DNA of 40,277 bases from a virus (taxonomy: Duplodnaviria > Heunggongvirae > Uroviricota > Caudoviricetes). This document shows, one piece after another, positions 1 through 40,277 of this stretch. The notes under the pieces are model-generated. The model searched no databases. It had not been told where the DNA came from and worked only from the letters and a program-made list of their open reading frames with translations. Where the stretch lies: the IMG/VR virus record IMGVR_UViG_2563366843_000005. One strand, 5' to 3'. The translations under genes were made by a program, and so were the position numbers. Numbering within the stretch: position 1 is the first letter of the stretch; each line of letters begins with the position of its first letter.

Positions 1-1143
1 CTATGCTGTTTTGATATCTACGATAATCCAGTCTTTACCACGATCATCATTGTATCGGTCGGTCATTTTTCTGGATTTATGGCCTAACAACTTTTGCGTA
101 TCCAGACCCTGTTCCCGATATAACCGTTCTGACAGAGATCGCTGCTCATGAAATGTGGGCGCAGTTCCTTGCTCCCATTTTATGCCACATTTTTCCCTGG
201 CCTTTTTAAAAGCCGTTGTCAGAGTATTTGCAGAAACCTGGTCCCCTCTGTTTGCTTGAGAGGTTGTGTGACGGTAATGGACCAGATATTTACTAACAAC
301 AGCATCCCTGCACTGAGATATAACTTCACGAAGGGTAATATTCAGAGCATCGCATTTCAGGTTAAGCGGAATAGCAAGTTTTGAACCGGTTTTTTCCTGA
401 GTAATGTGCAACATGTCGTCCCAGATATCAGAGAATTTCAAATTGCAGATATCGCCTAAACGTTGTCCAGTGACAAGAGCAAGTAGCATCCCGCATTTTA
501 AATAGGGCTGCCGTCTGCTTACGCTGTCAAATATTGCCTGCCATTCGGGCAGTGATAATCTTTGGCGGTTTACTCGATTTCGCGGTTGTTTTGTTGCCTG
601 CGCTGGGTTAAATCCTGGCGGAACATGTCCTGCGTGTTGTGCTTCTTTGAAGACGTCGATCAACACCATTCTCACGACTTGCGCCATCCTGTTATGACCT
701 TCAGCCTTTACAGCATCAATTATTTCGGCAATATCAAGTGCGGTAATATCCTTGAGGTGTTGCATTCCACAATGCTCACGGAAAAGACGAATGGGTTTGC
801 CTTTTTGCCGATAGGAGTTGGGTCTTAGTTCATTATGTTGCAGCCTGTCCTCCTGGATAGAAATATATTTATCAAGCCATTCTGTCACCGTAATGTCTGA
901 GCGCCTGCCTTTCATTCTTTCTAGACGCTCATTGACGCTTAATATTTGTCGAGTACGTTGTTCAGCAATAATGGTATTTGCTTCAGTAGCAACTTGTTTT
1001 GCTTCATTCTCATCAGTTCCTAAGCTATGAAAACGACCGGATAGTGGATGTTTGTATTGCCAATATACCTTTCCGGTTCGCTTATCTAATTTGCAATATA
1101 AATTGGGTATAGAGATTTTGTGAGATCGGGGTCTAGCAGCCAT
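1..1143 (-). CDS. int: phage integrase, tyrosine recombinase (lambda Int family)
   Basis: 380-aa ORF with C-terminal catalytic region motifs (HEQRSLSERLY, LLGHKS, RY); 5' end overlaps xis as in lambda; stop codon at 1-3, so attL is outside the window. Confidence 0.9.
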   Translation of the reverse strand: MAARPRSHKISIPNLYCKLDKRTGKVYWQYKHPLSGRFHSLGTDENEAKQVATEANTIIAEQRTRQILSVNERLERMKGRRSDITVTEWLDKYISIQEDRLQHNELRPNSYRQKGKPIRLFREHCGMQHLKDITALDIAEIIDAVKAEGHNRMAQVVRMVLIDVFKEAQHAGHVPPGFNPAQATKQPRNRVNRQRLSLPEWQAIFDSVSRRQPYLKCGMLLALVTGQRLGDICNLKFSDIWDDMLHITQEKTGSKLAIPLNLKCDALNITLREVISQCRDAVVSKYLVHYRHTTSQANRGDQVSANTLTTAFKKAREKCGIKWEQGTAPTFHEQRSLSERLYREQGLDTQKLLGHKSRKMTDRYNDDRGKDWIIVDIKTA

Positions 1144-1369
1144 CAGCGATTATCCGTTGGAGTTTTGGGTTTGCGTTTATTGGGAGTTGCGGTTCTGCAA
1201 GCGTTCCTACAAAACGGGAATTTCGGTCAATCATCCAGTAGCGACCAACTTTTATAGCGGGTGGGGCCATCATTTTCCCTTGCGCGTATTTTTTCAGAAC
1301 TCGCTCACTTGGTGCTAAGTCCCCAAATTCTTCTTTAGCCCAGTCCTGTAAAGTGATTAGTCGAGACAT
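1133..1369 (-). CDS. xis: excisionase
   Basis: 78-aa ORF immediately upstream of and overlapping int; small basic protein typical of lambdoid Xis. Confidence 0.7.
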   Translation of the reverse strand: MSRLITLQDWAKEEFGDLAPSERVLKKYAQGKMMAPPAIKVGRYWMIDRNSRFVGTLAEPQLPINANPKLQRIIADGC

Positions 1370-1508
1370 TTGTCCTTCTCTTAGCTGCTGAGGGAGTTTG
1401 TGACCGATATATCTGACATGATATTAAGCTCATGGCAGGTACATCTCTTGACTGGTCATAGAGATAAATTTAATGCTGAGAAATGCAGTATTGAATTTAT
1501 CAATTTTT

Positions 1509-1748
1509 CTATTTCCTGCGTATGGCACGTAACTTCTTAATGTGTTCTGCCGTTTCGATCTCTTCTGCTATCCGATCTGCATCAGCTTTATTCACAGGTT
1601 CAAAGTCATGATTAAAGCGGAACATGCTGGCGATACATGTTCTGCCTTTTCGGATGTAGTGAACTTTGTTGTGGGTAGAACACAGGATTTTGCAGGGAGT
1701 GCCGTGGTGGTCGACGTACCAGGTGTTAGGAAAAATGATTCTGAACAT
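1509..1748 (-). CDS. hypothetical protein (b-region, Cys/His-rich)
   Basis: 79-aa ORF co-oriented with the pL operon between xis and exo; no recognisable family. Confidence 0.4.
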   Translation of the reverse strand: MFRIIFPNTWYVDHHGTPCKILCSTHNKVHYIRKGRTCIASMFRFNHDFEPVNKADADRIAEEIETAEHIKKLRAIRRK

Positions 1749-1795
1749 TTTTACACCTCAGTTGGACGATGTTGAAATTTGCTGCTTTGAGGCCA

Positions 1796-2014
1796 TTACA
1801 ATCCCCATTGTTTGTTCTTAAGTTCGATCTCCTCCTGGCAACTTGCACAAGTCCGACAACCCTGAACGATCAGGCGTCTTCGTTCATCTATGGGAGCGCC
1901 ACACTCACAACAATGAGTGGCAGGTACAGCCTGGAGGTTCAGACGACGCATTTTTATTGCTGTATTGCGCTGTAATTCTTCAATTTCTGATGCTGAATCA
2001 ATGATGTCTGCCAT
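1796..2014 (-). CDS. TraR/DksA-family C4 zinc-finger protein
   Basis: 72 aa with CxxC-(17)-CxxC motif (CCECGAPIDERRRLIVQGCRTCASC), typical of phage TraR-like RNAP-binding proteins. Confidence 0.6.
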   Translation of the reverse strand: MADIIDSASEIEELQRNTAIKMRRLNLQAVPATHCCECGAPIDERRRLIVQGCRTCASCQEEIELKNKQWGL

Positions 2015-2112
2015 CTTTCATTAATCCCTGAATTGTTGGTTAATACGCTTGAGGGTGAATGCGAACAATAAAAAAGGAGCCTGTAGCTCCCTGATGATTT
2101 TGCTTTTCATGT

Positions 2113-2394
2113 TCACCGTTCCTTAAAGACGCCATTTAACATGCCGATCGCCAGGCTTAAATGAGTCGGTGTGAATCCCATCAGCGTTACCGTTTCGCGG
2201 TGCTTCTTCAGTACGCTACGGCAAATGTCATCGACGTTTTTATCCGGAAACTGCTGTCTGGCATTTTTGATTTCAGAATTAGCCTGACGGGCAATGCTGC
2301 GAAGGGCGTTTTCTTGCTGAGGTGTCATTGAACAAGTCCCATGTCGGCAAGCATAAGCACACAGAATTTGAAGCCCGCTGCCAGAAAAATGCAT
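2113..2394 (-). CDS. hypothetical protein, lambda orf61-like (probable true start at internal Met, 2328)
   Basis: ORF in the lambda orf61/orf63/orf60a position upstream of exo; recalled similarity to lambda b-region small proteins. Confidence 0.4.
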   Translation of the reverse strand: MHFSGSGLQILCAYACRHGTCSMTPQQENALRSIARQANSEIKNARQQFPDKNVDDICRSVLKKHRETVTLMGFTPTHLSLAIGMLNGVFKER

Positions 2395-2404
2395 TCAGTG
2401 GTTG

Positions 2405-2596
2405 TCATACCTGGTCTCTCTCATCTGCTTCTGCTTTCGCCACCATCATTTCCAGCTTTTGTGAAAGGGATGTGGCTAACGTATGAAATTCTTCGTCTGT
2501 TTCTACTGGTATTGGCACAAACCTGACTCCAATTTGAGCAAGGCTATGTGCCATCTCAATACTCGTTCTTAACTTAACAGGAGATGCTTTGTGCAT
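2405..2596 (-). CDS. hypothetical protein, lambda orf63-like
   Basis: 63-aa ORF, position and recalled similarity to lambda orf63. Confidence 0.45.
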   Translation of the reverse strand: MHKASPVKLRTSIEMAHSLAQIGVRFVPIPVETDEEFHTLATSLSQKLEMMVAKAEADERDQV

Positions 2597-2757
2597 ATCG
2601 CCTCCCGTTTATTATTTATCTCCTCAGCCAGCCGCTGTGCTTTCAGGGGATTTCGGATAACAGAAAGACCGGGAAATACCCAGCCTCGCTTTGTAACGGA
2701 GTAGACGAAAGTGATTGCGCCTACCCGGATATTATCGTGAGGATGCTTCATCGCCAT
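2569..2757 (-). CDS. hypothetical protein, lambda orf60a-like
   Basis: 62-aa ORF (60 aa from MKHPH) directly upstream of exo, overlapping its start as in lambda. Confidence 0.45.
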
Positions 2758-3428
2758 TGCTCCCCAAATACAAAACCAATTTCAGCCAGTGCCTCGTCCA
2801 TTTTTTCGATGAACTCCGGCACTATCTCGTCAAAATTCGCCATGTACTTTTCATCCCGCTCAACCACGACATAATGCAGGCCTTCACGCTTCATACGCGG
2901 GTCATAGTTGGCAAAGTACCAGGCATCTTTTCGCGTCACCCACATGCTGTACTGCACCTGGGCCATGTAAGCCGATTTTATGGCCTCGAAACCACCGAGC
3001 CGGAATTTCATGAAATCCCGGGAGGTAAACGGGCATTTCAGTTCAAGGCCGTTGCCGTCACTGCATAAACCATCCGGAGAGCAGGCGGTACGCATACTTT
3101 CGTCGCGATAGATGATCGGGGATTCAATAACATTCACGCCGGAAGTGAACTCAAACAGGGTTCTGGCGTCGTTCTCGTACTGTTTTCCCCAGGCCAGCGC
3201 CTTAGCATTAACTTCCGGAGCCACACCGGTGCAAACCTCAGCCAGCAGGGTGTGGAAGTAGGACATTTTCATGTCAGGCCACTTCTTTCCTGAGCGGGGC
3301 TTTGCTATCACGTTGTGAACTTCTGAAGCGGTGATGACGCCGAGCCGTAATTTGTGCCATGCATCATCCCCCTGTTCGACAGCTCTCACGTCGATCCCGG
3401 TACGCTGCAGGATAATGTCCGGTGTCAT
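2748..3428 (-). CDS. exo: lambda exonuclease (Red-alpha)
   Basis: 226-aa protein matching recalled lambda Exo along its full length ([50 protein letters not shown]...). Confidence 0.95.
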
Positions 3429-4210
3429 GCTGCCACCTTCTGCTCAGTGGCTTTCTGTTTCAGGAATCCAAGAGCTTTCACTGCTTCGGCCTGTGTCAGT
3501 TCTGACGATGCGCGAATGTCGCGGCGAAATATCTGGGAACAGAGCGGCAATAAGTCGTCATCCCATGTTTTATCCAGGGCGATCAGCAGAGTGTTAATCT
3601 CCTGCATGGTTTCATCGTTAACCGGAGTGATGTCGCGTTCTGGCTGACGTTCTGCAGTGTATGCAGTATTTTCGACAATGCGCTCGGCTTCATCCTTGTC
3701 ATAGATACCAGCAAATCCGAAGGCCAGACGGGCACACTGAATCATGGCTTTATGCCGTAACATCCGTTTGGGATGCGACTGCCACGGCCCCGTGATTTCT
3801 CTGCCTTCGCGAGTTTTGAATGGTTCGCGGCGGCATTCATCCATCCATTCGGTAACGCAGATCGGATGATTACGGTCCTTGCGGTAAATCCGGCATGTAC
3901 AGGATTCATTGTCCTGCTCAAAGTCCATGCCATCAAACTGCTGGTTTTCATTGATGATGCGGGACCAGCCATCAACGCCCACCACCGGAACGATGCCGTT
4001 CTGCTTATCAGGGAAGGCGTAAATTTCTTTCGTCCACGGATTAAGGCCGTACTGGTTGGCGACGATCAACAATGCGATGAACTGCGCATCGCTGGCATCA
4101 CCTTTAAATGCCGTCTGGCGAAGAGTGGTGATCAGTTCCTGTGGGTCGACAGAATCCATGCCGACACGTTCAGCCAGCTTCCCAGCCAGCGTTGCGAGTG
4201 CGGTACTCAT
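3425..4210 (-). CDS. bet: recombination protein Bet (Red-beta), single-strand annealing protein
   Basis: 261-aa protein matching lambda Beta; 4-nt overlap with exo. Confidence 0.95.
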
Positions 4211-4215
4211 CCGTT

Positions 4216-4512
4216 TTATACCTCTGAATCAATATCAACCTGGTGGTGAGCAATGGTTTCAACCATGTACCGGATGTGTTCTGCCATGCGCTCCTGAAAC
4301 TCAACATCGTCATCAAACGCACGGGTAATGGCTTTTTTGCTGGCCCCGTGGCGTTGCAAATGATCGATGCATAGCGATTCAAACAGGTGCTGGGGCAGGC
4401 CTTTTTCCATGTCGTCTGCCAGTTCTGCCTCTTTCTCTTCACGGGCGATCTGCTGGTAGTGACGCGCCCAGCTCTGAGCCTCAAGACGATCCTGAATGTA
4501 ATAAGCGTTCAT
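4216..4512 (-). CDS. gam: host-nuclease inhibitor Gam (98-aa short form)
   Basis: [21 protein letters not shown]... matches the lambda GamS core; an in-frame stop upstream excludes the longer lambda form. Confidence 0.9.
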
Positions 4513-4641
4513 GGATAAACTCCTGAAATTTTGATGTGCGGATCCAGACAGTGCGTTAACTGCATAGTTGTTTGAATGAACTCGCTTGATTAATCAAAAT
4601 GTTGGATCACACTATGTCTTGCTCAAAATCTGATAAATAAG

Positions 4642-4956
4642 GTGTCTAGAATGCTGATTGATAAGTTAAAGTCTTCTCCGATGTACCCAACCGCAGAAAT
4701 GGGTAAGCAGTCGAAAAAGAATCATTGGTATGTAAGGGAAAAGGGGAGTGATCAACCGCAAGACCAGACCTGGAGAGCTTGGTGGGAATCTCGCTCGCTT
4801 GGCAAAGGCCATATCAATTGGAGATCTACATGCGTAGCAGAAAATGTACTCGATCCATTCAATCCGCCATCTCGGTTTGAGGTTGATTTCAAAGCCCCTG
4901 ATGGGAGTATCTACAACCTTGAATTTGCTTTGGCTCCACACGGCCCAAACAAGTGA
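4642..4956 (+). CDS. hypothetical protein (ATG at 4651), antisense to the pL operon
   Basis: 104-aa hydrophilic, Trp-rich ORF; AAGG about 9 nt upstream of ATG 4651; no recognisable family. Confidence 0.35.
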   Translation: MSRMLIDKLKSSPMYPTAEMGKQSKKNHWYVREKGSDQPQDQTWRAWWESRSLGKGHINWRSTCVAENVLDPFNPPSRFEVDFKAPDGSIYNLEFALAPHGPNK

Positions 4957-4960
4957 GTAG

Positions 4961-5371
4961 TTAGTGGCTCAGACCACCGCCAGTACCATTCAGGTAAACC
5001 TCCACGAGCAAATCTTTTGTGTACGTTCGTTCGATGCCGCGATGCAAGTAAAGCCGACCGCGCAAATTAGCTGATGCCGTCCAGGTACCATCTTTGTGTT
5101 TAACCAGCATACCTGGCCGGACGGCACCGCGATTAACGGTCTGAGTTCCGTAATGTTGATGAACCATAAAAACTCCTGCCCGTAAGCTGGGCTGCTGAAC
5201 ATATAGAGACTTCTGCGCGTATTCAGGCGGTGGATGGCCGCCGGTTGTCATAACTAAGCCGCCTCGTTGAAGCGACTGAGGTATGAAGTGTTGAGTTGAT
5301 TTCAGCTGGTCACACCGACGTTCACGCGTCCGCTTCACCCCTCGCACTCCCCGGAGCCTGCTGAAATTCAA
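4961..5371 (-). CDS. hypothetical protein, first ORF downstream of pL; possible N-like antiterminator
   Basis: GC-rich ORF starting at TTG or an internal GTG/ATG; N-proximal Arg-rich stretch (VKRTRERRCDQLK) resembles arginine-rich motifs of N proteins; no C-terminal similarity to lambda N. Confidence 0.3.
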   Translation of the reverse strand: MNFSRLRGVRGVKRTRERRCDQLKSTQHFIPQSLQRGGLVMTTGGHPPPEYAQKSLYVQQPSLRAGVFMVHQHYGTQTVNRGAVRPGMLVKHKDGTWTASANLRGRLYLHRGIERTYTKDLLVEVYLNGTGGGLSH

Positions 5372-5431
5372 GCTGCGGATCTAAGCGGTCATCGCAACGG
5401 CGAATCAGGTGGTTGCCGTATCGTTGTGTTG

Positions 5432-5487
5432 TTGCGACATGGTGATAATAGCTATTGCTATTAGTGATATCAATACTTATTGCTATT
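5432..5487 (-). promoter_or_regulatory. pL promoter with OL operators (-35 TTGATA at 5468-5473, 17-bp spacer, -10 TATTAT at 5445-5450, minus strand)
   Basis: Sigma-70-like hexamers on the minus strand; three TTGC-core 8-mers at 5432, 5455 and 5480 (about 25-bp spacing) mirror the array at PR. Confidence 0.5.
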
Positions 5488-5612
5488 GATTGATGCATTT
5501 TGATATTAACTGTTTGATAGCAAAAGGAATTAATTTTGTGACTTGCATCGCATAGCGATAACTGAAGCGGGGGTTGTGGTGGTTTTTTGAACGGTGTGTG
5601 ATGAGGGGAGGC

Positions 5613-5640
5613 AAAAGAAAACCCGGCACGACGGCCGGGG
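5613..5640 (-). terminator. rho-independent terminator ending the cI operon
   Basis: GC stem CCCGGC/GCCGGG with 6-nt loop, followed on the minus strand by a T-run (TTTTCTTTT), directly after the stop of the 287-aa gene. Confidence 0.6.
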
Positions 5641-5643
5641 AAA

Positions 5644-6507
5644 TCATTTCGCATCTACAATAAATAACCTGTTTATCTGGCCTTTTTTAACAGTAGCCTT
5701 TGCGGTTATAGTGAATACTGCAGATGGATCACCTTTGGTTGATATATATGCACTAAGAGCTCTAATATACGGGTTATTCTTCTTTCCTGCAGCTGGATCG
5801 CTAATTTCAGCAGTGATTCTCTTTTTTGAGTCATCACCATCTAAAATTATTTTAGCTGTCATATTTTGTGCATCAAATTCTGTAAGAAAAGCACGATACT
5901 CACGAAGACCGAGAACTTCATCATCATCAAGCCTATCAATTTCAGCTTTATCTCTCTCGTTAACTTTTAGAAGGCAGCCGTCAACATTTGTTGCAACACT
6001 TATCTGATCGCAAGTATTACCAATAGGTGATACTGCCTGCCTTACAGAGGGGCGAAGCTCTACAGCCATTCGGTCAATCAAAGAGATCAACTTATCAATG
6101 GTTCCAGCATCCTTGTTTCCTAGTGCCTCTATGGCCTTTTCAAGTGACTGCTGCAAAGCTTTCATTTCATCTTTCTTGTTAGAATTTCTCGCAAAAATAT
6201 ATTGTAGTATTGCGCCAAGTATAGTTGCGGCGATCCCCGAGAACAACTGGTTCTGAGTGGCGAAGTTAAGAACTGCTTCAAGAGTAAAGCAGTTAGCTTT
6301 TGCTTCGCGTGCGTAAACCTTAACTTCCTGATAATTAATGTATTTACTATATTTTTGTGTAACAGAGAAAGAAGCTGCTGTTGAGAGAACTTTAGAAAAA
6401 CCCTTTAGGGATTCTCCTAGGCAGTTCAAATCTATTTCATGATTTAAAGCATCTTTTCCGTCATACCTAAGAGAGATTTTTATATCCTGTAAAGCGTCAC
6501 AATCCAT
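5644..6507 (-). CDS. hypothetical protein in the rexAB-equivalent slot; candidate exclusion or defence protein
   Basis: 287-aa ORF, visibly AT-rich, 66 bp downstream of cI on the same strand, followed by a terminator; one central hydrophobic segment ([18 protein letters not shown]); no recognisable family. Confidence 0.6.
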
Positions 6508-6573
6508 AAATCGCTCTCGTCTAATTCTAATTAAATTTACTATCCCCTAAACGACTCATCAGCACAGTACTGA

Positions 6574-7266
6574 TTATCCATGTTTCCTGTACGTCTGGGG
6601 CATGCTCCCAATAACCTTACCGAAGATGAACACCCGGTTCATCTCGTCTTTCTCGATCGGGTCCCACGGTGAGTAGCTCTTGTTATCAGAGATAACCAGC
6701 AGCTTATCCTTCATCATTTGCAGGCGCTTTACATGGGCGGTGTCGTCGTACAGAAACGCATAGATGCCATCACCGTCGAAAGATTTAACCGTGATATCAA
6801 CGAACAGCAGATCACCTGGTTCGATCGTTCCTGACATGCTGTCACCACGCACGTTAATGATGCGGATATTTTCCGCCTTCCTGCCATCGAACATGTGACG
6901 AGCATCGTCAAACGAGTACTCAACCGAGCGTAGGACTTCTACAAACTCACGGTTGATGACTCCCGGCCCGGCACTCACTTCTATATCAAGAACGTCAATC
7001 TTGAAGTATTTGGAATGGTTGACAGTAGGCTTCCCTGATTGTTGACCGTCATTTCTCATCGGGCCTATGCCTGATGAGAGCCACTCTGTTCGAACACCCA
7101 ATGCATTAGCTATTTCAACAATTTTTGTTGAGCCGCGCGCGTTGCCGCTTGTCAGTCTCCAGATTGTTGGTTGAGCTACGCCAGACGCCTTTGCAAGAGC
7201 GCCTTGAGACATCCCAGATTGTTCCATCGCTAGGTTTAAGCGATCAGCAAGAGTTTCTTTTTTCAT
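6574..7266 (-). CDS. cI: CI-type prophage repressor (HTH plus S24 LexA-like peptidase domain)
   Basis: N-terminal HTH; Ala-Gly cleavage site (VSAGPG); GDSM serine and downstream KRL lysine of S24 peptidases; start set at ATG 7264-7266 (leaderless relative to putative PRM) rather than the upstream ORF start at 7323. Confidence 0.85.
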   Translation of the reverse strand: MKKETLADRLNLAMEQSGMSQGALAKASGVAQPTIWRLTSGNARGSTKIVEIANALGVRTEWLSSGIGPMRNDGQQSGKPTVNHSKYFKIDVLDIEVSAGPGVINREFVEVLRSVEYSFDDARHMFDGRKAENIRIINVRGDSMSGTIEPGDLLFVDITVKSFDGDGIYAFLYDDTAHVKRLQMMKDKLLVISDNKSYSPWDPIEKDEMNRVFIFGKVIGSMPQTYRKHG

Positions 7267-7275
7267 AAGTTTTAA

Positions 7276-7345
7276 TTTATACGCTTGCGTATTGATGGTC
7301 AAAACACGTTTTGCTATTGTCATGGTTAATACGCATTGCTATTAT
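7276..7345. promoter_or_regulatory. OR operator region with divergent PRM (leftward) and PR (rightward; -35 TTGTCA 7317-7322, -10 TATTAT 7340-7345)
   Basis: TTGC-core 8-mers at 7285, 7311 and 7336 at the same spacing as at pL; 14-bp palindromes ATACGCTTGCGTAT (7279-7292) and CAAAACACGTTTTG (7300-7313); PRM-like TTGACC-15-TATAAA on the minus strand ending next to the cI ATG. Confidence 0.55.
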
Positions 7346-7376
7346 TCATTCATTGTAATACCAATAGGAATTGATA

Positions 7377-7604
7377 ATGACAAATCAAACCATTCAACTC
7401 GCAATCAGTATTACAGGTAGTCAAAAACGACTGGCAGATCTATGCGGTGTAGCCCAGCCCACTGTTTGGCGTTGGCTACACGGTGGCGGAATTGATGCCC
7501 GCTATGTAATGAAAATTGTCTCAGCCACTGGTGGAAAGATTAAGCCAGCAGATATTCGTCCCGACCTCGCACCATTGTTTAACGCGAGTAATTCTGCCGC
7601 CTAA
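7377..7604 (+). CDS. cro: Cro-like HTH regulator
   Basis: Small HTH protein (QKRLADLCGVAQPTVWRW) divergent from cI and directly downstream of PR. Confidence 0.7.
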   Translation: MTNQTIQLAISITGSQKRLADLCGVAQPTVWRWLHGGGIDARYVMKIVSATGGKIKPADIRPDLAPLFNASNSAA

Positions 7605-7634
7605 TCTGCGGCGTTAACTGATAAGGCGATGATT

Positions 7635-8174
7635 ATGCAACCACTTACATACCAACAGACTAGCGGATTTAGCCCGACTGCGGTGATAAATCGTTCTCAA
7701 ATAAAACAGGTGCCAGGCCACGAAAAAATTCGTGATGCCGTCCGCGCCTGGTCTGCTGAAGATAATCAGGATGTAGTTGCCGCACTCATTGTGAATGAGT
7801 ATCGAGCACAGGGCGGCGGCACCATCGATTTTCCTGATGATGTCAGTCGTGCACGCCAGAAGCTGTTCCGCTTCCTCGATAACAAATTCGATTCTGAAAA
7901 ATACCGAAATAACGTGCGTGAACTGACCCCGGCAATTCTGGCGGTATTACCGCTGGAATATCGCGGCCACCTGGTTGAGCAGGATAGCTTCATGGCTCGG
8001 CTGGCTGAAATGGAAAAGGAACTCAGTGAGGCAAAGCAGGCGGTCATTCTCAACGCACCACGCCACCAGAAACTGAAGGAGATGAGTGAAGGCATTGTGT
8101 CGATGTTTCGAGTGGACCCGGATCTGGCTGGTCCATTGATGGCGATGGTCACCACCATGCTGGGGGCAATATGA
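7635..8174 (+). CDS. hypothetical early regulatory protein in the cII position
   Basis: 179-aa ORF between cro and O; much larger than lambda CII with no recalled similarity to it. Confidence 0.4.
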   Translation: MQPLTYQQTSGFSPTAVINRSQIKQVPGHEKIRDAVRAWSAEDNQDVVAALIVNEYRAQGGGTIDFPDDVSRARQKLFRFLDNKFDSEKYRNNVRELTPAILAVLPLEYRGHLVEQDSFMARLAEMEKELSEAKQAVILNAPRHQKLKEMSEGIVSMFRVDPDLAGPLMAMVTTMLGAI

Positions 8175-8260
8175 CAGGTTCAAAAATGGCGAAAGTCGGT
8201 CTGCGGGAACAGAACCGACTTTCAGGTGCAAATCGTAACACACTCATTGCGGGAGGAATT

Positions 8261-9190
8261 ATGGCAAACACTGCTGAGATATTCAATTTTCCAGTGCCGG
8301 ATGCGGCACAAAAGGAGCCGCGCGTGGCAGATCTCGATGATGGTTATACGCGCATTGCAAATGAGTTGCTGGAAGCTGTAATGCTGGCCGGATTAACACA
8401 GCACCAGCTTCTGGTCTTCCTGGCTGTCATGCGCAAAACATATGGCTTTAATAAAAAACTGGATTGGGTGAGCAACGAGCAACTTTCCGAGTTGACCGGG
8501 ATATTGCCGCACAAATGTTCTGCTGCAAAAAGTGTTCTGGTAAAGCGTGGGATTCTTATTCAGAGCGGGCGGAATACCGGCATTAATAATGTGGTCAGTG
8601 AATGGTCAACATTACCCGAATCAGGTAAGAAAAATAAAGTTTACCTGAAAGAGGTAAATTTACCTGAATCAGGTAAAAAAAGTTTACCCAAATCAGGTAA
8701 AGACGTTTACCCGAATCAGGTAAACACAAAAGACAAACTAACAAAAGACAATATAAAACCTTTTTCGTCCGAGAATTCTGGCGAATCCTCTGACCAGCCA
8801 GAAAACGACCTTCCTGTGGAGAAACCAGATGCTGCAATTCAGAGCGGCAGCAGGTGGGGGACAGCAGAAGACCTGACCGCCGCAGAGTGGATGTTTGACA
8901 TGGTGAAGACCATCGCGCCATCAGCCAGAAAACCGAATTTTGCAGGGTGGGCTAACGATATCCGCCTGATGCGTGAACGTGACGGACGTAACCACCGCGA
9001 CATGTGCGTGCTGTTCCGCTGGGCATGCCAGGACAACTTCTGGTCCGGTAACGTGCTAAGTCCGGCCAAACTCCGCGACAAGTGGACCCAACTCGAAATC
9101 AACCGTAACAAGCAACAGGCAGGCGTGACAGCTAGCAAACCAAAACTCGACCTGACAAACACAGACTGGATTTACGGGGTGGATCTATGA
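8261..9190 (+). CDS. O: replication initiator protein O
   Basis: N-terminus aligns with lambda O (VADLDDGY..., LRKTYG...); ori iterons inside the gene; start set at ATG 8261 after GGAGG. Confidence 0.85.
   Translation: MANTAEIFNFPVPDAAQKEPRVADLDDGYTRIANELLEAVMLAGLTQHQLLVFLAVMRKTYGFNKKLDWVSNEQLSELTGILPHKCSAAKSVLVKRGILIQSGRNTGINNVVSEWSTLPESGKKNKVYLKEVNLPESGKKSLPKSGKDVYPNQVNTKDKLTKDNIKPFSSENSGESSDQPENDLPVEKPDAAIQSGSRWGTAEDLTAAEWMFDMVKTIAPSARKPNFAGWANDIRLMRERDGRNHRDMCVLFRWACQDNFWSGNVLSPAKLRDKWTQLEINRNKQQAGVTASKPKLDLTNTDWIYGVDL
8611..8766. repeat. origin of replication: four direct iterons (TACC[C/T][G/A]AATCAGGTAA) plus a degenerate copy, followed by an AT-rich segment
   Basis: Iterons at 8613, 8661, 8685 and 8708, degenerate copy near 8641; AT-rich 8725-8766; lies inside O as in ori-lambda. 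Confidence 0.8.
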
Positions 9191-9888
9191 AAAACATCGC
9201 CGCACAGATGACTAACTTTGACCGTGAGCAGATGCGTCGGATCGCCAACAACATGCCGGAACAGTACGACGAAAAGCCTCAGGTACAGCAGGTAGCGCAG
9301 ATCATCAATGGTGTGTTCAGCCAGTTACTGGCAACTTTCCCGGCGAGCCTGGCTAACCGTGACCAGAATGAACTGAACGAAATCCGCCGCCAGTGGGTTC
9401 TGGCTTTCCGGGAAAACGGGATCACCACAATGGAACAGGTTAACGCTGGAATGCGCGTAGCCCGTCGGCAGAATCGACCATTTCTGCCATCACCCGGGCA
9501 GTTTGTTGCATGGTGCCGGGAAGAAGCATCCGTTATCGCCGGACTGCCAAACGTCAGCGAGCTGGTTGATATGGTTTACGAGTATTGCCGGAAGCGAGGC
9601 CTGTATCCGGATGCGGAGTCTTATCCGTGGAAATCAAACGCGCACTACTGGCTGGTTACCAACCTGTATCAGAACATGCGGGCCAATGCGCTTACTGATG
9701 CGGAATTACGCCGTAAGGCCGCAGATGAGCTTGTCCATATGACTGCGAGAATTAACCGTGGTGAGGCGATCCCTGAACCAGTAAAACAACTTCCTGTTAT
9801 GGGCGGTAGACCTCTAAATCGTGCACAGGCTCTGGCGAAGATCGCAGAAATTAAAGCTAAGTTCGGACTGAAAGGAGCAAGTGTATGA
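9187..9888 (+). CDS. P: replication protein P (DnaB helicase loader)
   Basis: 233 aa, matches lambda P over its full length. Confidence 0.95.
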   Translation: MKNIAAQMTNFDREQMRRIANNMPEQYDEKPQVQQVAQIINGVFSQLLATFPASLANRDQNELNEIRRQWVLAFRENGITTMEQVNAGMRVARRQNRPFLPSPGQFVAWCREEASVIAGLPNVSELVDMVYEYCRKRGLYPDAESYPWKSNAHYWLVTNLYQNMRANALTDAELRRKAADELVHMTARINRGEAIPEPVKQLPVMGGRPLNRAQALAKIAEIKAKFGLKGASV

Positions 9889-10187
9889 CGGGCAAAGAGG
9901 CAATTATTCATTACCTGGGGACGCATAAGAGCTTCTGTGCACAGGACGTTGCCGCGGTAACAGGCGCAACCGTAACCAGCATAAATCAGGCTGCGGCTAA
10001 AATGGCGCGGGCAGGAATCCTGGTCGTTGATGGTAAGGTCTGGCGAACGGTGTATTACCGGTTCGCTACCAGAGAAGAACGGGAAGGAAAGGTGAGCACG
10101 AATCTGATTTTTAAGGAGTGTCGCCAGAGTGCCGCGATGAAACGCTTATTGAGGGTATATAAAAGAACATCAATGGGTACACAATGA
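9885..10187 (+). CDS. ren: Ren (Rex exclusion escape) protein
   Basis: MTGKEAIIHYLGTH... matches lambda Ren; C-terminus diverges at the junction with the emrE island. Confidence 0.8.
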   Translation: MTGKEAIIHYLGTHKSFCAQDVAAVTGATVTSINQAAAKMARAGILVVDGKVWRTVYYRFATREEREGKVSTNLIFKECRQSAAMKRLLRVYKRTSMGTQ

Positions 10188-10254
10188 TGAAACAGGTGAG
10201 TTGATTTCAAACTGTAGTACAATTCTCTCCAGTTTGAACAGGAAAGAATATGCT

Positions 10255-10587
10255 ATGAACCCTTATATTTATCTTGGTGGTGCAATACTTGCAGAGGTCA
10301 TTGGTACAACCTTAATGAAGTTTTCAGAAGGTTTTACACGGTTATGGCCATCTGTTGGTACAATTATTTGTTATTGTGCATCATTCTGGTTATTAGCTCA
10401 GACGCTGGCTTATATTCCTACAGGGATTGCTTATGCTATCTGGTCAGGAGTCGGTATTGTCCTGATTAGCTTACTGTCATGGGGATTTTTCGGCCAACGG
10501 CTGGACCTGCCAGCCATTATAGGCATGATGTTGATTTGTGCCGGTGTGTTGGTTATTAATTTATTGTCACGAAGCACACCACATTAA
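10255..10587 (+). CDS. emrE: small multidrug resistance (SMR) efflux transporter EmrE
   Basis: 110 aa from MNPYIYLGGAILAEVIGTTLMKFSEGF..., matching E. coli EmrE (a DLP12 prophage gene in K-12). Confidence 0.9.
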   Translation: MNPYIYLGGAILAEVIGTTLMKFSEGFTRLWPSVGTIICYCASFWLLAQTLAYIPTGIAYAIWSGVGIVLISLLSWGFFGQRLDLPAIIGMMLICAGVLVINLLSRSTPH

Positions 10588-10618
10588 AAATAATTTGTTT
10601 CTAAACGACTAAAATATG

Positions 10619-10650
10619 GAGGCTCTTATATTTATATGAGCCTCGTTTTA
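10619..10650 (+). terminator. putative intrinsic terminator after emrE
   Basis: Stem GAGGCTC/GAGCCTC with AT-rich 12-nt loop followed by a weak T-run. Confidence 0.45.
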
Positions 10651-10843
10651 TGCTTTTTGTTAATGTCTTTATTTTTTTATGTATTCTTTTGTGCTTTCAA
10701 GATTATGGCGTAAGAAAATTGCAATACGATTATTGTTGTATATTCAAGATAATGTGACCTTAATTGTCTTTTTAAATAAAAATTAAACAAAAATTATATC
10801 TCACCACTAAGGTTTATAAAAGCATACGTTAGCAGGTGTCACC

Positions 10844-12370
10844 ATGAAAAAAGCCATAGCATATATGCGATTTTCATCACCAGGTCAGATGTCTGGCGAC
10901 TCATTAAACCGACAGAGAAGACTTATTGCTGAATGGTTAAAGGTAAATAGTGATTATTATCTTGATACCATAACATATGAAGATTTAGGATTAAGTGCAT
11001 TCAAAGGAAAGCATGCACAATCAGGAGCTTTTTCGGAATTTTTAGATGCTATAGAGCATGGTTATATATTGCCAGGAACTACATTGTTAGTTGAAAGTCT
11101 GGACAGACTTTCAAGAGAAAAAGTCGGTGAAGCGATTGAGCGTCTGAAATTGATTTTGAATCACGGTATTGATGTTATAACTCTTTGCGATAATACAGTC
11201 TATAATATTGACTCTTTGAATGATCCATATTCATTAATAAAAGCCATACTTATAGCACAAAGGGCAAATGAAGAAAGCGAGATAAAGTCAAGTCGGGTTA
11301 AATTATCATGGAAGAAAAAACGGCAGGATGCACTGGAGTCAGGCACGATTATGACGGCGTCTTGTCCGAGATGGCTCTCCTTAGATGACAAAAGAACGGC
11401 TTTTGTTCCAGACCCCGACAGGGTGAAAACTATTGAGCTAATTTTTAAACTCAGGATGGAAAGGCGCTCATTGAATGCAATAGCCAAGTATTTAAATGAT
11501 CATGCTGTAAAGAATTTCTCAGGAAAAGAAAGTGCATGGGGACCTTCTGTAATTGAAAAATTATTAGCGAATAAAGCTCTGATAGGTATATGCGTACCTT
11601 CATATCGTGCAAGAGGTAAAGGAATAAGTGAAATCGCTGGCTATTATCCCAGAGTCATATCAGATGATTTGTTTTACGCTGTGCAGGAAATTCGGTTGGC
11701 ACCTTTTGGTATTAGCAATAGTAGCAAAAATCCTATGTTGATAAATCTACTTCGAACAGTTATGAAGTGCGAGGCTTGTGGTAATACCATGATTGTTCAT
11801 GCGGTATCTGGAAGTTTGCATGGCTATTATGTTTGTCCGATGAGAAGACTGCATCGATGTGACAGGCCATCAATAAAGAGAGATTTGGTTGATTATAATA
11901 TCATTAATGAGTTGCTTTTTAATTGTAGTAAAATCCAACCAGTTGAAAACAAGAAAGATGCTAATGAAACTTTAGAGTTGAAAATTATTGAGCTCCAGAT
12001 GAAAATTAATAATTTAATTGCTGCATTATCTGTTGCGCCTGAAGTTACCGCTATAGCAGAAAAAATCAGAGTATTAGATAAGGAATTACGAAGGGCTTCT
12101 GTATCATTAAAAACTTTGAAGAGTAAAGCGGTGAGCTCACTTGGTGATTTTCATGCTATTGACTTAACCAGTAAAAATGGACGAGAGTTATGCCGTACAC
12201 TTGCCTATAAAACATTCGAAAAAATCATAATTAATACGGATAATAAAACCTGTGATATCTATTTTATGAATGGCATTGTTTTTAAACACTATCCTTTAAT
12301 GAAAGTAATATCCGCCCAGCAGGCGATAAGTGCTCTCAAATATATGGTTGATGGTGAGATTTATTTCTAA
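10844..12370 (+). CDS. ybcK: large serine recombinase (resolvase/invertase family), YbcK-like
   Basis: 508 aa, low-GC; N-terminal resolvase-type domain (AYMRFSSPGQ, catalytic Ser context) plus large recombinase domain with Cys-rich zinc-ribbon region. Confidence 0.85.
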   Translation: MKKAIAYMRFSSPGQMSGDSLNRQRRLIAEWLKVNSDYYLDTITYEDLGLSAFKGKHAQSGAFSEFLDAIEHGYILPGTTLLVESLDRLSREKVGEAIERLKLILNHGIDVITLCDNTVYNIDSLNDPYSLIKAILIAQRANEESEIKSSRVKLSWKKKRQDALESGTIMTASCPRWLSLDDKRTAFVPDPDRVKTIELIFKLRMERRSLNAIAKYLNDHAVKNFSGKESAWGPSVIEKLLANKALIGICVPSYRARGKGISEIAGYYPRVISDDLFYAVQEIRLAPFGISNSSKNPMLINLLRTVMKCEACGNTMIVHAVSGSLHGYYVCPMRRLHRCDRPSIKRDLVDYNIINELLFNCSKIQPVENKKDANETLELKIIELQMKINNLIAALSVAPEVTAIAEKIRVLDKELRRASVSLKTLKSKAVSSLGDFHAIDLTSKNGRELCRTLAYKTFEKIIINTDNKTCDIYFMNGIVFKHYPLMKVISAQQAISALKYMVDGEIYF

Positions 12371-12834
12371 ATAATGATCTCGGATTTTAAGTTATGCTAT
12401 GGTGATAAAGTGCAAGACAGAATTAATTATCTTTGACGAAACTTAATGGGTAATTACTTTGTTTGCTCCCACAAGCGAGTTTTGTACGGCTGTATTGGGG
12501 TAGTAAATGAGCTATACAATCTTAATCATTTGTTAGGTGAGAACTCTTGGTCGCAGATTCAAATACTGAAAATACGTGACAAATTATTATGAGCAAAATG
12601 GTGTATGTCACGTATTTTGAATGATAGGTTAAAAAATAACACCGACTTTCGTAGGTATTACTAATAATAAAGCAGAGTTTTTAGATAGTATCAATGTGCT
12701 TTGTGTATATTGTGGCAAATAATTGGGTTGGGGGTACAATTGTGATTGCTTTTGCATAAAAATTGCGCCTTTATGCATAATGAGATAAAGGAATATCAAA
12801 TAAAATAACGATAGGTCATAACAAAGAGGTTTTT

Positions 12835-13386
12835 ATGAAAACACTTATCGTTTCAACTGTATTGGCATTCATAACATTTTCTGCGCAGGCTGCAGCATTT
12901 CAGGTCACTAGTAATGAAATAAAAACAGGAGAGCAACTTACAACGTCTCATGTCTTTTCTGGATTTGGGTGTGAAGGTGGTAATACATCGCCCTCATTAA
13001 CCTGGTCTGGTGTTCCTGAAGGTACCAAAAGCTTTGCCGTAACTGTATATGATCCAGATGCACTTACAGGCAGTGGTTGGTGGCATTGGACTGTTGTTAA
13101 TATTCCAGCAACAATAACATATTTGCCCGTTGATGCAGGGAGACGTGATGGAACAAAACTGCCGACTGGTGCTGTTCAAGGCCGAAATGATTTTGGCTAT
13201 GCTGGGTTTGGTGGCGCATGTCCTCCTAAAGGAGATAAACCACATCATTACCAGTTTAAAGTATGGGCTCTAAAAACTGAAAAGATTCCTGTAGATTCTA
13301 ACTCCAGCGGAGCGTTAGTTGGTTATATGCTTAATGCTAATAAAATCGCAACCGCTGAGATAACACCAGTTTATGAGATAAAGTAG
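12835..13386 (+). CDS. ybcL: periplasmic PEBP/UPF0098-family protein YbcL
   Basis: 183 aa with N-terminal signal peptide (MKTLIVSTVLAFITFSAQA); recalled match to DLP12 YbcL. Confidence 0.85.
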   Translation: MKTLIVSTVLAFITFSAQAAAFQVTSNEIKTGEQLTTSHVFSGFGCEGGNTSPSLTWSGVPEGTKSFAVTVYDPDALTGSGWWHWTVVNIPATITYLPVDAGRRDGTKLPTGAVQGRNDFGYAGFGGACPPKGDKPHHYQFKVWALKTEKIPVDSNSSGALVGYMLNANKIATAEITPVYEIK

Positions 13387-13395
13387 GGTGAGAGT

Positions 13396-14193
13396 ATGCT
13401 GGCAAGAGGTAAGACTAACTTAAAGATCGAAGAAATACGGATGCATAAACATCATGAGATTCATAGGGTTAAGCCTCTTATGCCAGCTTTGTGTCGTATC
13501 CGTCAGGGAAAGAAAGTTATCAATTGGGAGACGCATACTTTAACTGTTGATAATAATCAAATAATATTATTTCCTTGTGGTTATGAATTTTATATTGAGA
13601 ATTATCCTGAAGCAGGGCTTTATCTTGCAGAAATGCTTTACTTACCCATTGATTTAATTGAGAGTTTCCAAAAACTTTATACGGTAACTGATCAAATACG
13701 TAACAAAACAAGTTTCTTTTTACCTCAGAATCCTGAGTTAATATATTGTTGGGAGCAACTAAAAACATCTGTTTCCCGAGGCTTCTCAACTAAAATTCAG
13801 GAGCACTTAGCAATGGGCGTTCTACTTTCGTTAGGAGTGAATCATGTTAATCATTTACTTTTATCATATAGTAAACAATCATTGATAAGTCGTTGTTATA
13901 ACCTGCTGCTATCCGAACCCGGCACAAAATGGACAGCAAACAAGGTTGCTCGATATCTCTACATTTCTGTTTCTACATTACATCGCCGTCTAGCAAGCGA
14001 GGGGGTAAGTTTCCAAAGTATACTGGACGATGTGAGGTTAAATAATGCGTTGTCTGCTATACAAACGACGGTAAAACCTATAAGCGAGATTGCCAGAGAA
14101 AATGGTTATAAGTGTCCTTCTCGTTTTACTGAAAGATTTCATAATCGTTTTAATATAACACCAAGAGAGATAAGAAAAGCTTCCAGAGAGTAA
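13396..14193 (+). CDS. ybcM: AraC-family transcriptional regulator YbcM
   Basis: 265 aa with C-terminal AraC-type HTH; low-GC. Confidence 0.8.
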
Positions 14194-14309
14194 AAGTGTT
14201 TTAAGAAGGAGCAATTCTATCGATTTTGATTTTGGGAAATCAACACGGCATAATTATGTCACCGGAGCCTGAACAACTCCGGTGACTTCTGCGCTAAACG
14301 GGGACGTTT

Positions 14310-14411
14310 ATGCGCACATACAATCCAAACTCTCTTCTCCCTTCACAGATGCAGAAATGCACCTGCAATTCTTTGCATCTAGCGTTTGACCTCTGCGGAG
14401 GTGAAGCGTGA
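14310..14411 (+). CDS. ylcH: small protein YlcH-like (33 aa)
   Basis: Short [36 protein letters not shown] overlapping the ybcN start; below the ORF-track threshold, translated by hand. Confidence 0.35.
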
Positions 14412-14863
14412 ACCTCTCACAAGACGGCATCAAATTACATCGCGGCAACTTCACCGCTATCGGTCGGCAGATCCAGCCTTATCTGGAGGAGGGCAAATGC
14501 TTTCGCATGGTGCTTAAACCGTGGCGTGAGAAACGCAGTCTTTCCCAGAATGCACTCAGCCACATGTGGTACAGCGAAATCAGTGAATACCTCATCAGCA
14601 GGGGTAAAACGTTCGCCACTCCAGCTTGGGTAAAAGATGCTCTCAAACACACATATCTCGGTTATGAAACCAAAGACCTGGTTGATGTCGTAACCGGTGA
14701 TATCACCACTATCCAGTCGTTACGCCATACCTCCGATCTTGATACCGGAGAGATGTATGTCTTCCTGTGTAAGGTTGAAGCCTGGGCGGTGAATATTGGC
14801 TGCCACCTGACTATTCCGCAGAGCTGCGAGTTCCAGCTGCTCCGCGACAAGCAGGAGGCGTAA
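14408..14863 (+). CDS. ybcN: YbcN-like protein (DLP12 nin-region protein)
   Basis: 151 aa, GTG start preceded by GGAGG; recalled match to E. coli YbcN. Confidence 0.8.
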
Positions 14864-15033
14864 TGGCTACACCGCTTATTCGTGTCATGAACGGACACAT
14901 CTACAGAGTATCAAATCGTCGTAAGCGTAAGCCTGAGCTGAAGCCATCCGAAATACCAACACTGCTCGGATATACCGCTAGCCTGGTTGATAAAAAATGG
15001 TTGCGACTGGCAGCAAGGAGGAATCATGGCTGA
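14863..15033 (+). CDS. ninE: NinE protein
   Basis: 56-aa ORF ([56 protein letters not shown]) translated by hand; TAATG overlap with ybcN. Confidence 0.75.
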   Translation: MATPLIRVMNGHIYRVSNRRKRKPELKPSEIPTLLGYTASLVDKKWLRLAARRNHG

Positions 15034-15316
15034 TTTGAGAAAAGCAGCGCGTGGTCGGGAATGCCAGGTAAGAATCCCTGGCGTATGTAATGGCAATTCT
15101 GAAACGTCTGTACTGGCACATATCCGGCTGGCTGGATTGTGCGGTACCGGTATCAAACCGCCAGACCTGATTGCCACCATTGCATGTTCTGCCTGCCACG
15201 ACGAAATCGACCGCCGCACACATTTTGTCGATGCTGCATATGCAAAAGAATGCGCGCTGGAAGGTATGGCGAGAACACAGGTTATCTGGCTGAAAGAGGG
15301 GGTTATTAAGGCGTGA
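15026..15316 (+). CDS. ybcO: YbcO-like putative nuclease (DUF1364)
   Basis: 96 aa from [23 protein letters not shown]...; Cys-rich; overlaps ninE end and rusA start. Confidence 0.8.
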
Positions 15317-15675
15317 ATACCTACAGTATCACATTACCCTGGCCTCCGAGCAATAATCGCTATTACCGCCATAATCGCGGGCGCACGCACGTCAGTGCAG
15401 AGGGGCAGGCATACCGCGATAACGTCGCCCGAATCATTAAAAACGCAATGCTGGATATCGGCCTGGCTATGCCTGTGAAAATCCGCATTGAGTGCCACAT
15501 GCCGGATCGCCGTAGCCGTGACCTGGATAATCTGCAAAAAGCCGCTTTTGACGCACTCACTAAAGCAGGTTTCTGGCTGGATGATGCTCAGGTCGTTGAT
15601 TACCGCGTTGTGAAGATGCCTGTTACCAAAGGTGGGAGGCTGGAACTGACCATCACCGAAATGGGGAATGAATGA
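15313..15675 (+). CDS. rusA: Holliday junction resolvase RusA
   Basis: 120 aa, matches E. coli RusA. Confidence 0.9.
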
Positions 15676-15812
15676 TGTTTGAGTTTAATATGGCAGAACT
15701 TCTTCGCCACCGCTGGGGGCGTCTGCGCTTATATCGTTTCCCCGGCTCTGTTTTGACCGATTACCGAATACTGAAGAATTACGCCAAAACACTGACAGGA
15801 GCAGGAGTATGA
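15672..15812 (+). CDS. ylcG: small protein YlcG-like (46 aa)
   Basis: ATGA overlap with rusA stop; hand-translated [46 protein letters not shown]. Confidence 0.6.
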
Positions 15813-15897
15813 AGTCAGAGATAACAATCAACTAATACTGTTTTGTTGATTTTTGCTTGTAATTGGCGTTCTGGTCTGAGTTTTGTGGAGTAAGTTG

Positions 15898-16275
15898 ATG
15901 CGTGATATTCAGATGGTTCTTGAGCGTTGGGGAGCGTGGGCGGCTAATAATCATGAAGATGTGACCTGGTCGTCCATTGCCGCCGGTTTTAAGGGATTAA
16001 TTCCTTCAAAAGTAAAATCTCGCCCGCAATGTTGTGACGATGACGCGATGATCATTTGCGGGTGCATGGCCCGTCTGAAAAAGAACAACAGCGATTTGCA
16101 TGATTTATTGGTGGACTATTATGTCGGCGGCATGACTTTTATGGCGCTTGCACGTAAGCATGGGCGATCTGATTGTTGGGTTGGCAGGATGCTCCAGAAA
16201 GCTGAGGGCGTAGTGGAGGGTATGCTGATGGTGTTGGATCTCCGATTGGAGATGGATGCTGATTGTTCGAAATAA
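15898..16275 (+). CDS. quuD: late-gene antiterminator Q (QuuD-like)
   Basis: 125 aa from [22 protein letters not shown]...; Cys cluster ([12 protein letters not shown]); position upstream of the lysis cassette. Confidence 0.8.
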
Positions 16276-16373
16276 TTAAAGGAAAAGTTGCTGTCTGATT
16301 CTCATTAGTCTAACATTTTAAATGTTGGAATCGCAACGTAGTTATTATCATATAACAGCTTGTTTCCTGATTT

Positions 16374-16402
16374 AGCCAGCCTCCCCAAAGGCTGGTTTTT
16401 TT
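16374..16402 (+). terminator. rho-independent terminator downstream of Q (tR'-like)
   Basis: Stem CCAGCC/GGCTGG, loop TCCCCAAA, followed by TTTTTTT; candidate pR' hexamers TTGCTG-17-TAACAT at 16288-16316 are weak. Confidence 0.55.
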
Positions 16403-16430
16403 CTAATAAGTATTATTTCGGGTAGGGATT

Positions 16431-16955
16431 TTATTGTTTAACCCATAATAATTCATTGACATTGAATCCCAACTTTTGAGCGGTTCGCACATAGTCTGCT
16501 TTTACTTTATCTGGAATAGTTGGGGTCCTTGCCAGAATCCATAGGTATTCTCTGTTCGGACCACTGACAAGAGCATACTTATACTCATCATCCAGTTTGA
16601 TTACATTATAGCCACCATAGAAGGGGCCAAAAAACGAAACCTTCAACGCTGCAGTTTTAGTATCTCCAGTAAAGTATGCTTTACCTTCGCTCTCGCTCCA
16701 TTTATTTTTCGTTGGATCGTATCCACGGTTAAGTACACGAATCCCTCCGTCGTTCCGTTTTCCATAGGTAGCGCTGACCTGTTCCAGACCACGTTCGAAC
16801 CGGTTCTCGAGGCGAGCTATTTCATACCATTTTCCGAGGTAGCGGTTGGCGTCAAAATTTGTAATCGGCTGCACACCTTTAGGTGGTGTCGGGGCCTTAC
16901 ATGCTATAAGAGTGAAAGAGAGTGCAATGCCAGTCAACACAGGCCATAACTTCAT
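16431..16955 (-). CDS. outer-membrane lipoprotein, bacterial lipocalin Blc homologue
   Basis: 174 aa with signal peptide and lipobox (LIAC); strong recalled similarity to E. coli Blc (NFDANRYLGKWYEIAR, KAYFTG, LKVSFFGPFYGGYNVI, YLWILARTPT). Confidence 0.85.
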   Translation of the reverse strand: MKLWPVLTGIALSFTLIACKAPTPPKGVQPITNFDANRYLGKWYEIARLENRFERGLEQVSATYGKRNDGGIRVLNRGYDPTKNKWSESEGKAYFTGDTKTAALKVSFFGPFYGGYNVIKLDDEYKYALVSGPNREYLWILARTPTIPDKVKADYVRTAQKLGFNVNELLWVKQ

Positions 16956-17147
16956 AATAAATCCTGTACTTTTGATAGTTGAGAGTAAGTATGAAAGATA
17001 GATGATTACGACCGATCACTTAAAGAACTTTCATACTATATTAGGAATAGTCTATAACAGAAAAATTGTCAGTGATGACGCCAGAAAGGCAATTTATTCC
17101 GTGCACTACACAGTTTATGTGTTAATGAATTAGTCAAGGGGGAGAAT

Positions 17148-18107
17148 ATGATAAAAAAACCTGTGATTGGAATCAGCGGTTGTTTGGCCGGCTCTGCTGT
17201 TCGTTTTGATGGTGGTCACAAAAGAGCTGACTTTTTAATGGACAAATTAGTGGAATGGGTAACATTCAGACCAGTATGTCCGGAAATGGCTATAGGGCTG
17301 CCAGTTCCGCGTCCTGCTCTACGTCTTGTGCGCTCGACGCAAGGAAATATACGGATGTGTTTCAGCCACGACCAGAATGAGGATGTGACAGAGAGAATGA
17401 CAGAGTTTAGTCGTTCTTATATGGACAAATTAAAGGATGTATCGGGGTTTGTGGTTTGTGCTAAATCTCCCAGCTGTGGCATGGAGCGCGTGCGTGTCTA
17501 TGATGAAAATGGTAATCGAGGTCGTAAAGATGGAGTGGGACTATTTACGAGCACTTTGATGGAAAAGTTTTCTTGGCTACCGGTTGAAGAGGATGGGCGA
17601 TTACATGATCCAGTGCTTCGTGAGAATTTTGTTGAAAGAGTTTTTGCTTTGCATGAGCTCAATCACCTTTACAAGGAGAAATTATCAAGAAGAGAGTTAT
17701 TAGCTTTTCATAGTCGTTATAAGCTTCAGTTGTTGGCGCATAGTCAGGCAGGCTATAAAGATATGGGACCATTTGTGGCTGCAATACACGAGTGGGCGGA
17801 CCTTGAATCATACTTTGAGGTGTATCGTGATAAGCTGATGGCGATTCTCAGAAAACCTGCATCACGTAAAAATCACACGAATGTGCTGATGCATATACAG
17901 GGGTATTTTAGTAACTACTTAAGTACACGCCAGCGTAAAGAGTTGAGCGAGGTTATACTTAACTATCGTTCTGGCACATTACCTCTTCTTGCGCCGTTGA
18001 CTCTGCTGAAGCATTATCTGGGTGAGTATCCTAATGATTACTTGCTTACACAGAATTACTTCGATCCCTATCCGGACGAACTGGCTCTAAGACTGATGGT
18101 AAATTAA
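17148..18107 (+). CDS. YbgA-like protein (DUF523 TudS-like domain plus DUF1722)
   Basis: 319 aa; N-terminal Cys-containing motifs (GISGCLAG, VCPE, AKSPSCGMERV) resemble the Fe-S-binding DUF523 family; C-terminal region resembles YbgA. Confidence 0.65.
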   Translation: MIKKPVIGISGCLAGSAVRFDGGHKRADFLMDKLVEWVTFRPVCPEMAIGLPVPRPALRLVRSTQGNIRMCFSHDQNEDVTERMTEFSRSYMDKLKDVSGFVVCAKSPSCGMERVRVYDENGNRGRKDGVGLFTSTLMEKFSWLPVEEDGRLHDPVLRENFVERVFALHELNHLYKEKLSRRELLAFHSRYKLQLLAHSQAGYKDMGPFVAAIHEWADLESYFEVYRDKLMAILRKPASRKNHTNVLMHIQGYFSNYLSTRQRKELSEVILNYRSGTLPLLAPLTLLKHYLGEYPNDYLLTQNYFDPYPDELALRLMVN

Positions 18108-18458
18108 TTGTATGCGATATCATCCAAAAGGATGAGTTCCTGCATGCAGGATATTTACAATCGTAAAAACTACACTATGATACCCAGAGTGTCAGTTTGT
18201 ATAAAAACTCTGTTTACGCTGAAGAAACCATTGAGATGCAACTTAAAGTTGGTAAACATGCCAGTCAAAATATATAATATTATGATTCCACGCAGCTATA
18301 TATAATATAACAGATTGGTTTAATAATTTGTCTTTGTGAGTTAAATACATAATTTTATACTTGTGATGCAATGAGATTTTCCTTATTGTTGAACTGGCGA
18401 ATATTGATTTTCCACCTATACTTACCTGGTGTAACCCCAATGATATCAGGTGGATAAT

Positions 18459-19190
18459 ATGCCATACATATGTTCTATCATTTTGGTGTTGAACTCGTTT
18501 GATGTCCGAATTGGTAAAGAAGATATTTTGTTTAAAAAAGGAAGTGCTGTTCTCATTGATTACAATTTAAAAGATTTTTTTTCATCAAATATAGATCATG
18601 TAATGATCGTAGATGTTGAAGAGAAAACAGTTAATGATTTCTTTAAAAGCAACACACTCTCACCTTTTTCTGTAAGAAGGTTTTATCCGGCATACTTGAT
18701 GGTGGAATGTGAAGATTTTTCATTGTTAAAGAACTTGATTGCATGCTTGAATTGTGATGGCAGAACTGTGGATTTTGTTAGAAATCAAATATCACTTGCA
18801 TGTCTTGCTATCTTATCTTCAGAGAAAATAGTGCAAAGTTTTTTATTTGGATGTCTTAATAGTTTAGGAAGTAAAGTTAAGGCTATTATTCACACGGATA
18901 TATCTGCAGCATGGAGACTTTGTGATATATCTTCAAGACTGTATCTGAGTGAAAGTCTGTTAAAAAGAAAATTAAAGCACGAAGGCTTATCATTTAGTAA
19001 GTTAATTCTTGAAGAGCGAATGGTGATGGCGGAAAGGTTATTAAGCTACAATTTATATTCTGTTGGAAAAGTTGCTGAGATATGCGGTTATGAAAACACG
19101 TCATATTTTGTAAGTGTTTTCAGAAGATATTTTGGTGTTCCTCCCCATCAATATTCATCAAGACTTTTTTTAGAAAAAGACATGATGTAA
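18459..19190 (+). CDS. AraC-family transcriptional regulator, AppY/EnvY-like
   Basis: AT-rich ORF with C-terminal AraC HTH (GYENTSYFVSVFRRYFGVPP); N-terminus aligns with AppY; alternative GTG start at 18450. Confidence 0.75.
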   Translation: MPYICSIILVLNSFDVRIGKEDILFKKGSAVLIDYNLKDFFSSNIDHVMIVDVEEKTVNDFFKSNTLSPFSVRRFYPAYLMVECEDFSLLKNLIACLNCDGRTVDFVRNQISLACLAILSSEKIVQSFLFGCLNSLGSKVKAIIHTDISAAWRLCDISSRLYLSESLLKRKLKHEGLSFSKLILEERMVMAERLLSYNLYSVGKVAEICGYENTSYFVSVFRRYFGVPPHQYSSRLFLEKDMM

Positions 19191-19251
19191 CGTGATGCGT
19201 TTTAATGATTTTGTAATTTTCGTATTTGATAATTGTATGATGCTTTCAGCT

Positions 19252-19283
19252 ACGCCAGAATAATCGCTGGCGTTTTTCTTTTT
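19252..19283 (+). terminator. rho-independent terminator after the AraC-like gene
   Basis: Stem ACGCCAG/CTGGCGT, 8-nt loop, T-run TTTTTCTTTTT. Confidence 0.6.
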
Positions 19284-19378
19284 GAATAGATGTTCAAGCC
19301 TTACGCTAATGTAACTTCTATACCTTTCCTCTTCGTTCCGAACCGTGTACACCATCCGTTATTTGCGGAGGTGAGGCT

Positions 19379-19594
19379 ATGAAATCCATGGATAAGTTAA
19401 CAACGGGCATTGCCTACGGCACCTCCGCAGGCAGTGCTGGCTACTGGTTTTTACAGCTGCTCGATAAAGTCACGCCCTCACAGTGGGCAGCAATAGGTGT
19501 GCTGGGTAGCCTGGTATTTGGCTTGCTGACGTACCTGACAAACCTTTATTTCAAGATTAAAGAAGATAAGCGCAAGGCTGCGAGAGGTGAATAA
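19379..19594 (+). CDS. essD: class II holin / pinholin (S21-type), dual-start motif
   Basis: 71 aa MKSMDK... with two TM segments; GGAGGTGAGG RBS; matches DLP12 EssD and phage 21 S. Confidence 0.9.
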
Positions 19595-20091
19595 TGCCTC
19601 CATCATTACGAAAAGCCGTTGCTGCTGCTATTGGTGGCGGAGCAATTGCTATAGCATCAGTGTTAATCACTGGCTCAAGTGGTAACGATGGTCTGGAGGG
19701 TGTCAGCTACATACCATACAAAGATATTGTTGGTGTATGGACTGTATGTCACGGGCATACAGGAAAAGACATCATGCTCGGTAAAACGTATACCAAAGCA
19801 GAATGCAAAGCACTCTTGAATAAAGACCTTGCCACTGTCGCCAGACAAATTAACCCATACATCAAAGTCGATATACCGGAAACAACGCGCGGCGCTCTTT
19901 ACTCATTCGTTTACAACGTGGGTGCTGGCAATTTCAGAACATCGACGCTTCTTCGCAAAATAAACCAGGGCGATATCAAAGGCGCATGTGATCAGCTACG
20001 TCGCTGGACATATGCTGGCGGTAAGCAATGGAAAGGCCTGATGACTCGTCGTGAGATTGAGCGTGAAGTCTGTTTGTGGGGGCAACAGTGA
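19594..20091 (+). CDS. rrrD: SAR endolysin (lysozyme with N-terminal signal-anchor-release domain)
   Basis: 165 aa; Gly/Ala-rich SAR domain ([18 protein letters not shown]) followed by lysozyme domain; matches R21/RrrD. Confidence 0.9.
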
Positions 20092-20549
20092 GCAGAGTAA
20101 CCGCGATTATATCCGCTCTGATTATCTGCATCATCGTCAGCCTGTCATGGGCGGTCAATCATTACCGTGATAACGCAATCGCCTACAAAGCCCAGCGCGA
20201 CAAAAATGCCAGAGAACTGAAGCTAGCGAACGCGGCAATTACTGACATGCAGATGCGTCAGCGTGATGTTGCTGCGCTCGATGCAAAATACACGAAGGAG
20301 TTAGCTGATGCGAAAGCTGAAAATGATGCTCTGCGTGATGATGTTGCCGCTGGTCGTCGTCGGTTGCACATCAAAGCAGTCTGTCAGTCAGTGCGTGAAG
20401 CCACCACGGCCTCCGGCGTGGATAATGCAGCCTCCCCCCGACTGGCAGACACCGCTGAACGGGATTATTTCACCCTCAGAGAGAGGCTGATCACTATGCA
20501 AAAACAACTGGAAGGAACCCAGAAGTATATTAATGAGCAGTGCAGATAG
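20088..20549 (+). CDS. rzpD: spanin inner-membrane subunit Rz (i-spanin)
   Basis: 153 aa from GTG overlapping endolysin stop; N-terminal TM then coiled-coil; matches RzpD. Confidence 0.85.
20308..20490 (+). CDS. rzoD: spanin outer-membrane lipoprotein Rz1 (o-spanin), embedded in the +1 frame of Rz
   Basis: 60 aa with lipobox (VVGC) and Pro-rich region; AAGGAG RBS; fully nested in Rz. Confidence 0.85.
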
Positions 20550-20580
20550 AGCTGACCATATCGATGGGCAACTCATGCAA

Positions 20581-20874
20581 TTATTTTGAGCAATACACAC
20601 GCGCTTCCAGCGGAGTATAAATGCCTAAAGTAATAAAACCGAGCAATCCATTTACGAATGTTTGCTGGGTTTCTGTTTTAACAACATTTTCTGCGCCGCC
20701 ACAAATTTTGGCTGCATCGACAGTTTTCTTCTGCCCAATTCCAGAAACGAAGAAATGATGGGTGATGGTTTCCTTTGGTGCTACTGCTGTCTGTTTGTTT
20801 TGAACAGTAAACGTCTGTTGAGCACATCCTGTAATAAGCAGGGCCAGCGCAGTAGCGAGTAGCATTTTTTTCAT
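20581..20874 (-). CDS. bor: Bor lipoprotein (serum-resistance family)
   Basis: 97 aa with signal peptide and lipobox (ITGC); matches lambda Bor / DLP12 BorD. Confidence 0.9.
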   Translation of the reverse strand: MKKMLLATALALLITGCAQQTFTVQNKQTAVAPKETITHHFFVSGIGQKKTVDAAKICGGAENVVKTETQQTFVNGLLGFITLGIYTPLEARVYCSK

Positions 20875-21164
20875 GGTGTTATTCCCGATGCTTTTTGAAG
20901 TTCGCAGAATCGTATGTGTAGAAAATTAAACAAACCCTAAACAATGAGTTGAAATTCCATATTGTTAATATTTATTAATGTATGTCAGGTGCGATGAATC
21001 GTCATTGTATTCCCGGATTAACTATGTCCACAGCCCTGACGGGGAACTTCTCTGCGGGAGTGTCCGGGAATAATTAAAAACGATGCACACAGGGTTTAGC
21101 GCGTACACGTATTGCATTATGCCAACGCCCCGGTGCTGACACGGAAGAAACCGGACGTTATGAT

Positions 21165-21575
21165 TTAGCGTGGAAAGATTTGTGTAGTGTTCTGAATGCT
21201 CTCAGTAAATAGTAATGAATTATCAAAGGTATAGTAATATCTTTTATGTTCGTGGATATTTGTAACCCATCGGAAAACTCCTGCTTTAGCAAGATTTTCC
21301 CTGTATTGCTGAAATGTGATTTCTCTTGATTTCAACCTATCAAAGGACGTTTCTATAAGATGCGTATTTCTTGAGAATTTAACATTTACAACCTTTTTAA
21401 GTCCTTTTATTAACACAGTGTTATCGTTTTCTAACACAATGTGAATATTATCTGTGGCTAGATAGTAAATATAATGTGAGACATTGTGACGTTTTAGTTC
21501 AGAATAAAACAATTCACAGTTTAAATCTTTTCGCACTTGATCGAATATTTCTTTAAAAATGGCAACCTGAGCCAT
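21165..21575 (-). CDS. ybcV: YbcV-like protein (ORF extends to 21698; likely start at Met 21575)
   Basis: 136 aa from [11 protein letters not shown]...; position after bor as in DLP12. Confidence 0.55.
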
Positions 21576-21860
21576 TGGTAAAACCTTCCATGTGATACGA
21601 GGGCGCGTAGTTTGCATTATCGTTTTTATCGTTTCAATCTGGTCTGACCTCTTTGTGTTTTGTTGATGATTTATGTCAAATATTAGGAATGTTTTCAATT
21701 AATAGTATTGGTTGTGTAACAAAGTGCGGTCCTGCTGGCATTCTGGAGGGAAATACAACCGACAGATGTATGTAAGGCCAACGTGCTCAAATCTTCATAC
21801 AGAAAGATTTGAAGTAATATTTTAACCGCTAGATGAAGAGCAAGCGCATGGAGCGACAAA

Positions 21861-22067
21861 ATGAATAAAGAACAATCTGCTGATGATCCCTCCGTGGATC
21901 TGATTCGTGTAAAAAATATGCTTAATAGCACCATTTCTATGAGTTACCCTGATGTTGTAATTGCATGTATAGAACATAAGGTGTCTCTGGAAGCATTCAG
22001 GGCAATTGAGGCAGCGTTGGTGAAGCACGATAATAATATGAAGGATTATTCCCTGGTGGTTGACTGA
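21861..22067 (+). CDS. ybcW: YbcW-like small protein
   Basis: 68-aa ORF; position and recalled similarity to DLP12 YbcW. Confidence 0.55.
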
Positions 22068-22231
22068 TCACCATAACTGCTAATCATTCAAACTACTTAA
22101 CCTGTGACAGAGCCAACACGCAGTCTGTCACTGTCAGGAAAGTGGTAAAACTGCAACTCAATTACTGCAATGCCCTCGTAATTAAGTGAATTTACAATAT
22201 CGTCCTGTTCGGAGGGAAGAACGCGGGATGT

Positions 22232-22426
22232 TCATTCTTCATCACTTTTAATTGATGTATATGCTCTCTTTTCTGACGTTAGCCTCCGACGGCAGGCTTC
22301 AATGACCCAGGCTGAGAAATTCCCGGACCCTTTTTGATCAAGAGCGATGTTAATTTGTTCAATCATTTGGTTAGGAAAGCGGATGTTGCGGGTTGTTGTT
22401 CTGCGGGTTCTGTTCTTCGTTGACAT
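22232..22426 (-). CDS. ylcI: ribbon-helix-helix (CopG/Arc-like) small DNA-binding protein, YlcI-like
   Basis: 64 aa; basic N-terminus followed by RHH-like segment (RNIRFPNQMIEQINIAL). Confidence 0.5.
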   Translation of the reverse strand: MSTKNRTRRTTTRNIRFPNQMIEQINIALDQKGSGNFSAWVIEACRRRLTSEKRAYTSIKSDEE

Positions 22427-22625
22427 GAGGTTGCCCCGTATTCAGTGTCGCTGATTTGTATTGTCTGAAGTTGTTTTTACGTTAAGTTGATGCGGATCAA
22501 TTAATACGATACCTGCGTCATAATTGATTATTTGACGTGGTTTGATGGCGTAGATGCACGTTGTGACATGTAGATGATAATTATTATCATTTTGCGGGTC
22601 CTTTCCGGCGATCCGACAGGTTACG

Positions 22626-22637
22626 GGGCGGCGACCT
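22626..22637. other. cos: cosN cohesive-end site (12-nt GGGCGGCGACCT)
   Basis: Exact lambda cohesive-end 12-mer with lambda-like flanks (CATTTTGCGGGTCCTTTCCGGCGATCC upstream, CGCGGTTTTTCGCTATTTATGA downstream), about 220 bp upstream of nu1. Confidence 0.85.
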
Positions 22638-22853
22638 CGCGGTTTTTCGCTATTTATGAGATTTTTTGAGGGGGTGGTTGTTGTTTAATTGTTTGGTATA
22701 TCTAATTGATAAGTAAGGTGAAAATAAAATAAATACAACAACCTTACGATGTGCTTTGATGTCATTAATGTGAAAAAATTAAATGATATCAAATGGTTTT
22801 GTAAAAACACATGGTTGTTGTATCGCTTTTTATCGATGACTTATGGAGAGGAG

Positions 22854-23360
22854 ATGGCCTTTTTATTGAATAAAAGTGATATGGCCTCCTCCATCGGTAT
22901 CTCTGTTCAGGCATTTGATAAATGGGGCGTTCCTCCTGTCGAGCGTCGGGGGAGGGAAGTTTTTTATGACGTTAAAACTGTACTGGAGATAGATCGCGAG
23001 CGGCGACAACACAATCATAGAACACCTGATGACGGGGGCGATCTGGAGGAAAGGCTGCTTCGGGCCAGAGCTGAACTGACAGAAGAACAGGCCGTAGCTC
23101 AAAAACTTAAAAATCAGGTAACCGAAGGTAAGCTCATCGATTCAGACTTCTGCGTTTTCGCCCTCAGCAAGCTGGCGATGGCATTGTCCAGTACGCTTGA
23201 TTCTATTCCGTTATCCATGCAGCGACAGTTCCCGGATTTAACGCCACGTCATCTTGACCATCTGAAAACCCTTATTGCGAAGGGCGCAAATCAGTGTGCG
23301 CGGGCAGGGGATAAATTACCGGATTTGCTGGATGAATATATCAGAGCAACAACTGAATAA
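22854..23360 (+). CDS. nu1: terminase small subunit (Nu1-like)
   Basis: Aligns with lambda Nu1 throughout (N-terminal HTH region; C-terminal LPLSMQRQFPDL...); start set at ATG 22854 after GGAGAGGAG. Confidence 0.8.
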   Translation: MAFLLNKSDMASSIGISVQAFDKWGVPPVERRGREVFYDVKTVLEIDRERRQHNHRTPDDGGDLEERLLRARAELTEEQAVAQKLKNQVTEGKLIDSDFCVFALSKLAMALSSTLDSIPLSMQRQFPDLTPRHLDHLKTLIAKGANQCARAGDKLPDLLDEYIRATTE

Positions 23361-25255
23361 TCTGATGGCTGCCGTTTCGGTTGCGCTGCAGCCTCTGGTC
23401 AGGGTTGTACCGATGACGGCAGTTGAATGGGCTGACCAGTATTATTATCTGCCGAAAGAATCCTCATACGGTGACGGCGAATGGAAAACGCTGCCGTTCC
23501 AGATCGCCATCATGAACAGTATGGGGAATGATCAGGTCCGCACTGTTAATCTGATTAAATCTGCCCGTGTTGGCTATACAAAGATGTTGCTGGGGGTGGT
23601 CGGGTATTTTATTGAGCATAAATCCCGAAACAGTCTGCTTTTTCAGCCCACGGATTCTGCCGCTGAAGATTTTATGAAGTCTCACGTGGAGACGACGATT
23701 AGGGACGTGCCATGCCTGAAAGACCTTTCCCCATGGCTGGGTCGTAAACATCGTGATAATACCCTCACGCTGAAACGCTTTTCATCGGGCGTCGGTTTCT
23801 GGTGCCTGGGCGGCGCTGCCGCCAAAAACTACCGTGAAAAATCCGTGGATGTGGTCTGCTATGACGAACTTTCCTCGTTCGAACCGGATGTTGAAAAAGA
23901 GGGTTCGCCAACCCTGCTGGGGGATAAACGTATTGAGGGCTCTGTATGGCCAAAATCCATTCGCGGCTCGACGCCTAAAATCAAAGGCTCCTGCCAGATC
24001 GAAAAAGCCGCTAACGAGTCGGCACATTTCATGCGTTTTTATGTGCCCTGCCCGCACTGTGGGGAGGCGCAGTATCTGAAATTTGGCGATGAATCCACGC
24101 CTTTTGGCCTTAAATGGGAGAAGGACAGCCCCGAAAGCGTTTTCTACCTCTGTGAACATCATGGCTGCGTGATCCATCAGTCTGAGCTTGACCAGAGCAA
24201 CGGGCGGTGGATCTGTGAAAACACGGGCATGTGGACCCGTGACGGCCTGATGTTTTTCAGCGCCCGGGGTGATGAAATTCCGCCGCCGCGCTCCATCACT
24301 TTCCATATCTGGACGGCGTACAGTCCGTTCACCACCTGGGTACAGATAGTCTATGACTGGCTGGATGCACTGAAAGATCCCAACGGCCTGAAAACCTTTG
24401 TGAACACCACGCTGGGCGAGACCTACGAAGAGGCCGTGGGCGAAAAACTCGATCACCAGGTACTGATTGATAAGGTCGTGCATTACACGGCGGCGGTGCC
24501 AGCCCGGGTGGTTTATCTGACGGCGGGCATTGACTCGCAGCGAAACCGTTTTGAGATGTATGTCTGGGGATGGGCTCCGGGAGAGGAAGCCTTTCTGGTG
24601 GATAAAATCATCATTATGGGACGTCCCGATGAGGAAGAGACGCTGTTACGTGTGGATGCGGCGATCAACAAAAAATACCGCCATGCAGACGGAACCGAAA
24701 TGACCATTTCCCGTGTCTGCTGGGACATCGGGGGTATCGATGGCGAAATCGTTTATCAGAGGTCAAAAAAACACGGTGTTTTCCGGGTGCTGCCGGTAAA
24801 AGGCGCATCTGTCTATGGCAAGCCGGTGATCACCATGCCAAAAACCCGCAATCAGCGGGGCGTGTATCTGTGTGAAGTGGGGACAGACACCGCAAAAGAA
24901 ATTCTCTATGCCCGTATGAAAGCCGAGCCCACGCCTGGAATCCACGTCGTATGCCATCCGTTTTCCTGATGATCCGGAGATTTTTTCGCAGACAGAGGCG
25001 CAGCAACTGGTCGCGGAAGAGCTTGTGGAGAAGTGGGAAAAAGGAAAGATGCGTCTGCTGTGGGATAACAAAAAGCGGCGTAACGAAGCGCTGGACTGCC
25101 TGGTGTATGCCTACGCGGCATTACGTGTGTCCGTGCAACGCTGGCAGCTTGATCTGGCTGTACTGGCAAAATCCCGGGAAGAAGAGACGACCCGGCCAAC
25201 CCTTAAAGAACTGGCAGCGAAGCTGTCCGGAGGAGTGAATGGTTACAGTCGCTGA
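23332..25255 (+). pseudogene. A: terminase large subunit gpA, interrupted by a +1 frameshift in a T4 run at 24961-24964
   Basis: N-terminal 545 aa (23332-24969) and the ORF 25025-25255 both align with lambda gpA; removing one T restores ...CHPFPDDPEIFSQTEAQQL... matching lambda ...HFPNNPDIFDLTEAQQL... Confidence 0.7.
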
Positions 25256-25445
25256 ACTGCAGGCGCTGCGTCAGGCGCGCCTTGATTTATTAACCGGTAA
25301 ACGGGTGGTGTCTGTCCAGAAAGATGGTCGCAGAATTGAATATACGGCGGCTTCTCTGGATGAGCTTAACCGGGCGATCAATGATGCGGAGTCGGTACTG
25401 GGGACAACCCGACGTCGCCGTCGTCCGCTGGGAGTGAGGTTATGA
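25239..25445 (+). CDS. W: head-tail joining protein gpW
   Basis: 68 aa, matches lambda W (LTGKRVVSVQKDGRR). Confidence 0.85.
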   Translation: MVTVAELQALRQARLDLLTGKRVVSVQKDGRRIEYTAASLDELNRAINDAESVLGTTRRRRRPLGVRL

Positions 25446-27034
25446 AACGAACGCCTGTCCTGATTGATGTGAACGGTGTTCCGCTTCGTGAGAGTCTCAG
25501 CTACAACGGTGGCGGCGCAGGATTTGGCGGGCAAATGGCGGAGTGGTTGCCACCGGCGCAGAGTGCCGATGCGGCCCTGCTGCCCGCGTTGCGTCTGGGG
25601 AATGCCCGGGCAGATGATCTAGTGCGCAATAACGGAATAGCGGCTAATGCGGTTGCCCTGCATAAGGATCACATTGTCGGGCATATGTTTCTGATCAGCT
25701 ACCGTCCGAACTGGCGCTGGCTGGGGATGCGGGAGACCGCAGCAAAAAGCTTTGTCGATGAGGTGGAGGCGGCCTGGTCGGAATACGCCGAAGGGATGTT
25801 TGGCGAGATCGACGTGGAAGGAAAACGCACGTTCACGGAATTTATCCGTGAAGGTGTGGGCGTTCATGCGTTTAACGGCGAAATCTTTGTGCAGCCGGTC
25901 TGGGATACGGAAACCACGCAGTTATTCCGTACGCGTTTTAAAGCTGTGAGTCCGAAACGGGTGGACACGCCTGGACACGGTATGGGGAACCGTTTTCTGC
26001 GGGCCGGTGTGGAGGTCGATCGATATGGCCGTGCCGTCGCGTACCATATCTGTGAGGATGATTTTCCGTTCTCTGGTAGTGGACGATGGGAACGGATCCC
26101 GCGTGAACTTCCCACCGGGCGTCCGGCCATGCTGCATATTTTCGAGCCGGTGGAGGACGGGCAGACCCGTGGGGCTAATCAGTTTTACAGCGTCATGGAA
26201 CGGCTGAAGATGCTCGATTCCCTGCAGGCAACACAGCTTCAGTCGGCCATAGTGAAGGCGATGTATGCAGCGACGATTGAAAGTGAACTTGATACCGAAA
26301 AGGCCTTTGAATATATCGCCGGCGCGCCACAGGAGCAGAAGGATAATCCGCTTATTAATATTCTGGAGAAGTTCTCCAGCTGGTATGACACGAATAACGT
26401 GACACTGGGCGGAGTCAAAATTCCGCACCTTTTCCCTGGTGATGATCTGAAACTACAGACTGCGCAGGATTCAGACAATGGATTTTCTGCACTTGAACAG
26501 GCGCTGCTGCGGTATATCGCCGCCGGTCTTGGCGTTTCCTACGAACAGTTGTCCCGTGATTACTCGAAGGTCAGTTACTCAAGTGCCCGCGCCTCCGCCA
26601 ATGAGTCGTGGCGCTATTTTATGGGGCGGCGAAAATTTATTGCGGCCCGGCTGGCCACGCAGATGTTTTCCTGCTGGCTGGAAGAGGCACTTCTTCGGGG
26701 GATTATTCGTCCGCCACGGGCACGTTTTGATTTTTATCAGGCGCGATCAGCCTGGTCACGGGCAGAGTGGATTGGTGCCGGAAGAATGGCCATTGACGGG
26801 CTCAAGGAAGTCCAGGAATCAGTGATGCGCATTGAGGCCGGACTGAGCACGTATGAGAAAGAGCTGGCGCTGATGGGCGAGGATTATCAGGACATTTTCC
26901 GCCAGCAGGTCAGGGAATCTGCAGAGCGGCAAAAAGCCGGACTCTCACGTCCGGTGTGGATATCGCAGGCGTATCAGCAGCAGATAGCGGAGAGTCGCAG
27001 GCCGGAAGAGGAGACAACACCACGTGAGACGTAA
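25442..27034 (+). CDS. B: portal protein gpB
   Basis: 530 aa, lambda B-like; ATGA overlap with W. Confidence 0.95.
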   Translation: MKRTPVLIDVNGVPLRESLSYNGGGAGFGGQMAEWLPPAQSADAALLPALRLGNARADDLVRNNGIAANAVALHKDHIVGHMFLISYRPNWRWLGMRETAAKSFVDEVEAAWSEYAEGMFGEIDVEGKRTFTEFIREGVGVHAFNGEIFVQPVWDTETTQLFRTRFKAVSPKRVDTPGHGMGNRFLRAGVEVDRYGRAVAYHICEDDFPFSGSGRWERIPRELPTGRPAMLHIFEPVEDGQTRGANQFYSVMERLKMLDSLQATQLQSAIVKAMYAATIESELDTEKAFEYIAGAPQEQKDNPLINILEKFSSWYDTNNVTLGGVKIPHLFPGDDLKLQTAQDSDNGFSALEQALLRYIAAGLGVSYEQLSRDYSKVSYSSARASANESWRYFMGRRKFIAARLATQMFSCWLEEALLRGIIRPPRARFDFYQARSAWSRAEWIGAGRMAIDGLKEVQESVMRIEAGLSTYEKELALMGEDYQDIFRQQVRESAERQKAGLSRPVWISQAYQQQIAESRRPEEETTPRET

Positions 27035-28529
27035 TCTTTCACACATTATTGCCGCAGCATTCAATGAACCGCTGCTTCTGGAGCCCGCCTATGCGCGGGT
27101 TTTCTTTTGCGCGCTCGGGCGCGAGATGGGGGCAGCAAGTCTTTCGGTACCACAACAACAGGTACAGCTTGATGCTCCCGGAATGCTGGCTGAAACGGAC
27201 GAGTATATGGCCGGAGGTAAACGACCGGCCCGTGTTTACCGGGTGGTGAACGGTATTGCTGTACTGCCGGTGACCGGCACGCTGGTGCACCGGCTGGGTG
27301 GTATGCGGCCATTTTCCGGAATGACAGGCTATGACGGCATTGTCGCCTGTCTTCAGCAGGCAATGGCGGATAGCCAGGTGCGGGGCGTACTGCTGGACAT
27401 TGACAGTCCGGGCGGGCAGGCCGCCGGCGCGTTTGACTGCGCTGACATGATTTACCGCCTCCGTCAGCAGAAGCCGGTCTGGGCACTGTGCAATGACACG
27501 GCCTGTTCTGCAGCCATGCTGCTGGCGTCGGCCTGCTCCCGACGGCTGGTTACCCAGACATCCCGTATCGGCTCCATTGGCGTGATGATGAGCCATGTCA
27601 GCTATGCCGGTCATCTGGCGCAGGCCGGTGTGGATATCACGCTGATTTACTCAGGTGCGCACAAGGTGGATGGCAATCAGTTTGAAGCGTTGCCGGCAGA
27701 GGTTCGCCAGGACATGCAGCAGCGGATTGATGCGGCGCGCCGGATGTTTGCCGAAAAAGTGGCGATGTATACCGGTCTGTCTGTTGATGCCGTCACGGGA
27801 ACAGAGGCTGCCGTTTTTGAAGGTCAGTCCGGCATTGAGGCCGGGCTGGCGGATGAATTAATCAATGCGTCGGATGCCATCAGTGTGATGGCCACGGCGC
27901 TGAACAGTAATGTCAGAGGAGGCACTATGCCGCAATTAACTGCAACGGAAGCCGCCGCGCAGGAGAACCAGCGAGTGATGGGGATCCTGACATGCCAGGA
28001 AGCGAAAGGACGTGAACAGCTTGCCACGATGCTGGCAGGACAACAGGGCATGAGCGTTGAACAGGCCCGGGCGATTCTGTGCGCGGCGGCACCGCAGCAG
28101 CCGGTGGCATCCACGCAGAGTGAAGCCGATCGCATTATGGCGTGTGAAGAAGCGAACGGTCGTGAACAACTGGCGGCAACGCTGGCGGCGATGCCAGAGA
28201 TGACGGTGGAAAAAGCCCGCCCGATCCTGGCTGCTTCACCGCAGGCGGATGCCGGACCATCACTCCGTGATCAGATCATGGCACTGGATGAGGCAAAAGG
28301 GGCTGAGGCGCAGGCTGAACAGCTGGCTGCCTGCCCGGGAATGACAGTGGAGAGCGCCCGGGCTGTGCTGGCTGCGGGATCAGGTAAGGCAGAACCGGTC
28401 TCTGCATCCACAACCGCCATGTTTGAACATTTCATGGCGAACCATTCACCGGCAGCGGTACAGGGTGGCGTGCCACAGACGTCAGCAGACGGTGATGCGG
28501 ACGTGAAAATGCTCATGGCCATGCCATGA
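27024..28529 (+). CDS. C: capsid maturation protease gpC (S49/ClpP-like) with nested in-frame scaffolding protein Nu3 region
   Basis: 501 aa, GTG start; N-terminal two-thirds aligns with lambda C; C-terminal part carries three Nu3-like repeat units. Confidence 0.9.
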   Translation: MRRNLSHIIAAAFNEPLLLEPAYARVFFCALGREMGAASLSVPQQQVQLDAPGMLAETDEYMAGGKRPARVYRVVNGIAVLPVTGTLVHRLGGMRPFSGMTGYDGIVACLQQAMADSQVRGVLLDIDSPGGQAAGAFDCADMIYRLRQQKPVWALCNDTACSAAMLLASACSRRLVTQTSRIGSIGVMMSHVSYAGHLAQAGVDITLIYSGAHKVDGNQFEALPAEVRQDMQQRIDAARRMFAEKVAMYTGLSVDAVTGTEAAVFEGQSGIEAGLADELINASDAISVMATALNSNVRGGTMPQLTATEAAAQENQRVMGILTCQEAKGREQLATMLAGQQGMSVEQARAILCAAAPQQPVASTQSEADRIMACEEANGREQLAATLAAMPEMTVEKARPILAASPQADAGPSLRDQIMALDEAKGAEAQAEQLAACPGMTVESARAVLAAGSGKAEPVSASTTAMFEHFMANHSPAAVQGGVPQTSADGDADVKMLMAMP

Positions 28530-28565
28530 AGTCAGTGCTGACCATCAATAGGAGGTTTTTACAAT

Positions 28566-28913
28566 ATGGTGACGAAAACCATCACTGAACAGCGTGCGGA
28601 AGTACGTATTTTTGCCGGTAATGATCCGGCTCATACCGCCACAGGCAGCAGCGGGATTTCCTCGCCAACACCGGCACTGACGCCCCTGATGCTGGATGAA
28701 GCCACCGGGAAACTGGTGGTCTGGGACGGACAGAAAGCCGGTAGTGCGGTTGGCATACTGGTACTGCCGCTTGAAGGTACAGAGACGGCGCTGACGTATT
28801 ACAAGTCGGGAACCTTTGCGACGGAGGCAATCCACTGGCCTGAAAGTGTGGATGAACACAAAAAGGCCAACGCCTTTGCCGGCAGTGCCCTGAGTCACGC
28901 GGCGCTGCCGTAA
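28566..28913 (+). CDS. D: head decoration protein gpD
   Basis: 115 aa, lambda D-like (NDPAHTAT, TPLMLD, YKSGTF). Confidence 0.9.
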   Translation: MVTKTITEQRAEVRIFAGNDPAHTATGSSGISSPTPALTPLMLDEATGKLVVWDGQKAGSAVGILVLPLEGTETALTYYKSGTFATEAIHWPESVDEHKKANAFAGSALSHAALP

Positions 28914-28921
28914 CACGTTAT

Positions 28922-28941
28922 CAGGCCACCGCGGTGGCCTG
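28922..28941 (+). other. 20-bp perfect palindrome/hairpin between D and E
   Basis: CAGGCCACCGCGGTGGCCTG is self-complementary; intercistronic position. Confidence 0.4.
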
Positions 28942-28970
28942 ACTGATTTCTGAATGAAAGGAACTGATTT

Positions 28971-29999
28971 ATGGGATTGTTTACGACCCGCCAGTTACTC
29001 GGTTATACCGAACAAAAAGTTAAATTTCGTGCGCTGTTTCTGGAGCTGTTTTTCCGCCGTACGGTGAATTTCCATACCGAAGAGGTGATGCTGGACAAAA
29101 TTACCGGAAAAACGCCGGTGGCGGCCTATGTCTCCCCGGTTGTTGAAGGAAAAGTGCTGCGTCATCGTGGTGGTGAAACCCGCGTGTTGCGTCCGGGCTA
29201 CGTCAAGCCGAAACACGAATTTAATTACCAGCAGGCGGTTGAGCGCCTTCCTGGTGAAGATCCATCTCAACTGAACGATCCGGCTTACCGCCGTCTGCGT
29301 ATCATTACCGATAACCTCAAACAGGAAGAGCACGCGATTGTCCAGGTGGAAGAAATGCAGGCGGTAAATGCTGTGTTGTATGGCAAATACACCATGGAAG
29401 GAGACCAGTTCGAGAAAATTGAGGTCGATTTTGGCAGGTCGACGAAGAATAACATCACACAGGGTAGCGGTAAGGAATGGTCAAAACAGGATCGTGACAC
29501 GTTCGATCCTACACATGATATTGACCTTTACTGCGACCAGGCCAGCGGTCTTGTGAATATTGCCATCATGGACGGTACCGTCTGGCGTCTGCTGAATGGT
29601 TTTAAGCTGTTTCGCGAAAAACTGGATACCCGTCGCGGTTCAAATTCACAACTCGAAACGGCAGTGAAAGATCTGGGCGCAGTGGTGTCCTTCAAGGGGT
29701 ATTACGGCGATCTGGCTATTGTTGTGGCGAAAACGTCTTATGTGGCAGAGGACGGTATCGAAAAACGTTATCTTCCAGATGGCATGCTGGTCCTGGGGAA
29801 TACTGCTGCAGATGGGATCCGTTGTTACGGAGCCATTCAGGATGCGCAGGCGTTTTCCGAAGGTGTGGTGGCTTCTTCCCGTTATCCGAAACACTGGCTG
29901 ACGGTGGGGGATCCTGCCCGTGAATTTACCATGACGCAGTCCGCACCGCTGATGGTGTTGCCGGACCCGGATGAGTTTGTGGTGGTACAGGTGAAATAA
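28971..29999 (+). CDS. E: major capsid protein gpE
   Basis: 342 aa, lambda E-like throughout. Confidence 0.95.
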   Translation: MGLFTTRQLLGYTEQKVKFRALFLELFFRRTVNFHTEEVMLDKITGKTPVAAYVSPVVEGKVLRHRGGETRVLRPGYVKPKHEFNYQQAVERLPGEDPSQLNDPAYRRLRIITDNLKQEEHAIVQVEEMQAVNAVLYGKYTMEGDQFEKIEVDFGRSTKNNITQGSGKEWSKQDRDTFDPTHDIDLYCDQASGLVNIAIMDGTVWRLLNGFKLFREKLDTRRGSNSQLETAVKDLGAVVSFKGYYGDLAIVVAKTSYVAEDGIEKRYLPDGMLVLGNTAADGIRCYGAIQDAQAFSEGVVASSRYPKHWLTVGDPAREFTMTQSAPLMVLPDPDEFVVVQVK

Positions 30000-30007
30000 T
30001 CCGTGAG

Positions 30008-30036
30008 CGGGGGCGAAATGCCCCCGTGTCTTTTTT
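30008..30036 (+). terminator. intrinsic terminator-like hairpin after E
   Basis: Stem CGGGGGC/GCCCCCG, loop GAAAT, followed by TCTTTTTT. Confidence 0.55.
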
Positions 30037-30050
30037 CACAGGGGGCTGAT

Positions 30051-30425
30051 ATGGCAACGAAAGAGCAAAATCTGAAGCGGCTTGATGAACTGGCCCTGAT
30101 TCTGGGGCGTGAGCCGGATATATCCGGGAGTGCCGCAGAGATAGCGCAGCGGGTGGCGGAATGGGAAGAGGAAATGCAGTCATCCGGCGATGATGTACAG
30201 GTTATGAATATGGATATCCGGGAGCAGGAAACCGCGGCTCATGATGTTCGTGAGGAAACATCCGGCGCGTTAACGCGCATCAGAGTTCTGACCTGCCTCC
30301 ATCTCTGTGGCATTGATGGTGAAACGGGGGAATCCGTTGAGCTTGCGGATGTTGGTCGGGTGATTCTGATTATGTCCTCAGATGCAAAAACACACGTTGA
30401 TGGCGGAATGGCTGTTTATGCGTGA
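30051..30425 (+). CDS. FI: DNA-packaging protein gpFI
   Basis: Acidic protein in lambda FI position; start set at MATKEQNLKRLDEL. Confidence 0.75.
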   Translation: MATKEQNLKRLDELALILGREPDISGSAAEIAQRVAEWEEEMQSSGDDVQVMNMDIREQETAAHDVREETSGALTRIRVLTCLHLCGIDGETGESVELADVGRVILIMSSDAKTHVDGGMAVYA

Positions 30426-30771
30426 TTTTCAGAATGCCTTTGATGCCGCCCTTGCCGGGGTGGACAGTACGATTGTTGAAGTGATGGGCATCAGTGCGCA
30501 GTTCACCTCCGGTGCACAGCGTGGCGGCGAGGTTCATGGCGTTTTTGACGATCCGGAGTCGCTGGGTTTTGCCAGTAGTGGGATCCGTATTGAAGGAAGC
30601 AACCCGTCATTATTTGTGCTTACGGATACGGTTTGTGCTGTACGGCGTGGTGACACGCTGACCATTAACGGCGAGATATTCTGGGTGGATCGTGTTTCTC
30701 CGGATGACGGAGGGAGTTGTTATCTCTGGCTCAACCGGGGGCAACCACCTGCCGTTAACCGTCGCCGCTGA
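30418..30771 (+). CDS. FII: head-tail connector protein gpFII
   Basis: MRDFQNAFDAALAG... aligns with lambda FII; overlaps FI end. Confidence 0.85.
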   Translation: MRDFQNAFDAALAGVDSTIVEVMGISAQFTSGAQRGGEVHGVFDDPESLGFASSGIRIEGSNPSLFVLTDTVCAVRRGDTLTINGEIFWVDRVSPDDGGSCYLWLNRGQPPAVNRRR

Positions 30772-30781
30772 AAGGGGATGT

Positions 30782-31360
30782 ATGGCCATAAAAGGTCTTG
30801 AGCAGGCCGTTGAAAACCTCAGTCGTATCAGCAAAACGGCGGTGCCGGGTGCCGCCGCAATGGCCATTAACCGCGTTGCTTCATCCGCGATATCGCAGTC
30901 GGCGTCACAGGTTGCCCGTGAGACAAAGGTACGCCGGAAACTGGTAAAGGAAAGGGCTAGGCTGAAAAGGGCCACGGTCAAAAATCCGCAGGCCAGAATC
31001 AAAGTTAACCGGGGGGATTTGCCCGTAATCAAGCTGGGTAATGCGCGGGTTGTCCTGTCCCGACGCAGGCGTCGTAAAAAGGGGCAGCGTTCAGCCCTGA
31101 AAGGTGGCGGCAGTGTGCTTGTGGTGGGAAACCGTCGTATTCCCGGCGCGTTTATTCAGCAACTGAAAAATGGCCGCTGGCATGTCATGCAGCGTGTGGC
31201 GGGGAAAAACCGTTACCCCATTGATGTGGTGAAAATCCCGATGGCGGTGCCGCTTACCACGGCGTTTAAACAGAATATTGAGCGGATACGGCGTGAACGT
31301 CTTCCGAAAGAGCTGGGCTATGCGCTGCAGCATCAACTGAGAATGGTAATAAAGCGATGA
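30782..31360 (+). CDS. Z: minor tail protein gpZ
   Basis: 192 aa from MAIKGLEQAVENLSRISKTAVPG..., near-identical to lambda Z. Confidence 0.9.
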   Translation: MAIKGLEQAVENLSRISKTAVPGAAAMAINRVASSAISQSASQVARETKVRRKLVKERARLKRATVKNPQARIKVNRGDLPVIKLGNARVVLSRRRRRKKGQRSALKGGGSVLVVGNRRIPGAFIQQLKNGRWHVMQRVAGKNRYPIDVVKIPMAVPLTTAFKQNIERIRRERLPKELGYALQHQLRMVIKR

Positions 31361-31752
31361 AACATACTGAACTCCGAGCAGCCGTACTGGATGCACTGGA
31401 GAAGCATGACACCGGGGCGACGCTTTTTGATGGTCGCCCCGCTGTTTTTGATGAGGAAGATTTTCCGGCAATTGCCGTTTATCTCACCAGCGCTGAATAC
31501 ACGGGCGAAGAGCTGGACAGCGATACCTGGCAGGCGGAGCTGCATATTGAAGTTTTCCTGCCTGCTCAGGTGCCGGATTCAGAGCTGGATTCGTGGATGG
31601 AGTCCCGGATTTATCCGGTGATGAGCGATATCCCGGCACTGTCAGATTTGATCACCAGTATGGTGGCCAGTGGCTATGACTACCGACGCGACGATGATGC
31701 GGGCCTGTGGAGTTCAGCCGATCTGACTTATGTCATTACCTATGAAATGTGA
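31357..31752 (+). CDS. U: tail terminator protein gpU
   Basis: 131 aa, near-identical to lambda U. Confidence 0.9.
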
Positions 31753-31759
31753 GGACGAT

Positions 31760-32500
31760 ATGCCTGTACCAAATCCTACAATGCCGGTGAAAGGGGCCGG
31801 GACCACACTGTGGGTTTATAACGGGAGCGGCGACCCTTATGCAAACCCGCTTTCAGACAATGACTGGTCGCGTCTGGCAAAGGTTAAAGACCTGACGCCC
31901 GGCGAACTGACCGCTGAGTCCTATGACGACAGTTATCTCGATGATGAAGATGCGGACTGGACCGCGACCGGACAGGGGCAGAAATCTGCCGGAGATACCA
32001 GCTTCACGCTGGCGTGGATGCCCGGAGAGCAGGGGCAGCAGGCGCTGCTGGCGTGGTTTAATGAAGGTGATACCCGTGCCTATAAAATCCGCTTCCCGAA
32101 CGGCACGGTCGATGTGTTCCGCGGCTGGGTCAGCAGTATCGGTAAGGCGGTGACGGCGAAGGACGTGATCACCCGCACGGTGAAAGTCACCAACGTAGGA
32201 CGTCCGTCGATGGCAGAAGATCGCAGCACGGTAACAGCGGCAACCGGTATGACCGTGACGCCAGCCAGTGCTTCCGTAGTGAAAGGGCAGAGCACCACGC
32301 TGACCGTGGCATTCCAGCCGGAAGGTGTAACCGACAAGAGCTTCCGTGCGGTGTCTGCGGATAAAACAAAAGCCACCGTGTCGGTCAGTGGTATGACCAT
32401 CACCGTGAACGGCGTTGCTGCAGGCAAGGTCAACATTCCGGTTGTATCCGGTAATGGTGAGTTTGCTGCGGTTGCAGAAATCACCGTCACCGCCAGTTAA
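31760..32500 (+). CDS. V: major tail tube protein gpV
   Basis: 246 aa from [20 protein letters not shown]..., lambda V-like including C-terminal Ig-like domain. Confidence 0.9.
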
Positions 32501-32515
32501 TCCGGAGAGTCAGCG

Positions 32516-32929
32516 ATGTTCCTGAAAACCGAATCATTTGAATATAACGGCGTGACCGTCACGCTTTCTGAACTGTCAGCCCTGCAGCGTATTGAGCATC
32601 TCGCCCTGATGAAACAGCAGGCAGAATCCGACAGTAACCGGAAGTTTACTGTGGAAGACGTCATCAGAACCGGCGCTTTTGTGGTGGCGATGTCTCTGTG
32701 GCATAACCATCCGAAGAAGACGCAGATGCCGTCCATGAATGAAGCCGTTAAACAGATTGAGCAGGAAGTGCTTACCACCTGGCCCACAGAGGCAATTTCT
32801 CATGCTGAAAACGTGGTGTACCGGCTGTCCGGTATGTATGAGTTTGTGGTGAATAATGCCCCTGAACAGGCAGAGGACGCCGGGTCTGCAGAGCCTGTTT
32901 CTGCGGGAAAGTGTTCGACGGTGAGCTGA
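32516..32929 (+). CDS. G: tail assembly chaperone gpG
   Basis: 137 aa, lambda G-like; ends just after the slippery heptamer. Confidence 0.85.
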   Translation: MFLKTESFEYNGVTVTLSELSALQRIEHLALMKQQAESDSNRKFTVEDVIRTGAFVVAMSLWHNHPKKTQMPSMNEAVKQIEQEVLTTWPTEAISHAENVVYRLSGMYEFVVNNAPEQAEDAGSAEPVSAGKCSTVS

Positions 32930-33345
32930 GTTTTGCCCTGAAACTGGCGCGTGAGATGGGGCGACCCGACTGGCGCGCCATGCTTGCCGGGATGTCATCC
33001 ACGGAGTATGCCGACTGGCACCGTTTTTACAGTACCCATTATTTTCATGATGTTCTGCTGGATATGCACTTTTCCGGGCTGACGTACACCGTGCTCAGCC
33101 TGTTTTTCAGCGATCCGGAGATGCATCCGCTGGATTTCAGTCTGCTGAACCGGTGTGAGGCTGACGAAGAGCCTGAAGATGATGTGCTGATGCAGAAAGC
33201 GGCAGGGCTTGCCGGAGGCGTCCGCTTTGGTCCGGACGGGAATAAAGTTATCCCCGCTTCCCCGGATGTGGCGGACATGACGGAGGATGACGTAATGCTG
33301 ATGACAGTATCAGAAGGGATCGCAGGAGGAGTCCGGTATGGCTGA
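32516..33345 (+). CDS. GT: tail assembly protein gpGT, produced by programmed -1 ribosomal frameshift at GGGAAAG (32905-32911)
   Basis: Slippery heptamer GGGAAAG near the end of G; -1 frame continues as the lambda T-like ORF 32911-33345 ending just after the H start. Confidence 0.8.
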
Positions 33346-35899
33346 ACCGGTAGGCGATCTGGTCGTTGATTTAAGTCTGGATGCGGCCAGATTTGACGAG
33401 CAGATGGCCAGAGTCAGGCGTCATTTTTCCGGTACGGAAAGTGATGCGAAAAAAACAGCGGCAGTCGTTGAACAGTCGATGAACCGGCAGGCGCTGGCTG
33501 CACAGAAAGCGGGGATTTCCGTCGGGCAGTATAAAGCCGCCATGCGTATGCTGCCTGCACAGTTCACCGACGTGGCCACGCAGCTTGCAGGCGGGCAAAG
33601 CCCGTGGCTGATCCTGCTGCAACAGGGTGGTCAGGTTAAGGACTCCTTCGGCGGGATGATCCCCATGTTCCGGGGGCTTGCCGGTGCGATCACCCTGCCG
33701 ATGGTCGGGGCCACCTCGCTGGCGGTGGCGACCGGTGCGCTGGCGTATGCCTGGTATCAGGGTAACTCAACCCTGTCCGATTTCAACAAAACGCTGGTCC
33801 TTTCCGGTAATCAGTCGGGTCTGACGGCAGATCGTATGCTGGTCCTGTCCAGAGCCGGGCAGGCGGCAGGGCTGACGTTTAACCAGACCAGCGAGTCACT
33901 CAGTGCACTGGTTAAGGCGGGGGTAAGCGGTGAGGCTCAGATTGCGTCCATCAGCCAGAGTGTGGCGCGTTTCTCTTCTGCATCCGGCGTGGAGGTGGAC
34001 AAGGTCGCTGAAGCCTTCGGGAAGCTGACCACTGACCCGACGTCGGGGCTGACGGCGATGGCGCGCCAGTTCCATAACGTGACGGCGGAGCAGATTGCGT
34101 ATGTTGCTCAGTTGCAGCGTTCCGGCGATGAAGCCGGGGCATTGCAGGCGGCGAACGAGGCAGCAACGAAAGGGTTTGATGACCAGACCCGACGCCTGAA
34201 AGAGAACATGGGCACGCTGGAAACCTGGGCAGACAGGACAGCACGGGCATTCAAATCCATGTGGGATGCGGTGCTGGATATTGGTCGTCCTGATACCGCT
34301 CAGGAGATGCTGATTAAGGCAGAGGCTGCGTTTAAGAAAGCGGACGACATCTGGAATCTGCGCAAGGATGATTATTTTGTTAACGATGAAGCGCGGGCGC
34401 GTTACTGGGATGATCGTGAAAAGGCCCGTCTTGCGCTTGAAGCCGCCCGAAAGAAGGCTGAACAGCAGAGTCAACAGGACAAAAATGCGCAGCAGCAGAG
34501 CGATACCGAAGCATCACGGCTGAAATATACCGAAGAGGCGCAGAAGGCTTACGAACGGCTGCAGACACCGCTGGAGAAATATACCGCCCGTCAGGAAGAA
34601 CTGAACAAGGCACTGAAAGACGGGAAAATCCTGCAGGCGGATTACAACACACTGATGGCGGCGGCGAAAAAGGATTATGAAGCGACGCTGAAAAAGCCGA
34701 AACAGTCCGGCGTGAAGGTGTCTGCGGGCGATCGTCAGGAAGACAGTGCTCATGCTGCCCTGCTGACGCTTCAGGCAGAACTCCGGACGCTGGAGAAGCA
34801 TGCCGGAGCGAATGAGAAAATCAGCCAGCAGCGCCGGGATTTGTGGAAGGCAGAAAGTCAGTTCGCGGTACTGGAGGAGGCGGCACAACGTCGCCAGCTG
34901 TCCGCACAGGAGAAATCCCTGCTGGCGCATAAAGATGAGACGCTGGAGTACAAACGCCAGCTGGCTGCACTTGGCGACAAGGTTACGTATCAGGAGCGCC
35001 TGAACGCGCTGGCGCAGCAGGCGGATAAATTCGCACAGCAGCAACGGGCAAAACGGGCCGCCATTGATGCGAAAAGCCGGGGGCTGACTGACCGGCAGGC
35101 AGAACGGGAAGCCACGGAACAGCGCCTGAAGGAACAGTATGGCGATAATCCGCTGGCGCTGAATAACGTCATGTCAGAGCAGAAAAAGACCTGGGCGGCT
35201 GAAGACCAGCTTCGCGGGAGCTGGATGGCAGGCCTGAAGTCCGGCTGGAGTGAGTGGGAAGAGAGCGCCACGGACAGTATGTCGCAGGTAAAAAGTGCAG
35301 CCACGCAGACCTTTGATGGTATTGCACAGAATATGGCAGCGATGCTGACCGGCAGTGAGCAGAACTGGCGCAGCTTCACCCGTTCCGTGCTGTCCATGAT
35401 GACAGAAATTCTGCTTAAGCAGGCAATGGTGGGGATTGTCGGGAGTATCGGCAGCGCCATTGGCGGGGCTGTTGGTGGCGGCGCATCCGCATCAGGCGGT
35501 ACAGCCATTCAGGCCGCTGCGGCGAAATTCCATTTTGCAACCGGAGGATTTACGGGAACCGGCGGCAAATATGAGCCAGCGGGGATTGTTCACCGTGGTG
35601 AATTTGTCTTCACGAAGGAGGCAACCAGCCGGATTGGCGTGGGGAATCTCTACCGGCTGATGCGCGGCTATGCCACCGGTGGTTATGTCGGTACACCGGG
35701 CAGTCTGGCTGACAGCCGGTCGCAGGTGTCCGGGACGTTTGAGCAGAATAACCATGTGGTGATTAACAACGACGGCACGAACGGGCAGATAGGTCCGGCT
35801 GCTCTGAAGGCGGTGTATGACATGGCCCGCAAGGGTGCCCGTGATGAAATTCAGACACAGATGCGTGATGGTGGCCTGTTCTCCGGAGGTGGACGATGA
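33338..35899 (+). CDS. H: tail tape-measure protein gpH
   Basis: 853 aa, same length as lambda H; coiled-coil Ala/Gln-rich. Confidence 0.95.
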   Translation: MAEPVGDLVVDLSLDAARFDEQMARVRRHFSGTESDAKKTAAVVEQSMNRQALAAQKAGISVGQYKAAMRMLPAQFTDVATQLAGGQSPWLILLQQGGQVKDSFGGMIPMFRGLAGAITLPMVGATSLAVATGALAYAWYQGNSTLSDFNKTLVLSGNQSGLTADRMLVLSRAGQAAGLTFNQTSESLSALVKAGVSGEAQIASISQSVARFSSASGVEVDKVAEAFGKLTTDPTSGLTAMARQFHNVTAEQIAYVAQLQRSGDEAGALQAANEAATKGFDDQTRRLKENMGTLETWADRTARAFKSMWDAVLDIGRPDTAQEMLIKAEAAFKKADDIWNLRKDDYFVNDEARARYWDDREKARLALEAARKKAEQQSQQDKNAQQQSDTEASRLKYTEEAQKAYERLQTPLEKYTARQEELNKALKDGKILQADYNTLMAAAKKDYEATLKKPKQSGVKVSAGDRQEDSAHAALLTLQAELRTLEKHAGANEKISQQRRDLWKAESQFAVLEEAAQRRQLSAQEKSLLAHKDETLEYKRQLAALGDKVTYQERLNALAQQADKFAQQQRAKRAAIDAKSRGLTDRQAEREATEQRLKEQYGDNPLALNNVMSEQKKTWAAEDQLRGSWMAGLKSGWSEWEESATDSMSQVKSAATQTFDGIAQNMAAMLTGSEQNWRSFTRSVLSMMTEILLKQAMVGIVGSIGSAIGGAVGGGASASGGTAIQAAAAKFHFATGGFTGTGGKYEPAGIVHRGEFVFTKEATSRIGVGNLYRLMRGYATGGYVGTPGSLADSRSQVSGTFEQNNHVVINNDGTNGQIGPAALKAVYDMARKGARDEIQTQMRDGGLFSGGGR

Positions 35900-36225
35900 A
35901 AACCTTCCGCTGGAAAGTGAAACCCGGTATGGATGTGGCTTCGGCCCCTTCTGTAAGAAAGGTGCGCTTTGGTGATGGCTATTCCCAGCGAGCGCCTGCC
36001 GGGCTGAATGCCAACCTGAAAACGTACAGCGTGACGCTTTCTGTCCCCCGTGAGGAGGCCACGGTACTGGAGTCGTTTCTGGAAGAGCACGGGGGCTGGA
36101 AAGCCTTTCTGTGGACGCCGCCTTATGAGTGGCGGCAGATAAAGGTGACCTGCGCAAAATGGTCGTCGCGGGTCAGTATGCTGCGTGTTGAGTTCAGCGC
36201 AGAGTTTGAACAGGTGGTGAACTGA
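35896..36225 (+). CDS. M: minor tail protein gpM
   Basis: 109 aa, lambda M-like. Confidence 0.9.
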   Translation: MKTFRWKVKPGMDVASAPSVRKVRFGDGYSQRAPAGLNANLKTYSVTLSVPREEATVLESFLEEHGGWKAFLWTPPYEWRQIKVTCAKWSSRVSMLRVEFSAEFEQVVN

Positions 36226-36923
36226 TGCAGGATATCCGGCAGGAAACACTGAATGAATGCACCCGTGCGGAGCAGTCGGCCAGCGTGGTGCTCTGGGAAA
36301 TCGACCTGACAGAGGTCGGTGGAGAACGTTATTTTTTCTGTAATGAGCAGAACGAAAAAGGTGAGCCGGTCACCTGGCAGGGGCGACAGTATCAGCCGTA
36401 TCCCATTCAGGGGAGTGGTTTTGAACTGAATGGCAAAGGCACCAGTACGCGCCCCACGCTGACGGTTTCTAACCTGTACGGTATGGTCACCGGAATGGCG
36501 GAAGATCTGCAGAGTCTGGTCGGCGGAACGGTGGTCCGGCGTAAGGTTTACGCCCGTTTTCTGGATGCGGTGAACTTCGTCAACGGAAACAGCGATGCCG
36601 ATCCGGAGCAGGAGGTGATCAGCCGCTGGCGCGTCGAGCAGTGCAGCGAACTGAGCGCGGTCAGTGCCTCCTTTGTGTTGTCCACGCCGACGGAAACGGA
36701 TGGTGCTGTTTTTCCGGGGCGCATCATGCTGGCCAACACCTGCACCTGGACCTATCGCGGTGATGAGTGCGGTTATAGCGGTCCGGCGGTCGCGGATGAA
36801 TATGACCAGCCGACGTCCGATATCACGAAGGATAAATGCAGCAAATGCCTGAGTGGCTGTAAGTTTCGCAATAACGTCGGCAACTTTGGCGGCTTCCTTT
36901 CCATTAACAAACTTTCGCAGTAA
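36225..36923 (+). CDS. L: minor tail protein gpL
   Basis: 232 aa, lambda L-like with C-terminal Cys cluster. Confidence 0.9.
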   Translation: MQDIRQETLNECTRAEQSASVVLWEIDLTEVGGERYFFCNEQNEKGEPVTWQGRQYQPYPIQGSGFELNGKGTSTRPTLTVSNLYGMVTGMAEDLQSLVGGTVVRRKVYARFLDAVNFVNGNSDADPEQEVISRWRVEQCSELSAVSASFVLSTPTETDGAVFPGRIMLANTCTWTYRGDECGYSGPAVADEYDQPTSDITKDKCSKCLSGCKFRNNVGNFGGFLSINKLSQ

Positions 36924-36927
36924 TCCC

Positions 36928-37671
36928 ATGACAGAGACAGAATCAGCGATTCTGGCGCACGCCCGGCGATGTGCGCCAGCGGAGTCGTGCGGCTTCGTGG
37001 TGAGAACGCCGGAGGGGGAAAGATATTTTCCCTGCGTGAATATTTCCGGTGAGCCGGAGGATTATTTCCGGATGGCTCCGGAGGACTGGCTGCAGGCAGA
37101 AATGCAGGGTGAGATTGTGGCGCTGGTCCACAGCCACCCCGGTGGTCTGCCCTGGCTGAGTGAGGCTGACCGGCGGCTGCAGGTGCAGAGTGATTTGCCG
37201 TGGTGGCTGGTCTGCCGGGGGGCGATTCACAAGTTCCGCTGTGTGCCACATCTTACCGGGCGTCGCTTTGAGCACGGGGTGACGGACTGTTACACGCTGT
37301 TCCGGGATGCTTATCATCTGGCGGGGATTGAGATGCCGGATTTTCATCGCGGGGATGACTGGTGGCGTAACGGTCAGAATCTCTATCTTGACAATATGGA
37401 GGCGACTGGTTTTTACCGTGTCGCACTGACAGAGGCGCAGCCTGGCGACGTGCTGCTGTGCTGCTTTGGTTCATCGGTGCCGAATCATGCCGCAATTTAC
37501 TGCGGCGACGGCGAGCTGCTGCACCATATTCCTGAACAACTGAGTAAACGAGAGAGGTATACCGACAAATGGCAGCGACGCACACACTCCCTCTGGCGTC
37601 ACCGGGAATGGCACGCATCTGCCTTTACGGGGATTTGCAACGATTTGGCCGCCGCATCGACCTTCGTGTGA
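36928..37671 (+). CDS. K: tail assembly protein gpK (MPN/JAMM plus NlpC/P60 domains)
   Basis: MTETESAILAHARRCAPAESCGF... matches lambda K; HSHP JAMM motif. Confidence 0.85.
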   Translation: MTETESAILAHARRCAPAESCGFVVRTPEGERYFPCVNISGEPEDYFRMAPEDWLQAEMQGEIVALVHSHPGGLPWLSEADRRLQVQSDLPWWLVCRGAIHKFRCVPHLTGRRFEHGVTDCYTLFRDAYHLAGIEMPDFHRGDDWWRNGQNLYLDNMEATGFYRVALTEAQPGDVLLCCFGSSVPNHAAIYCGDGELLHHIPEQLSKRERYTDKWQRRTHSLWRHREWHASAFTGICNDLAAASTFV

Positions 37672-38240
37672 AAACGGGGGCTGAAGCCATCCGCGCACTG
37701 GCCACACAGCTCCCGGCGTTTCGTCAGAAACTGAGCGACGGCTGGTATCAGGTACGGATTGCCGGGCGGGACGTCAGCACGTCCGGATTAACGGCGCAGT
37801 TACATGAGACTCTGCCTGATGGCGCTGTGATTCATATTGTTCCCAGAGTCGCCGGGGCCAAGTCAGGTGGTGTATTCCAGATTGTCCTGGGAGCAGCCGC
37901 CATTGCCGGATCATTCTTTACCGCCGGAGCCACCCTTGCAGCATGGGGGGCAGCCATTGGTGCCGGTGGTATGACCGGCATTTTGTTTTCTCTCGGTGCC
38001 AGTATGGTGCTCGGTGGTGTGGCTCAGATGCTGGCACCGAAAGCCAGAACTCCCCGCACACAGACAACGGATAACGGTAAGCAGAACACCTATTTCTCCT
38101 CACTGGATAACATGGTTGCCCAGGGGAATGTTCTGCCCGTTCTGTACGGTGAAATGCGCGTGGGGTCACGCGTGATTTCTCAGGAGATCAGCACGGCAGA
38201 CGAAGGGGATGGTGGTCAGGTTGTGGTGATTGGTCGCTGA
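37569..38240 (+). CDS. I: tail assembly protein gpI
   Basis: 223 aa, near-identical to lambda I; overlaps the 3' end of K. Confidence 0.9.
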   Translation: MAATHTLPLASPGMARICLYGDLQRFGRRIDLRVKTGAEAIRALATQLPAFRQKLSDGWYQVRIAGRDVSTSGLTAQLHETLPDGAVIHIVPRVAGAKSGGVFQIVLGAAAIAGSFFTAGATLAAWGAAIGAGGMTGILFSLGASMVLGGVAQMLAPKARTPRTQTTDNGKQNTYFSSLDNMVAQGNVLPVLYGEMRVGSRVISQEISTADEGDGGQVVVIGR

Positions 38241-38300
38241 TGCAAAATGTTTTATGTGAAACCGCCTCCGGGCGGTTTTATCGTTTATGGATCATGACGA

Positions 38301-40277
38301 ATGGGTAAAGGCAGCAGTAAGGGGCATACCCCGCGCGAAGCGAAGGACAACCTGAAATCATCCCAGATGCTGAGCGTGATAGACGCCATCAGTGAAGGGC
38401 CGGTTGAAGGTCCGGTGGACGGATTAAAAAGTGTGCTGCTGAACAGTACGCCAGTGCTGGACAGTGAGGGGAATACCAATATCTCCGGTGTCACGGTGGT
38501 GTTCCGGGCAGGTGAGCAGGAGCAGACACCGCCGGAGGGATTTGAATCCTCCGGCTCCGAGACGGTGCTGGGTACGGAAGTGAAGTACGACACGCCGATT
38601 ACCCGGACCATCACGTCTGCAAACATCGACCGTCTGCGCTTTACCTTCGGTGTGCAGGCACTGGTGGAAACCACCTCAAAGGGGGACCGGAATCTGTCGG
38701 AAGTTCGCCTGCTGGTTCAGATACAGCGTAATGGTGGCTGGGTGACGGAAAAAGACATCACCATTAAGGGCAAAACCACCTCACAGTATCTGGCCTCGGT
38801 GGTGGTGGATAACCTGCCGCCGCGCCCGTTTAATATCCGGATGCGCAGGATGACGCCGGACAGCACCACAGACCAGCTGCAGAACAAAACGCTCTGGTCG
38901 TCATACACCGAAATCATCGATGTGAAACAGTGCTACCCGAACACGGCACTGGTCGGCGTGCAGGTGGATTCGGAGCAGTTCGGCAGCCAGCAGGTGAGCC
39001 GTAATTATCATCTTCGCGGGCGCATTCTGCAGGTGCCGTCGAACTATAACCCGCAGACGCGACAATACAGCGGTATCTGGGACGGAACGTTAAAACCGGC
39101 ATACAGCAACAACATGGCCTGGTGTCTGTGGGATATGCTGACCCACCCGCGCTACGGCATGGGGAAACGTCTTGGTGCGGCAGATGTGGATAAATGGGCG
39201 CTGTATGTCATCGGCCAGTACTGCGACCAGTCGGTGCCGGACGGCTTTGGCGGTACGGAGCCGCGCATCACCTGTAACGCTTACCTGACCACACAACGTA
39301 AGGCGTGGGATGTGCTCAGTGATTTCTGCTCGGCGATGCGCTGTATGCCGGTATGGAACGGGCAGACGCTGACGTTCGTGCAGGACCGGCCATCGGATAA
39401 GGTGTGGACCTATAACCGCAGTAATGTGGTGATGCCGGATGATGGCGCGCCGTTCCGCTACAGCTTCAGCGCCCTGAAGGACCGCCATAATGCCGTTGAG
39501 GTGAACTGGATTGACCCGAACAACGGCTGGGAGACGGCGACAGAGCTTGTTGAAGATACGCAGGCCATTGCCCGTTACGGTCGTAATGTCACGAAGATGG
39601 ATGCCTTTGGTTGTACCAGTCGGGGGCAGGCACACCGCGCCGGGCTGTGGCTGATTAAAACGGAACTGCTGGAGACGCAGACCGTGGATTTCAGCGTGGG
39701 TGCTGAAGGGCTTCGCCATGTACCGGGCGATGTCATTGAAATCTGCGATGATGACTATGCCGGTATCAGCACCGGTGGTCGCGTGCTGGCGGTGAACAGC
39801 CAGACCCGGACGCTGACGCTCGACCGTGAAATCACGCTGCCATCCTCCGGTACCACGCTGATAAGCCTGGTTGACGGAAGTGGCAATCCGGTCAGCGTGG
39901 AGGTCCAGTCCGTCACCGACGGCGTGAAGGTAAAAGTGAGCCGTGTTCCTGACGGCGTTGCCGGATACAGCGTATGGGGGCTGAAGCTGCCGACGCTGAG
40001 CCAGCGCCTGTTCCGCTGCGTGAGTATCCGTGAGAACGATGACGGCACGTATGCCATCACTGCCGTGCAGCATGTACCGGAGAAAGAAGCCATCGTGGAT
40101 AACGGGGCGCACTTTGACGGCGACCAGAGCGGAACGGTGAACGGTGTCACGCCGCCAGCGGTGCAGCACCTGACCGCAGAAGTCACTGCAGACAGCGGGG
40201 AATATCAGGTGCTGGCGCGCTGGGACACACCGAAGGTGGTGAAGGGCGTGAGCTTCCTGCTTCGCCTGACCGTGGCA
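38301..40277 (+). CDS. J: tail tip/host-specificity protein gpJ, N-terminal ~659 aa; 3' end outside the window
   Basis: MGKGSSKGHTPREAKDNLKS... near-identical to the lambda J N-terminus; open to the window edge. Confidence 0.95.
   Translation, partial: MGKGSSKGHTPREAKDNLKSSQMLSVIDAISEGPVEGPVDGLKSVLLNSTPVLDSEGNTNISGVTVVFRAGEQEQTPPEGFESSGSETVLGTEVKYDTPITRTITSANIDRLRFTFGVQALVETTSKGDRNLSEVRLLVQIQRNGGWVTEKDITIKGKTTSQYLASVVVDNLPPRPFNIRMRRMTPDSTTDQLQNKTLWSSYTEIIDVKQCYPNTALVGVQVDSEQFGSQQVSRNYHLRGRILQVPSNYNPQTRQYSGIWDGTLKPAYSNNMAWCLWDMLTHPRYGMGKRLGAADVDKWALYVIGQYCDQSVPDGFGGTEPRITCNAYLTTQRKAWDVLSDFCSAMRCMPVWNGQTLTFVQDRPSDKVWTYNRSNVVMPDDGAPFRYSFSALKDRHNAVEVNWIDPNNGWETATELVEDTQAIARYGRNVTKMDAFGCTSRGQAHRAGLWLIKTELLETQTVDFSVGAEGLRHVPGDVIEICDDDYAGISTGGRVLAVNSQTRTLTLDREITLPSSGTTLISLVDGSGNPVSVEVQSVTDGVKVKVSRVPDGVAGYSVWGLKLPTLSQRLFRCVSIRENDDGTYAITAVQHVPEKEAIVDNGAHFDGDQSGTVNGVTPPAVQHLTAEVTADSGEYQVLARWDTPKVVKGVSFLLRLTVA

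What the first reader, a model, noticed from the sequence alone, without database searches (positions are those of the whole stretch)
4642..5371. Unrecognised convergent ORF pair replaces the kil-cIII-ral-N module between gam and pL
Downstream of pL, lambda encodes N, then ral, sieB, cIII and kil before gam. Here that interval holds only two ORFs. A GC-rich minus-strand ORF (4961-5371) starts at TTG and carries an Arg-rich stretch (VKRTRERRCDQLK) reminiscent of N-protein arginine-rich motifs, but its C-terminus is unlike lambda or phage-21 N. A 104-aa Trp-rich plus-strand ORF (4651-4956) sits antisense to the pL transcript with its own possible promoter (TTGATT near 4596). Either this phage uses a divergent N-like factor, or the GC-rich segment is partly a structured RNA (HK022 put-like) and only the plus-strand gene is real. 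The antisense gene is unusual in an early operon and could be a lysogen-expressed moron.
Basis: partly seen in the sequence, partly recalled or inferred. Interest (0 to 1): 0.6.

Follow-up and report, generated by a model that had tools for sequence, protein, structure and literature searches.

The report
Kil gene, leader RNA, orphan partner
The "unknown ORF pair" is the phage's cell-division inhibitor gene kil behind a long, structured, untranslated leader, plus a small conserved gene of unknown function that always sits tail-to-tail with kil; kil is ordinary, but the leader RNA and the partner gene were not found described in the sources searched.

Summary
Only the last 68 codons of the minus-strand ORF (4961-5167) are a gene. 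It is a KilR-family FtsZ inhibitor, so kil is present, not replaced. The upstream 204 nt (5168-5371), including the Arg-rich stretch, is not coding. Relatives carry +1, +5 and -2 indels and a stop codon there, and substitutions show no codon-position bias, unlike kil.

This stretch belongs to a ~270-nt pL leader conserved from about +1 in 2206 of 5426 complete E. coli genomes. The phage has no N gene, and a covariance model of HK022/HK639 put RNAs finds nothing.

The leader ends in a conserved RNA element (5222-5285). A hairpin with heavy covariation pairs an AUG into its base, followed by an invariant block (MTTGGHPPP if translated). Rfam has no match. The element precedes kil modules in phi80, HK225, HK639 and Enterobacter and Citrobacter prophages.

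The plus-strand ORF (4651-4956, 101 aa, PHROG 16212) is a real gene under purifying selection with no recognisable fold or homologue. In all 13 loci found it is convergent with kil at exactly 4 nt.

The mechanisms proposed (kil gating, a Kil-linked lysogen gene) are inferred, not shown.

The parts
5445..5473 (-). pL promoter (TTGATA, 17-nt spacer, TATTAT). The predicted transcription start is about 5438-5440.
   Evidence: Consensus scan, 10 of 12 matches. It lies among palindromic operator-like repeats. Homology of the leader among relatives with different promoters starts at 5437.
5286..5438 (-). 5' module of the pL leader RNA. It is non-coding, occupies the place of nutL and N, and its function is unknown.
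   Evidence: At least 95% identical in 2206 of 5426 E. coli genomes. Joined to at least four different promoter/operator types; in the two commonest the homology starts 8 nt after the -10. Always followed by the kil-leader element at 73 or 78 nt. No put match, no Rfam match, no coding signature, and its fold is no more stable than shuffles (z = 0.39).
5296..5371 (-). Possible long-range helix UUGAAUUUCAGC (5371-5360) with GCUGAAAUCAA (5306-5296), enclosing a G-rich 53 nt that includes the Arg-rich reading frame.
   Evidence: Read from the sequence. The two variable positions (5362 A>G, 5298 C>U) both keep pairing as G-U. This is weak support only.
5222..5285 (-). Conserved kil-leader RNA element. 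Hairpin 1 (5285-5249) pairs CAUA with UAUG, so the AUG at 5251-5249 sits in its base. The invariant block UUAUGACAACCGGCGGCCAUCCACCGCC (5253-5226) follows and can form hairpin 2 (GGCGG 5242-5238 with CCGCC 5230-5226).
   Evidence: Covariance model R2 scores 88.6 bits, E 4e-24, with a single copy in the window. All 6 apical pairs covary and 98% of cells are paired; covariation score is 0.56 against 0.17 for shuffles (0 of 500) and 0.05-0.11 for slid controls. In the basal helix, pair 6-34 is CG 51, AU 6, UG 1. The minimum-free-energy fold gives the same hairpin. Wobble positions of codons 2-9 are nearly invariant in 132 instances, although the search pattern allowed any base there.
5168..5251 (-). 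Possible leader ORF MTTGGHPPPEYAQKSLYVQQPSLRAGVF, in frame with kil in this phage. Whether it is translated is unknown.
   Evidence: The peptide tail is variable in relatives. It stops 34-36 nt before the next gene in 47 of 162 distinct contexts, is fused or runs on in 70, and is out of frame in others. No codon-position bias: 4 synonymous against 5 non-synonymous, one of them a stop.
4961..5167 (-). kil: KilR-family cell-division (FtsZ) inhibitor, 68 aa. ATG at 5167-5165, Shine-Dalgarno AGGAG at 5177-5173, stop at 4963-4961.
   Evidence: phrog_294, E 1.6e-35. NF008465 covers profile positions 1-68 of 73, E 9e-17, but scores 60.8 bits, below the curated 92. Orthologues carry Pfam PF27398 KilR. 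PGAP calls the same 207-nt gene. Strong coding signature: 47 of 67 changes are at third positions.
4651..4956 (+). Orphan gene of 101 aa (PHROG 16212, WP_000904075.1), convergent with kil with a 4-nt gap.
   Evidence: phrog_16212 covers positions 1-101 of 101, E 9e-70. 19 clusters, all with named sources in Enterobacteriaceae. 35 invariant columns. pN/pS 0.16-0.26. 13 of 13 loci are convergent with kil at a 4-nt gap, with partner Kil identity ranging from 38 to 100%. No fold match, no PADLOC hit, no remote homologues, and absent from 50,697 deposited phage genomes.
4513..4650 (+). AT-rich (37% GC) spacer with the candidate promoter of the plus ORF. TTGATT is at 4586-4591, inside the palindrome TTGATTAATCAA (4586-4597). 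The Shine-Dalgarno AAGGTG is upstream of the ATG at 4651.
   Evidence: TTGATT is conserved in Enterobacter homologues, and TTGACA takes its place in Cronobacter. No site reaches 9 of 12 in the consensus scan. GC content.
4996..5639 (-). Segment shared with Bievrevirus phages (Perceval, 4A7 and others). Window 4520-4995, which holds the plus ORF and the last 11 codons of kil, has no counterpart there.
   Evidence: Megablast matches cover query positions 497-1140 only. In those phages kil and gam are 75 nt apart.
5622..5639 (-). Intrinsic terminator ending the cI-DUF7946 (rex-position) transcript, just upstream of pL.
   Evidence: 6 G-C pairs followed by TTTTCTTTTG.
2074..2092 (-). Predicted intrinsic terminator inside the pL operon, upstream of the DksA-like gene, xis and int.
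   Evidence: 8-bp stem followed by TTTTTATTGTT. The surrounding segment is 96% identical in phage lambda and in Stx phages, which use N.

Best explanation
Shown:
- The interval holds two real genes and one long untranslated leader.
- (1) pL (5473-5445) starts a transcript whose first ~270 nt (5438-5168) encode no protein. There is no N gene and no HK022-type put RNA.
- (2) The leader ends in a conserved RNA element (5285-5222): a 12-bp interrupted hairpin that pairs an AUG into its base, then an invariant 26-28-nt block.
- (3) kil (5167-4961) follows. It is a 68-aa KilR-family inhibitor of cell division with its own strong Shine-Dalgarno sequence.
- (4) On the other strand, ending 4 nt from the kil stop, is a 101-aa gene of an orphan family. 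Wherever it occurs it is attached tail-to-tail to kil.

Inferred:
- The hairpin and invariant block form a post-transcriptional or termination gate that keeps the toxic kil module silent unless transcription from pL is strong or terminator-resistant. In relatives the element sits directly after the tL1 terminator. Rac kilR is known to be held down by Rho/NusG.
- The plus-strand gene is a prophage-expressed accessory gene. No terminator is predicted downstream of it, so its transcript would run antisense through kil and the leader. pL transcription would in turn run over it.
- Its product or its transcript most likely acts on Kil, as a safeguard against leaky Kil in lysogens.
For: Gene identities:
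- Searches give the Kil profiles, which match only residues 69-136 of the long ORF.
- Searches show PGAP calling genes of 207 nt and 306 nt.
- Searches give Pfam KilR on orthologues.
- One search shows a coding signature in kil and none in 5168-5438.
- One search gives pN/pS 0.16-0.26 for the plus ORF.

No N and no put:
- Searches find no N anywhere; the late antiterminator is QuuD.
- The put model finds nothing in the window, although at least 27 related loci carry put.

Leader:
- 2206 of 5426 genomes hold it at 95% identity or more.
- It is 96-99% identical in the 16 full-length phage hits, where the whole 644-nt shared segment is 87-95%.
- Homology begins about at +1 under different promoters.

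RNA element:
- Searches give the model hit and the covariation; one search gives the fold.
- More than 120 viral contigs and 17 species-representative genomes of Enterobacter, Citrobacter, Scandinavium and Huaxiibacter carry it.
- kil lies within 1 kb downstream in 104 of about 125 loci, and a T-run terminator lies immediately upstream in 81 of 133.
- phi80 annotates a rho-dependent tL1B about 140 nt downstream of the element.
- Rac kilR is de-repressed when NusG falls (PMC5793797).
- On the transcript, C exceeds G over the element, with C/G 1.67 for 5308-5231.

Plus ORF and kil linkage:
- 13 of 13 loci, about six sequence types, show the same 4-nt gap across different recombination modules.
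- No terminator-like site is predicted on the + strand between 4956 and 6271.
Against: - No expression data of any kind were available.
- The promoter of the plus ORF is weak by consensus.
- The gate function of the hairpin is inferred from anatomy and from analogy with Rac and phi80.
- K-12 Rac kilR itself lacks this element and has a different 5' UTR carrying the sRNA KilS.
- Hairpin 2 and the invariant block never vary, so their structure is untested.
- The plus ORF is absent from 184 of 197 kil-bearing loci, so Kil does not need it.
- Its linkage to kil could reflect one old insertion that travels with the 3' end of kil.
- NF008465 scores below its curated cut-off.
Confidence: 0.7

Rival explanations
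1. The minus-strand ORF, or a shorter frame from GTG 5338 with Shine-Dalgarno GGAG at 5350-5347, encodes a divergent N-like Arg-rich antiterminator peptide (KRTRERRCDQLK).
For: - The phage has no N.
- RERR followed by C-D-Q resembles the lambda N core RERRAEK (lambda sequence from my own knowledge).
- In seven sequence variants the GTG is ATG.
- The commonest change in the frame is a silent AAG>AAA.
Against: - Codon positions of changes are 8/5/5, with 13 non-synonymous against 5 synonymous changes.
- CAG>TAG at 5278 occurs in 18 variants, R>W and R>C fall in the motif, and GTG>GGG occurs once.
- Indels of +1, +5 and -2 occur in the frame.
- No Pfam, NCBIfam or PHROG hit lies outside the Kil part.
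- No boxB-like hairpin was seen upstream by eye.
- The peptide would lack the NusA- and RNAP-binding parts of N.
Confidence: 0.04
2. The 5' module of the leader (5438-5286), alone or with the kil-leader element, is a cis-acting RNA of a new class. It would make RNA polymerase resistant to termination, standing in for N-nut or put.
For: - It sits where nutL/N or putL sit in relatives.
- It is conserved from about +1 whichever promoter drives it, and more strongly than the neighbouring kil coding sequence.
- Viable phages (Perceval, 4A7) have the same N-less, put-less leader.
- The pL operon holds a predicted intrinsic terminator (2092-2074) shared with N-dependent lambda and Stx phages.
- The operon also holds a 448-nt untranslated stretch with C/G up to 2.36 between kil and gam.
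Against: - There is no similarity to put in sequence or structure.
- The fold is no more stable than shuffled sequence (z = 0.39).
- Too little variation exists to test structure; only two wobble-compatible changes were seen.
- There is no second copy in the pR operon.
- Conservation could equally reflect recent spread or a recombination linker.
- Nothing shows that the predicted terminator works.
Confidence: 0.13
3. The AUG at 5251 starts a translated leader peptide (MTTGGHPPP...). Ribosome stalling at the polyproline run, which depends on EF-P, would couple translation to Rho access or to kil translation, as in peptide-based attenuators.
For: - The AUG and eight codons are conserved in more than 130 instances.
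- PPP is a known EF-P-dependent stalling motif (established knowledge).
- In 47 of 162 contexts the frame stops 34-36 nt before the next start.
- The AUG lies in an A/U-rich gap between two hairpins.
Against: - Wobble positions are as invariant as the rest, which points to an RNA-level or DNA-level constraint.
- The AUG is paired in a stable hairpin.
- There is no good Shine-Dalgarno sequence; the only candidate, GAG, is 12 nt upstream.
- The tail has no fixed length, frame or sequence.
- No synonymous excess is seen.
Confidence: 0.25
4. The plus-strand gene is an unrelated cargo gene (for example phage exclusion or host fitness). It would sit next to kil only because the kil-gam junction tolerates insertions and the cassette spreads by recombination within the 3' end of kil.
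For: - It is present in only 13 of 197 kil loci and in 28 of 5426 E. coli genomes.
- The homology break with the closest phages lies inside the end of kil, at 4996.
- Morons in lambdoid phages commonly lie between operon genes with their own promoter (established knowledge).
Against: - It keeps the same 4-nt tail-to-tail junction with Kil partners that are only 38% identical, and beside three different recombination modules.
- It was never found away from kil.
- It has no PADLOC hit.
Confidence: 0.35

Closest known systems
KilR of the E. coli Rac prophage, and the Kil proteins of phi80, HK225 and HK639
   Same: - A small (about 68-73 aa) protein matching the same profile families.
- It is encoded in the early left operon just before the recombination genes.
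- Rac KilR inhibits FtsZ and is silenced through Rho/NusG (PMC5793797; PMC12482147 listed).
   Different: - This Kil ends ...GGGLSH, like the phi80, HK225 and O157 forms and unlike Rac KilR.
- It scores below the NF008465 cut-off.
- Its 5' UTR is unrelated to that of Rac, which carries the sRNA KilS.
- Function was not tested here.
The tL1 region of phi80 (tL1A intrinsic, tL1B rho-dependent) and the annotated 'terminator' of HK639 downstream of putL
   Same: The same conserved hairpin and invariant block lies there, on the same strand and upstream of the kil module.
   Different: - In phi80, HK225 and HK639 the element follows an intrinsic terminator and an upstream gene (N, or put plus small genes).
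- Here it follows a 135-nt non-coding module directly after pL, with no terminator U-tract.
- The records annotate only terminators there, not the hairpin or the leader frame.
HK022 putL/putR and HK639 putL antiterminator RNAs
   Same: Position only. Both are non-coding RNA directly downstream of the early promoter in a lambdoid phage without N.
   Different: There is no match to a put covariance model or by blastn. The length differs, about 135 nt against about 70, and no two-stem put architecture was found.
Lambda N / nutL
   Same: It occupies the same map position, and the frame contains an Arg-rich stretch.
   Different: It is not a conserved coding frame, has no family hit, and no boxA/boxB was recognised.
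Lambdoid 'morons' (lambda sieB, rexAB, bor, lom), and start-codon masking of toxic small genes as in hok/mok
   Same: - An extra gene inserted between operon genes relative to close relatives.
- A toxic small gene preceded by a leader frame whose start is buried in a helix.
   Different: - The plus ORF is antisense to the operon, has no predicted terminator, and is bound to one particular neighbour.
- No antisense RNA gene of the Sok type has been shown.

Membership tests
KilR / phage Kil (NF008465, PF27398, phrog_294) | Profile match over the whole ~70-aa protein | tested here: met
   phrog_294 E 1.6e-35, covering profile positions 13-79 of 83. NF008465 covers positions 1-68 of 73, E 9e-17, but at 60.8 bits is below the curated 92 for that subfamily. 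PF27398 is recorded on the orthologues next to plus-ORF homologues.
KilR / phage Kil | Encoded in the early left operon upstream of gam and the recombination genes | tested here: met
   kil at 5167-4961, then gam, bet and exo, all on the minus strand downstream of pL. The same order is seen in Perceval, 4A7 and O157.
KilR / phage Kil | Blocks cell division by acting on FtsZ | not testable with these tools
   Known for Rac KilR from the literature only.
Lambda N antiterminator | A conserved protein-coding frame between pL and the first terminator | tested here: not met
   Indels of +1, +5 and -2, a stop in 18 variants, and no codon-position bias. No N family hit.
Lambda N antiterminator | N-terminal arginine-rich motif that binds a boxB hairpin, with boxA nearby | tested here: inconclusive
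   KRTRERR is present in the frame from GTG 5338. By eye there is no boxB-like 5-bp stem with a GNRA-like pentaloop and no clear boxA in 5438-5339. No model of nut sites was available.
HK022-type put RNA | Sequence and two-stem structure shared by putL, putR and the HK639 putL | tested here: not met
   Model R1, built from 11 put RNAs, gives a best window hit of E 0.59 inside cI and nothing in 5168-5440 or after pR. blastn is also negative.
HK022-type put RNA | Lies just downstream of an early promoter and acts in cis on RNA polymerase (beta' zinc-binding domain) | not testable with these tools
   The position is compatible. The activity cannot be computed.
PHROG 16212 (plus ORF) | Full-length profile match | tested here: met
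   Positions 1-101 of 101, E 9e-70. The family has no assigned function.
Moron (autonomous prophage-expressed insert) | Extra DNA relative to close relatives, between two operon genes | tested here: met
   Window 4520-4995 is absent from Bievrevirus relatives, where kil and gam are 75 nt apart.
Moron | Own promoter and own terminator | tested here: inconclusive
   Only weak promoter candidates exist, namely TTGATT conserved in Enterobacter homologues. No terminator-like site follows the gene.
Moron | Expressed from the repressed prophage | not testable with these tools
   No transcript data.
Rfam families (any) | Covariance-model match for the leader | tested here: not met
   No match at gathering thresholds in the window. 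Only chance-level hits at E up to 10 in 4500-5700.

The most novel reading that the evidence does not exclude
The pL leader is a new kind of cis-acting regulatory RNA. This means the 135-nt 5' module conserved from +1, plus the covarying AUG-masking hairpin and invariant block. It would let an N-less, put-less lambdoid family, present in about 40% of complete E. coli genomes, control termination and kil expression in the early left operon. The orphan plus-strand gene would be a dedicated Kil antagonist, making kil and its partner a toxin-antidote-like cassette.
Probability: 0.12. Interest if true: 0.8.

Novelty: new variant of a known kind. Interest (0 to 1): 0.45.

Why it matters
- Kil genes are toxic. 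In Rac, kilR matters for host physiology through Rho/NusG silencing and the oxidative-stress arrest.
- The form of kil most common in E. coli prophages sits behind a leader that nobody seems to have described. That leader has a well-supported RNA hairpin and a block invariant across genera.
- A clean, widespread RNA motif next to a toxic gene is directly testable.
- This phage family, which includes the isolated phages Perceval and 4A7, has neither N nor put. That raises the question of how its early left operon gets past terminators that lambda needs N for.
- The orphan gene's strict attachment to kil gives a specific hypothesis, a Kil safeguard, for a protein with no other clue to function.
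- For annotation, the 136-139-aa 'Kil' entries in some phage records are over-extended.

Tried and rejected
- Rfam, at gathering and permissive thresholds: nothing.
- Pfam, NCBIfam and PADLOC for the plus ORF: nothing.
- Profile search of 1.84 billion representatives: one full-length cluster only. The weak CHAP-repeat hit (P0022) was judged spurious.
- tblastn against deposited phages: no match.
- put homology: rejected.
- A second copy of either leader module elsewhere in the window, as for putR: none.
- Homology to the Rac kilR 5' UTR or KilS: alignment score at the level of shuffles.
- AgvB-type anti-sRNA: AgvB lies after pR', not at pL. Only the CA-rich motif is shared.
- Whole-leader stability: z = -0.01, so there is no global structure signal.
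- The co-occurring C>T and G>A changes at 5354 and 5333 are linked polymorphisms, not a base pair, because their neighbours cannot pair.
- The hairpin loop as a protein-binding boxB: rejected. The loops are interchangeable (triloops, UUCG, UACG), and the 'conserved' UUC...GAG simply extends the stem.
- Literature search for the peptide or the RNA block: no paper.
Full report
**Setting.** The window is a lambdoid prophage. It carries int (1-1143), xis, exo (2748-3428), bet (3425-4210) and gam (4216-4512) on the minus strand. It also carries a cI-like repressor (6574-7323, minus), cro (7371-7604), a YdaT-type cII analogue, and O and P. A near-identical prophage in E. coli UMB200201_11 is annotated with the late antiterminator QuuD and no N anywhere. 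pL is TTGATA-17-TATTAT at 5473-5445 on the minus strand. It lies just downstream of the terminator (5639-5622) of a DUF7946/DUF7947 gene that sits at the rex position.

**The observation.** Both ORFs are there: minus 4961-5371 (TTG, 136 aa) and plus 4642/4651-4956. They are the only sizeable ORFs between gam and pL. The segment is only mildly GC-rich, at 55% against 49% for the window.

**The minus strand is kil plus a leader.**
- NCBIfam NF008465 (FtsZ inhibitor protein) and PHROG 294 (Kil) match only residues 69-136 of the long ORF, and they cover the whole profile there.
- That part starts at ATG 5167, five bases after AGGAG.
- PGAP calls exactly this 207-nt gene in near-identical and related genomes, as 'phage encoded cell division inhibitor protein'.
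- Orthologues carry Pfam PF27398 KilR.
- The protein aligns with the Kil proteins of HK225, HK639, phi80 and Rac.
- So kil has not been replaced. N, ral, sieB and cIII are the genes that are missing.

**The upstream 204 nt of the long ORF are not coding.** I compared 91 distinct relatives of this leader type, of which 63 (at least 90% identical) were scored.
- kil shows 47 of 67 changes at third codon positions (47 synonymous, 20 non-synonymous).
- The frame from GTG 5338 to 5252 shows positions 8/5/5, with 13 non-synonymous against 5 synonymous changes.
- CAG>TAG at 5278 occurs in 18 variants, and R>W and R>C fall inside the Arg-rich motif.
- Insertions of +1 and +5 and a deletion of 2 occur.
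- A GTG>ATG change at 5338 and a silent AAG>AAA are the only hints the other way.
- I therefore reject the N-like reading. The 139-aa 'Kil' annotated in phage Perceval is the same over-extension.

**No put either.** Related loci do carry HK022/HK639-type put RNAs upstream of the same kil module; at least 27 loci were found by blastn. A covariance model built from 11 of them (A2, R1) finds nothing in the window with filters off. The best hit, E 0.59, lies inside cI. Rfam gives nothing.

**The leader.**
- Window 5438-5168 is at least 95% identical in 2206 of 5426 complete E. coli genomes.
- It is 96-99% identical in the 16 phages that cover it, where the whole 644-nt shared segment is 87-95%.
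- In 123 viral contigs it is joined to at least four promoter/operator types. In the two commonest, homology starts at TCGCAAC..., 8 nt after the -10 hexamer and within 1-3 nt of the expected start.
- The first 135 nt (the 5' module) are always followed by the second module at 73 or 78 nt.
- The 5' module has too little variation to test a structure, and it folds no better than shuffles.
- A candidate long-range helix (5371-5360 with 5306-5296) is supported only by two wobble-compatible changes.

**The kil-leader element (5285-5222).**
- It is shared with phi80, where it lies directly after tL1A. It is also shared with HK225 and with HK639, where part of it is annotated 'terminator'.
- A degenerate pattern that left all wobble positions free returned more than 120 viral contigs. 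The block AUGACAACCGGCGGCCAUCCACCGCC was nearly invariant in all of them, and sequence diverges right after it.
- It also occurs in 17 species-representative genomes of Enterobacter, Citrobacter, Scandinavium and Huaxiibacter.
- A covariance model (R2) finds one copy per locus, and one in the window at 88.6 bits.
- On the model-based alignment of 58 distinct sequences, all six apical pairs of hairpin 1 change on both sides and 98% of cells are paired. The covariation score is 0.56, against 0.17 for shuffles (0 of 500) and 0.05-0.11 for slid partners. The alignment is fitted to the model, which favours the structure, but the stem variants are obvious by eye.
- The helix continues downwards: CAUA pairs with UAUG. 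Pair 6-34 is C-G in 51 sequences, A-U in 6 and U-G in 1. The AUG at 5251-5249 is therefore part of the stem.
- RNAfold predicts the same hairpin.
- Loops are interchangeable (AAC, ACC, UUCG, UACG), so the hairpin looks structural and not like a specific protein site.
- The invariant block can form a second hairpin, but it never varies, so that is untested.
- If translated, the AUG gives MTTGGHPPP plus a tail with no fixed length or frame. In 47 of 162 contexts it stops 34-36 nt before the next gene. In this phage type it runs in frame into kil.
- A kil homologue lies within 1 kb downstream in 104 of about 125 loci, and 81 of 133 have a terminator U-tract immediately upstream.

**What the element probably does (inference).**
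- It marks the start of the kil module, right after the first early terminator.
- It buries a start codon.
- It is the most C-over-G part of the leader transcript, with C/G 1.67.
- phi80 annotates a rho-dependent terminator about 140 nt further on.
- Rac kilR is known to be held off by NusG/Rho (PMC5793797).
- I therefore think it gates the toxic kil module at the level of translation and/or Rho access.
- K-12 Rac itself lacks the element and has a different 5' UTR with the sRNA KilS, so this would be a parallel solution, not the same one.

**Does this phage need antitermination?** The pL operon contains a predicted intrinsic terminator at 2092-2074, before the DksA-like gene, xis and int. The surrounding segment is 96% identical in lambda and in Stx phages, which rely on N. 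The plus-ORF insertion also creates a 448-nt untranslated stretch between kil and gam, where the transcript reaches C/G 2.36. This makes a cis-acting antiterminator in the 5' module attractive, but nothing here shows it.

**The plus-strand gene.**
- It starts at ATG 4651; all homologues begin MLI.
- It matches PHROG 16212 over its full length.
- It belongs to a family of 19 clusters, and the members with a named source are from Enterobacteriaceae.
- It is under purifying selection: pN/pS is 0.16-0.26 with pS about 0.8.
- It has no Pfam, NCBIfam or PADLOC hit and no remote relatives among 1.84 billion representatives.
- It has no match in 50,697 deposited phage genomes.
- The AlphaFold2 model (pLDDT 74) matches nothing in PDB or BFVD.
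- Relative to the closest phages, window 4520-4995 is an insertion that also brings the last 11 codons of kil.
- In every locus where a homologue was found, it is convergent with kil with exactly 4 nt between the stop codons. That is 13 loci of about six sequence types, from E. coli, Enterobacter, Cronobacter and Huaxiibacter. Their recombination modules include Exo/Bet/Gam, RecT/YqaJ/GamL and an ExoX-like set. The partner Kil can be as little as 38% identical.
- Only 13 of 197 kil loci have it.
- Its promoter is not convincing. TTGATT at 4586-4591 is conserved in Enterobacter and replaced by TTGACA in Cronobacter, and the -10 candidates are weak.
- No terminator follows it.

**My reading of the plus-strand gene (inference).** It is a prophage-expressed accessory gene tied to Kil. 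Its transcript would be antisense to kil and the leader, and pL transcription would override it on induction. Whether the protein, the RNA or neither acts on Kil is open. An unrelated cargo gene hitch-hiking on the end of kil remains a serious rival.

**Verdict.** The finding is real as sequence, but its headline is wrong. kil is present, and there is no N-like protein and no put.
- a well-supported RNA motif, not found described in the sources searched, in front of kil modules across Enterobacteriaceae;
- an N-less, put-less pL leader conserved from +1 in about 40% of E. coli genomes;
- an orphan gene strictly coupled to kil.

Noticed in passing
window 5421-5436 (minus strand): The first bases of the pL leader, CGCAACAACACAACGA, contain the CA-rich motif given as the GcvB R1 target consensus (CACAACA) in PMC4104026. 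This could be an Hfq/GcvB contact or chance.
   Followed up: no
window 5644-6507 (minus strand): A 287-aa DUF7946+DUF7947 gene sits at the rexAB position between cI and pL, with its own terminator (5639-5622). It has a weak PADLOC PDC-S42 hit (E 1.5e-4) and may be a lysogen-expressed defence gene.
   Followed up: partly
L012:1317-1981 and L013:1435-1950: These two E. coli prophages carry both an HK639-type put RNA and the homologue of the phi80 'N' protein (WP_000564503.1) between pL and the kil-leader element. This raises doubt about what the phi80-type 'N' does.
   Followed up: no
window 4586-4597: A perfect 12-bp palindrome, TTGATTAATCAA, overlaps the candidate -35 of the plus-strand gene. 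It may be an operator.
   Followed up: no
window 4513-4960 (minus-strand transcript): The insertion of the plus ORF leaves a 448-nt untranslated stretch in the pL transcript between kil and gam. It is C-rich and G-poor, with C/G up to 2.36 and 20 YC dimers in 78 nt. Relatives have 75 nt there. Rho-dependent polarity on gam, bet and exo is possible.
   Followed up: partly
RefSeq records of relatives use the 68-aa form.
   Followed up: yes
L111:7250-7307: One viral contig holds a second, degenerate copy of the kil-leader element (48.5 bits) about 600 nt from the main copy.
   Followed up: no
L220:6406-6503 (K-12 Rac): The Rac kilR 5' UTR carries the annotated sRNA KilS, which ends at an intrinsic terminator upstream of kilR. 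It is unrelated in sequence to the leader here, but it is another case of a regulatory RNA in front of a kil gene.
   Followed up: partly
window 7629-8174: The gene at the cII position is a YdaT-toxin-domain protein (PGAP name in the near-identical genome), as in Rac-like immunity regions, and not a lambda-type CII.
   Followed up: no
L138 (near-identical prophage of strain UMB200201_11): PGAP annotates iss, ompC and emrE as cargo genes inside this prophage type.
   Followed up: no

What the first reader, a model, noticed from the sequence alone, without database searches (positions are those of the whole stretch)
5432..5487. pL region carries three TTGC-core 8-mers at about 25-bp spacing, matching the array at PR
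TTGCGACA (5432), TTGCTATT (5455) and TTGCTATT (5480) recur at 23-25-bp intervals, and the same arrangement occurs at PR (7285, 7311, 7336). A good minus-strand promoter TTGATA-17-TATTAT overlaps the middle repeat. This is the tripartite operator architecture expected for OL1-3, but the half-sites differ from lambda operators, which defines a distinct immunity specificity.
Basis: seen in the sequence. Interest (0 to 1): 0.45.

Follow-up and report, generated by a model that had tools for sequence, protein, structure and literature searches.

The report
Phage repressor operators at pL and PR
The repeated 8-mers are halves of 18-bp repressor-binding sites flanking a lambda-like prophage immunity gene: an ordinary genetic switch with a binding specificity I found described in no paper searched, and one of the three pL copies is not a site.

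Summary
The real unit, however, is an 18-bp dyad-symmetric site, yAATA(C/G)N-N4-N(G/C)TATTr.

OR has three such sites exactly 25 bp apart: 7277-7294, 7302-7319 and 7327-7344. They overlap PRM and PR as in lambda.

OL has two strong sites, 5446-5463 and 5471-5488, over the -10 and -35 of pL. It also has a decayed site at 5491-5508 and a conserved distal site at 5515-5532.

It scores at background, lies in flank shared with a heteroimmune phage, and is absent from homoimmune relatives.

A matrix trained only on relatives' OR sites ranks these sites as the top six hits in the 40-kb window. The sites are conserved from E. coli to Salmonella BTP1 and Klebsiella phages while the spacers drift. The cI and Cro recognition helices co-vary with operator type.

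Lambda, P22, HK022 and HK639 operators do not match, so this is a distinct immunity specificity. It is common: 508 viral contigs encode a relative of the repressor. No paper in the searched library contains these operator sequences.

Verdict: a new member of a known kind. Binding itself remains untested.

The parts
5446..5463 (.). OL1: TAATAGCTATTGCTATTA, a perfect 7-4-7 palindrome in its half-sites. It covers the pL spacer and 5 of 6 bases of the -10.
   Evidence: Matrix score 20.8, 3rd best of 40,260 positions, with a matrix trained only on OR sites of other phages. Present in all homoimmune relatives. Diversity pi 0.015.
5471..5488 (.). OL2: CAATACTTATTGCTATTG, 25 bp from OL1. On the minus strand its last 3 bases (TTG) are the first 3 of the pL -35.
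   Evidence: Score 18.3, 4th best in the window. The 25-bp OL1-OL2 spacing is present in every homoimmune relative. The same geometry is seen at BTP1 pL.
5491..5508 (.). Decayed OL3 remnant: TGATGCATTTTGATATTA, 20 bp from OL2 (lambda OL2-OL3 is also 20 bp). The right half is good and the left half degenerate.
   Evidence: Score 1.3 here. The same position is a strong site in the Klebsiella phage (19.0) and the Raoultella prophage (15.6). Left half pi 0.15, right half 0.04.
5515..5532 (.). Distal OL site: TGATAGCAAAAGGAATTA, 44 bp from OL2, at the inner edge of the immunity-specific block. It is a candidate third operator with one good half-site.
   Evidence: Score 10.5, 8th in the window, with 1.8 hits of at least 10 expected in 40 kb. 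Pi 0.024. Counterparts are TGATAGCTAAATGAATTT in the Klebsiella phage and TGATAGCAAAATGAATTT, read on the complementary strand of L010 5507-5524, 43 bp from OL2 in BTP1.
5445..5473 (-). pL promoter: TTGATA-17-TATTAT.
   Evidence: Promoter scan, 10 of 12 matches.
5438..5531 (.). Immunity-specific OL block, replaced as a unit in the heteroimmune phage PhiR47_2.
   Evidence: Pairwise alignment: about 97-100% identity up to 5437 and from 5532 onward, none in between.
5432..5439 (+). Not an operator; it lies just downstream of the pL -10, in flank shared with a heteroimmune phage.
5622..5639 (-). Intrinsic terminator ending the cI-cargo operon, just before OL.
   Evidence: Terminator scan: 6 G-C pairs followed by a T-run. 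Conserved in PhiR47_2.
6574..7266 (-). cI-type repressor, 230 aa: an HTH_3 N-terminal domain plus a Peptidase_S24 C-terminal domain.
   Evidence: Pfam. PDB matches to 434 repressor and UmuD'. Ala-Gly, Ser and Lys align with lambda cI.
7274..7302 (-). PRM candidate: TTGACC-17-TAAATT. The -10 ends 7 nt before the cI ATG, so the cI mRNA is probably leaderless.
   Evidence: Promoter scan, 9 of 12. GGTCAA is conserved across genera. The leaderless start is an inference.
7277..7294 (.). OR3-equivalent: TTATACGCTTGCGTATTG, over the PRM spacer and -10. It starts 11 bp from the cI start, as in lambda.
   Evidence: Score 21.7. Invariant in 80 loci. The offset matches lambda.
7302..7319 (.). OR2-equivalent: AAACACGTTTTGCTATTG. 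It abuts the PRM -35, and its last 3 bases begin the PR -35.
   Evidence: Score 15.0. Identical in 8 of 9 homoimmune loci from E. coli, Salmonella, Klebsiella, Kluyvera and Raoultella; Citrobacter differs by one base.
7327..7344 (.). OR1-equivalent: TAATACGCATTGCTATTA, over the PR spacer and -10.
   Evidence: Best score in the window, 24.5.
7317..7345 (+). PR promoter: TTGTCA-17-TATTAT.
   Evidence: Promoter scan, 10 of 12 with an extended TG.
7356..7373 (.). Fourth OR-side site: TAATACCAATAGGAATTG, 29 bp from OR1, in the PR leader and overlapping the cro Shine-Dalgarno.
   Evidence: Score 15.4, 5th in the window. Present at +28/29 in all 9 homoimmune loci while the flanks diverge. Its right half is confounded with the cro ribosome-binding site.
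7377..7604 (+). Cro (75 aa, YdaS/Cro-type HTH). Its recognition helix GVAQPTVWRW closely matches cI's GVAQPTIWRL.
   Evidence: Pfam. PDB Cro 3bd1. Helix comparison.

Best explanation
This is the OL/OR operator set of a lambda-type immunity switch with its own DNA specificity. The 230-aa repressor has a 434-like HTH N-terminal domain and an S24 self-cleaving C-terminal domain. It binds as dimers to 18-bp dyad-symmetric sites, yAATA(C/G)N-N4-N(G/C)TATTr. At both lytic promoters, the outer end of the promoter-distal site supplies the 'TTG' of the -35. The outer end of the promoter-proximal site supplies 'TATTA' of the -10. This fixes the two sites exactly 25 bp apart and means that bound repressor occludes both hexamers of pL and PR. 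At OR, the middle site abuts the -35 of PRM, where by analogy with lambda OR2 it would activate cI transcription. The cI-proximal site overlaps the PRM -10 and would shut cI off at high repressor levels. Cro carries nearly the same recognition helix and is expected to use the same sites during lytic growth. RecA-stimulated self-cleavage at the conserved Ala-Gly would induce the prophage. Shown here: the sites, their symmetry, spacing, promoter overlaps, conservation, and co-variation with the proteins. Inferred: actual binding, cooperativity, PRM activation, the leaderless cI mRNA, OL-OR looping, and the roles of the weak, distal and fourth sites.
For: (1) A symmetric 18-mer matrix built only from OR sites of seven other phages and prophages puts OR1, OR3, OL1, OL2, the fourth OR-side site and OR2 as the top six of 40,260 window positions. 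Only 0.03 hits of at least 15 are expected by chance. The OL sites were not in the training set. (2) All nine loci with the same HTH keep the sites at fixed offsets from cI (+11, +36, +61), and OL1-OL2 at 25 bp, while the inter-site DNA differs. These loci come from E. coli, Salmonella BTP1, Klebsiella, Kluyvera, Citrobacter and Raoultella. (3) Among 80 loci with a 99-100% identical repressor, diversity is 0 in OR3, 0.003 in OR2 and 0.015 in OR1. It is about 0.025 at neighbouring synonymous sites and 0.29 in the OR2-OR1 spacer. (4) The cI and Cro recognition helices match each other and change together with the operator type in three other classes. (5) Against the heteroimmune PhiR47_2, exactly two blocks are swapped: 5438-5531 (OL) and about 7033-7647 (cI N-terminal domain, OR, cro). 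(6) The promoters overlap the sites as described, and BTP1 pL has the same geometry. (7) OR3 starts 11 bp from the cI start in both lambda and this window. (8) The repressor has HTH_3 and S24 domains, with Ala-Gly, Ser and Lys aligned to lambda cI.
Against: No binding data exist for this repressor or Cro in anything I could search. By matrix score the OR3-equivalent is a strong, near-perfect palindrome, whereas in lambda OR3 is the weakest cI site, so the order of occupancy may differ from lambda. Matrix score is not affinity. The OR sites used for training are homologous to the window's own OR sites, so only the OL hits are truly independent. The third OL site is ambiguous. The fourth OR-side site overlaps the cro ribosome-binding site, which could by itself explain conservation of its right half.
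Confidence: 0.88

Rival explanations
1. One reading: three direct 8-mer repeats with a TTGC core at 5432, 5455 and 5480 are OL1-3.
For: The three 8-mers exist at 23-25-bp intervals.
Against: The 5432 context scores -29.3, the background mean. TTGCGA is shared with the heteroimmune PhiR47_2, whose operators are entirely different. It is absent from homoimmune relatives (Klebsiella phage, and the second E. coli pL-flank type). It varies C/T with pi 0.5 at one position. TTGC is a common tetramer at 8.5 per kb and also occurs at 5413 and 5543. The sites are dyad-symmetric, not direct repeats.
Confidence: 0.04
2. The similarity between the copies merely reflects shared promoter elements (TATTAT -10, TTG of the -35) and A+T-rich intergenic DNA, not protein-binding sites.
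For: The outer ends of the sites coincide with the -10 and -35 hexamers of pL and PR.
Against: The inner half-site bases and the promoter-distal halves are equally conserved. OR3 is a near-perfect palindrome that is not part of PR. The 3' part of the PR -35 hexamer is itself hypervariable while the adjacent site bases are invariant. Heteroimmune relatives keep the promoter layout but have different palindromes that co-vary with the HTH.
Confidence: 0.03
3. The sites are recognised mainly by Cro or by another early protein (for example the YdaT-like 'cII'), and not by the S24 repressor.
For: Cro carries an almost identical recognition helix. Half-sites come in two flavours (ATAGC and ATACG) that might be read differently by two proteins.
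Against: The cI N-terminal domain is swapped together with OL and OR in heteroimmune relatives, while its C-terminal domain and the YdaT-like gene are not. Sites over pL, far from cro, are what prophage immunity requires. Shared use by cI and Cro is the expected lambda-type arrangement and is part of the main explanation, not a true alternative.
Confidence: 0.04
4. The TTGC repeats are lambda CII-type activator sites (TTGC-N6-TTGC).
For: Only the shared tetramer. The CII consensus is from my own knowledge.
Against: No TTGC-N6-TTGC occurs in either control region. The single window match is at 27932, with 3.0 expected by chance. The 'cII' here is YdaT-like, not lambda CII.
Confidence: 0.01

Closest known systems
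Phage lambda OL/OR-cI-Cro switch
   Same: Divergent cI and cro. Three OR sites overlapping PRM and PR, with OR3 starting 11 bp from the cI start in both. OL sites over pL at about 2 kb, separated from cI by cargo genes and a terminator. An S24 repressor with Ala-Gly, Ser and Lys. A probable leaderless cI mRNA. A 20-bp OL2-OL3 interval in lambda and in the Klebsiella and Raoultella relatives.
   Different: 18-bp sites with a different sequence. A lambda-operator matrix scores at most 6.1 here against 13.8-23.5 on its own sites, and this matrix scores at most 4.7 on lambda. Spacing is 25/25 bp instead of 23/24. The repressor N-terminal domain is 434-like rather than lambda-like, with 24% identity to lambda cI. 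There is an extra site in the PR leader. There is no N gene after pL. The 'cII' is YdaT-like.
P22 c2 and 434 repressor systems (HTH_3 class)
   Same: The N-terminal domain matches the 434 repressor (E 1.6e-5). The 7-4-7, 18-bp layout with an A/T-rich central spacer resembles the 18-bp P22 operators (own knowledge). The same repressor class occurs in P22-like Salmonella phages BTP1, ST104, ST160 and SE1.
   Different: No site of this type lies at the P22 operators; the best P22 hit, 9.4, lies inside cro. Identity to P22 c2 is 21%. 434 operators were not tested here.
HK022 immunity region (Carlson & Little 1993, as cited in PMC8053113)
   Same: The ST104 record calls its cI and cro 'similar to HK022'; cI is 41% identical. 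HK022 also has non-canonical operator placement: a 53-bp gap between OL2 and OL3 and an extra operator downstream of OR. HK022 CI was shown to loop OL to OR.
   Different: HK022 operators are of the TGAAC-N5-GTTCA type and give no matrix hits. Its extra operator is 300 bp downstream of OR, not in the PR leader.
Homoimmune phages Perceval (E. coli LF82), 4A7, Lambda_4C10 and PhiR30_1, and Salmonella BTP1/ST104
   Same: The same HTH and the same OR/OL sites. The window belongs to this immunity group.
   Different: The cargo between cI and OL differs. The records annotate no operators, and the Perceval and BTP1 papers describe none.

Membership tests
Lambda-type immunity switch (cI/Cro with OL and OR operator arrays) | Divergently transcribed repressor and cro genes with an intergenic control region | tested here: met
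   cI at 6574-7266 (-) and cro at 7377-7604 (+), separated by 110 bp.
Lambda-type immunity switch (cI/Cro with OL and OR operator arrays) | Repressor = HTH DNA-binding domain + S24 self-cleaving domain with an Ala-Gly site and a Ser/Lys dyad | tested here: met
   Pfam HTH_3 and Peptidase_S24. VSAGPG, GDSM and VKRL align with lambda A111-G112, S149 and K192 (the residue numbers are from my own knowledge).
Lambda-type immunity switch (cI/Cro with OL and OR operator arrays) | Three dyad-symmetric sites at OR overlapping PR and PRM | tested here: met
   Sites at 7277-7294, 7302-7319 and 7327-7344, against PR 7317-7345 and PRM 7302-7274.
Lambda-type immunity switch (cI/Cro with OL and OR operator arrays) | Matching sites over pL on the far side of cI | tested here: met
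   OL1 and OL2 score 20.8 and 18.3 with a matrix not trained on them. A third OL site is ambiguous.
Lambda-type immunity switch (cI/Cro with OL and OR operator arrays) | Operators, repressor DNA-binding domain and Cro exchanged together between heteroimmune phages | tested here: met
   Swapped blocks 5438-5531 and about 7033-7647 against PhiR47_2. Helix and operator co-variation.
Lambda-type immunity switch (cI/Cro with OL and OR operator arrays) | Repressor and Cro physically bind the sites; cooperative binding; OL-OR looping | not testable with these tools
   Needs EMSA or footprinting, reporter assays, or the loopometer assay.
Lambda immunity specificity (imm-lambda) | 17-bp operators of the TATCACCGCCAGTGGTA type | tested here: not met
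   A lambda-operator matrix scores at most 6.1 in 5300-7500, against 13.8-23.5 on lambda's own operators.
P22 immC specificity | Sites of this window's type at the annotated P22 OL/OR | tested here: not met
   The best P22 hit is 9.4, outside the operators. The repressors are 21% identical.
HK022 immunity specificity | Same operators and the same repressor HTH | tested here: not met
   41% identity and no matrix hits near cI. HK022 OR carries TGAAC-N5-GTTCA repeats.
Lambda CII activator sites | TTGC-N6-TTGC direct repeat across a -35 region | tested here: not met
   No match in either control region.

The most novel reading that the evidence does not exclude
The switch is not a simple lambda copy. 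Each side may have a conserved extra site sharing an unusual GGAATT-type right half (7356-7373 in the PR leader over the cro ribosome-binding site; 5515-5532, 44 bp beyond OL2), which could give a four-plus-four operator layout or a Cro-specific autoregulatory site. Separately, the 7 bp between OR2 and OR1, which include the 3' part of the PR -35 hexamer, are about 11-fold more diverse than nearby synonymous sites among phages with identical repressors (15 alleles). This suggests that selection tunes PR strength, and hence the induction set-point, within one immunity group. That group includes BTP1, reported to have the highest spontaneous induction known (PMC5322425).
Probability: 0.25. Interest if true: 0.45.

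Novelty: new member of a known kind. Interest (0 to 1): 0.27.

Why it matters
This work defines the operator set, a consensus, and the promoter-operator geometry for a widespread enterobacterial immunity group. The group includes Perceval of the Crohn's-associated E. coli LF82, coliphages 4A7 and Lambda_4C10, and Salmonella BTP1/ST104; 508 viral contigs encode a relative of the repressor, and the best 80 are 99-100% identical. I found no published operators for it. It allows prediction of cross-immunity between phages of different genera and gives concrete targets for footprinting and reporter work. It also gives a starting point for asking why BTP1 induces spontaneously so often. Conceptually it adds little to the lambda paradigm.

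Tried and rejected
- My first matrix used OR coordinates that were off by one, which gave a blurred motif. I discarded it and rebuilt it.
- The literature search for the bare 8-mer returned 2,017 irrelevant papers.
- Searches for four longer operator strings returned none.
- Searches for GevT/GevA and for DUF7946/DUF7947/PDC-S42 gave nothing useful.
- I tested for a put-like antiterminator RNA in the pL leader, because there is no N gene and relative HK639 has one. The fold is not significant (z -0.03), there is no similarity to HK639 putL, and there is no Rfam hit. I make no claim.
- I considered HK022 as the characterised reference for this class, following the ST104 annotation. I rejected it: 41% identity and different operators.
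- An OL3 at the regular +25 position (5496-5513) scores -27.2.
- An IHF-consensus match at 5507-5519 is not above chance window-wide: 2 found, 2.0 expected.
- The CII-type TTGC-N6-TTGC reading is excluded.
- The genome-contig scan gave only 6 loci, because its peptide patterns were specific to this sequence.

Full report
**Context.** The window is the early region of a lambdoid prophage. It carries Bet, Gam and a Kil-like ORF on the minus strand. Next come a 230-aa repressor (6574-7266, minus) with HTH_3 and Peptidase_S24 domains, a 75-aa Cro (7377-7604, plus) and a YdaT-like 'cII'. A DUF7946/DUF7947 cargo gene (5644-6507, minus) and an intrinsic terminator (5639..5622) sit between the repressor and the finding, in the position of lambda rexAB. 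The scan finds three promoters:
- pL (minus): TTGATA-17-TATTAT, 5473..5445.
- PR (plus): TTGTCA-17-TATTAT, 7317..7345.
- PRM candidate (minus): TTGACC-17-TAAATT, 7302..7274. Its -10 ends 7 nt before the cI ATG.

**The observation.**
- Exact TTGCTATT occurs five times in 40 kb against 1.57 expected, and four of these lie in the two control regions.
- An assumption-free 6-mer test names GCTATT/AATAGC as the most enriched word there (Bonferroni 2e-6).
- The repeat finder shows that the 8-mers are the right-hand part of longer 16-18-bp units that are also inverted repeats of one another.
- In the correct register the unit is 18 bp, with 7-bp half-sites and a 4-bp A/T-rich centre.

The core sites are:

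| Site | Coordinates | Sequence |
|---|---|---|
| OR3-like | 7277-7294 | TTATACGCTTGCGTATTG |
| OR2-like | 7302-7319 | AAACACGTTTTGCTATTG |
| OR1-like | 7327-7344 | TAATACGCATTGCTATTA |
| OL1 | 5446-5463 | TAATAGCTATTGCTATTA |
| OL2 | 5471-5488 | CAATACTTATTGCTATTG |

Centre-to-centre spacing is exactly 25 bp throughout.

**Statistical test.** I built a symmetric weight matrix from the OR sites of seven other phages and prophages, excluding this window and its near-twin Perceval.
- The six best of 40,260 window positions are OR1 (24.5), OR3 (21.7), OL1 (20.8), OL2 (18.3), a fourth OR-side site at 7356-7373 (15.4) and OR2 (15.0).
- Shuffled sequence gives 0.03 hits of at least 15.
- The OL sites were not in the training set, so they are an independent confirmation.

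**Comparative evidence.**
- Nine loci share the repressor helix-turn-helix ...GMSQGALAKASG(V/I)AQPTIWRL(T/V)SGNARGSTK.... They are this window, E. coli phage Perceval, Salmonella P22-like phage BTP1, a Klebsiella phage, and prophages of Kluyvera (three), Citrobacter and Raoultella.
- All nine keep the three OR sites at +11, +36 and +61 from the cI start, and keep OL1-OL2 25 bp apart. The DNA between the sites differs.
- Relatives with another HTH have other palindromes: ACAACC..GGTTTT in PhiR47_2 (82% identical overall, same C-terminal domain), K. grimontii and a Klebsiella ST101 phage; ATAAC...GTTAT in HK639; TGAAC-N5-GTTCA in the HK022 class.
- The recognition helices of cI and Cro resemble each other within each class and change together between classes:

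| Class | cI helix | Cro helix |
|---|---|---|
| This window's class | AQPTIWR | AQPTVWR |
| PhiR47_2 class | SQAAIQK | SQQAVYK |
| HK639 | SQPAIQK | SQPAVHK |

- Against PhiR47_2 the window is about 97-100% identical, except for two swapped blocks: 5438-5531 (OL) and about 7033-7647 (cI N-terminal domain, OR, cro).
- The matrix finds nothing at the operators of lambda, P22, HK022, HK639 or PhiR47_2. A lambda-operator matrix finds nothing here.

**Population evidence.** 508 viral contigs encode a relative of this repressor, and the best 80 are 99-100% identical. Nucleotide diversity among them:

| Region | Diversity (pi) |
|---|---|
| OR3 | 0 |
| OR2 | 0.003 |
| OR1 | 0.015 |
| Synonymous sites of the cI N-terminal domain and cro | about 0.025 |
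| 7-bp OR2-OR1 spacer | 0.29 |

The distance from OR to OL varies from 1.7 to 2.7 kb because the cargo differs.

- TTGCGACA at 5432 lies just downstream of the pL -10, about where transcription should start.
- Six of its eight bases are flank shared with the heteroimmune PhiR47_2.
- It is absent from the homoimmune Klebsiella phage and from a second E. coli pL-flank type.
- It is polymorphic.
- TTGC occurs 8.5 times per kb and also at 5413 and 5543.
- It is therefore not an operator.

**The third OL site.**
- At +20 from OL2 (lambda's OL2-OL3 interval), the Klebsiella and Raoultella relatives have strong sites, scoring 19.0 and 15.6.
- Here, 5491-5508 keeps only a good right half: score 1.3, left-half diversity 0.15.
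- At +44, 5515-5532 (TGATAGCAAAAGGAATTA) scores 10.5 and is conserved (pi 0.024). It lies inside the swapped block.
- It has counterparts in the Klebsiella phage and, 43 bp from OL2, in BTP1.
- I regard the distal site as the likelier third OL site in this lineage, but this remains open.
- HK022 offers a precedent for a widely spaced OL3 and for extra operators (PMC8053113).

**Mechanism.**
- At both lytic promoters, the last three bases of the promoter-distal site are the TTG of the -35. The last five bases of the promoter-proximal site plus one T are the -10, TATTAT. BTP1 pL is built the same way.
- This explains the strict 25-bp spacing and implies that a bound repressor occludes both hexamers.
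- The middle OR site abuts the PRM -35, and the cI-proximal site overlaps the PRM -10. It starts 11 bp from the cI start, exactly as lambda OR3 does.
- By analogy with lambda (established knowledge), I infer activation of PRM from the middle site, autorepression from the proximal one, use of the same sites by Cro, and RecA-dependent cleavage at the conserved Ala-Gly.
- None of these steps, nor binding itself, is shown.
- One difference deserves caution. The OR3-equivalent is a near-perfect palindrome with a high score, unlike lambda's weak OR3.

**Comparison with what is known.**
- The architecture is textbook lambda. The repressor's DNA-binding domain is closest to the 434 repressor (E 1.6e-5) and its C-terminal domain to UmuD'.
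- The specificity differs from lambda, P22, HK022 and HK639.
- GenBank records of homoimmune phages annotate no operators.
- The Perceval and BTP1 papers describe none, and no paper in the library contains the operator strings. The library does not cover older subscription literature.
- I therefore file this as a new member of a known kind.

Noticed in passing
window 7320-7326 (also 5489-5490): The 7 bp between OR2 and OR1 include the 3' part of the PR -35 hexamer. They are hypervariable among 80 loci with a 99-100% identical repressor: pi 0.29 against about 0.025 at nearby synonymous sites, with 15 alleles of 7317-7327. The window's near-consensus TTGTCA is rare (2 of 80); TTGCTT and TTGATT are the commonest. 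The 2 bp after OL2 behave the same way (pi 0.5). This is unexplained; it may reflect tuning of promoter strength.
   Followed up: partly
window 7356-7373: A fourth operator-like site (TAATACCAATAGGAATTG, score 15.4) lies in the PR leader over the cro Shine-Dalgarno. It is kept at +28/29 from OR1 in all nine homoimmune loci while the flanks diverge. It shares a GGAATT right half with the distal OL site at 5515-5532.
   Followed up: partly
window 5644-6507 (-): The cargo gene in the rexAB position encodes a DUF7946 + DUF7947 protein, with a weak match to the PADLOC defence candidate PDC-S42 (E 1.5e-4). Homoimmune relatives carry other cargo in this slot: GevT/GevA, a transmembrane protein, ST313-td in BTP1, and RexAB in a Klebsiella phage.
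   Followed up: partly
window 4961-5439 (-): No N-like antiterminator gene follows pL; the first ORF is Kil-like (annotated as such in Perceval). The 140-nt leader is not significantly structured (z -0.03). It does not resemble the HK639 putL-like RNA and has no Rfam match. How early leftward transcription passes terminators is not evident.
   Followed up: partly
window 7264-7279: The PRM -10 (TAAATT, 7279..7274) ends 7 nt before the cI ATG and no Shine-Dalgarno is present, so the cI mRNA is probably leaderless, as in lambda. The mechanical ORF list extends the ORF to an ATG at 7323, inside the PR -35/spacer just after OR2, which is unlikely to be used.
   Followed up: no
window 5507-5519 (-): TATCAAACAGTTA is a perfect match to the IHF core consensus WATCAANNNNTTR. 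It lies upstream of pL, between the decayed OL3 and the distal site. Window-wide there are 2 matches against 2.0 expected, so it is not significant on its own.
   Followed up: partly
window 32068-32085: An isolated operator-like 18-mer, TGATACCCGTGCCTATAA (score 13.8), lies far from the immunity region. About 0.4 hits of at least 12 are expected by chance, so it is probably fortuitous.
   Followed up: no
window 6613-7032 against 7033-7266: The repressor is itself mosaic. Its C-terminal (S24) domain is 92-98% identical at DNA level to that of the heteroimmune PhiR47_2, while the N-terminal domain is unrelated in sequence. Overall repressor identity (82%) is therefore a poor guide to immunity group.
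   Followed up: yes

Follow-up and report, generated by a model that had tools for sequence, protein, structure and literature searches.

A two-domain DUF7946-DUF7947 gene behind the cI-type repressor of a lambda-like E. coli prophage is a candidate for anti-phage cargo

The gene studied here is carried by a lambda-like E. coli prophage and was analyzed within a window of 40,277 nucleotides, which is the whole stretch of DNA considered. It occupies positions 5644..6507 on the minus strand and encodes a protein of 287 aa that is identical to RefSeq WP_000340376.1, a record found on at least 1,000 contigs. The segments 5600-6600 and 5300-7400, approximately 1 and 2.1 kb around the gene, are 100% identical in many E. 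coli chromosomes. The cI-type repressor gene lies upstream on the same strand (6574..7266, 230 aa, WP_000712396.1), and its translation contains an HTH and a Peptidase_S24 domain, with matches in Pfam (1.6e-18) and to the PHROG ‘transcriptional repressor’ (4.6e-70). The cI reading frame is open over 6574..7323 on the minus strand, while the RefSeq start is at 7266. It had been noticed in a sequence-only reading that the gene begins 66 bp after the cI stop codon on the same strand, and this distance was reproduced from both the ORF list and the sequence. The 66-nt spacer (6508..6573, minus strand) displayed no promoter-like or terminator-like site on the strand of the gene in a pattern scan. 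Ahead of cI, a promoter-like site at 7274..7302 (minus strand) consists of TTGACC, a 17-nt spacer and TAAATT, identified by pattern scan together with the RefSeq cI start. The -10 hexamer ends 8 nt ahead of the RefSeq start codon, and by analogy with lambda and phi80 this site would represent pRM.

On the other side of the gene, the OL/pL region (5445..5488, minus strand) combines operator-like repeats with a promoter-like site at 5473-5445 (TTGATA, 17-nt spacer, TATTAT). The OR region (7290..7379, plus strand) contains, besides operator-like repeats, a pR-like promoter (7317-7345) consisting of TTGTCA, a 17-nt spacer and TATTAT with TG ahead of it. It leads into a divergent cro-like HTH gene (7371..7604, plus strand), which was found in the ORF list and is named ‘helix-turn-helix domain-containing protein’ in RefSeq. 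The repeats D1, D2, and I1 are common to the OL region and 7290-7379. Since the operator-like words on the OL side recur between cI and the cro-like gene, the gene under study is located inside the immunity region, at the position of rexAB in lambda. The earlier assignment to the rexAB slot therefore stands: the gene shares its strand with cI, occupies the interval from cI to OL/pL, and is separated from cI by no promoter-like or terminator-like site on this strand. The Rfam and tRNA scans of the window returned nothing.

The cI operon ends at an intrinsic-terminator-like site at 5613..5639 (minus strand), which had also been proposed previously and was recovered by the pattern scan with a predicted fold of -12.4 kcal/mol. 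The hairpin starts 3 bases past the stop codon of the gene and is composed of a 6-bp all-GC stem (5639-5622) with a 6-nt loop, followed by the T-run TTTTCTTTTG. Judged by the backbone homology with sibling prophages and phages, which extends up to 5639-5641, the terminator is part of the phage backbone and lies outside the cassette that carries the gene. The composition of the gene differs clearly from its surroundings, in agreement with the contrast reported earlier for this AT-rich ORF. Its GC content is 0.384 versus 0.490 for the window and 0.486 for cI, and its GC3 is 0.295 versus 0.537 for cI.

The borders of the exchangeable unit were obtained from comparison with sibling E. coli prophages. 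Homology stops at 5639, the outer edge of the hairpin, and resumes at 6573-6575, the cI stop codon; isolated phages display the same left border. From these breakpoints the mobile unit is 5640-6573, a cassette of 934 bp comprising the 66-nt spacer and the ORF. The cassette is compositionally foreign and fits exactly into the interval from the cI stop codon to the immunity-operon terminator. Neither a promoter-like site on the strand of the gene nor a terminator was found by pattern scan within it, so the gene is probably co-transcribed with cI. The full cassette was present in 77 of 5,426 complete E. coli genomes.

The sibling prophages contain other material at the same site. In one case the slot is occupied by a DUF6932 protein and a 310-aa protein, which match PADLOC PDC-M63A (7e-43) and PDC-M63B (2e-42), respectively. 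In another, a 353-aa protein and an ASCH protein match PDC-M11A (3e-133) and PDC-M11B (7e-52). A third content consists of two small ORFs, one of 147 aa with weak PbeC matches only (E 0.004-0.0085) and one of 87 aa with none, and a fourth is an unrelated spacer of about 120 bp with no annotated gene, to which PADLOC is not applicable. The comparison of cI-adjacent cargo across prophages that had been suggested thus yields alternatives matching PDC-M63 and PDC-M11. By these observations the slot is an exchange hotspot, and its link to defence-type cargo is consistent even though the PDC entries are themselves candidates and not validated systems. Moreover, in one E. coli copy of the region an IS1 element lies inside the gene or beside it. 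Because the slot can be empty and an IS1 copy exists, the gene is dispensable. This precisely bounded site, from the cI stop codon to the terminator, has a use of its own: with at least four other contents in siblings, it lends itself to a search for further candidates.

The sequence-only reading had found no family that it recognized for this protein, a statement that did not survive profile searches. In Pfam, the N-terminal DUF7946 matches residues 11-191 (E 3.8e-55, 187.2 bits versus a cut-off of 27) and is followed by the C-terminal DUF7947 at residues 201-287 (E 1.4e-18, 67.1 bits versus a cut-off of 27), both above the gathering scores. PHROG 5147, a family of unknown function, matches the protein over its full length (1.5e-178). 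When 1.84 billion representative proteins were searched with a profile, about 500 related clusters at 50% identity emerged, and in most of the best 150 of these the length is 265-320 aa. A second protein search with a wide alignment added almost no members, and a scan of genome contigs gave only 5 loci. In NCBIfam, the sole match was the N-terminal LAPAL_fam, with 26 bits versus a cut-off of 60 and thus below threshold, while PHROGs 3243 and 13337 displayed weak matches to the N-terminal part only. Since these entries and the PADLOC candidate PDC-S42 all match the N-terminal part only, they suggest a wider superfamily with a common N-terminal module and variable C-terminal parts.

The evolutionary record indicates a functional gene. 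Compared with orthologues that are 90% identical in protein, dN/dS is 0.055-0.060 at a dS of about 0.9, demonstrating strong purifying selection and ruling out a dead gene. On the strength of the Pfam matches, the approximately 500 related clusters and this ratio, the ORF is judged a real coding sequence, not an open frame that arose by chance.

The closest phage record is protein 40A of phi80 (UniProt P14817; YP_007947967.1), which was sequenced in the 1980s and shares 62% identity over 99% of the length (residues 1-285). It is assigned here as an orthologue: the two proteins are collinear over their full length and occupy the same genomic slot, between cI and the OL/pL operators and on the cI strand. 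Protein 40A has the same two Pfam domains and a similar length of 288 aa. The repressor and immunity of phi80 differ from those of the prophage studied here, and the two proteins fall into different 80%-identity clusters. The label ‘acetate kinase superfamily domain’ in the phi80 record was not reproduced by Pfam, NCBIfam, PDB or structure searches with the 62%-identical orthologue.

The architecture of the protein was examined with an AlphaFold2 model built from 19 homologues (mean pLDDT 79, pTM 0.61). According to Pfam, the alignments and the model, the DUF7946 domain (5935..6477, minus strand) comprises an alpha/beta start, a hydrophobic helix and a helical bundle, and it contains the most conserved motif of the protein, RYDGxDAxxHxIxLxxLGxSLxG. 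In the model, a beta-strand and a long helix (residues 11-50) precede a beta-hairpin (64-76) and a poorly defined stretch including the hydrophobic helix (92-108). Subsequently, three to four helices (112-158) and a small beta unit (168-183) lead to a confident beta-barrel at residues 197-286. Block means of pLDDT rise from 51 (81-90) to 74 (91-100) and 90 (101-110). The barrel corresponds to the DUF7947 domain (5647..5907, minus strand), which is basic (pI 9.5) and OB-like and shows somewhat greater variability than the N-terminal half. It is a small closed beta-barrel that can be superimposed on known OB folds, the similarity being one of fold only, with Foldseek E-values versus solved structures greater than 0.01. 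No solved structure matched the whole protein, and a PDB sequence search with the family profile gave nothing below E 0.02. Among the BFVD viral structures, three full-length matches were obtained, all to uncharacterised viral proteins. The structure-based searches proposed earlier have thus provided a family and an OB-like barrel, but no solved counterpart for the complete protein. Across 106 distant relatives, only G17, S33, G36, P161, G163, D237, P238, and Y247 are nearly invariant, and no catalytic-looking residue is conserved. The small number of near-invariant residues argues against an enzyme.

The hydrophobic helix with charged, helical flanks described in the sequence-only reading was only partly recovered. 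A single hydrophobic segment is indeed present at residues 88-106 (6190..6246, minus strand), identified by the Kyte-Doolittle 19-mer, whereas its flanks are not simply charged helices, the model having an alpha/beta N-terminal part and a C-terminal beta-barrel. The 19-mer mean is 1.85 in this protein and does not fall below 1.49 in any of the 19 close relatives. On the Hessa scale, the summed value of the segment is +1.63 kcal/mol, and the 106 distant relatives have a median of +5.9 with none below 0. A glycine-zipper motif occurs in the segment no more commonly than elsewhere in the family proteins. These values and the motif frequency speak against a bona fide transmembrane helix or a glycine zipper as a family trait. 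The segment is real and conserved in position, and on the Hessa scale it is only marginal for membrane insertion. For the close subfamily, a membrane role is possible.

The position of the family in other genomes was analyzed at 95 loci with a family member, collected from phage records, genomes, IMG/VR and assemblies. A repressor was counted when an S24 ORF on the same strand ended no more than 600 bp upstream, with the search range extending 30 bp past the gene start. By this measure an S24 repressor is located directly upstream in 81 of the 95 loci, with a gap of less than 120 bp in 62 of the 81. Among the upstream repressors, 17 clusters are distinguished at less than 60% identity, and the arrangement is observed in 9 of the 13 family clusters defined at 80% identity. 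It is also present in prophages of Morganella, Neisseria and Vitreoscilla, where the protein is only about 50% identical. In two of the exceptions examined the repressor is present, and other small ORFs lie between it and the family gene; in others, the family gene is found at different prophage accessory sites, for example after lysis genes or near portal and KilA-N genes. The occurrence of one position behind 17 repressor types implies that the gene moves between immunity regions while its place behind the repressor is kept. Every one of the 95 loci inspected has a context of prophage type. In the prophage of Vitreoscilla, the family member is followed by a gene for a SIR2 protein that matches PDC-S25 (2e-142). 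Genes of DinI-like or toxin-antitoxin type are among the neighbors in some loci.

Comparison with known systems at this position reveals similarity of place and difference of protein. The sequence-only reading had seen no resemblance to RexA or RexB, and this was confirmed by hhalign: with a profile of the 106-sequence family, the probability was 0.2% for RexA and 0.1% for RexB (below 1% in both cases), and homology to them was rejected. In lambda, rexAB occupies the same place in the operon, downstream of cI and upstream of the immunity terminator and OL. Expression in the lysogen would be expected alike, and the outcome proposed here, in which other phages are excluded, is of the same kind. 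In contrast, the lambda system consists of two genes and includes the multi-pass membrane partner RexB, whereas a single ORF with one marginal hydrophobic segment is found here. BstA of the Salmonella prophage BTP1 follows the same positional logic, but its domain content differs from DUF7946 plus DUF7947.

In PADLOC-DB 2.0.0, no named, characterised system was matched at E up to 1, and only PDC-S42 was returned; a Rex model was accordingly not among the matches. This match is weak and N-terminal, from residues 9-127 of the protein to profile positions 4-113 of 302 (E 1.5e-4). Among the 106 distant relatives, 27 match PDC-S42, with a best E of 3.2e-8 and a reach up to about profile position 200. 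PDC-S42 is a single protein of about 300 aa whose N-terminal region is weakly similar to DUF7946 and whose C-terminal part has no match here; it is itself only a candidate system.

A prediction of defence function has already been published for the exact protein, in supplementary tables only. In DefensePredictor (DeWeirdt, Mahoney and Laub, Science 2026), WP_000340376.1 is listed as a ‘Predicted novel defense gene’ (PMC13092281, Tables S5 and S10). Its mean log-odds are 6.28 in the set of 69 strains and 7.45 in that of 3,000 strains, compared with a strict cut-off of 4 (PMC13092281). In validation, 45% of the tested units protected and 55% did not, and the rate rose with the score (PMC13092281). 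Both the accession and its contig are absent from the complete table of the 94 screened units, and the family motif does not occur among the sequences of the validated systems (PMC13092281). It follows that the gene was predicted as defence and not screened. In the literature searched, no main text was found to mention DUF7946, DUF7947, PDC-S42, phi80 in connection with 40A, or WP_000340376, and no experiment on any family member was encountered. The description of the gene as a candidate for an undescribed defence protein holds only in part, the prediction itself not being new; the functional guess made from sequence was reasonable and is now better supported, while the case is less novel than had been claimed.

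Taken together, we favor, with moderate confidence, the interpretation that the gene is accessory prophage cargo with an anti-phage function in the lysogen. Four observations add weight to a role in defence: the hotspot cargo, the position kept across 17 repressor types, the distant link to PDC-S42 and the DefensePredictor listing. If the gene is protective, the few defence genes of cI operons (rexAB, bstA) would be joined by a new single-protein family that combines folds in a way no solved structure shows.

The alternative that survives best, though we regard it as unlikely, is a regulator of the prophage’s own cycle. In this view cI and the protein would be produced together, and binding of DNA or ssDNA by the basic OB-like domain would tune the choice between lysis and lysogeny or SOS induction. 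For lambda RexA, a secondary role in the genetic switch has been reported. The adjacency to S24 repressors of 17 types fits such a role, as do a basic barrel (pI 9.5) whose fold commonly serves to bind nucleic acids and the absence of any conserved enzymatic motif. However, the same cI and flanks occur elsewhere with unrelated cargo or none, which implies that the repressor does not need the gene. Furthermore, distant members of the family reside at accessory sites far from any repressor.

A slightly less probable explanation is superinfection exclusion at the envelope, in which the helix would be a membrane anchor and the DNA of incoming phages would be kept out, as by P22 SieA or T4 Imm, while the cell survives. 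The marginal Hessa-scale value of the segment and its lack of conservation as a membrane helix family-wide weigh against such an anchor, even though a hydrophobic 19-mer with a Kyte-Doolittle mean of 1.5-2.5 is conserved in the close subfamily, with the basic residues RNSNKK after it. The complete failure of T4 plating on phi80 lysogens would also suit a block at entry. On reading of the sequence, no N-terminal signal-peptide-like stretch was noted, so that the placement of either large soluble domain outside the membrane would be left unexplained, and none of the named, characterised PADLOC systems was matched at E up to 1. The weakest of the alternatives, a host-fitness or selfish moron with a non-defence role, for example in stress, colonisation or addiction, appears improbable. 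In its favor, prophage cargo expressed in lysogens need not serve defence, protection was absent for 55% of the units tested with DefensePredictor, and DinI-like or toxin-antitoxin neighbors occur in some loci. Against it, two of the three non-empty alternative cargoes examined and the Vitreoscilla neighbor match defence-candidate models, the machine-learning score is well above the strict cut-off and the family is confined to prophage-type contexts (95 of 95 loci).

Returning to anti-phage cargo as the favored interpretation, a sequence of events may be outlined for its action. Under repression, the pRM-like promoter would drive transcription of both cI and the gene, as happens for rexAB in lambda, and the protein would be idle in the lysogen until an unrelated phage infects. 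The OB-like barrel may then bind a phage-made ligand, which could be a nucleic-acid intermediate or one of the phage’s proteins, and this binding would switch the N-terminal DUF7946 module. Subsequently, the module might self-associate or put the hydrophobic helix into the inner membrane, so that the infected cell or the infection is stopped in the manner of abortive infection. This combination of sensor and membrane action is put forward tentatively, as a specific mechanism that is doubtful in itself.

The phenotypes of phi80 lysogens provide a further point of reference. T4 does not plate on these lysogens and the yield of P1 is down tenfold (Rotman et al., PMC2885432), whereas lambda plates normally (PMC2885432). 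Rotman et al. assigned the T4 and P1 phenotypes to no gene (PMC2885432), and protein 40A may be their cause. As phi80 lysogens with 40A block T4 and cut the yield of P1, T-even-like and P1-like phages are, by analogy, a likely target range of the protein studied here. The Tai/Ati tail-assembly system of phi80 was considered as an explanation for 40A and set aside, since it is formed by other genes, orf63 and orf64 (PMC11364771). In its most complete form, the proposal is a one-protein equivalent of Rex. The barrel would sense either a phage protein or an intermediate of phage replication or recombination, and the latent helix, thereby released, would oligomerise in the inner membrane and abort the infection. 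Protein 40A would explain why phi80/Lula lysogens exclude T4 and interfere with P1, and DUF7946 would be an effector module shared with PDC-S42, LAPAL_fam and PHROGs 3243/13337, each with its own sensor. We consider it unlikely that this whole scheme holds as stated. If the gene protects lysogens, it would offer an explanation at the level of a gene for the resistance of phi80/Lula lysogens to T4 and for the damping of P1, a phenotype of practical weight given that phi80 contaminates laboratory strains and disturbs P1 transduction.

The slot between the cI stop codon (6573-6575) and the immunity-operon terminator (5639-5613), in which the 287-aa gene lies, is a precise cassette hotspot. Sibling E. 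coli prophages (L012, 650-2052; L013, 644-2060; L015, 719-1438; and L014) carry differing cargo within these same two borders. The slot is occupied by PDC-M63A/B or PDC-M11A/B, both of which are PADLOC candidate systems, by two short ORFs of 87 and 147 aa, or by no gene. Altered copies of the 287-aa gene itself (5644-6507, minus strand) or of its surroundings are also observed. In the chromosome of E. coli VG1046-3E9 (NZ_CP128594.1, 3681396-3683173), an IS1A element splits the region within or beside the gene, and this copy of the region shows no other difference. Truncated copies also exist, such as that at locus L088, which comprises residues 1-161 only. Evidently, the host can survive loss of the gene.

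In the Vitreoscilla sp. C1 prophage (L003), a gene for a 537-aa SIR2_2 protein (7661-9274) follows the family gene at a distance of approximately 800 bp. It is matched by the PADLOC candidate profile PDC-S25 (2e-142) and, more weakly, by ThsA, and is a second defence-type gene in this leftward region. Within the window, a further region of low GC content (0.30-0.39) is found at 10201-12370, where it separates the nin region from the replication genes. Two proteins are encoded there: a transporter of the small multidrug resistance (SMR) type (10201-10587; Pfam, 3.4e-35) and, at 10844-12370, a large serine recombinase of 508 aa with Resolvase, Recombinase, and Zn_ribbon_recom domains. The island appears to be a second foreign cargo segment in the prophage, and is possibly a mobile insertion within it.

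Between the pL-like promoter (5473-5445, minus strand) and kil, the window has no gene for an N-like antiterminator, and the first recognizable gene leftward is kil itself (4961-5371; PHROG 294, covering ORF residues 60-135). The leader downstream of pL extends for about 250 nt (about 5190-5445) and might carry an RNA element of the nut or put kind. Starting just past pL, the segment 5402-5641 spans the OL/pL region and extends to the terminator; it displays 92-95% identity in most lambdoid phages having it, namely Perceval, 4A7, Lambda_4C10, D2, 1W, and 3W. Annotation beneath this match was absent in 12 of the 14 phage records, and an Rfam scan of the window gave no match. Between gam and kil, a 104-aa ORF (4642-4956, plus strand) matches PHROG 16212 (unknown function; 1e-69) and is thus a conserved small gene oriented opposite to the leftward operon.

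The cI frame is open from 7323, with the RefSeq start at 7266. Because a promoter-like site on the minus strand (7302-7274) ends 8 nt upstream of this ATG, the cI mRNA would be leaderless or nearly so, as is likewise the case in lambda. In the cII position, the window carries a gene (7629-8174; 181 aa) that RefSeq annotates as a "toxin YdaT domain-containing protein", not a lambda-type CII.

What the first reader, a model, noticed from the sequence alone, without database searches (positions are those of the whole stretch)
7276..7345. Compact divergent PRM/PR switch with leaderless cI and two different 14-bp palindromes
PR (TTGTCA-17-TATTAT) and a divergent PRM-like promoter are interleaved with the three TTGC-core repeats. 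The PRM -10 lies only about 9 nt from the cI ATG (7264-7266), implying a leaderless cI mRNA as in lambda. Two perfect 6-2-6 palindromes with different sequences (ATACGCTTGCGTAT at 7279-7292 and CAAAACACGTTTTG at 7300-7313) sit in the same interval, which could mean repressor and Cro, or a host factor, recognise different sites.
Basis: partly seen in the sequence, partly recalled or inferred. Interest (0 to 1): 0.4.

Follow-up and report, generated by a model that had tools for sequence, protein, structure and literature searches.

The report
Ordinary three-operator lambdoid prophage switch
This is the lysis/lysogeny control region of a common E. coli lambda-like prophage, with three copies of one 14-bp repressor site interleaved with two back-to-back promoters; the "second palindrome" is most likely a by-product of a promoter element abutting the middle site, not a separate protein-binding site.

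Summary
The interval 7267-7376 is the OR region of a lambdoid prophage, lying between a leftward cI (HTH + S24 peptidase) and a rightward cro (YdaS family).

It holds three 14-bp pseudo-palindromic operators (consensus ATACGCATTGCTAT) at an exact 25-bp period. They are interleaved with PR (TTGTCA-17-TATTAT) and PRM (TTGACC-17-TAAATT). The same 14-mer recurs at PL/OL (5448, 5473, 5517) and in 33 distinct related switches from Enterobacterales.

The first palindrome is simply OR3. The second spans the PRM -35 and OR2. It occurs once, and one arm position varies freely in relatives. It is lost in ten distinct switches that keep identical cI and Cro recognition helices. Those helices are nearly the same in cI and Cro (QPTIWR / QPTVWR), so separate sites for the two proteins are not supported.

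Leaderless cI is well supported by comparison but is not mapped. The -10 lies 7 nt (not 9) before the ATG over variable sequence, there is no Shine-Dalgarno, and position -1 is always a pyrimidine.

The switch is in 13% of complete E. coli genomes. I rate it a new member of a known kind.

The parts
6574..7266 (-). cI repressor gene (230 aa; N-terminal HTH plus C-terminal S24 autopeptidase). The start codon is ATG at 7266-7264.
   Evidence: ORF list. Pfam HTH_3 1.8e-6 and Peptidase_S24 1.3e-18. The N-terminal domain is closest to the 434 repressor among solved structures, E about 2e-6. The MKKETL start is conserved in relatives, whereas the longer in-frame ATG at 7321-7323 is absent from most of them.
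7274..7279 (-). PRM -10 hexamer TAAATT, 7 nt upstream of the cI ATG.
   Evidence: Scanner. TAAATT 29, TAGATT 3, TAAGTT 1 in 33 distinct relatives.
7279..7292 (.). OR3 operator ATACGCTTGCGTAT. It lies in the PRM spacer and overlaps the first base of the PRM -10.
   Evidence: 1.65 bit/column; outer ATA...GTAT invariant.
7297..7302 (-). PRM -35 hexamer TTGACC.
   Evidence: Scanner. TTGACC in 22 of 33 relatives, TTGAC/TTGAT-type in most of the others. The 17-bp spacer to the -10 is kept even where OR3-OR2 spacing shrinks to 24 bp.
7300..7313 (.). It spans the last 3 bp of the PRM -35, 1 spacer bp and OR2 positions 1-10.
   Evidence: It is single-copy, not symmetrically constrained, and lost in distant relatives that have the same recognition helices.
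7304..7317 (.). OR2 operator ACACGTTTTGCTAT. It fills the gap between the two -35 hexamers: 1 bp from the PRM -35, and it shares 1 bp with the PR -35.
7317..7322 (+). PR -35 hexamer TTGTCA.
7329..7342 (.). OR1 operator ATACGCATTGCTAT. It covers the PR spacer and the first 3 bp of the PR -10. Its TTGC core supplies the TG of the extended -10.
   Evidence: 1.89 bit/column, the best-conserved site.
7340..7345 (+). PR -10 hexamer TATTAT. The predicted start is near 7352.
   Evidence: The start position is an inference.
7358..7371 (+). Conserved ATAC box followed by the cro Shine-Dalgarno (ATACCAATAGGAAT). It resembles OL3. Its role is unknown.
   Evidence: ATAC is invariant in 28 of 28 distinct sequences, 12 +/- 1 nt past the PR -10.
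7377..7604 (+). cro (75 aa, YdaS-family HTH).
   Evidence: Pfam YdaS_toxin 9.6e-15. Its HTH is 40% identical to the cI HTH over 48 aa, E 2e-8.
7635..8174 (+). cII analogue of the YdaT family.
   Evidence: Pfam YdaT_toxin 8.2e-30. Annotated as CII-like in phage 4A7.
5445..5473 (-). PL promoter TTGATA-17-TATTAT.
   Evidence: Scanner.
5448..5461 (.). OL1 operator ATAGCTATTGCTAT. It overlaps the PL -10 in the same geometry as OR1 over PR.
5473..5486 (.). OL2 operator ATACTTATTGCTAT, 25 bp from OL1. It shares 1 bp with the PL -35.
   Evidence: It is the best non-OR PWM hit in the 40-kb window.
5517..5530 (-). OL3 candidate ATTCCTTTTGCTAT, 44 bp from OL2 and in inverted orientation.
   Evidence: The same site at the same 44-bp offset occurs in BTP1, ST104, 4A7 and many genomic loci.
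5644..6507 (-). Accessory ORF (DUF7946 + DUF7947) downstream of cI, probably co-transcribed from PRM. A terminator-like hairpin follows at 5622-5639.
   Evidence: Co-transcription is an inference by analogy with cI-bstA in BTP1 (PMC7067206).

Best explanation
The interval is the right operator (OR) of a lambdoid prophage immunity region.

Three 14-bp pseudo-palindromic operators sit at 25-bp centre-to-centre spacing: OR3 7279-7292, OR2 7304-7317 and OR1 7329-7342. The consensus is ATAC-N6-(G/C)TAT, roughly ATACGCATTGCTAT. Both the cI repressor dimer and the Cro dimer are predicted to bind them, because the two proteins have homologous HTH motifs with almost identical recognition helices.

Predicted mechanism (inferred by analogy with lambda and 434):
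- Repressor on OR1 and OR2 occludes PR (-35 at 7317-7322, -10 at 7340-7345).
- OR2 abuts the PRM -35 (7297-7302), so repressor bound there can contact RNA polymerase at PRM.
- OR3 lies inside the PRM spacer and -10, so Cro, or excess repressor, shuts PRM off.
- The same sites at OL1, OL2 and OL3 control PL in mirror geometry, about 1.8 kb away.

PRM (TTGACC-17-TAAATT) most likely starts transcription at the A of the cI ATG, 8 nt after the -10. That would give a leaderless cI mRNA.

The first palindrome is OR3 itself. The second palindrome is not an independent element. It arises where the bottom-strand TTG of the PRM -35 faces the top-strand TTG core of OR2, plus a lineage-specific sequence in the degenerate left half of OR2.

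Shown: sequence anatomy, recurrence at OL, conservation patterns, and protein homology. Inferred: actual binding, order of occupancy, activation of PRM, and the transcription start.
For: Operators within the window:
- The three 14-mers lie at an exact 25-bp period.
- A PWM built only from the three OR sites ranks OL2 (5473) as the best other hit in 40 kb. OL3 and OL1 are also in the top 11.
- PL overlaps OL1 and OL2 in the same geometry as PR overlaps OR1 and OR2.

Comparative evidence:
- In 33 distinct related switches, operators average 1.5-1.9 bit/column against about 1.0 for the spacers. Spacing is fixed: CAT-12 nt-OR3, then 25 or 24 bp, then 25 bp.
- 23 of 24 genomic loci have a second cluster of the 14-mers on the PL side of cI. 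None has one on the cro side.

Shared recognition by cI and Cro:
- The cI and Cro HTH regions are 40% identical, E 2e-8, with helices QPTIWR and QPTVWR.
- The helices and the operators change together in HK639: QPAIQK/QPAVHK with ATAACC-NN-GGTTAT.
- The closest solved structure to the cI N-terminal domain is the 434 repressor.

Leaderless cI:
- The -10-to-ATG distance is 7 nt in 20 of 21 distinct leaders, and position -1 is a pyrimidine in 21 of 21.
- There is no Shine-Dalgarno: anti-SD duplex -0.86 kcal/mol upstream of cI against -4.96 upstream of cro.
- BTP1 cI-bstA has a single TSS (PMC7067206).
- CP-933P paaR2 is proven leaderless, and the PaaR2 and YdaS footprints overlap (PMC8630535).
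Against: - There are no binding, footprint or TSS data for this operator family. None of the operator sequences occurs in the searched literature.
- The TSS coordinate for BTP1 cI could not be retrieved.
- The inner core of palindrome 2, AAAC-AC-GTTT, is invariant in all 23 same-register relatives. A lineage-specific extra function therefore cannot be fully excluded.
- The near-consensus PRM -35 (TTGACC) differs from lambda's weak PRM, so dependence on activation by repressor is uncertain.
- One relative (L031) has a G-rich, SD-like stretch upstream of cI.
Confidence: 0.85

Rival explanations
1. One reading: the two palindromes are two different recognition elements. ATACGC-TT-GCGTAT would serve one protein, and CAAAAC-AC-GTTTTG would serve another (Cro versus repressor, or a host or third factor acting at the PRM -35/OR2 junction).
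For: Both are perfect 6-2-6 palindromes in one 110-bp interval (P about 0.003). Under a constrained null the second one is expected only 1-3% of the time. Its inner core AAACACGTTT is invariant in 23 close relatives. For CP-933P the authors also reported two overlapping classes of repeats in the intergenic region and left open that both are used (PMC8630535).
Against: - Palindrome 2 is single-copy in the window and absent from all OL clusters.
- Right-arm position 5 carries 0.3 bit (T/A/C/G), while its partner in the left arm is fixed by other constraints.
- Ten distinct switches with identical cI and Cro helices have 3/6 or fewer arm matches.
- cI and Cro have near-identical recognition helices.
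- Palindrome 1 clearly belongs to the same 14-mer family as OR1, OR2 and the OL sites.
Confidence: 0.06
2. Palindrome 2 is the binding site of the YdaT-type CII analogue encoded just downstream.
For: The window encodes a YdaT-family protein. YdaT of CP-933P binds an inverted repeat (PMC9986795).
Against: Characterised YdaT binds TTGATT-N6-AATCAA between ydaS and ydaT, not in the cI-cro interval. BTP1, ST104 and the Klebsiella phages keep palindrome 2 perfectly, yet they encode a short lambda/P22-type CII rather than YdaT.
Confidence: 0.02
3. cI is not leaderless. Either it is translated from a leadered transcript that starts further upstream, or it starts at the upstream in-frame ATG (7321-7323).
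For: The mechanical ORF extends to 7323. BTP1's cI is annotated 12 codons longer. The promoter calls are consensus matches only.
Against: - The upstream in-frame ATG is absent in 4A7 (97% identical) and in most relatives.
- An upstream start would lie inside PR and OR2.
- No SD precedes either start.
- The 7-nt -10-to-ATG spacing and the pyrimidine at -1 are conserved over free sequence.
- There is a single TSS for cI-bstA in BTP1.
Confidence: 0.1

Closest known systems
Phage lambda OR/OL switch (cI, Cro, PR, PRM, PL)
   Same: - Divergent cI (HTH + S24) and cro.
- Three tandem pseudo-palindromic operators: one over the PR -10, one between the two -35 elements, and one inside PRM.
- Operator spacing of 25/25 bp here against 24/23 bp in lambda (established knowledge).
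- A second operator set at PL.
- Leaderless cI from PRM in lambda (PMC10491246; PMC8630535), with a -10 of the TAGATT type.
- An accessory-gene slot downstream of cI.
   Different: - 14-bp operators rather than 17-bp, with an unrelated sequence (ATAC-N6-sTAT).
- The PRM -35 is near-consensus (TTGACC) where lambda's is weak.
- Cro is of the YdaS family and CII of the YdaT family, neither related to lambda Cro or CII.
- OL3 lies 44 bp from OL2 and is inverted.
Phage 434 repressor and its 14-bp operators
   Same: The 434 repressor DNA-binding domain is the closest solved relative of this cI N-terminal domain (E 2e-6 to 1e-5). Both use 14-bp operators with conserved outer bases and a more variable centre (434 operator anatomy is from established knowledge), with three sites at OR.
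   Different: The outer half-site is ATAC/ATAG rather than ACAA. The recognition helix is QPTIWR rather than QQSIEQ (alignment). That means a different immunity specificity.
CP-933P / Rac-type PaaR2(RacR)-YdaS-YdaT switch (Jurenas et al. 2021, PMC8630535; Prolic-Kalinsek et al. 2023, PMC9986795)
   Same: The Cro analogue is YdaS family and the CII analogue YdaT family. The intergenic region is about 100 bp with back-to-back PR and PRM. The repressor mRNA is proven leaderless there. Repressor and YdaS footprints overlap, and a PL/OL counterpart exists.
   Different: The repressor here is a full-length 230-aa HTH + S24 protein, whereas PaaR2 is about 15 kDa. The operator sequence and number differ: CP-933P has four 18-bp inverted repeats with a GTTTAGTAA-type half-site plus three 'operators'. 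No toxin-antitoxin cargo is present here; a DUF7946/DUF7947 gene occupies that slot.
Immunity regions of Salmonella P22-like phages BTP1, ST104, SE1 and ST160, and E. coli Bievrevirus phages (4A7, Lambda_4C10, Perceval)
   Same: They have the same operator family, the same promoter geometry, and a cI N-terminal domain 88-99% identical. BTP1 cI-bstA is transcribed from one TSS and is highly expressed in lysogens (PMC7067206).
   Different: cI C-terminal domains, CII type, replication genes and accessory genes are mosaic. No operator description for any of these phages was found in the searched literature.

Membership tests
Lambdoid CI/Cro bistable switch (OR type) | Divergently transcribed repressor (HTH + LexA-like S24 autopeptidase) and small HTH Cro | tested here: met
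   Pfam: cI has HTH_3 plus Peptidase_S24 (1.3e-18); Cro is YdaS/Cro-like (9.6e-15). Gene layout.
Lambdoid CI/Cro bistable switch (OR type) | Three tandem pseudo-palindromic operators in the intergenic region, overlapping PR and PRM | tested here: met
   14-mers at 7279, 7304 and 7329. PR and PRM positions. Conserved in 33 distinct relatives.
Lambdoid CI/Cro bistable switch (OR type) | Same operator motif at a distal PL/OL | tested here: met
   OL1, OL2 and OL3 at 5448, 5473 and 5517, overlapping PL. 23 of 24 related loci have an OL-side cluster.
Lambdoid CI/Cro bistable switch (OR type) | Repressor and Cro bind the same operators with different rank order | not testable with these tools
   Indirect evidence only. 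The HTH motifs are homologous with near-identical recognition helices. The helices and the operators change together in HK639.
Lambdoid CI/Cro bistable switch (OR type) | Leaderless cI mRNA from PRM | tested here: inconclusive
   Comparative signature only: fixed 7-nt -10-to-ATG spacing, pyrimidine at -1 and A at +1, and no SD. No TSS coordinate was obtainable.
Lambdoid CI/Cro bistable switch (OR type) | RecA-stimulated autocleavage of the repressor | not testable with these tools
   An S24 domain is present. Reading the translation shows an Ala-Gly (VSAGPG), GDSM (Ser) and VKRL (Lys). Function was not tested.
434-type repressor/operator | DNA-binding domain homologous to the 434 repressor N-terminal domain | tested here: met
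   phmmer against PDB: 1sq8, 2r63, 1per, 2or1, 1rpe; E 2e-6 to 1.6e-5 over about 60 aa.
434-type repressor/operator | 14-bp operator of sequence ACAA-N6-TTGT (434 immunity specificity) | tested here: not met
   The operators are 14 bp but read ATAC-N6-(G/C)TAT. The recognition helix also differs. This is the same architecture with a different specificity, so it is not 434 immunity.
CP-933P/Rac-type PaaR2-YdaS-YdaT module | Cro analogue of the YdaS family and CII analogue of the YdaT family | tested here: met
   PF15943 9.6e-15; PF06254 8.2e-30.
CP-933P/Rac-type PaaR2-YdaS-YdaT module | Short PaaR2/RacR-type repressor (no S24 domain) with toxin-antitoxin cargo downstream | tested here: not met
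   The repressor is 230 aa with an S24 domain, and the downstream ORF is DUF7946/DUF7947. PaaR2-His is 15 kDa (PMC8630535).

The most novel reading that the evidence does not exclude
The second palindrome has an inner core, AAAC-AC-GTTT, that is invariant in all 23 close relatives. It could be a lineage-specific site for a third factor (host or phage) acting exactly at the PRM -35/OR2 junction. That would add an extra input to the lysogeny-maintenance promoter which classical lambdoid switches lack.
Probability: 0.06. Interest if true: 0.5.

Novelty: new member of a known kind. Interest (0 to 1): 0.2.

Why it matters
This immunity type is common. It is carried by 723 of 5426 complete E. coli genomes and by prophages across Enterobacterales. 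It is also present in BTP1 of epidemic Salmonella Typhimurium ST313, a phage noted for very high spontaneous induction (PMC5322425).

Its operators do not appear in the searched literature. A defined operator consensus and promoter map gives three things: a ready basis for predicting cross-immunity among these prophages, targets for engineering, and a second natural test case for leaderless repressor translation.

It does not change the understanding of how such switches work.

Tried and rejected
1. I looked for the mapped TSS of the orthologous BTP1 cI (STMMW_03541) in the supplements of PMC7067206, PMC5856525 and PMC6333337. Only gene coordinates, expression values and proteomics are held there, with no TSS table.
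2. Full-text search for seven of the operator and palindrome sequences, in one or both orientations, found no paper.
3. I tested the YdaT-site idea for palindrome 2 and rejected it, because the characterised site has a different location and sequence and because palindrome 2 persists in phages that lack YdaT.
4. I compared palindrome 2 from memory with known E. coli regulator motifs: LacI/PurR/Cra-family sites with a central CG, CRP, FNR, IHF, FadR and Fur. None fits convincingly. This was recall, not a computed test.
5. I considered head-to-tail binding to direct repeats, as with P2 C. I rejected it because the outer ATA...TAT symmetry is the most conserved part of each site, and because the closest structural relative (434 repressor) binds palindromes as a dimer.
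6. I considered the longer cI ORF starting at 7323. I rejected it because that ATG is missing in most relatives.

Full report
**What is there.** The window is a lambdoid prophage with a typical early region.
- It is 100% identical over the tested 501 bp to a chromosomal prophage of E. coli UMB200201_11. A match of at least 95% identity is present in 723 of 5426 complete E. coli genomes.
- On the minus strand, 6574-7266 encodes a 230-aa repressor with an N-terminal HTH and a C-terminal S24 autopeptidase domain.
- On the plus strand, 7377-7604 encodes a 75-aa YdaS-family Cro analogue, and 7635-8174 a YdaT-family CII analogue. O- and P-like replication genes follow.
- The finding covers most of the 110-bp cI-cro intergenic region, 7267-7376.

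**Checking the observation.** Every motif is at the stated coordinate.
- The promoter scanner independently reports PR (TTGTCA-17-TATTAT, 7317-7345, with a TG-extended -10) and a divergent PRM (TTGACC-17-TAAATT, 7302-7274).
- Both palindromes are perfect 6-2-6 inverted repeats. Two in a 110-bp interval of this composition has P of about 0.003.
- The first palindrome is the first of these 14-mers.

**The 14-mers are the operators.**
- A weight matrix built only from the three OR sites ranks ATACTTATTGCTAT (5473-5486) as the best other hit in the 40-kb window. It also picks up 5517-5530 (minus strand) and 5448-5461.
- These lie at a leftward promoter, TTGATA-17-TATTAT (5473-5445). OL1 covers the spacer and -10, and OL2 touches the -35, 25 bp away. 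This mirrors OR1 and OR2 at PR.
- Phages sharing the cI DNA-binding domain show the same OR layout and their own OL clusters: E. coli 4A7 (99% identical); Salmonella BTP1 and ST104, and two Klebsiella phages (about 87-88%); a Yersinia phage (64%).
- A scan of bacterial genomes added 38 loci. In all, 35 switches (33 distinct) share the architecture CAT-12 nt-OR3-(11 or 10 nt)-OR2-11 nt-OR1-TAT.
- Information content is 1.89 (OR1), 1.65 (OR3) and 1.52 (OR2) bit per column, against about 1.0 in the spacers.
- In 23 of 24 loci with enough flank there is a second cluster of the 14-mers on the PL side of cI, and never on the cro side.

**Do cI and Cro read the same sites?**
- The HTH regions of cI and Cro are homologous (40% identity over 48 aa, E 2e-8). 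The recognition helices are nearly identical: GVAQPTIWR and GVAQPTVWR.
- In HK639 both helices differ (QPAIQK and QPAVHK), and all three operators change with them to ATAACC-NN-GGTTAT, at 24- and 25-bp spacing.
- The nearest solved structure to the cI N-terminal domain is the 434 repressor, which binds 14-bp operators as a dimer (established knowledge).
- In the related CP-933P switch, the repressor and YdaS footprints overlap (PMC8630535).
- Shared operators is therefore the expected situation, although it has not been shown here.

**The second palindrome.** CAAAACACGTTTTG (7300-7313) is made of the last three bases of the PRM -35 (GGTCAA on the top strand), one spacer base, and OR2 positions 1-10.

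Evidence against an independent site:
- It occurs once in the window and is never found at an OL.
- Among 23 distinct same-register relatives the left arm is invariant, because it is fixed by the -35 and by OR2 position 1.
- Right-arm position 5 (OR2 position 9) is T12/A8/C2/G1. At 0.3 bit it is the least constrained column of OR2.
- In ten further distinct switches (Yersinia, Proteus, Providencia, Morganella, Serratia, Dryocola, Buttiauxella) only 1-3 of 6 arm pairs survive. The operators, the promoters and the exact cI (QPTIWRL) and Cro (QPTVWRW) helices are all retained.
- BTP1, ST104 and the Klebsiella phages keep the palindrome but have a different, lambda-type CII. Characterised YdaT binds elsewhere. 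Together these exclude a CII site.

Evidence I cannot dismiss:
- Under a null that fixes only the -35 and the invariant operator positions, a perfect palindrome arises in 1-3% of simulations.
- The inner AAAC-AC-GTTT is invariant in the 23 close relatives.
- I therefore leave about 6% for a lineage-specific extra function.

**Leaderless cI.**
- The -10 register supported by comparison is TAAATT (TAAATT 29, TAGATT 3, TAAGTT 1). It keeps a 17-bp spacer from TTGAC(C/G) even where the OR3-OR2 spacing is 24 bp.
- It ends 7 nt before the ATG in 20 of 21 distinct leaders, and 6 nt in the other. Those 7 nt are otherwise free, but position -1 is a pyrimidine in 21 of 21, followed by the A of ATG. Pyrimidine at -1 and purine at +1 is the usual start-site preference (established knowledge).
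- Predicted anti-SD pairing averages -0.86 kcal/mol upstream of cI against -4.96 upstream of cro.
- The longer in-frame ATG at 7321-7323 is missing from most relatives.
- In BTP1, cI-bstA is one operon with a single TSS (PMC7067206).
- In CP-933P, 5'-RACE and N-terminal sequencing proved a leaderless repressor mRNA (PMC8630535). Lambda cI is the classic case (PMC10491246).
- I could not retrieve a TSS coordinate for any member of this operator family, so this remains a strong inference.

**Mechanism (inferred).**
- Repressor dimers on OR1 and OR2 block PR.
- OR2 fills the 14 bp between the two -35 hexamers, so repressor bound there is placed to contact polymerase at PRM.
- OR3 lies in the PRM spacer and -10, giving negative autoregulation and making it the Cro target.
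- OL1 to OL3 repress PL and could loop to OR, about 1.8 kb away.
- The S24 domain implies SOS-dependent induction.
- One difference from lambda: the PRM -35 is near-consensus, so basal PRM activity may be higher.

**Comparison and novelty.**
- The region works like lambda or 434 OR and passes the sequence-testable membership criteria for a lambdoid switch.
- It has 434-like operator architecture but a different specificity.
- Its Cro and CII are of the YdaS/YdaT type, as in CP-933P, but its repressor is a full-length S24 protein.
- No description of these operators was found in the searched literature.
- I classify it as a new member of a known kind: ordinary in mechanism and widespread in nature.

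Noticed in passing
window 7358-7371: An invariant ATAC tetranucleotide lies 12 +/- 1 nt past the PR -10, at about +6 to +10 of the cro mRNA and 18-20 nt before the cro ATG. It is present in 28 of 28 distinct relatives amid variable sequence. The 14-mer ATACCAATAGGAAT matches OL3 (ATAGCAAAAGGAAT) at 11 of 14 positions. It could be a fourth weak operator or half-site over the cro ribosome-binding site, or an RNA-level element.
   Followed up: partly
window 7317-7344 vs 7356-7383: A 28-nt inverted repeat, 75% complementary, pairs the PR -35-to-10 region (including OR1) with the cro 5' UTR and start codon. TTGTCAT faces ATGACAA. The left arm lies upstream of the predicted PR start, so it is not an obvious mRNA hairpin.
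   Followed up: no
window 7371-7388, 14226-14243, 21326-21343: There are sequences matching the experimentally defined YdaT operator of CP-933P (TTGATT-N6-AATCAA). An exact match at 14226 lies in the intergenic gap after an AraC-family ORF and before a NinB-like ORF. One-mismatch copies lie across the cro start codon (7371) and at 21326. My rough estimate is 0.1-0.3 such hits by chance in 40 kb. The 7371 copy is already degraded in phage 4A7 (TTAATA...).
   Followed up: partly
window 5644-6507 (- strand), terminator 5622-5639: A 287-aa ORF with DUF7946 and DUF7947 domains occupies the accessory slot between cI and PL. Lambda has rexAB there, BTP1 the BstA defence gene and CP-933P a toxin-antitoxin pair. 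That makes it a candidate prophage-encoded defence or exclusion gene co-transcribed with cI.
   Followed up: no
L006 (phage Fraca) 3369-3482, L007 (ASU11), L030 (Superficieibacter): This is a sister switch type. cI has the same recognition helix (QPTIWR), but Cro has a different one (QPSVSRW). The OR3-OR2 spacing is 33 bp. cI has a GGAGG Shine-Dalgarno embedded in OR3, so it is leadered. This would be a better place to look for divergence between cI and Cro site preferences.
   Followed up: partly
L004 (BTP1) 3425-3488 vs L005 (ST104): BTP1 is noted for very high spontaneous induction. It differs from its near-twin ST104 by one base in OR1 (ATACTAATTGCTAT vs ATACTCATTGCTAT) and one in OR3 (ATACGCTTGAGTAT vs ATACGCTTGCGTAT). 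Both variants also occur naturally in other relatives, so relevance to induction frequency is untested.
   Followed up: no
window 13396-14193: An AraC-family transcription regulator (HTH_18 9.5e-17, ExsA_N-like N-terminus) is encoded inside the nin region of the prophage. It is a likely accessory (moron) gene.
   Followed up: no
L021 (JBKEAL010000003.1, 1652 bp): A 1.6-kb contig binned as a Parachlamydiaceae MAG carries this enterobacterial prophage switch, with a cI N-terminal domain 89% identical and identical operators. This is almost certainly contamination or mis-binning.
   Followed up: no

Follow-up and report, generated by a model that had tools for sequence, protein, structure and literature searches.

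A phi80/YdaT-type CII in a DLP12-like lambdoid phage, with a predicted operator and antisense promoter inside its own gene

The DNA considered here, referred to as the window, is a stretch of 40,277 nucleotides that represents a DLP12-like lambdoid phage. It is 96–97% identical to Bievrevirus coliphages such as 4A7 and to their relatives (D2, 1W, 3W, Perceval, and the PhiR series) over the aligning parts, which amount to 51–61% of the window's first 25 kb. The genes of the control region are ordered cI (on the opposite strand), a cro-like gene, cII, O, and P. The cI repressor gene, encoding an HTH and an S24 peptidase domain, lies on the minus strand at 6574–7266 (Pfam Peptidase_S24 and HTH_3; annotated with 230 aa in 4A7); its reading frame is open to 7323 with a likely start at 7266, and a promoter-like site running from 7302 to 7274 would make the cI mRNA leaderless. 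The cro-like gene of the YdaS/P22_Cro type (7377–7604, plus strand; Pfam YdaS_toxin, E = 1e-14, and P22_Cro; start placed according to the phage 4A7 annotation) is the upstream partner of cII in the pR operon. The replication gene O (8171–9190) follows cII and is in turn followed by the replication gene P (9187–9888). A YdaT-family gene located after a cro/ydaS-like gene, opposite the repressor and before the replication genes, is found in the window and in nine other loci of the family.

The cII gene, of the phi80/YdaT type, extends on the plus strand from the ATG at 7635 to the TGA stop at 8172–8174 and encodes 179 aa, which confirms an earlier, sequence-only reading that had placed a gene of this length between cro and O; the assignment draws on the open reading frame, Pfam PF06254, PHROG 163, and annotated phage relatives. 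An AAGG Shine-Dalgarno sequence at 7624–7627 is spaced for this ATG, while another in-frame ATG at 7629, which would give 181 aa, is too near to it. Relatives from many genera have an ATG at the position of 7635, a GAAAGG-type ribosome site, a length of 178–180 aa, and a protein beginning with MQ or MH. Conservation of the upstream ATG, of the ribosome-binding site, and of the length led us to reject the alternative starts ATG 7629 and GTG 7683; against GTG 7683 there is also codon 17, which is CTG in some relatives. The same reading had described the protein as acidic, a description that holds only weakly: aspartate and glutamate slightly outnumber lysine and arginine (24 versus 22), and the pI of 5.95 is marginal.

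The family of the protein is evident from several searches. YdaT_toxin (PF06254) is the sole clear Pfam match (103.6 bits against a cut-off of 21, E = 8e-30), residues 17–179 match PHROG 163 (phrog_163), 'CII-like transcriptional activator', with E = 1e-66, and a sequence search of the PDB retrieved both solved YdaT structures, 8bt1 and 3c4r; the earlier reading had named the right family, YdaT-like, to check. By tblastn against sequenced phages, 16 coliphage records encode proteins annotated as 'cII' or 'CII-like transcriptional activator' with 95–98% identity, found in 4A7, D2, 1W, 3W, Perceval, and the PhiR series. Identity is 66% to phi80 CII over the full length, 68% to mEp237 CII, and 53% to the cII proteins of HK225 and HK639. 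The homology of CP-933P YdaT to phi80 CII had already been pointed out by Jurenas et al. (PMC8630535). No NCBIfam model matches the protein. Homology to lambda CII was ruled out, as the sequence-only reading had supposed: no Pfam family other than YdaT_toxin matches at E ≤ 0.01, and a comparison of lambda CII with the family profile by hhalign gave a probability of 1.3%. The TTGC-N6-TTGC direct repeat of the lambda pRE type is absent from 7560–7720.

The 179-residue protein is a phi80-type CII belonging to the YdaT family, a regulator found in place of lambda CII in many lambdoid phages. The kind of gene is already known and annotated, and only the regulatory architecture described below constitutes a testable prediction. 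The gene is best named cII (phi80/YdaT type) rather than 'toxin YdaT' or 'hypothetical', and the lysis-lysogeny module of the window is a standard alternative cassette among lambdoid phages. The earlier label 'atypical' is overturned by clear homology to CII-type regulators that have been characterised and share a conserved DNA-binding domain, namely CP-933P YdaT, Rac YdaT, and phi80 CII (PMC9986795, PMC11879457, PMC8630535).

An AlphaFold model of the monomer, built on 36 relatives, has a mean pLDDT of 79, with values mostly of 86–94 in the HTH core and two lower stretches (72–76). The modelled helices span residues 29–43, 45–58, 70–82 (after an 11-residue loop), 88–104, 107–113, and, in the case of a long helix, 119–138. 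In a Foldseek comparison with the PDB, the six best matches are all YdaT chains (3c4r and 8bt1) with a probability of 1.00, 117–120 aligned columns, and TM scores of 0.64–0.68 normalised to the target; nothing else is significant. By model and homology, the protein is predicted to consist of an all-helical POU-like HTH DNA-binding domain at residues ~29–113 followed by the long helix, which in the solved YdaT relatives builds an antiparallel four-helix bundle that yields a tetramer (PMC9986795). The earlier statement that no HTH is obvious does not stand against the helix-loop-helix pair 45–58/70–82 of the model and the YdaT identity of all the best structural matches.

The second helix of this pair, SRARQKLFRFLDN (codons 70–82, 7842–7880, plus strand), is the predicted recognition helix, based on the model and on conservation in the subfamily. 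Residues R72, R74–R79, and L81–N83 are invariant in the 36 relatives, and F80 is replaced by tryptophan or tyrosine in five. R79, itself invariant in the 36 subfamily members, aligns with R57 of Rac YdaT and with an arginine of CP-933P YdaT, while its neighbours differ from those in Rac (F78 for H56, F80 for W58); the H56A/R57A substitution in Rac YdaT abolishes DNA binding (PMC11879457). Classical YdaTs (Rac, CP-933P, and about ten cluster representatives of 138–163 aa) align from residue ~29 and lack the N-terminal extension of residues 1–26 (7635–7712, plus strand), which is predicted to be disordered (pLDDT <50). The 179-aa subfamily further adds two strongly conserved C-terminal helices (143–178); conservation across the protein peaks within them, at APRHQKLKE-SEGI. 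The few invariant residues of the N-terminal tail (I18 and Q22, with N19 and R20 nearly so) coincide with a DNA element within the gene.

This element is a predicted operator, the YdaT-type inverted repeat GTGATA-AATCGT-TCTCAA (GTGATAAATCGTTCTCAA) at 7683–7700, which occupies codons 17–22 and was recognised by constraint at synonymous sites. Across 63 genome loci encoding relatives of 40–75% identity, all 58 full-length relatives have a box nTGAT(A/T)-N6-nnTCAn in codons 17–22, at coding-sequence positions +49 to +66. Constraint was measured in 54 loci dereplicated at 95% nucleotide identity, over 174 codon columns with a median third-position entropy of 1.5 bits. Only 5 of the 174 columns have zero third-position entropy, and three of these, codons 9, 17, and 21, are columns in which the amino acid varies (seven, three, and six residues, respectively). 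The third base is T in codon 9 across its seven amino acids and T in codon 21 in 54/54 loci across its six. The Ile18 codon is ATA in 42 loci, ATT in 11, and ATC in none; elsewhere, ATC accounts for 252 of 453 isoleucine codons (Fisher p = 1e-17). Within the box, T50, G51, and A52 are invariant, T53 is present in 53/54 loci, T63 and C64 are invariant, and A65 is present in 46/54. The peptide varies in distant relatives (LIFENQ, LISQNQ, VIYRNQ, MIYQNR) with the half-sites kept, and the retained TGAT...TCA is the core of the published YdaT half-sites. The window's own copy has 4 mismatches in 12 to TTGATT-N6-AATCAA, and its right half retains only TCA.

To the left of the box, bases A23, T27, and A28 are invariant in 54/54 loci, which on the minus strand corresponds to TAnnnT, that is, T-12, A-11, and T-7 of a -10 hexamer. 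These are the three most informative positions of the sigma-70 -10 hexamer. In the window, the -10-like hexamer is TAGTCT (7657–7662, minus strand), 20 bp left of the box. Assuming a start 7 nt past the hexamer, leftward transcription would begin near 7650 and the centre of the box would fall at about -41.5, which is the usual position for class II activators. No -35 match is present at this putative promoter, as would be expected of an activator-dependent one. Such an arrangement fits a pRE-like promoter that would read leftward toward cI and be activated from about -41.5. In the 179-aa subfamily, the reading frame begins 48 nt further upstream than in classical YdaTs and crosses the predicted promoter, which would explain the disordered N-terminal tail.

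The same geometry recurs in distant members of the family. Nine classical YdaT loci were compared, namely Rac, the CP-933P-like phage Tritos, and seven cluster representatives, with protein identities of 28–52%. The box overlaps the start codon in 9/9, and an antisense TAnnnT lies to its left in 9/9, at 20 bp in six loci and at 21 bp in three. Against a background of 1.3% per position, or ~2.5% per locus, finding nine of nine by chance would have a probability of ~4e-15 if the loci are independent. These sequence comparisons support a family-wide design in which an operator and an adjacent leftward promoter would sit at the 5' end of the activator's own gene, with transcription passing through cro toward the repressor.

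Published work describes both binding and activation by YdaT proteins. CP-933P YdaT binds TTGATT-N6-AATCAA as a tetramer (PMC9986795) and activates a promoter between ydaS and ydaT (PMC8630535). The target of Rac YdaT is ATGATTCATGAAAATCAA, located over its own start codon, and Rac YdaT raises racR expression 29-fold in a box-dependent manner (PMC11879457). The two proteins cross-react despite 30% identity (PMC9986795, PMC11879457). In the published Rac model, YdaT acts on PracR4, ~190 bp from the box (PMC11879457), and the published reading of CP-933P places the operator downstream of, or covering, the start of PRE; neither the Rac nor the CP-933P start was mapped under YdaT induction. These published placements speak against a promoter adjacent to the box.

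Further boxes are present in the window. The strict pattern TTGAT-N8-ATCAA occurs three times against 0.08 expected, a count reached in 0/300 first-order Markov simulations; at up to 3 mismatches, TTGATT-N6-AATCAA is not significantly enriched in the window (33 versus 27 expected). One box, TTGATA-ATGACA-AATCAA (7371–7388), lies over the cro ribosome site and start codon and has one mismatch to the published box. It occurs only with this type of cro and is degenerate in 4A7, and is an uncertain candidate for an additional YdaT operator; its placement over the cro start resembles the binding of Rac YdaT over the ydaS start. Another, TTGATT-TCAACC-TATCAA (21326–21343), is the third palindromic box and lies inside a DUF1398 gene. 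No YdaT box was found near int/xis (1–1400), relaxed patterns included, and a pI analogue is therefore missing.

An oop/M3-RNA-like antisense unit is located at the cII-O junction (8183–8286, minus strand) and consists of a promoter, TTGAAT-17-CATAAT (8286 to 8258), followed by a hairpin and T-run (8223–8183). The hairpin has a folding energy of -24.6 kcal/mol (z = -4.1), and the promoter block aligns with the phi80 M3 RNA region, which is annotated as 'homolog of lambda oop RNA'. By analogy with lambda and phi80, this antisense RNA probably limits cII expression.

The remaining strict box, TTGATT-TTGGGA-AATCAA (14226–14243), is perfect, being an exact match to the CP-933P operator (PMC9986795). 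It covers -35 to -18 of a near-consensus promoter ahead of ylcH-ybcN-nin-Q (TTGATT-17-CATAAT, with the -10 CATAAT at 14249–14254 on the plus strand), so that the box itself supplies the -35 and the upstream part of the spacer, and it is predicted to be a repression site. The promoter is followed by a leader hairpin, TCACCGGAG/CTCCGGTGA (14259–14285, plus strand), conserved in ~120 viral contigs, and then by the small ORF ylcH and ybcN-ninE-rusA-Q. The record X92588 of phage 82 annotates a -35, a -10, and a 'possible regulator-binding site' for this promoter. The hairpin was considered as a nut/boxB site and rejected, being unlike the phi80 nutL core CACGTAAACGTG; an Rfam search of the leader gave a single sub-threshold chance hit.

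Conservation of the box was followed in 120 viral contigs chosen solely by a 31-mer within the leader, not by the box. Among the 119 elements with enough upstream sequence, the box is perfect in 83 and has one mismatch in 28, with more than 25 different spacers. Over 79 contexts, information content is 1.6–1.9 bits in TTGATT, 1.2–1.9 in AATCAA, 0.2–1.1 in the spacer, and ~0 in the mosaic left flank. A YdaT-type cII is present in only 46 of 50,697 sequenced-phage records, and 18 of the 19 full-genome records with the leader element also have one (53–98% identity); the single record without, from Klebsiella phage ST11-VIM1phi8.2, covers only 41% of the leader element. Of the viral contigs that reach 9 kb or more upstream of the element, 14 have a YdaT gene, one has a lambda-type cII and no box, and two have neither. 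A few contigs (L174, L180, L260) have the nin box and no detectable YdaT, and one YdaT contig (L243) has a different nin promoter. The co-occurrence of the nin box with YdaT-type cII may partly reflect common descent.

Because binding across -35 to -18 should repress, we propose from the position of the box that the CII analogue would also hold back the nin/Q pathway through the predicted 14226–14243 operator. It is awkward for the model that a near-consensus nin promoter repressed by YdaT alone would be free of repression in a lysogen. No strict paQ analogue, in the sense of a box near the Q gene, was found; the nearest box, that of the nin promoter, lies 1.6 kb upstream of Q.

Taken as a whole, the locus is best explained by the phage's CII-equivalent, a member of the phi80 CII/YdaT family that probably acts by the following mechanism, and in this explanation we have considerable confidence. 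The protein would be made early from pR, after cro, and would bind the inverted repeat within its own codons 17–22 (7683–7700). From about -41.5 it would recruit RNA polymerase to the leftward promoter that lacks a -35 and has the -10 TAGTCT (7662 to 7657), and the resulting transcript would run antisense through cro into cI, so that repression is established. Binding to the second, better operator at 14226–14243, over the -35 ahead of nin/Q, would reduce or delay the activation of late genes. More tentative, and judged somewhat short of an even chance, is the broader proposal that the YdaT family shares an undescribed architecture, an operator exactly 20–21 bp from the antisense -10 of a class II-type promoter, at or within the 5' end of the activator gene, to which phi80/DLP12-like phages add a stronger nin/Q operator. 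If this holds, the position assigned in the literature to the YdaT-activated promoter of Rac and of CP-933P has to be revised, and through the nin/Q operator the lysogeny factor would exert direct negative control on the late-gene pathway, as a functional counterpart of lambda paQ.

Other explanations of the protein and its boxes have to be weighed against this mechanism. The Pfam names 'YdaT_toxin' and 'YdaS_toxin' suggest that the protein is the toxin of a YdaS/YdaT toxin-antitoxin pair, and over-expression of Rac YdaT does lead to filamentation and death (PMC11879457). That toxicity is explained by activation of rcsA (PMC11879457), and the toxin-antitoxin idea itself originated with a prediction tool and found no support in experiments (PMC9986795, PMC8630535, PMC5917428). 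The modelled fold, which appears to be a DNA-binding HTH, the gene order cI-cro-X-O-P in a complete lambdoid phage, and the lack of any toxin or defence match for cII in PADLOC also argue against a toxin, a reading that is largely refuted and that we regard as very improbable. A regulator of a different kind is conceivable, in which the YdaT-family protein would serve only as a repressor or roadblock, for example on pR/cro, on replication, or on the nin promoter, with the in-gene bases kept for autoregulation rather than for a pRE. The window's best boxes do lie where an occupied site would be expected to repress, one across the start of cro (7371) and one across the nin promoter's -35 (14226); YdaT has been termed a 'repressor' (PMC9986795), and in Rac, racR expression falls when YdaT binds between racR and ydaS. 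This reading is unlikely given that box-dependent leftward activation was measured for both Rac and CP-933P YdaT (PMC11879457, PMC8630535), and that the antisense TAnnnT is fixed 20–21 bp from the box in every subfamily examined, which pure autorepression would not need.

The invariance of codons 9–22 could also have a cause other than a YdaT operator, such as an mRNA structure or translation signal, a recombination boundary, or the target of another protein. The first 22 nt of the cII gene are likewise unusually conserved at the nucleotide level, conserved linkers are common at lambdoid module boundaries, and the sequence left of the cII ribosome-binding site differs among relatives; the unrelated left flanks of the nin box in its various contexts fit the idea of a boundary linker as well. 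The invariant bases are, however, exactly the core of the YdaT half-site plus the three top -10 positions, at the spacing of a class II promoter, and the persistence of the half-sites where the peptide varies in distant relatives goes against a non-operator reading. Since the possible RNA pairing UGAU/UCA is too short for stability as well, we consider such a cause quite unlikely and retain the phi80/YdaT-type CII acting at an in-gene operator as the preferred explanation.

The phi80 system is a close counterpart of this CII. The phi80 CII (NC_021190, 35671–36213; homologues in mEp237, HK225, and HK639) is alignable over all 179/180 residues at the 66% identity given above, and its gene occupies the same slot, between the cro-like gene 30 and the O-like gene 15. 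It carries the same in-gene box, ATGATAAACCGCGCTCAA, at +49, and the oop/M3 RNA promoter downstream of cII is shared. Ahead of ybcN, phi80 has a palindromic box, TTGATAAAACACTATCAA, a -10, and a leader hairpin with different stem sequences. The two phages differ in immunity (cI/cro) and in neighbouring genes; the window phage, a DLP12-like Bievrevirus, unlike phi80 has an insertion of emrE, ybcK, ybcL, and ybcM that separates ren from the nin region. In the open literature, nothing was found that describes DNA binding by phi80 CII.

The classical YdaTs are more distant. CP-933P YdaT (8bt1; also 3c4r) shares the Pfam family, the POU-like HTH fold, and the long helix after the domain, and its recognition helix can be compared with that of the window's CII (ARNTQKIFRW against ARQKLFRF). 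Its gene follows the cro analogue ydaS and has an operator of the TTGATT-N6-AATCAA type at its own 5' end (PMC9986795). The protein is only 26–30% identical to the window's CII, has 141 aa, and lacks the conserved C-terminal helices 143–178; it also lacks the N-terminal extension, and the box therefore overlaps the start codon and not codons 17–22. In the CP-933P-like phage Tritos, the nin-region box was not found. Rac YdaT (E. coli K-12 b1358; 140 aa) is 36% identical over residues 29–122, with R57 equivalent to R79, and the Rac locus has a box over the ydaT start with an antisense TATGAT, at 1,420,651–1,420,656 of NC_000913.3, exactly 20 bp from it. Rac YdaT activates transcription of the repressor gene, as predicted for the window's CII, and has further binding sites between racR and ydaS and at the host rcsA promoter (PMC11879457).

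Lambda CII (PF05269) represents a different solution in the same slot with the same circuit logic. The leftward promoter is antisense within the first codons of the activator, TTGC-N6-TTGC lies in cII codons 4–8, and the oop antisense RNA is found at the 3' end of cII. The protein has no detectable homology to the window's CII; it is basic, has 97 aa, and recognises direct rather than inverted repeats. From the known pRE start, we take the centre of the lambda box to be at about -32.5, across the -35, versus the predicted position of about -41.5 here. The sequence-only reading had suspected a decision module mechanistically unlike that of lambda. The parts do differ (the fold, the tetramers of the published relatives, the inverted repeat, and the predicted position), but the logic looks the same.

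The observation that started this analysis is partly confirmed and its interpretation partly supported, and what is added are predictions of how operator and promoter are arranged, together with a possible second target. The regulator family is common in the prophages of Enterobacteriaceae, with thousands of database members, and precise predictions for it are useful; with synonymous mutations, the part played by the DNA target could be told apart from that of the protein. Should the predictions be confirmed, the divergent promoter placements published for Rac and CP-933P would be reconciled, and a convergent circuit design would emerge between two unrelated types of CII.

The reading frame of the repressor gene cI is open on the minus strand from position 7323, and its start is likely the ATG at 7266, which yields a protein of 230 amino acids and matches the annotation in 4A7, an isolated Bievrevirus coliphage closely related to the window phage. 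Transcription from a promoter-like site on the same strand (TTGACC-17-TAAATT, 7274-7302) would start at or next to this ATG; the position of the site therefore implies a leaderless cI mRNA, like those made from lambda pRM and CP-933P paaR2. The cI-cro intergenic region contains a 28-nt imperfect inverted repeat (7317-7344 and 7356-7383) and, within 7317-7383, direct repeats of 16-17 nt (AA[TC]ACG..TTGCTATT), which presumably together constitute the OR operators. This region also contains the predicted pR, TTGTCA-17-TATTAT, whose -10 is extended by a TG.

The 30-nt gap between cro and cII is accompanied by a small GC hairpin, GCCGC-ctaatct-GCGGC, that lies across the cro stop codon (7596-7612), lacks a T-run, and bears no likeness to the phi80 nutL core. 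Many relatives carry similar GCCGC..GCGGC hairpins 5' of cII, such as gccgcttaacggcggc. The cII-O junction harbors an antisense transcription unit resembling oop and M3 RNA (8183-8286, minus strand), the promoter of which is conserved with phi80, and folding of its terminator hairpin gives -24.6 kcal/mol (z=-4.1).

The nin module has at its left edge a conserved unit (14226-14420) in which a palindromic box is followed by a near-consensus promoter, then by a hairpin, and finally by ylcH. The hairpin has a 9-bp stem and the conserved loop CCTGAACAA, and was already described as a 'possible regulator-binding site' in the GenBank entry of phage 82 (X92588). The loop of a second hairpin holds the Shine-Dalgarno sequence of ylcH, a 33-codon ORF. 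The flank to the left of the unit differs between phages and displays no relatedness.

Between ren and the nin region lies a block of cargo genes (10201-14193), as is also the case in DLP12 of E. coli K-12. Its products are an SMR transporter resembling EmrE, a ybcK-like large serine recombinase of 508 aa, a ybcL-like member of the PEBP family, and a ybcM-like regulator of the AraC type. The rexAB-like position adjoining cI is occupied by a gene for a 287-aa protein with DUF7946 and DUF7947 domains (5644-6507, minus strand), whereas 4A7 has other genes in this slot. The sole PADLOC match of the protein is a weak one to the candidate system PDC-S42 (E=1.5e-4), and the gene may be a prophage-encoded defence gene.

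A further near-perfect YdaT-type palindrome, TTGATTTCAACCTATCAA (21326-21343), is located between the lysis and packaging genes, within a ybcV-like DUF1398 gene that is encoded on the opposite strand, in surroundings with no obvious promoter. In the E. coli K-12 Rac prophage (L002 2152-2195; NC_000913.3 1,420,651-1,420,694), the hexamer TATGAT forms a good antisense -10 at a distance of exactly 20 bp from the YdaT-box described in the literature. The published placement of the YdaT-activated promoter is PracR4, ∼190 bp from the box; given this antisense -10, the promoter may instead adjoin the box itself.

Follow-up and report, generated by a model that had tools for sequence, protein, structure and literature searches.

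The emrE-ybcK-ybcL-ybcM block on the plus strand at positions 10188-14407 of the analysed window, a 40,277-nucleotide stretch of phage DNA (IMG/VR record IMGVR_UViG_2563366843_000005), is an already known DLP12-type accessory cluster of lambda-like Escherichia coli phages. It is a patchwork of "moron" genes in a variable slot between ren and ybcN, the content of which is probably changed by general recombination and not by the recombinase YbcK encoded within it. The slot serves as a variable cargo site between ren and the operon of ybcN, the gene at the ninB position. At least three pieces with separate histories have met there: emrE with its terminator, a ylcJ-ybcK cassette, and ybcL-ybcM with a private 268-bp spacer. 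Exchange would proceed by homology in the conserved flanks, which are P, ren, emrE and ybcK to the left and the ybcN promoter to the right, with an occasional illegitimate event, and turnover of the slot would not be the work of YbcK, which belongs to an Enterobacterales clade of lone recombinase genes recurring in the accessory regions of temperate phages and plasmids.

Open reading frame, Pfam and NCBIfam searches bore out the four gene calls and identities given in a preliminary description of this DNA, with all four genes on the plus strand. The gene ren ends at 10187 and is separated from emrE by a spacer (10188-10254, plus strand). The first gene of the block, emrE (10255-10587), encodes an SMR efflux transporter of 110 aa (Pfam PF00893 Multi_Drug_Res, E 2e-35), which scores 240.6 bits against the NCBIfam EmrE model (cut-off, 226) and shows a dN/dS of 0.01 versus the chromosomal copy. 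The second, ybcK (10844-12370), encodes a 508-aa large serine recombinase with the Pfam domains Resolvase (PF00239, E 5e-19), Recombinase (PF07508, E 2e-14) and Zn_ribbon_recom (PF13408, E 8e-8). The product of ybcL (12835-13386) is a periplasmic PEBP/Raf-kinase-inhibitor-like protein (Pfam PBP, E 1e-40; NCBIfam equivalog PRK09818, E 3.5e-119) whose N terminus resembles a signal peptide, and ybcM (13396-14193) codes for an AraC-family regulator (Pfam HTH_18, E 9.5e-17). Between emrE and ybcK lies the small-ORF region ylcJ (10636-10786, plus strand), as annotated by PGAP in relatives; it is frameshifted in the window, where it is open only as a 25-codon ORF (10636-10713). The matching position in E. 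coli KOr019 is annotated by PGAP as "ylcJ, frameshifted," and ylcJ is annotated in its 49-aa form in relative L004. None of six proteins matched PADLOC models of anti-phage defence at an E value of 0.01 or below.

On the right, the first backbone gene is ybcN (14408-14863, plus strand; NCBIfam PRK09741, E 3e-83), which occupies the NinB position and scores 22.3 bits against Pfam NinB, slightly under the cut-off of 23.8. Its start is overlapped by a 33-codon ORF of the phage backbone (14310-14411, plus strand), annotated as a hypothetical protein in KOr019, in relatives L003 to L007 and in phage 82 (orf33). The island had been described as lying in place of the lambda genes ninB-ninD. This proved incorrect, since NinB-like ybcN, ninE, ybcO and rusA directly follow the island, which places it between ren and the ninB-position gene. 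The description of an apparently complete lambda-like genome was roughly right, because the window opens with a lambda-type tyrosine integrase gene (1-1143, minus strand) and extends as far as tail gene J, but it is cut at both ends.

The block was found at 99-99.6% identity in public E. coli genomes. The highest value came from a KOr019 prophage at the DLP12 site (argU/intD), and a 5.1-kb query gave 98.8% identity to K-12-type strains; the gene names were the same in both. Three isolated phages (PhiR68_2, PhiR70_1 and PhiR34_1) carry the block at 99.0% identity. These near-identical copies indicated that the block was already known. They also confirmed the DLP12 relationship of the gene set and, through functional phages, its presence in lambda-like genomes. 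DLP12 of E. coli K-12 (renD-emrE-ybcK-ybcL-ybcM-ylcH-ybcN...) has these genes in identical order and orientation, and the full prophage closest to the window occupies the same argU/intD site. In contrast to DLP12, a decayed remnant, the window phage possesses a full head, tail, lysis and replication gene set, and it differs from K-12-type strains, in which an IS3 lies in the ren region. The flanks of the window are mosaic relative to the closest genome.

The island is the lowest-GC 4.2-kb stretch in the window (GC 0.368, versus 0.504 for the rest), and its long spacers are low as well (0.266 for 10588-10843 and 0.323 for 12371-12834), in agreement with the AT-richness noted earlier for both genes and intergenic regions. 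A hairpin with a U-rich tract after emrE (10619-10658, plus strand; -14 kcal/mol, z -3.5; equalled in stability by 0 of 200 shuffles) is, from its predicted fold, the probable intrinsic terminator of this gene. The fold of a small inverted repeat at 10206-10238 was not above chance (z -0.67). Near the right edge, a consensus scan identified a promoter-like site, TTGATT-17-CATAAT (14226-14254, plus strand), in a scan that yielded 18 such sites versus 15.8 expected (SD 3.6), a number not above chance; for comparison, promoter signals are annotated in the phage 82 record X92588. Just past this site is a hairpin with a 10-bp stem (14258-14286, plus strand; -18.3 kcal/mol, z -5.0), which is kept in all aligned configurations.

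With its variable content, atypical GC and terminator hairpin, the stretch has the features of lambdoid moron, or accessory, cargo. As in lambdoid moron hotspots (the ren-to-ninB interval and the lambda b region), variable content lies between conserved backbone genes, GC is below that of the backbone, emrE is followed by a terminator, and the right edge of the slot has a fixed backbone promoter. Other occupants of the slot include PD-lambda-1, a HEPN protein, Rha, an acyltransferase and an alpha/beta hydrolase. Unlike ordinary morons, one of the cargo genes in the window encodes a large serine recombinase, which is unusual, and this gene is under strong purifying selection.

The preliminary description had regarded the island as a self-contained acquired module. 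Comparison of relatives did not support this: the block is not present or absent as a single unit, its parts occur separately (configurations A to E), and the ren-ybcN interval holds at least six different contents. The combination emrE-ybcL-ybcM without ybcK was found in about 2,600 genomes, in an old prophage remnant adjoining fliE. In two such chromosomes (L001 and L002), blastn breakpoints and junction sequences showed that the copy next to fliE matches the window over 10178-10595, where homology begins, and over 12680-14410, at about 90% identity, with 4 bp of chromosome between the two matching stretches. The 2,084-bp segment bearing ybcK (10596-12679, plus strand) is thus missing from the remnant. 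The left edge of this indel is sharp, 8 bp past the emrE stop codon, in what is the sole filled-versus-empty comparison, the flanks of which have diverged by about 10% so that the junction is blurred. Since the far flank of the remnant consists of the 3' end of a Q gene and a porin gene, 88% identical to phage 4A7, the fliE-linked copy is a remnant of a ybcK-less phage.

The combination emrE-ybcK with other cargo, or with none, was found in hundreds of prophages and nine phage records. Breakpoints in blastn alignments against L003, L004, L005 and L007 delimited an exchangeable cargo segment (12412-14224, plus strand), comprising a spacer and ybcL-ybcM; in relatives, its place is empty or is taken either by an alpha/beta hydrolase gene or by a P22AR-C gene together with a hypothetical gene. 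Other phages carry unrelated cargo in the slot, such as PD-lambda-1. The first 268 bp of this segment (12412-12679, plus strand) occurred in the genome survey only with the full emrE-ybcK-ybcL-ybcM configuration (675 genomes, one copy each, 665 of them at 99% identity or more) and were not found in the other configurations examined.

Alignment of seven configurations showed that all of them converge at the right boundary, the promoter-like site at 14226-14254, and the same boundary was present in L006, a phage with neither emrE nor ybcK. Identical junctions in all relatives had been proposed beforehand as an observation that would speak against a mobile module, and for the right junction this is what was seen. 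The left cargo boundaries beyond ybcK are staggered. Between the window and L005, there are 0 to 3 differences per 200 bp over 10100-12000 and 19 per 200 bp within the 3' end of ybcK, immediately ahead of the point at which the cargos begin to differ; read from this alignment, one recent cargo swap crossed over within the ybcK coding sequence. We infer that turnover of the slot content would be ordinary lambdoid mosaic recombination, with exchange by general recombination.

The flanks and intergenic regions were then searched for recombination sites. Neither the island (10188 and 14407) nor the ybcK segment is flanked by direct or inverted repeats, and no paired att-like repeats were found in the island or elsewhere in the window. 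The block also departs from the layout of an integrative island, in which the recombinase gene is terminal and both ends bear att-type repeats: ybcK is internal to it. No motif or candidate attP was found to be conserved adjoining ybcK orthologues. Because the action of large serine recombinases leaves a footprint of only 2 bp, the lack of long repeats is weak evidence against them. At least 669 of the 675 genomes that have the full module are collinear with the window. Among 5,426 genomes, no inversion was seen and none had recently lost the ybcK segment precisely, and the contiguous emrE|ybcL junction (2,627 genomes) is in every case at 91.6% identity or less; assembled genomes reveal fixed rearrangements only and not low-frequency events.

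The repeat search also revealed an inverted repeat downstream of ybcK (12569-12618) with perfect 13-nt arms 24 nt apart, AAAATACGTGACA-N24-TGTCACGTATTTT. When the island was put through 300 dinucleotide shuffles, only 2 of them contained an arm as long as 13 nt, and as RNA the palindrome would form a hairpin of -18.7 kcal/mol (z -3.7). This 50-bp palindrome is nonrandom and about the size of a serine-integrase att site; it has no partner in the window and no counterpart beside ybcK orthologues.

These results bear on whether the whole block is one acquired island that YbcK could excise or invert. The low GC throughout the block and the intact recombinase gene inside it would fit such an island, but the independent assortment of its parts, the lack of repeats at either end, a right junction common to island-less phages and 5,426 genomes devoid of inverted or excised variants make this very improbable, and the comparative data largely refute it. 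The preliminary description had suggested that the recombinase may still act on the island, and had held that missing repeats together with a substituted catalytic serine would refute this. Repeats, inversion and recent excision were indeed not found, whereas Ser11 is invariant and the enzyme appears catalytically intact.

Residues R9, S11, D87-R88, R91 and C309/C312/C331/C339 are invariant in 17 members of the YbcK family, across genera. The dN/dS of ybcK is 0.05 to 0.11, with dS up to 0.19, and the ORF is full length in about 1,400 genomes, with one 90%-identity cluster comprising 6,144 members. Judged from sequence, YbcK is a member of the large serine recombinase family, with all of its catalytic, recombinase and zinc-ribbon features, and is catalytically intact and under purifying selection. 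Such strong selection indicated that YbcK does something, which may include a site-specific role, and if it recombines DNA at all, it would do so at sites that the present searches did not reveal. That ybcK is a decaying relic without function would agree with the lack of substrate sites and rearrangements and with a literature that reports no function beyond one stress phenotype; it is nevertheless extremely improbable, being contradicted by the selection data, the full-length ORFs and the invariance of catalytic and zinc-binding residues across genera.

The order of resolvase catalytic domain, recombinase domain and zinc ribbon with coiled coil is shared by YbcK with SPbeta SprA/YokA, phiC31, Bxb1 and XisF, and the nucleophilic Ser and the Arg residues of large serine integrases are conserved. 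A YbcK family profile matched residues 143-513 of the SPbeta integrase (E 3.7e-5), the match of YbcK to XisF was weak and partial (47.8 versus a cut-off of 375), and a single-sequence PDB search returned no match. Unlike the genes of phage serine integrases, ybcK lies inside the genome of a phage already equipped with a tyrosine integrase, next to which YbcK is a second recombinase, and neither att sites nor a directionality factor were recognised for it. The Gin/Cin/Pin/Hin invertases, likewise phage-borne serine recombinases, are proteins of about 190 aa with a C-terminal helix-turn-helix, and their substrates are inverted repeats on either side of a switchable segment. Although some YbcK relatives adjoin tail-fibre genes, a phage DNA invertase switch was ruled out by the length of 508 aa, the large serine recombinase architecture, the lack of flanking inverted repeats and the collinearity described above.

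Relatives of YbcK are encoded by solitary genes that turn up repeatedly in the accessory regions of phages and of plasmids in other Enterobacterales: in the nin region in three genera, at tail-fibre ends and on plasmids. Homology between these contexts is limited to a stretch running from about -70 to -260 bp as far as the stop codon, with no more than 50 bp beyond it. In Atlantibacter, the gene lies tail to tail with the tmRNA gene, 540 bp off and with no tyrosine integrase between; in Erwinia and Ewingella L023, it is the terminal gene, with host DNA beyond. These positions, together with a complete serine-integrase architecture matching SPbeta SprA, could mean that YbcK is a working phage integrase, either as a second integration route or as the integrase proper where its gene is the last of the prophage, with att outside the island. 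We consider this decidedly improbable. The ybcK-bearing E. coli phages have a tyrosine integrase and an excisionase at the canonical place (phage 4A7 carries both alongside ybcK), the nearest prophage to the window occupies the tRNA site of the tyrosine integrase, and no candidate attP is conserved adjoining the gene; moreover, the tail-fibre end is also an accessory region, where the relatives adjoin cargo such as autotransporter or umuDC-like genes.

The limited homology between unrelated contexts, the sharp left edge in the filled-versus-empty pair of window and chromosomal remnant, and strong purifying selection, which an active element would need, would also be accounted for if the ylcJ-ybcK segment of about 2 kb were an autonomous single-gene element, with YbcK as its own transposase or integrase, that inserted between emrE and ybcL and into the slots of other genera. 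This is improbable on several grounds. ybcK is present in 1,427 E. coli genomes in one or two copies each, next to ylcJ in every listed record and downstream of emrE at every locus inspected, and no second insertion site was seen among these genomes. Terminal inverted repeats and conserved end motifs were not found, the "insert" relative to the remnant includes the 268 bp that other ybcK-bearing configurations lack, and neither a recent empty site nor a clean empty site for a plasmid copy was found. In Tn4451 (TnpX), Tn5397 (TndX) and IS607, the recombinase gene moves with very short flanks and a 2-bp footprint, and the YbcK cassette is similarly compact. However, E. coli ybcK is not multi-site and multi-copy, its large C-terminal architecture differs from the IS607 enzymes, which are small with an N-terminal DNA-binding domain, and we know of no circular form of the cassette. 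A serine-recombinase transposon or insertion sequence was rejected on copy number and the constant ylcJ neighborhood in the listed records.

The preferred reading thus remains that of a patchwork of accessory genes exchanged by general recombination. As a more speculative possibility, itself unlikely, YbcK-type enzymes may form an uncharacterised class of compact single-gene large serine recombinase cassettes of about 2 kb that insert into the accessory slots of temperate phages and plasmids of Enterobacterales, or persist there. The cassette would then consist of a leader, the ORF and a short trailer, with the 50-bp palindrome of the window as one candidate site, and such enzymes may give these phages a second means of site-specific recombination.

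Between ren, which ends at 10187 (+), and ybcN, the NinB-position gene that starts at 14408 (+), lie four genes whose domain content agrees with their names. emrE (10255-10587, +) carries a Multi_Drug_Res domain and scores above the cut-off of the NCBIfam EmrE model; ybcK (10844-12370, +) encodes a 508-aa protein with Resolvase, Recombinase, and Zn_ribbon_recom domains; ybcL (12835-13386, +) matches the PBP/PEBP family and its NCBIfam equivalog; and ybcM (13396-14193, +) contains an AraC-type HTH_18 domain. A probable terminator belonging to emrE lies at 10619-10658. The small open reading frame ylcJ (10636-10786), 49 aa long in some relatives, has a frameshift in a T run here that leaves 25 codons, and the ylcJ of the closest genome is likewise annotated as frameshifted. 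The GC content of the block (10188-14407) is 0.368 versus 0.504 elsewhere in the window, with values of 0.266 and 0.323 in its long spacers, which makes the block the most AT-rich 4.2 kb of the window. Gene coordinates, domains, and composition thus confirmed the preliminary description of an AT-rich emrE-ybcK-ybcL-ybcM island between ren and ybcN. That description had also placed the block where lambda has ninB-ninD; since ybcN, ninE, ybcO, and rusA come straight after it, the block sits instead between ren and that operon. Defence-system models gave no matches in the region, and an Rfam search of it returned nothing.

The island is already known. The 5.1 kb around it matches a full-length KOr019 prophage (E. 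coli), located at the DLP12 site (tRNA-Arg/intD), at 99.6% identity and K-12-type strains at 98.8%. Of 5426 complete genomes, 669 cover at least 80% of this 5.1-kb query and use the same gene names in their annotation, and the entire block occurs at 99.0% identity in three isolated phages (PhiR68_2, PhiR70_1, and PhiR34_1). Public records, among them those of plaque-forming phages, contain these genes in this order with sequences at least 99% identical. We file the island as a known feature, and the island-level mobility proposed for it lacks support. A literature search on ybcK function or on the PhiR phages yielded a sabinene (solvent) tolerance phenotype upon over-expression and no other functional study of ybcK.

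Relatives of the island fall into five configurations. Configuration A is emrE-ybcL-ybcM without ybcK and lies beside fliE on the chromosome, at about 85-90% identity to the window; of the 5426 complete E. coli genomes, about 2600 have it. Configuration B, found in prophages, reads ren-emrE-ybcK-ybcN with no extra cargo; configuration C is the full set of the window and DLP12. In configuration D, emrE-ybcK is joined either by an alpha/beta hydrolase gene or by a P22AR-C gene and a hypothetical gene (prophages and phages 4A7, Perceval, Lambda_4C10, 1W, 3W, D2, Turner, and PhiR47_2), and in configuration E other lambdoid phages carry unrelated genes from ren to ybcN, e.g., those for PD-lambda-1, a HEPN protein, and Rha. 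Configuration A aligns to the window in two parts, 10178-10595 and 12680-14410, which are only 4 bp apart, so that the ybcK segment of 2084 bp represents an indel. For configurations B and D, the alignment ends at about 12380-12440 and picks up again at 14224/14225; the ybcL-ybcM segment is thus a second indel, overlapping that of ybcK. Against a phage devoid of both emrE and ybcK (L006), homology is lost at 10144 and comes back at 14238. Since the parts are separable in this way, the island does not hold up as a self-contained acquired module.

Two segments of E. coli chromosome located between fliE and yedK (L001 6001-8154 and L002 6001-9700) represent configuration A, corresponding to window 10178-10595 plus 12680-14410. 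Past the ybcN start codon, this configuration runs into sequence that is 88% identical to phage 4A7 and consists of a Q gene 3' end and a gene for an OmpC-like porin. The "chromosomal" trio is therefore a phage remnant, left by a DLP12/4A7-like prophage that had its ybcN-to-Q portion deleted and carried no ybcK. Hence there was once a lambda-like phage in which emrE and ybcL had no ybcK between them. The 268 bp at 12412-12679 is private to configuration C, with one copy in each of 675 genomes. It was considered as degraded cargo of the other configurations and rejected, as it shows no blastn or tblastx similarity to them; its single copy per genome, in the full configuration only, likewise speaks against a mobile site.

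The spacer between ybcK and ybcL also contains a perfect inverted repeat whose 13-nt arms are 24 nt apart (12569-12618). Chance is an unlikely source, as 2 of 300 shuffles gave an arm of this length, and the repeat would fold into a stable hairpin (z -3.7). It is confined to configuration C and has no partner. This repeat might be a protein-binding site or an RNA element and, speculatively, a recombinase site. A third copy of TTGTCACG at the 3' end of emrE was dismissed as a half-site, because it is coding sequence and, by our own estimate, such an 8-mer is expected by chance about 0.1 times per island.

The boundaries of the segments do not look like the work of a site-specific recombinase. 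In every configuration, the ybcK-less one included, the right boundary is a promoter-like TTGATT-17-CATAAT at 14226-14254, downstream of which, within 14226-14286, lies a hairpin with a 10-bp stem, GTCACCGGAG-N9-CTCCGGTGAC (z -5.0). Both elements are kept in all relatives, whatever the cargo. Together they mark the right edge of the slot, which is fixed, and may act in regulating the ybcN-ninE-ybcO-rusA operon. The left boundaries downstream of ybcK are staggered among configurations. For this reason, and because the right boundary is common to a phage without ybcK, we rejected YbcK as a cassette-capturing (integron-like) enzyme. Most tellingly, the window differs from L005, a relative with emrE-ybcK and other cargo, at 0-3 positions per 200 bp from ren to about 12000 and at 19 per 200 in the last 300 bp of ybcK, directly ahead of the differing cargos. 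The exchange crossed over within the ybcK reading frame, as homologous recombination between related phages produces.

The flanks and intergenic regions had been suggested as places to look for repeats that serve as recombinase sites. No direct or inverted repeats flanking the island or the ybcK segment were found in 10000-14600 or in the whole window, where the search returned short chance-level matches and the O origin iterons alone, and nothing in the window pairs with the island. When all junctions were inspected base by base, an AATAAT microhomology at the ybcK indel was the sole common sequence. The population data agree: at least 669 of 675 full-module genomes are collinear with the window on one strand, and a synthetic empty-site query joining emrE to ybcL gave 2627 contiguous matches, all to the old copy at 91.6% identity or less, with no sign of recent ybcK excision. 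Excision or inversion of the whole island, proposed earlier because it contains a recombinase, is thus very improbable. The gene names and the relation to DLP12 stand; in view of configurations A-E and the lack of flanking repeats, the single mobile module does not.

By sequence, YbcK itself is alive: it is an intact recombinase under strong selection. The catalytic residues R9, S11, D87-R88, and R91 and the four zinc-ribbon cysteines are invariant across 17 family members (41-61% identity), and four nin-region ybcK alleles gave dN/dS values of 0.05-0.11, their dS reaching 0.19. Of 5426 genomes, about 1400 contain a near full-length ybcK, a gene found in K-12 and about a quarter of complete E. 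coli genomes, and one 90%-identity cluster holds 6144 member sequences of 508 aa. Against this record, a dead relic is the least credible reading of ybcK. Of the two signs against a mobile island named beforehand, a lack of repeats and an inactive enzyme, the former was found and the latter was not, Ser11 and the other catalytic residues being invariant. An alignment of the family profile with the serine integrase of SPbeta spans the recombinase, zinc-ribbon, and coiled-coil region; with a single YbcK sequence as the query, no solved relative was found.

Full-length YbcK relatives were found in Enterobacterales only, as lone genes in accessory regions. Those in the nin region of lambda-like prophages belong to two further genera, with the order O-P-...-C5 methylase-recombinase-DinI-...-NinG-Q in Atlantibacter RC6 and cI-O-P-x-recombinase (inverted)-...-GGDEF-Q-lysis in Ca. 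Pantoea alvi. Others lie at the tail-fibre end of prophages alongside cargo, namely an autotransporter (Yersinia) or umuDC-like genes (Ewingella), an Atlantibacter relative at this position being 540 bp from the tmRNA gene, or are flanked by unrelated metabolic genes on large plasmids of Pantoea and Duffyella. Copies from different contexts are homologous only over the gene, a short leader, and a short trailer. In two Atlantibacter prophages (L011 7933-9530 and L020 9933-11530), one with the recombinase at the tail-fibre end by the tmRNA gene and the other in the nin region, the recombinases share 76% nucleotide identity, and homology extends from 68 bp upstream of the start codon to exactly the stop codon; for three Pantoea copies, it reaches about 260 bp upstream and at most 50 bp downstream. 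Such limits are what a self-mobile ybcK cassette might leave, a reading that we regard as unlikely. In the flanks of 23 family members, the leader is common to close relatives alone and no conserved end motifs were found; ten orthologue or allele loci had no conserved palindromes or att-like sites; and the comparison of filled and empty sites for a Duffyella plasmid copy gave no clean empty site. In two Ewingella prophages (L022 8064-11935 and L023 8063-11934), a 3.9-kb block of umuD/umuC-like genes and a YbcK-type recombinase is 93% identical, versus just 63-67% for the tail genes; the recombinase and its adjoining cargo were therefore exchanged together, recently.

Within the phage collection, the YbcK family is restricted to E. 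coli lambdoid phages. Since 4A7 has a canonical integrase-excisionase pair besides YbcK, the latter is an accessory second recombinase in these phages. That it serves as a second integration function with sites elsewhere, in keeping with its likeness to the SPbeta integrase, or as the integrase itself in prophages where it is the terminal gene, for which 10 kb of flank was covered, seems slightly more doubtful still than the self-mobile cassette, given the att-like sites missing from the ten loci. In the virion-derived phage 4A7 (L098 20875-27584), the b region additionally contains an insertion sequence and sitABCD, an operon for an iron/manganese transporter, and an icd fragment lies beside the integrase.

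The remainder of the window is a lambda-like genome that extends from a lambda-type tyrosine integrase gene (1-1143, minus strand) to J, with the repressor, O, P, Q, lysis, head, and tail genes in between. Identity of 99% to the KOr019 prophage (L008) is limited to 7632-19581; in the early-left region and the head/tail genes (1-7600 and 19600-40277) it is 82-97%, or there is no match. The whole phage is thus mosaic, pieced together from several relatives. Directly next to the cI-like repressor gene (6574-7323), in a region of low GC (about 0.40), is a gene (5644-6507, minus strand) for a 287-aa protein with DUF7946 and DUF7947. In lambda, rexAB occupies the matching position beside the repressor gene, and the gene may function in exclusion or defence. 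A second low-GC cargo cluster (16431-19190; GC 0.31-0.39) between Q and the lysis genes encodes a lipocalin (minus strand), a 2-thiouracil desulfurase/DUF1722 (YbgA-family) protein, and a second AraC-type regulator (18450-19190), and another low-GC patch downstream of the lysis genes contains a DUF1398 protein gene (21165-21698, minus strand). The four copies of a 22-nt repeat (TTACCCGAATCAGGTAAG...) within the O gene (8612-8728) are the expected replication-origin iterons.

Taken together, it is likely that the block is known DLP12-type cargo of the ren-to-ninB slot, which lambda-like phages would assemble and reshuffle in pieces through general recombination. In this reading, emrE has its probable terminator, ybcL-ybcM travel together with their private spacer, and ybcK is a compact recombinase cassette that selection retains for some function with no visible part in rearranging the island. 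Nothing here yet shows unusual biology. The island is a patchwork illustrating how lambda-like phages collect and swap cargo in this slot, and the emrE-ybcL-ybcM trio by fliE, which about half of the searched E. coli genomes have, is what remains of a phage with such a slot. The interest rests on the intact, selected, uncharacterised recombinase rather than on the island itself: finding the sites of YbcK would settle a long-standing "y-gene" question and could provide genome engineering with a new serine recombinase.
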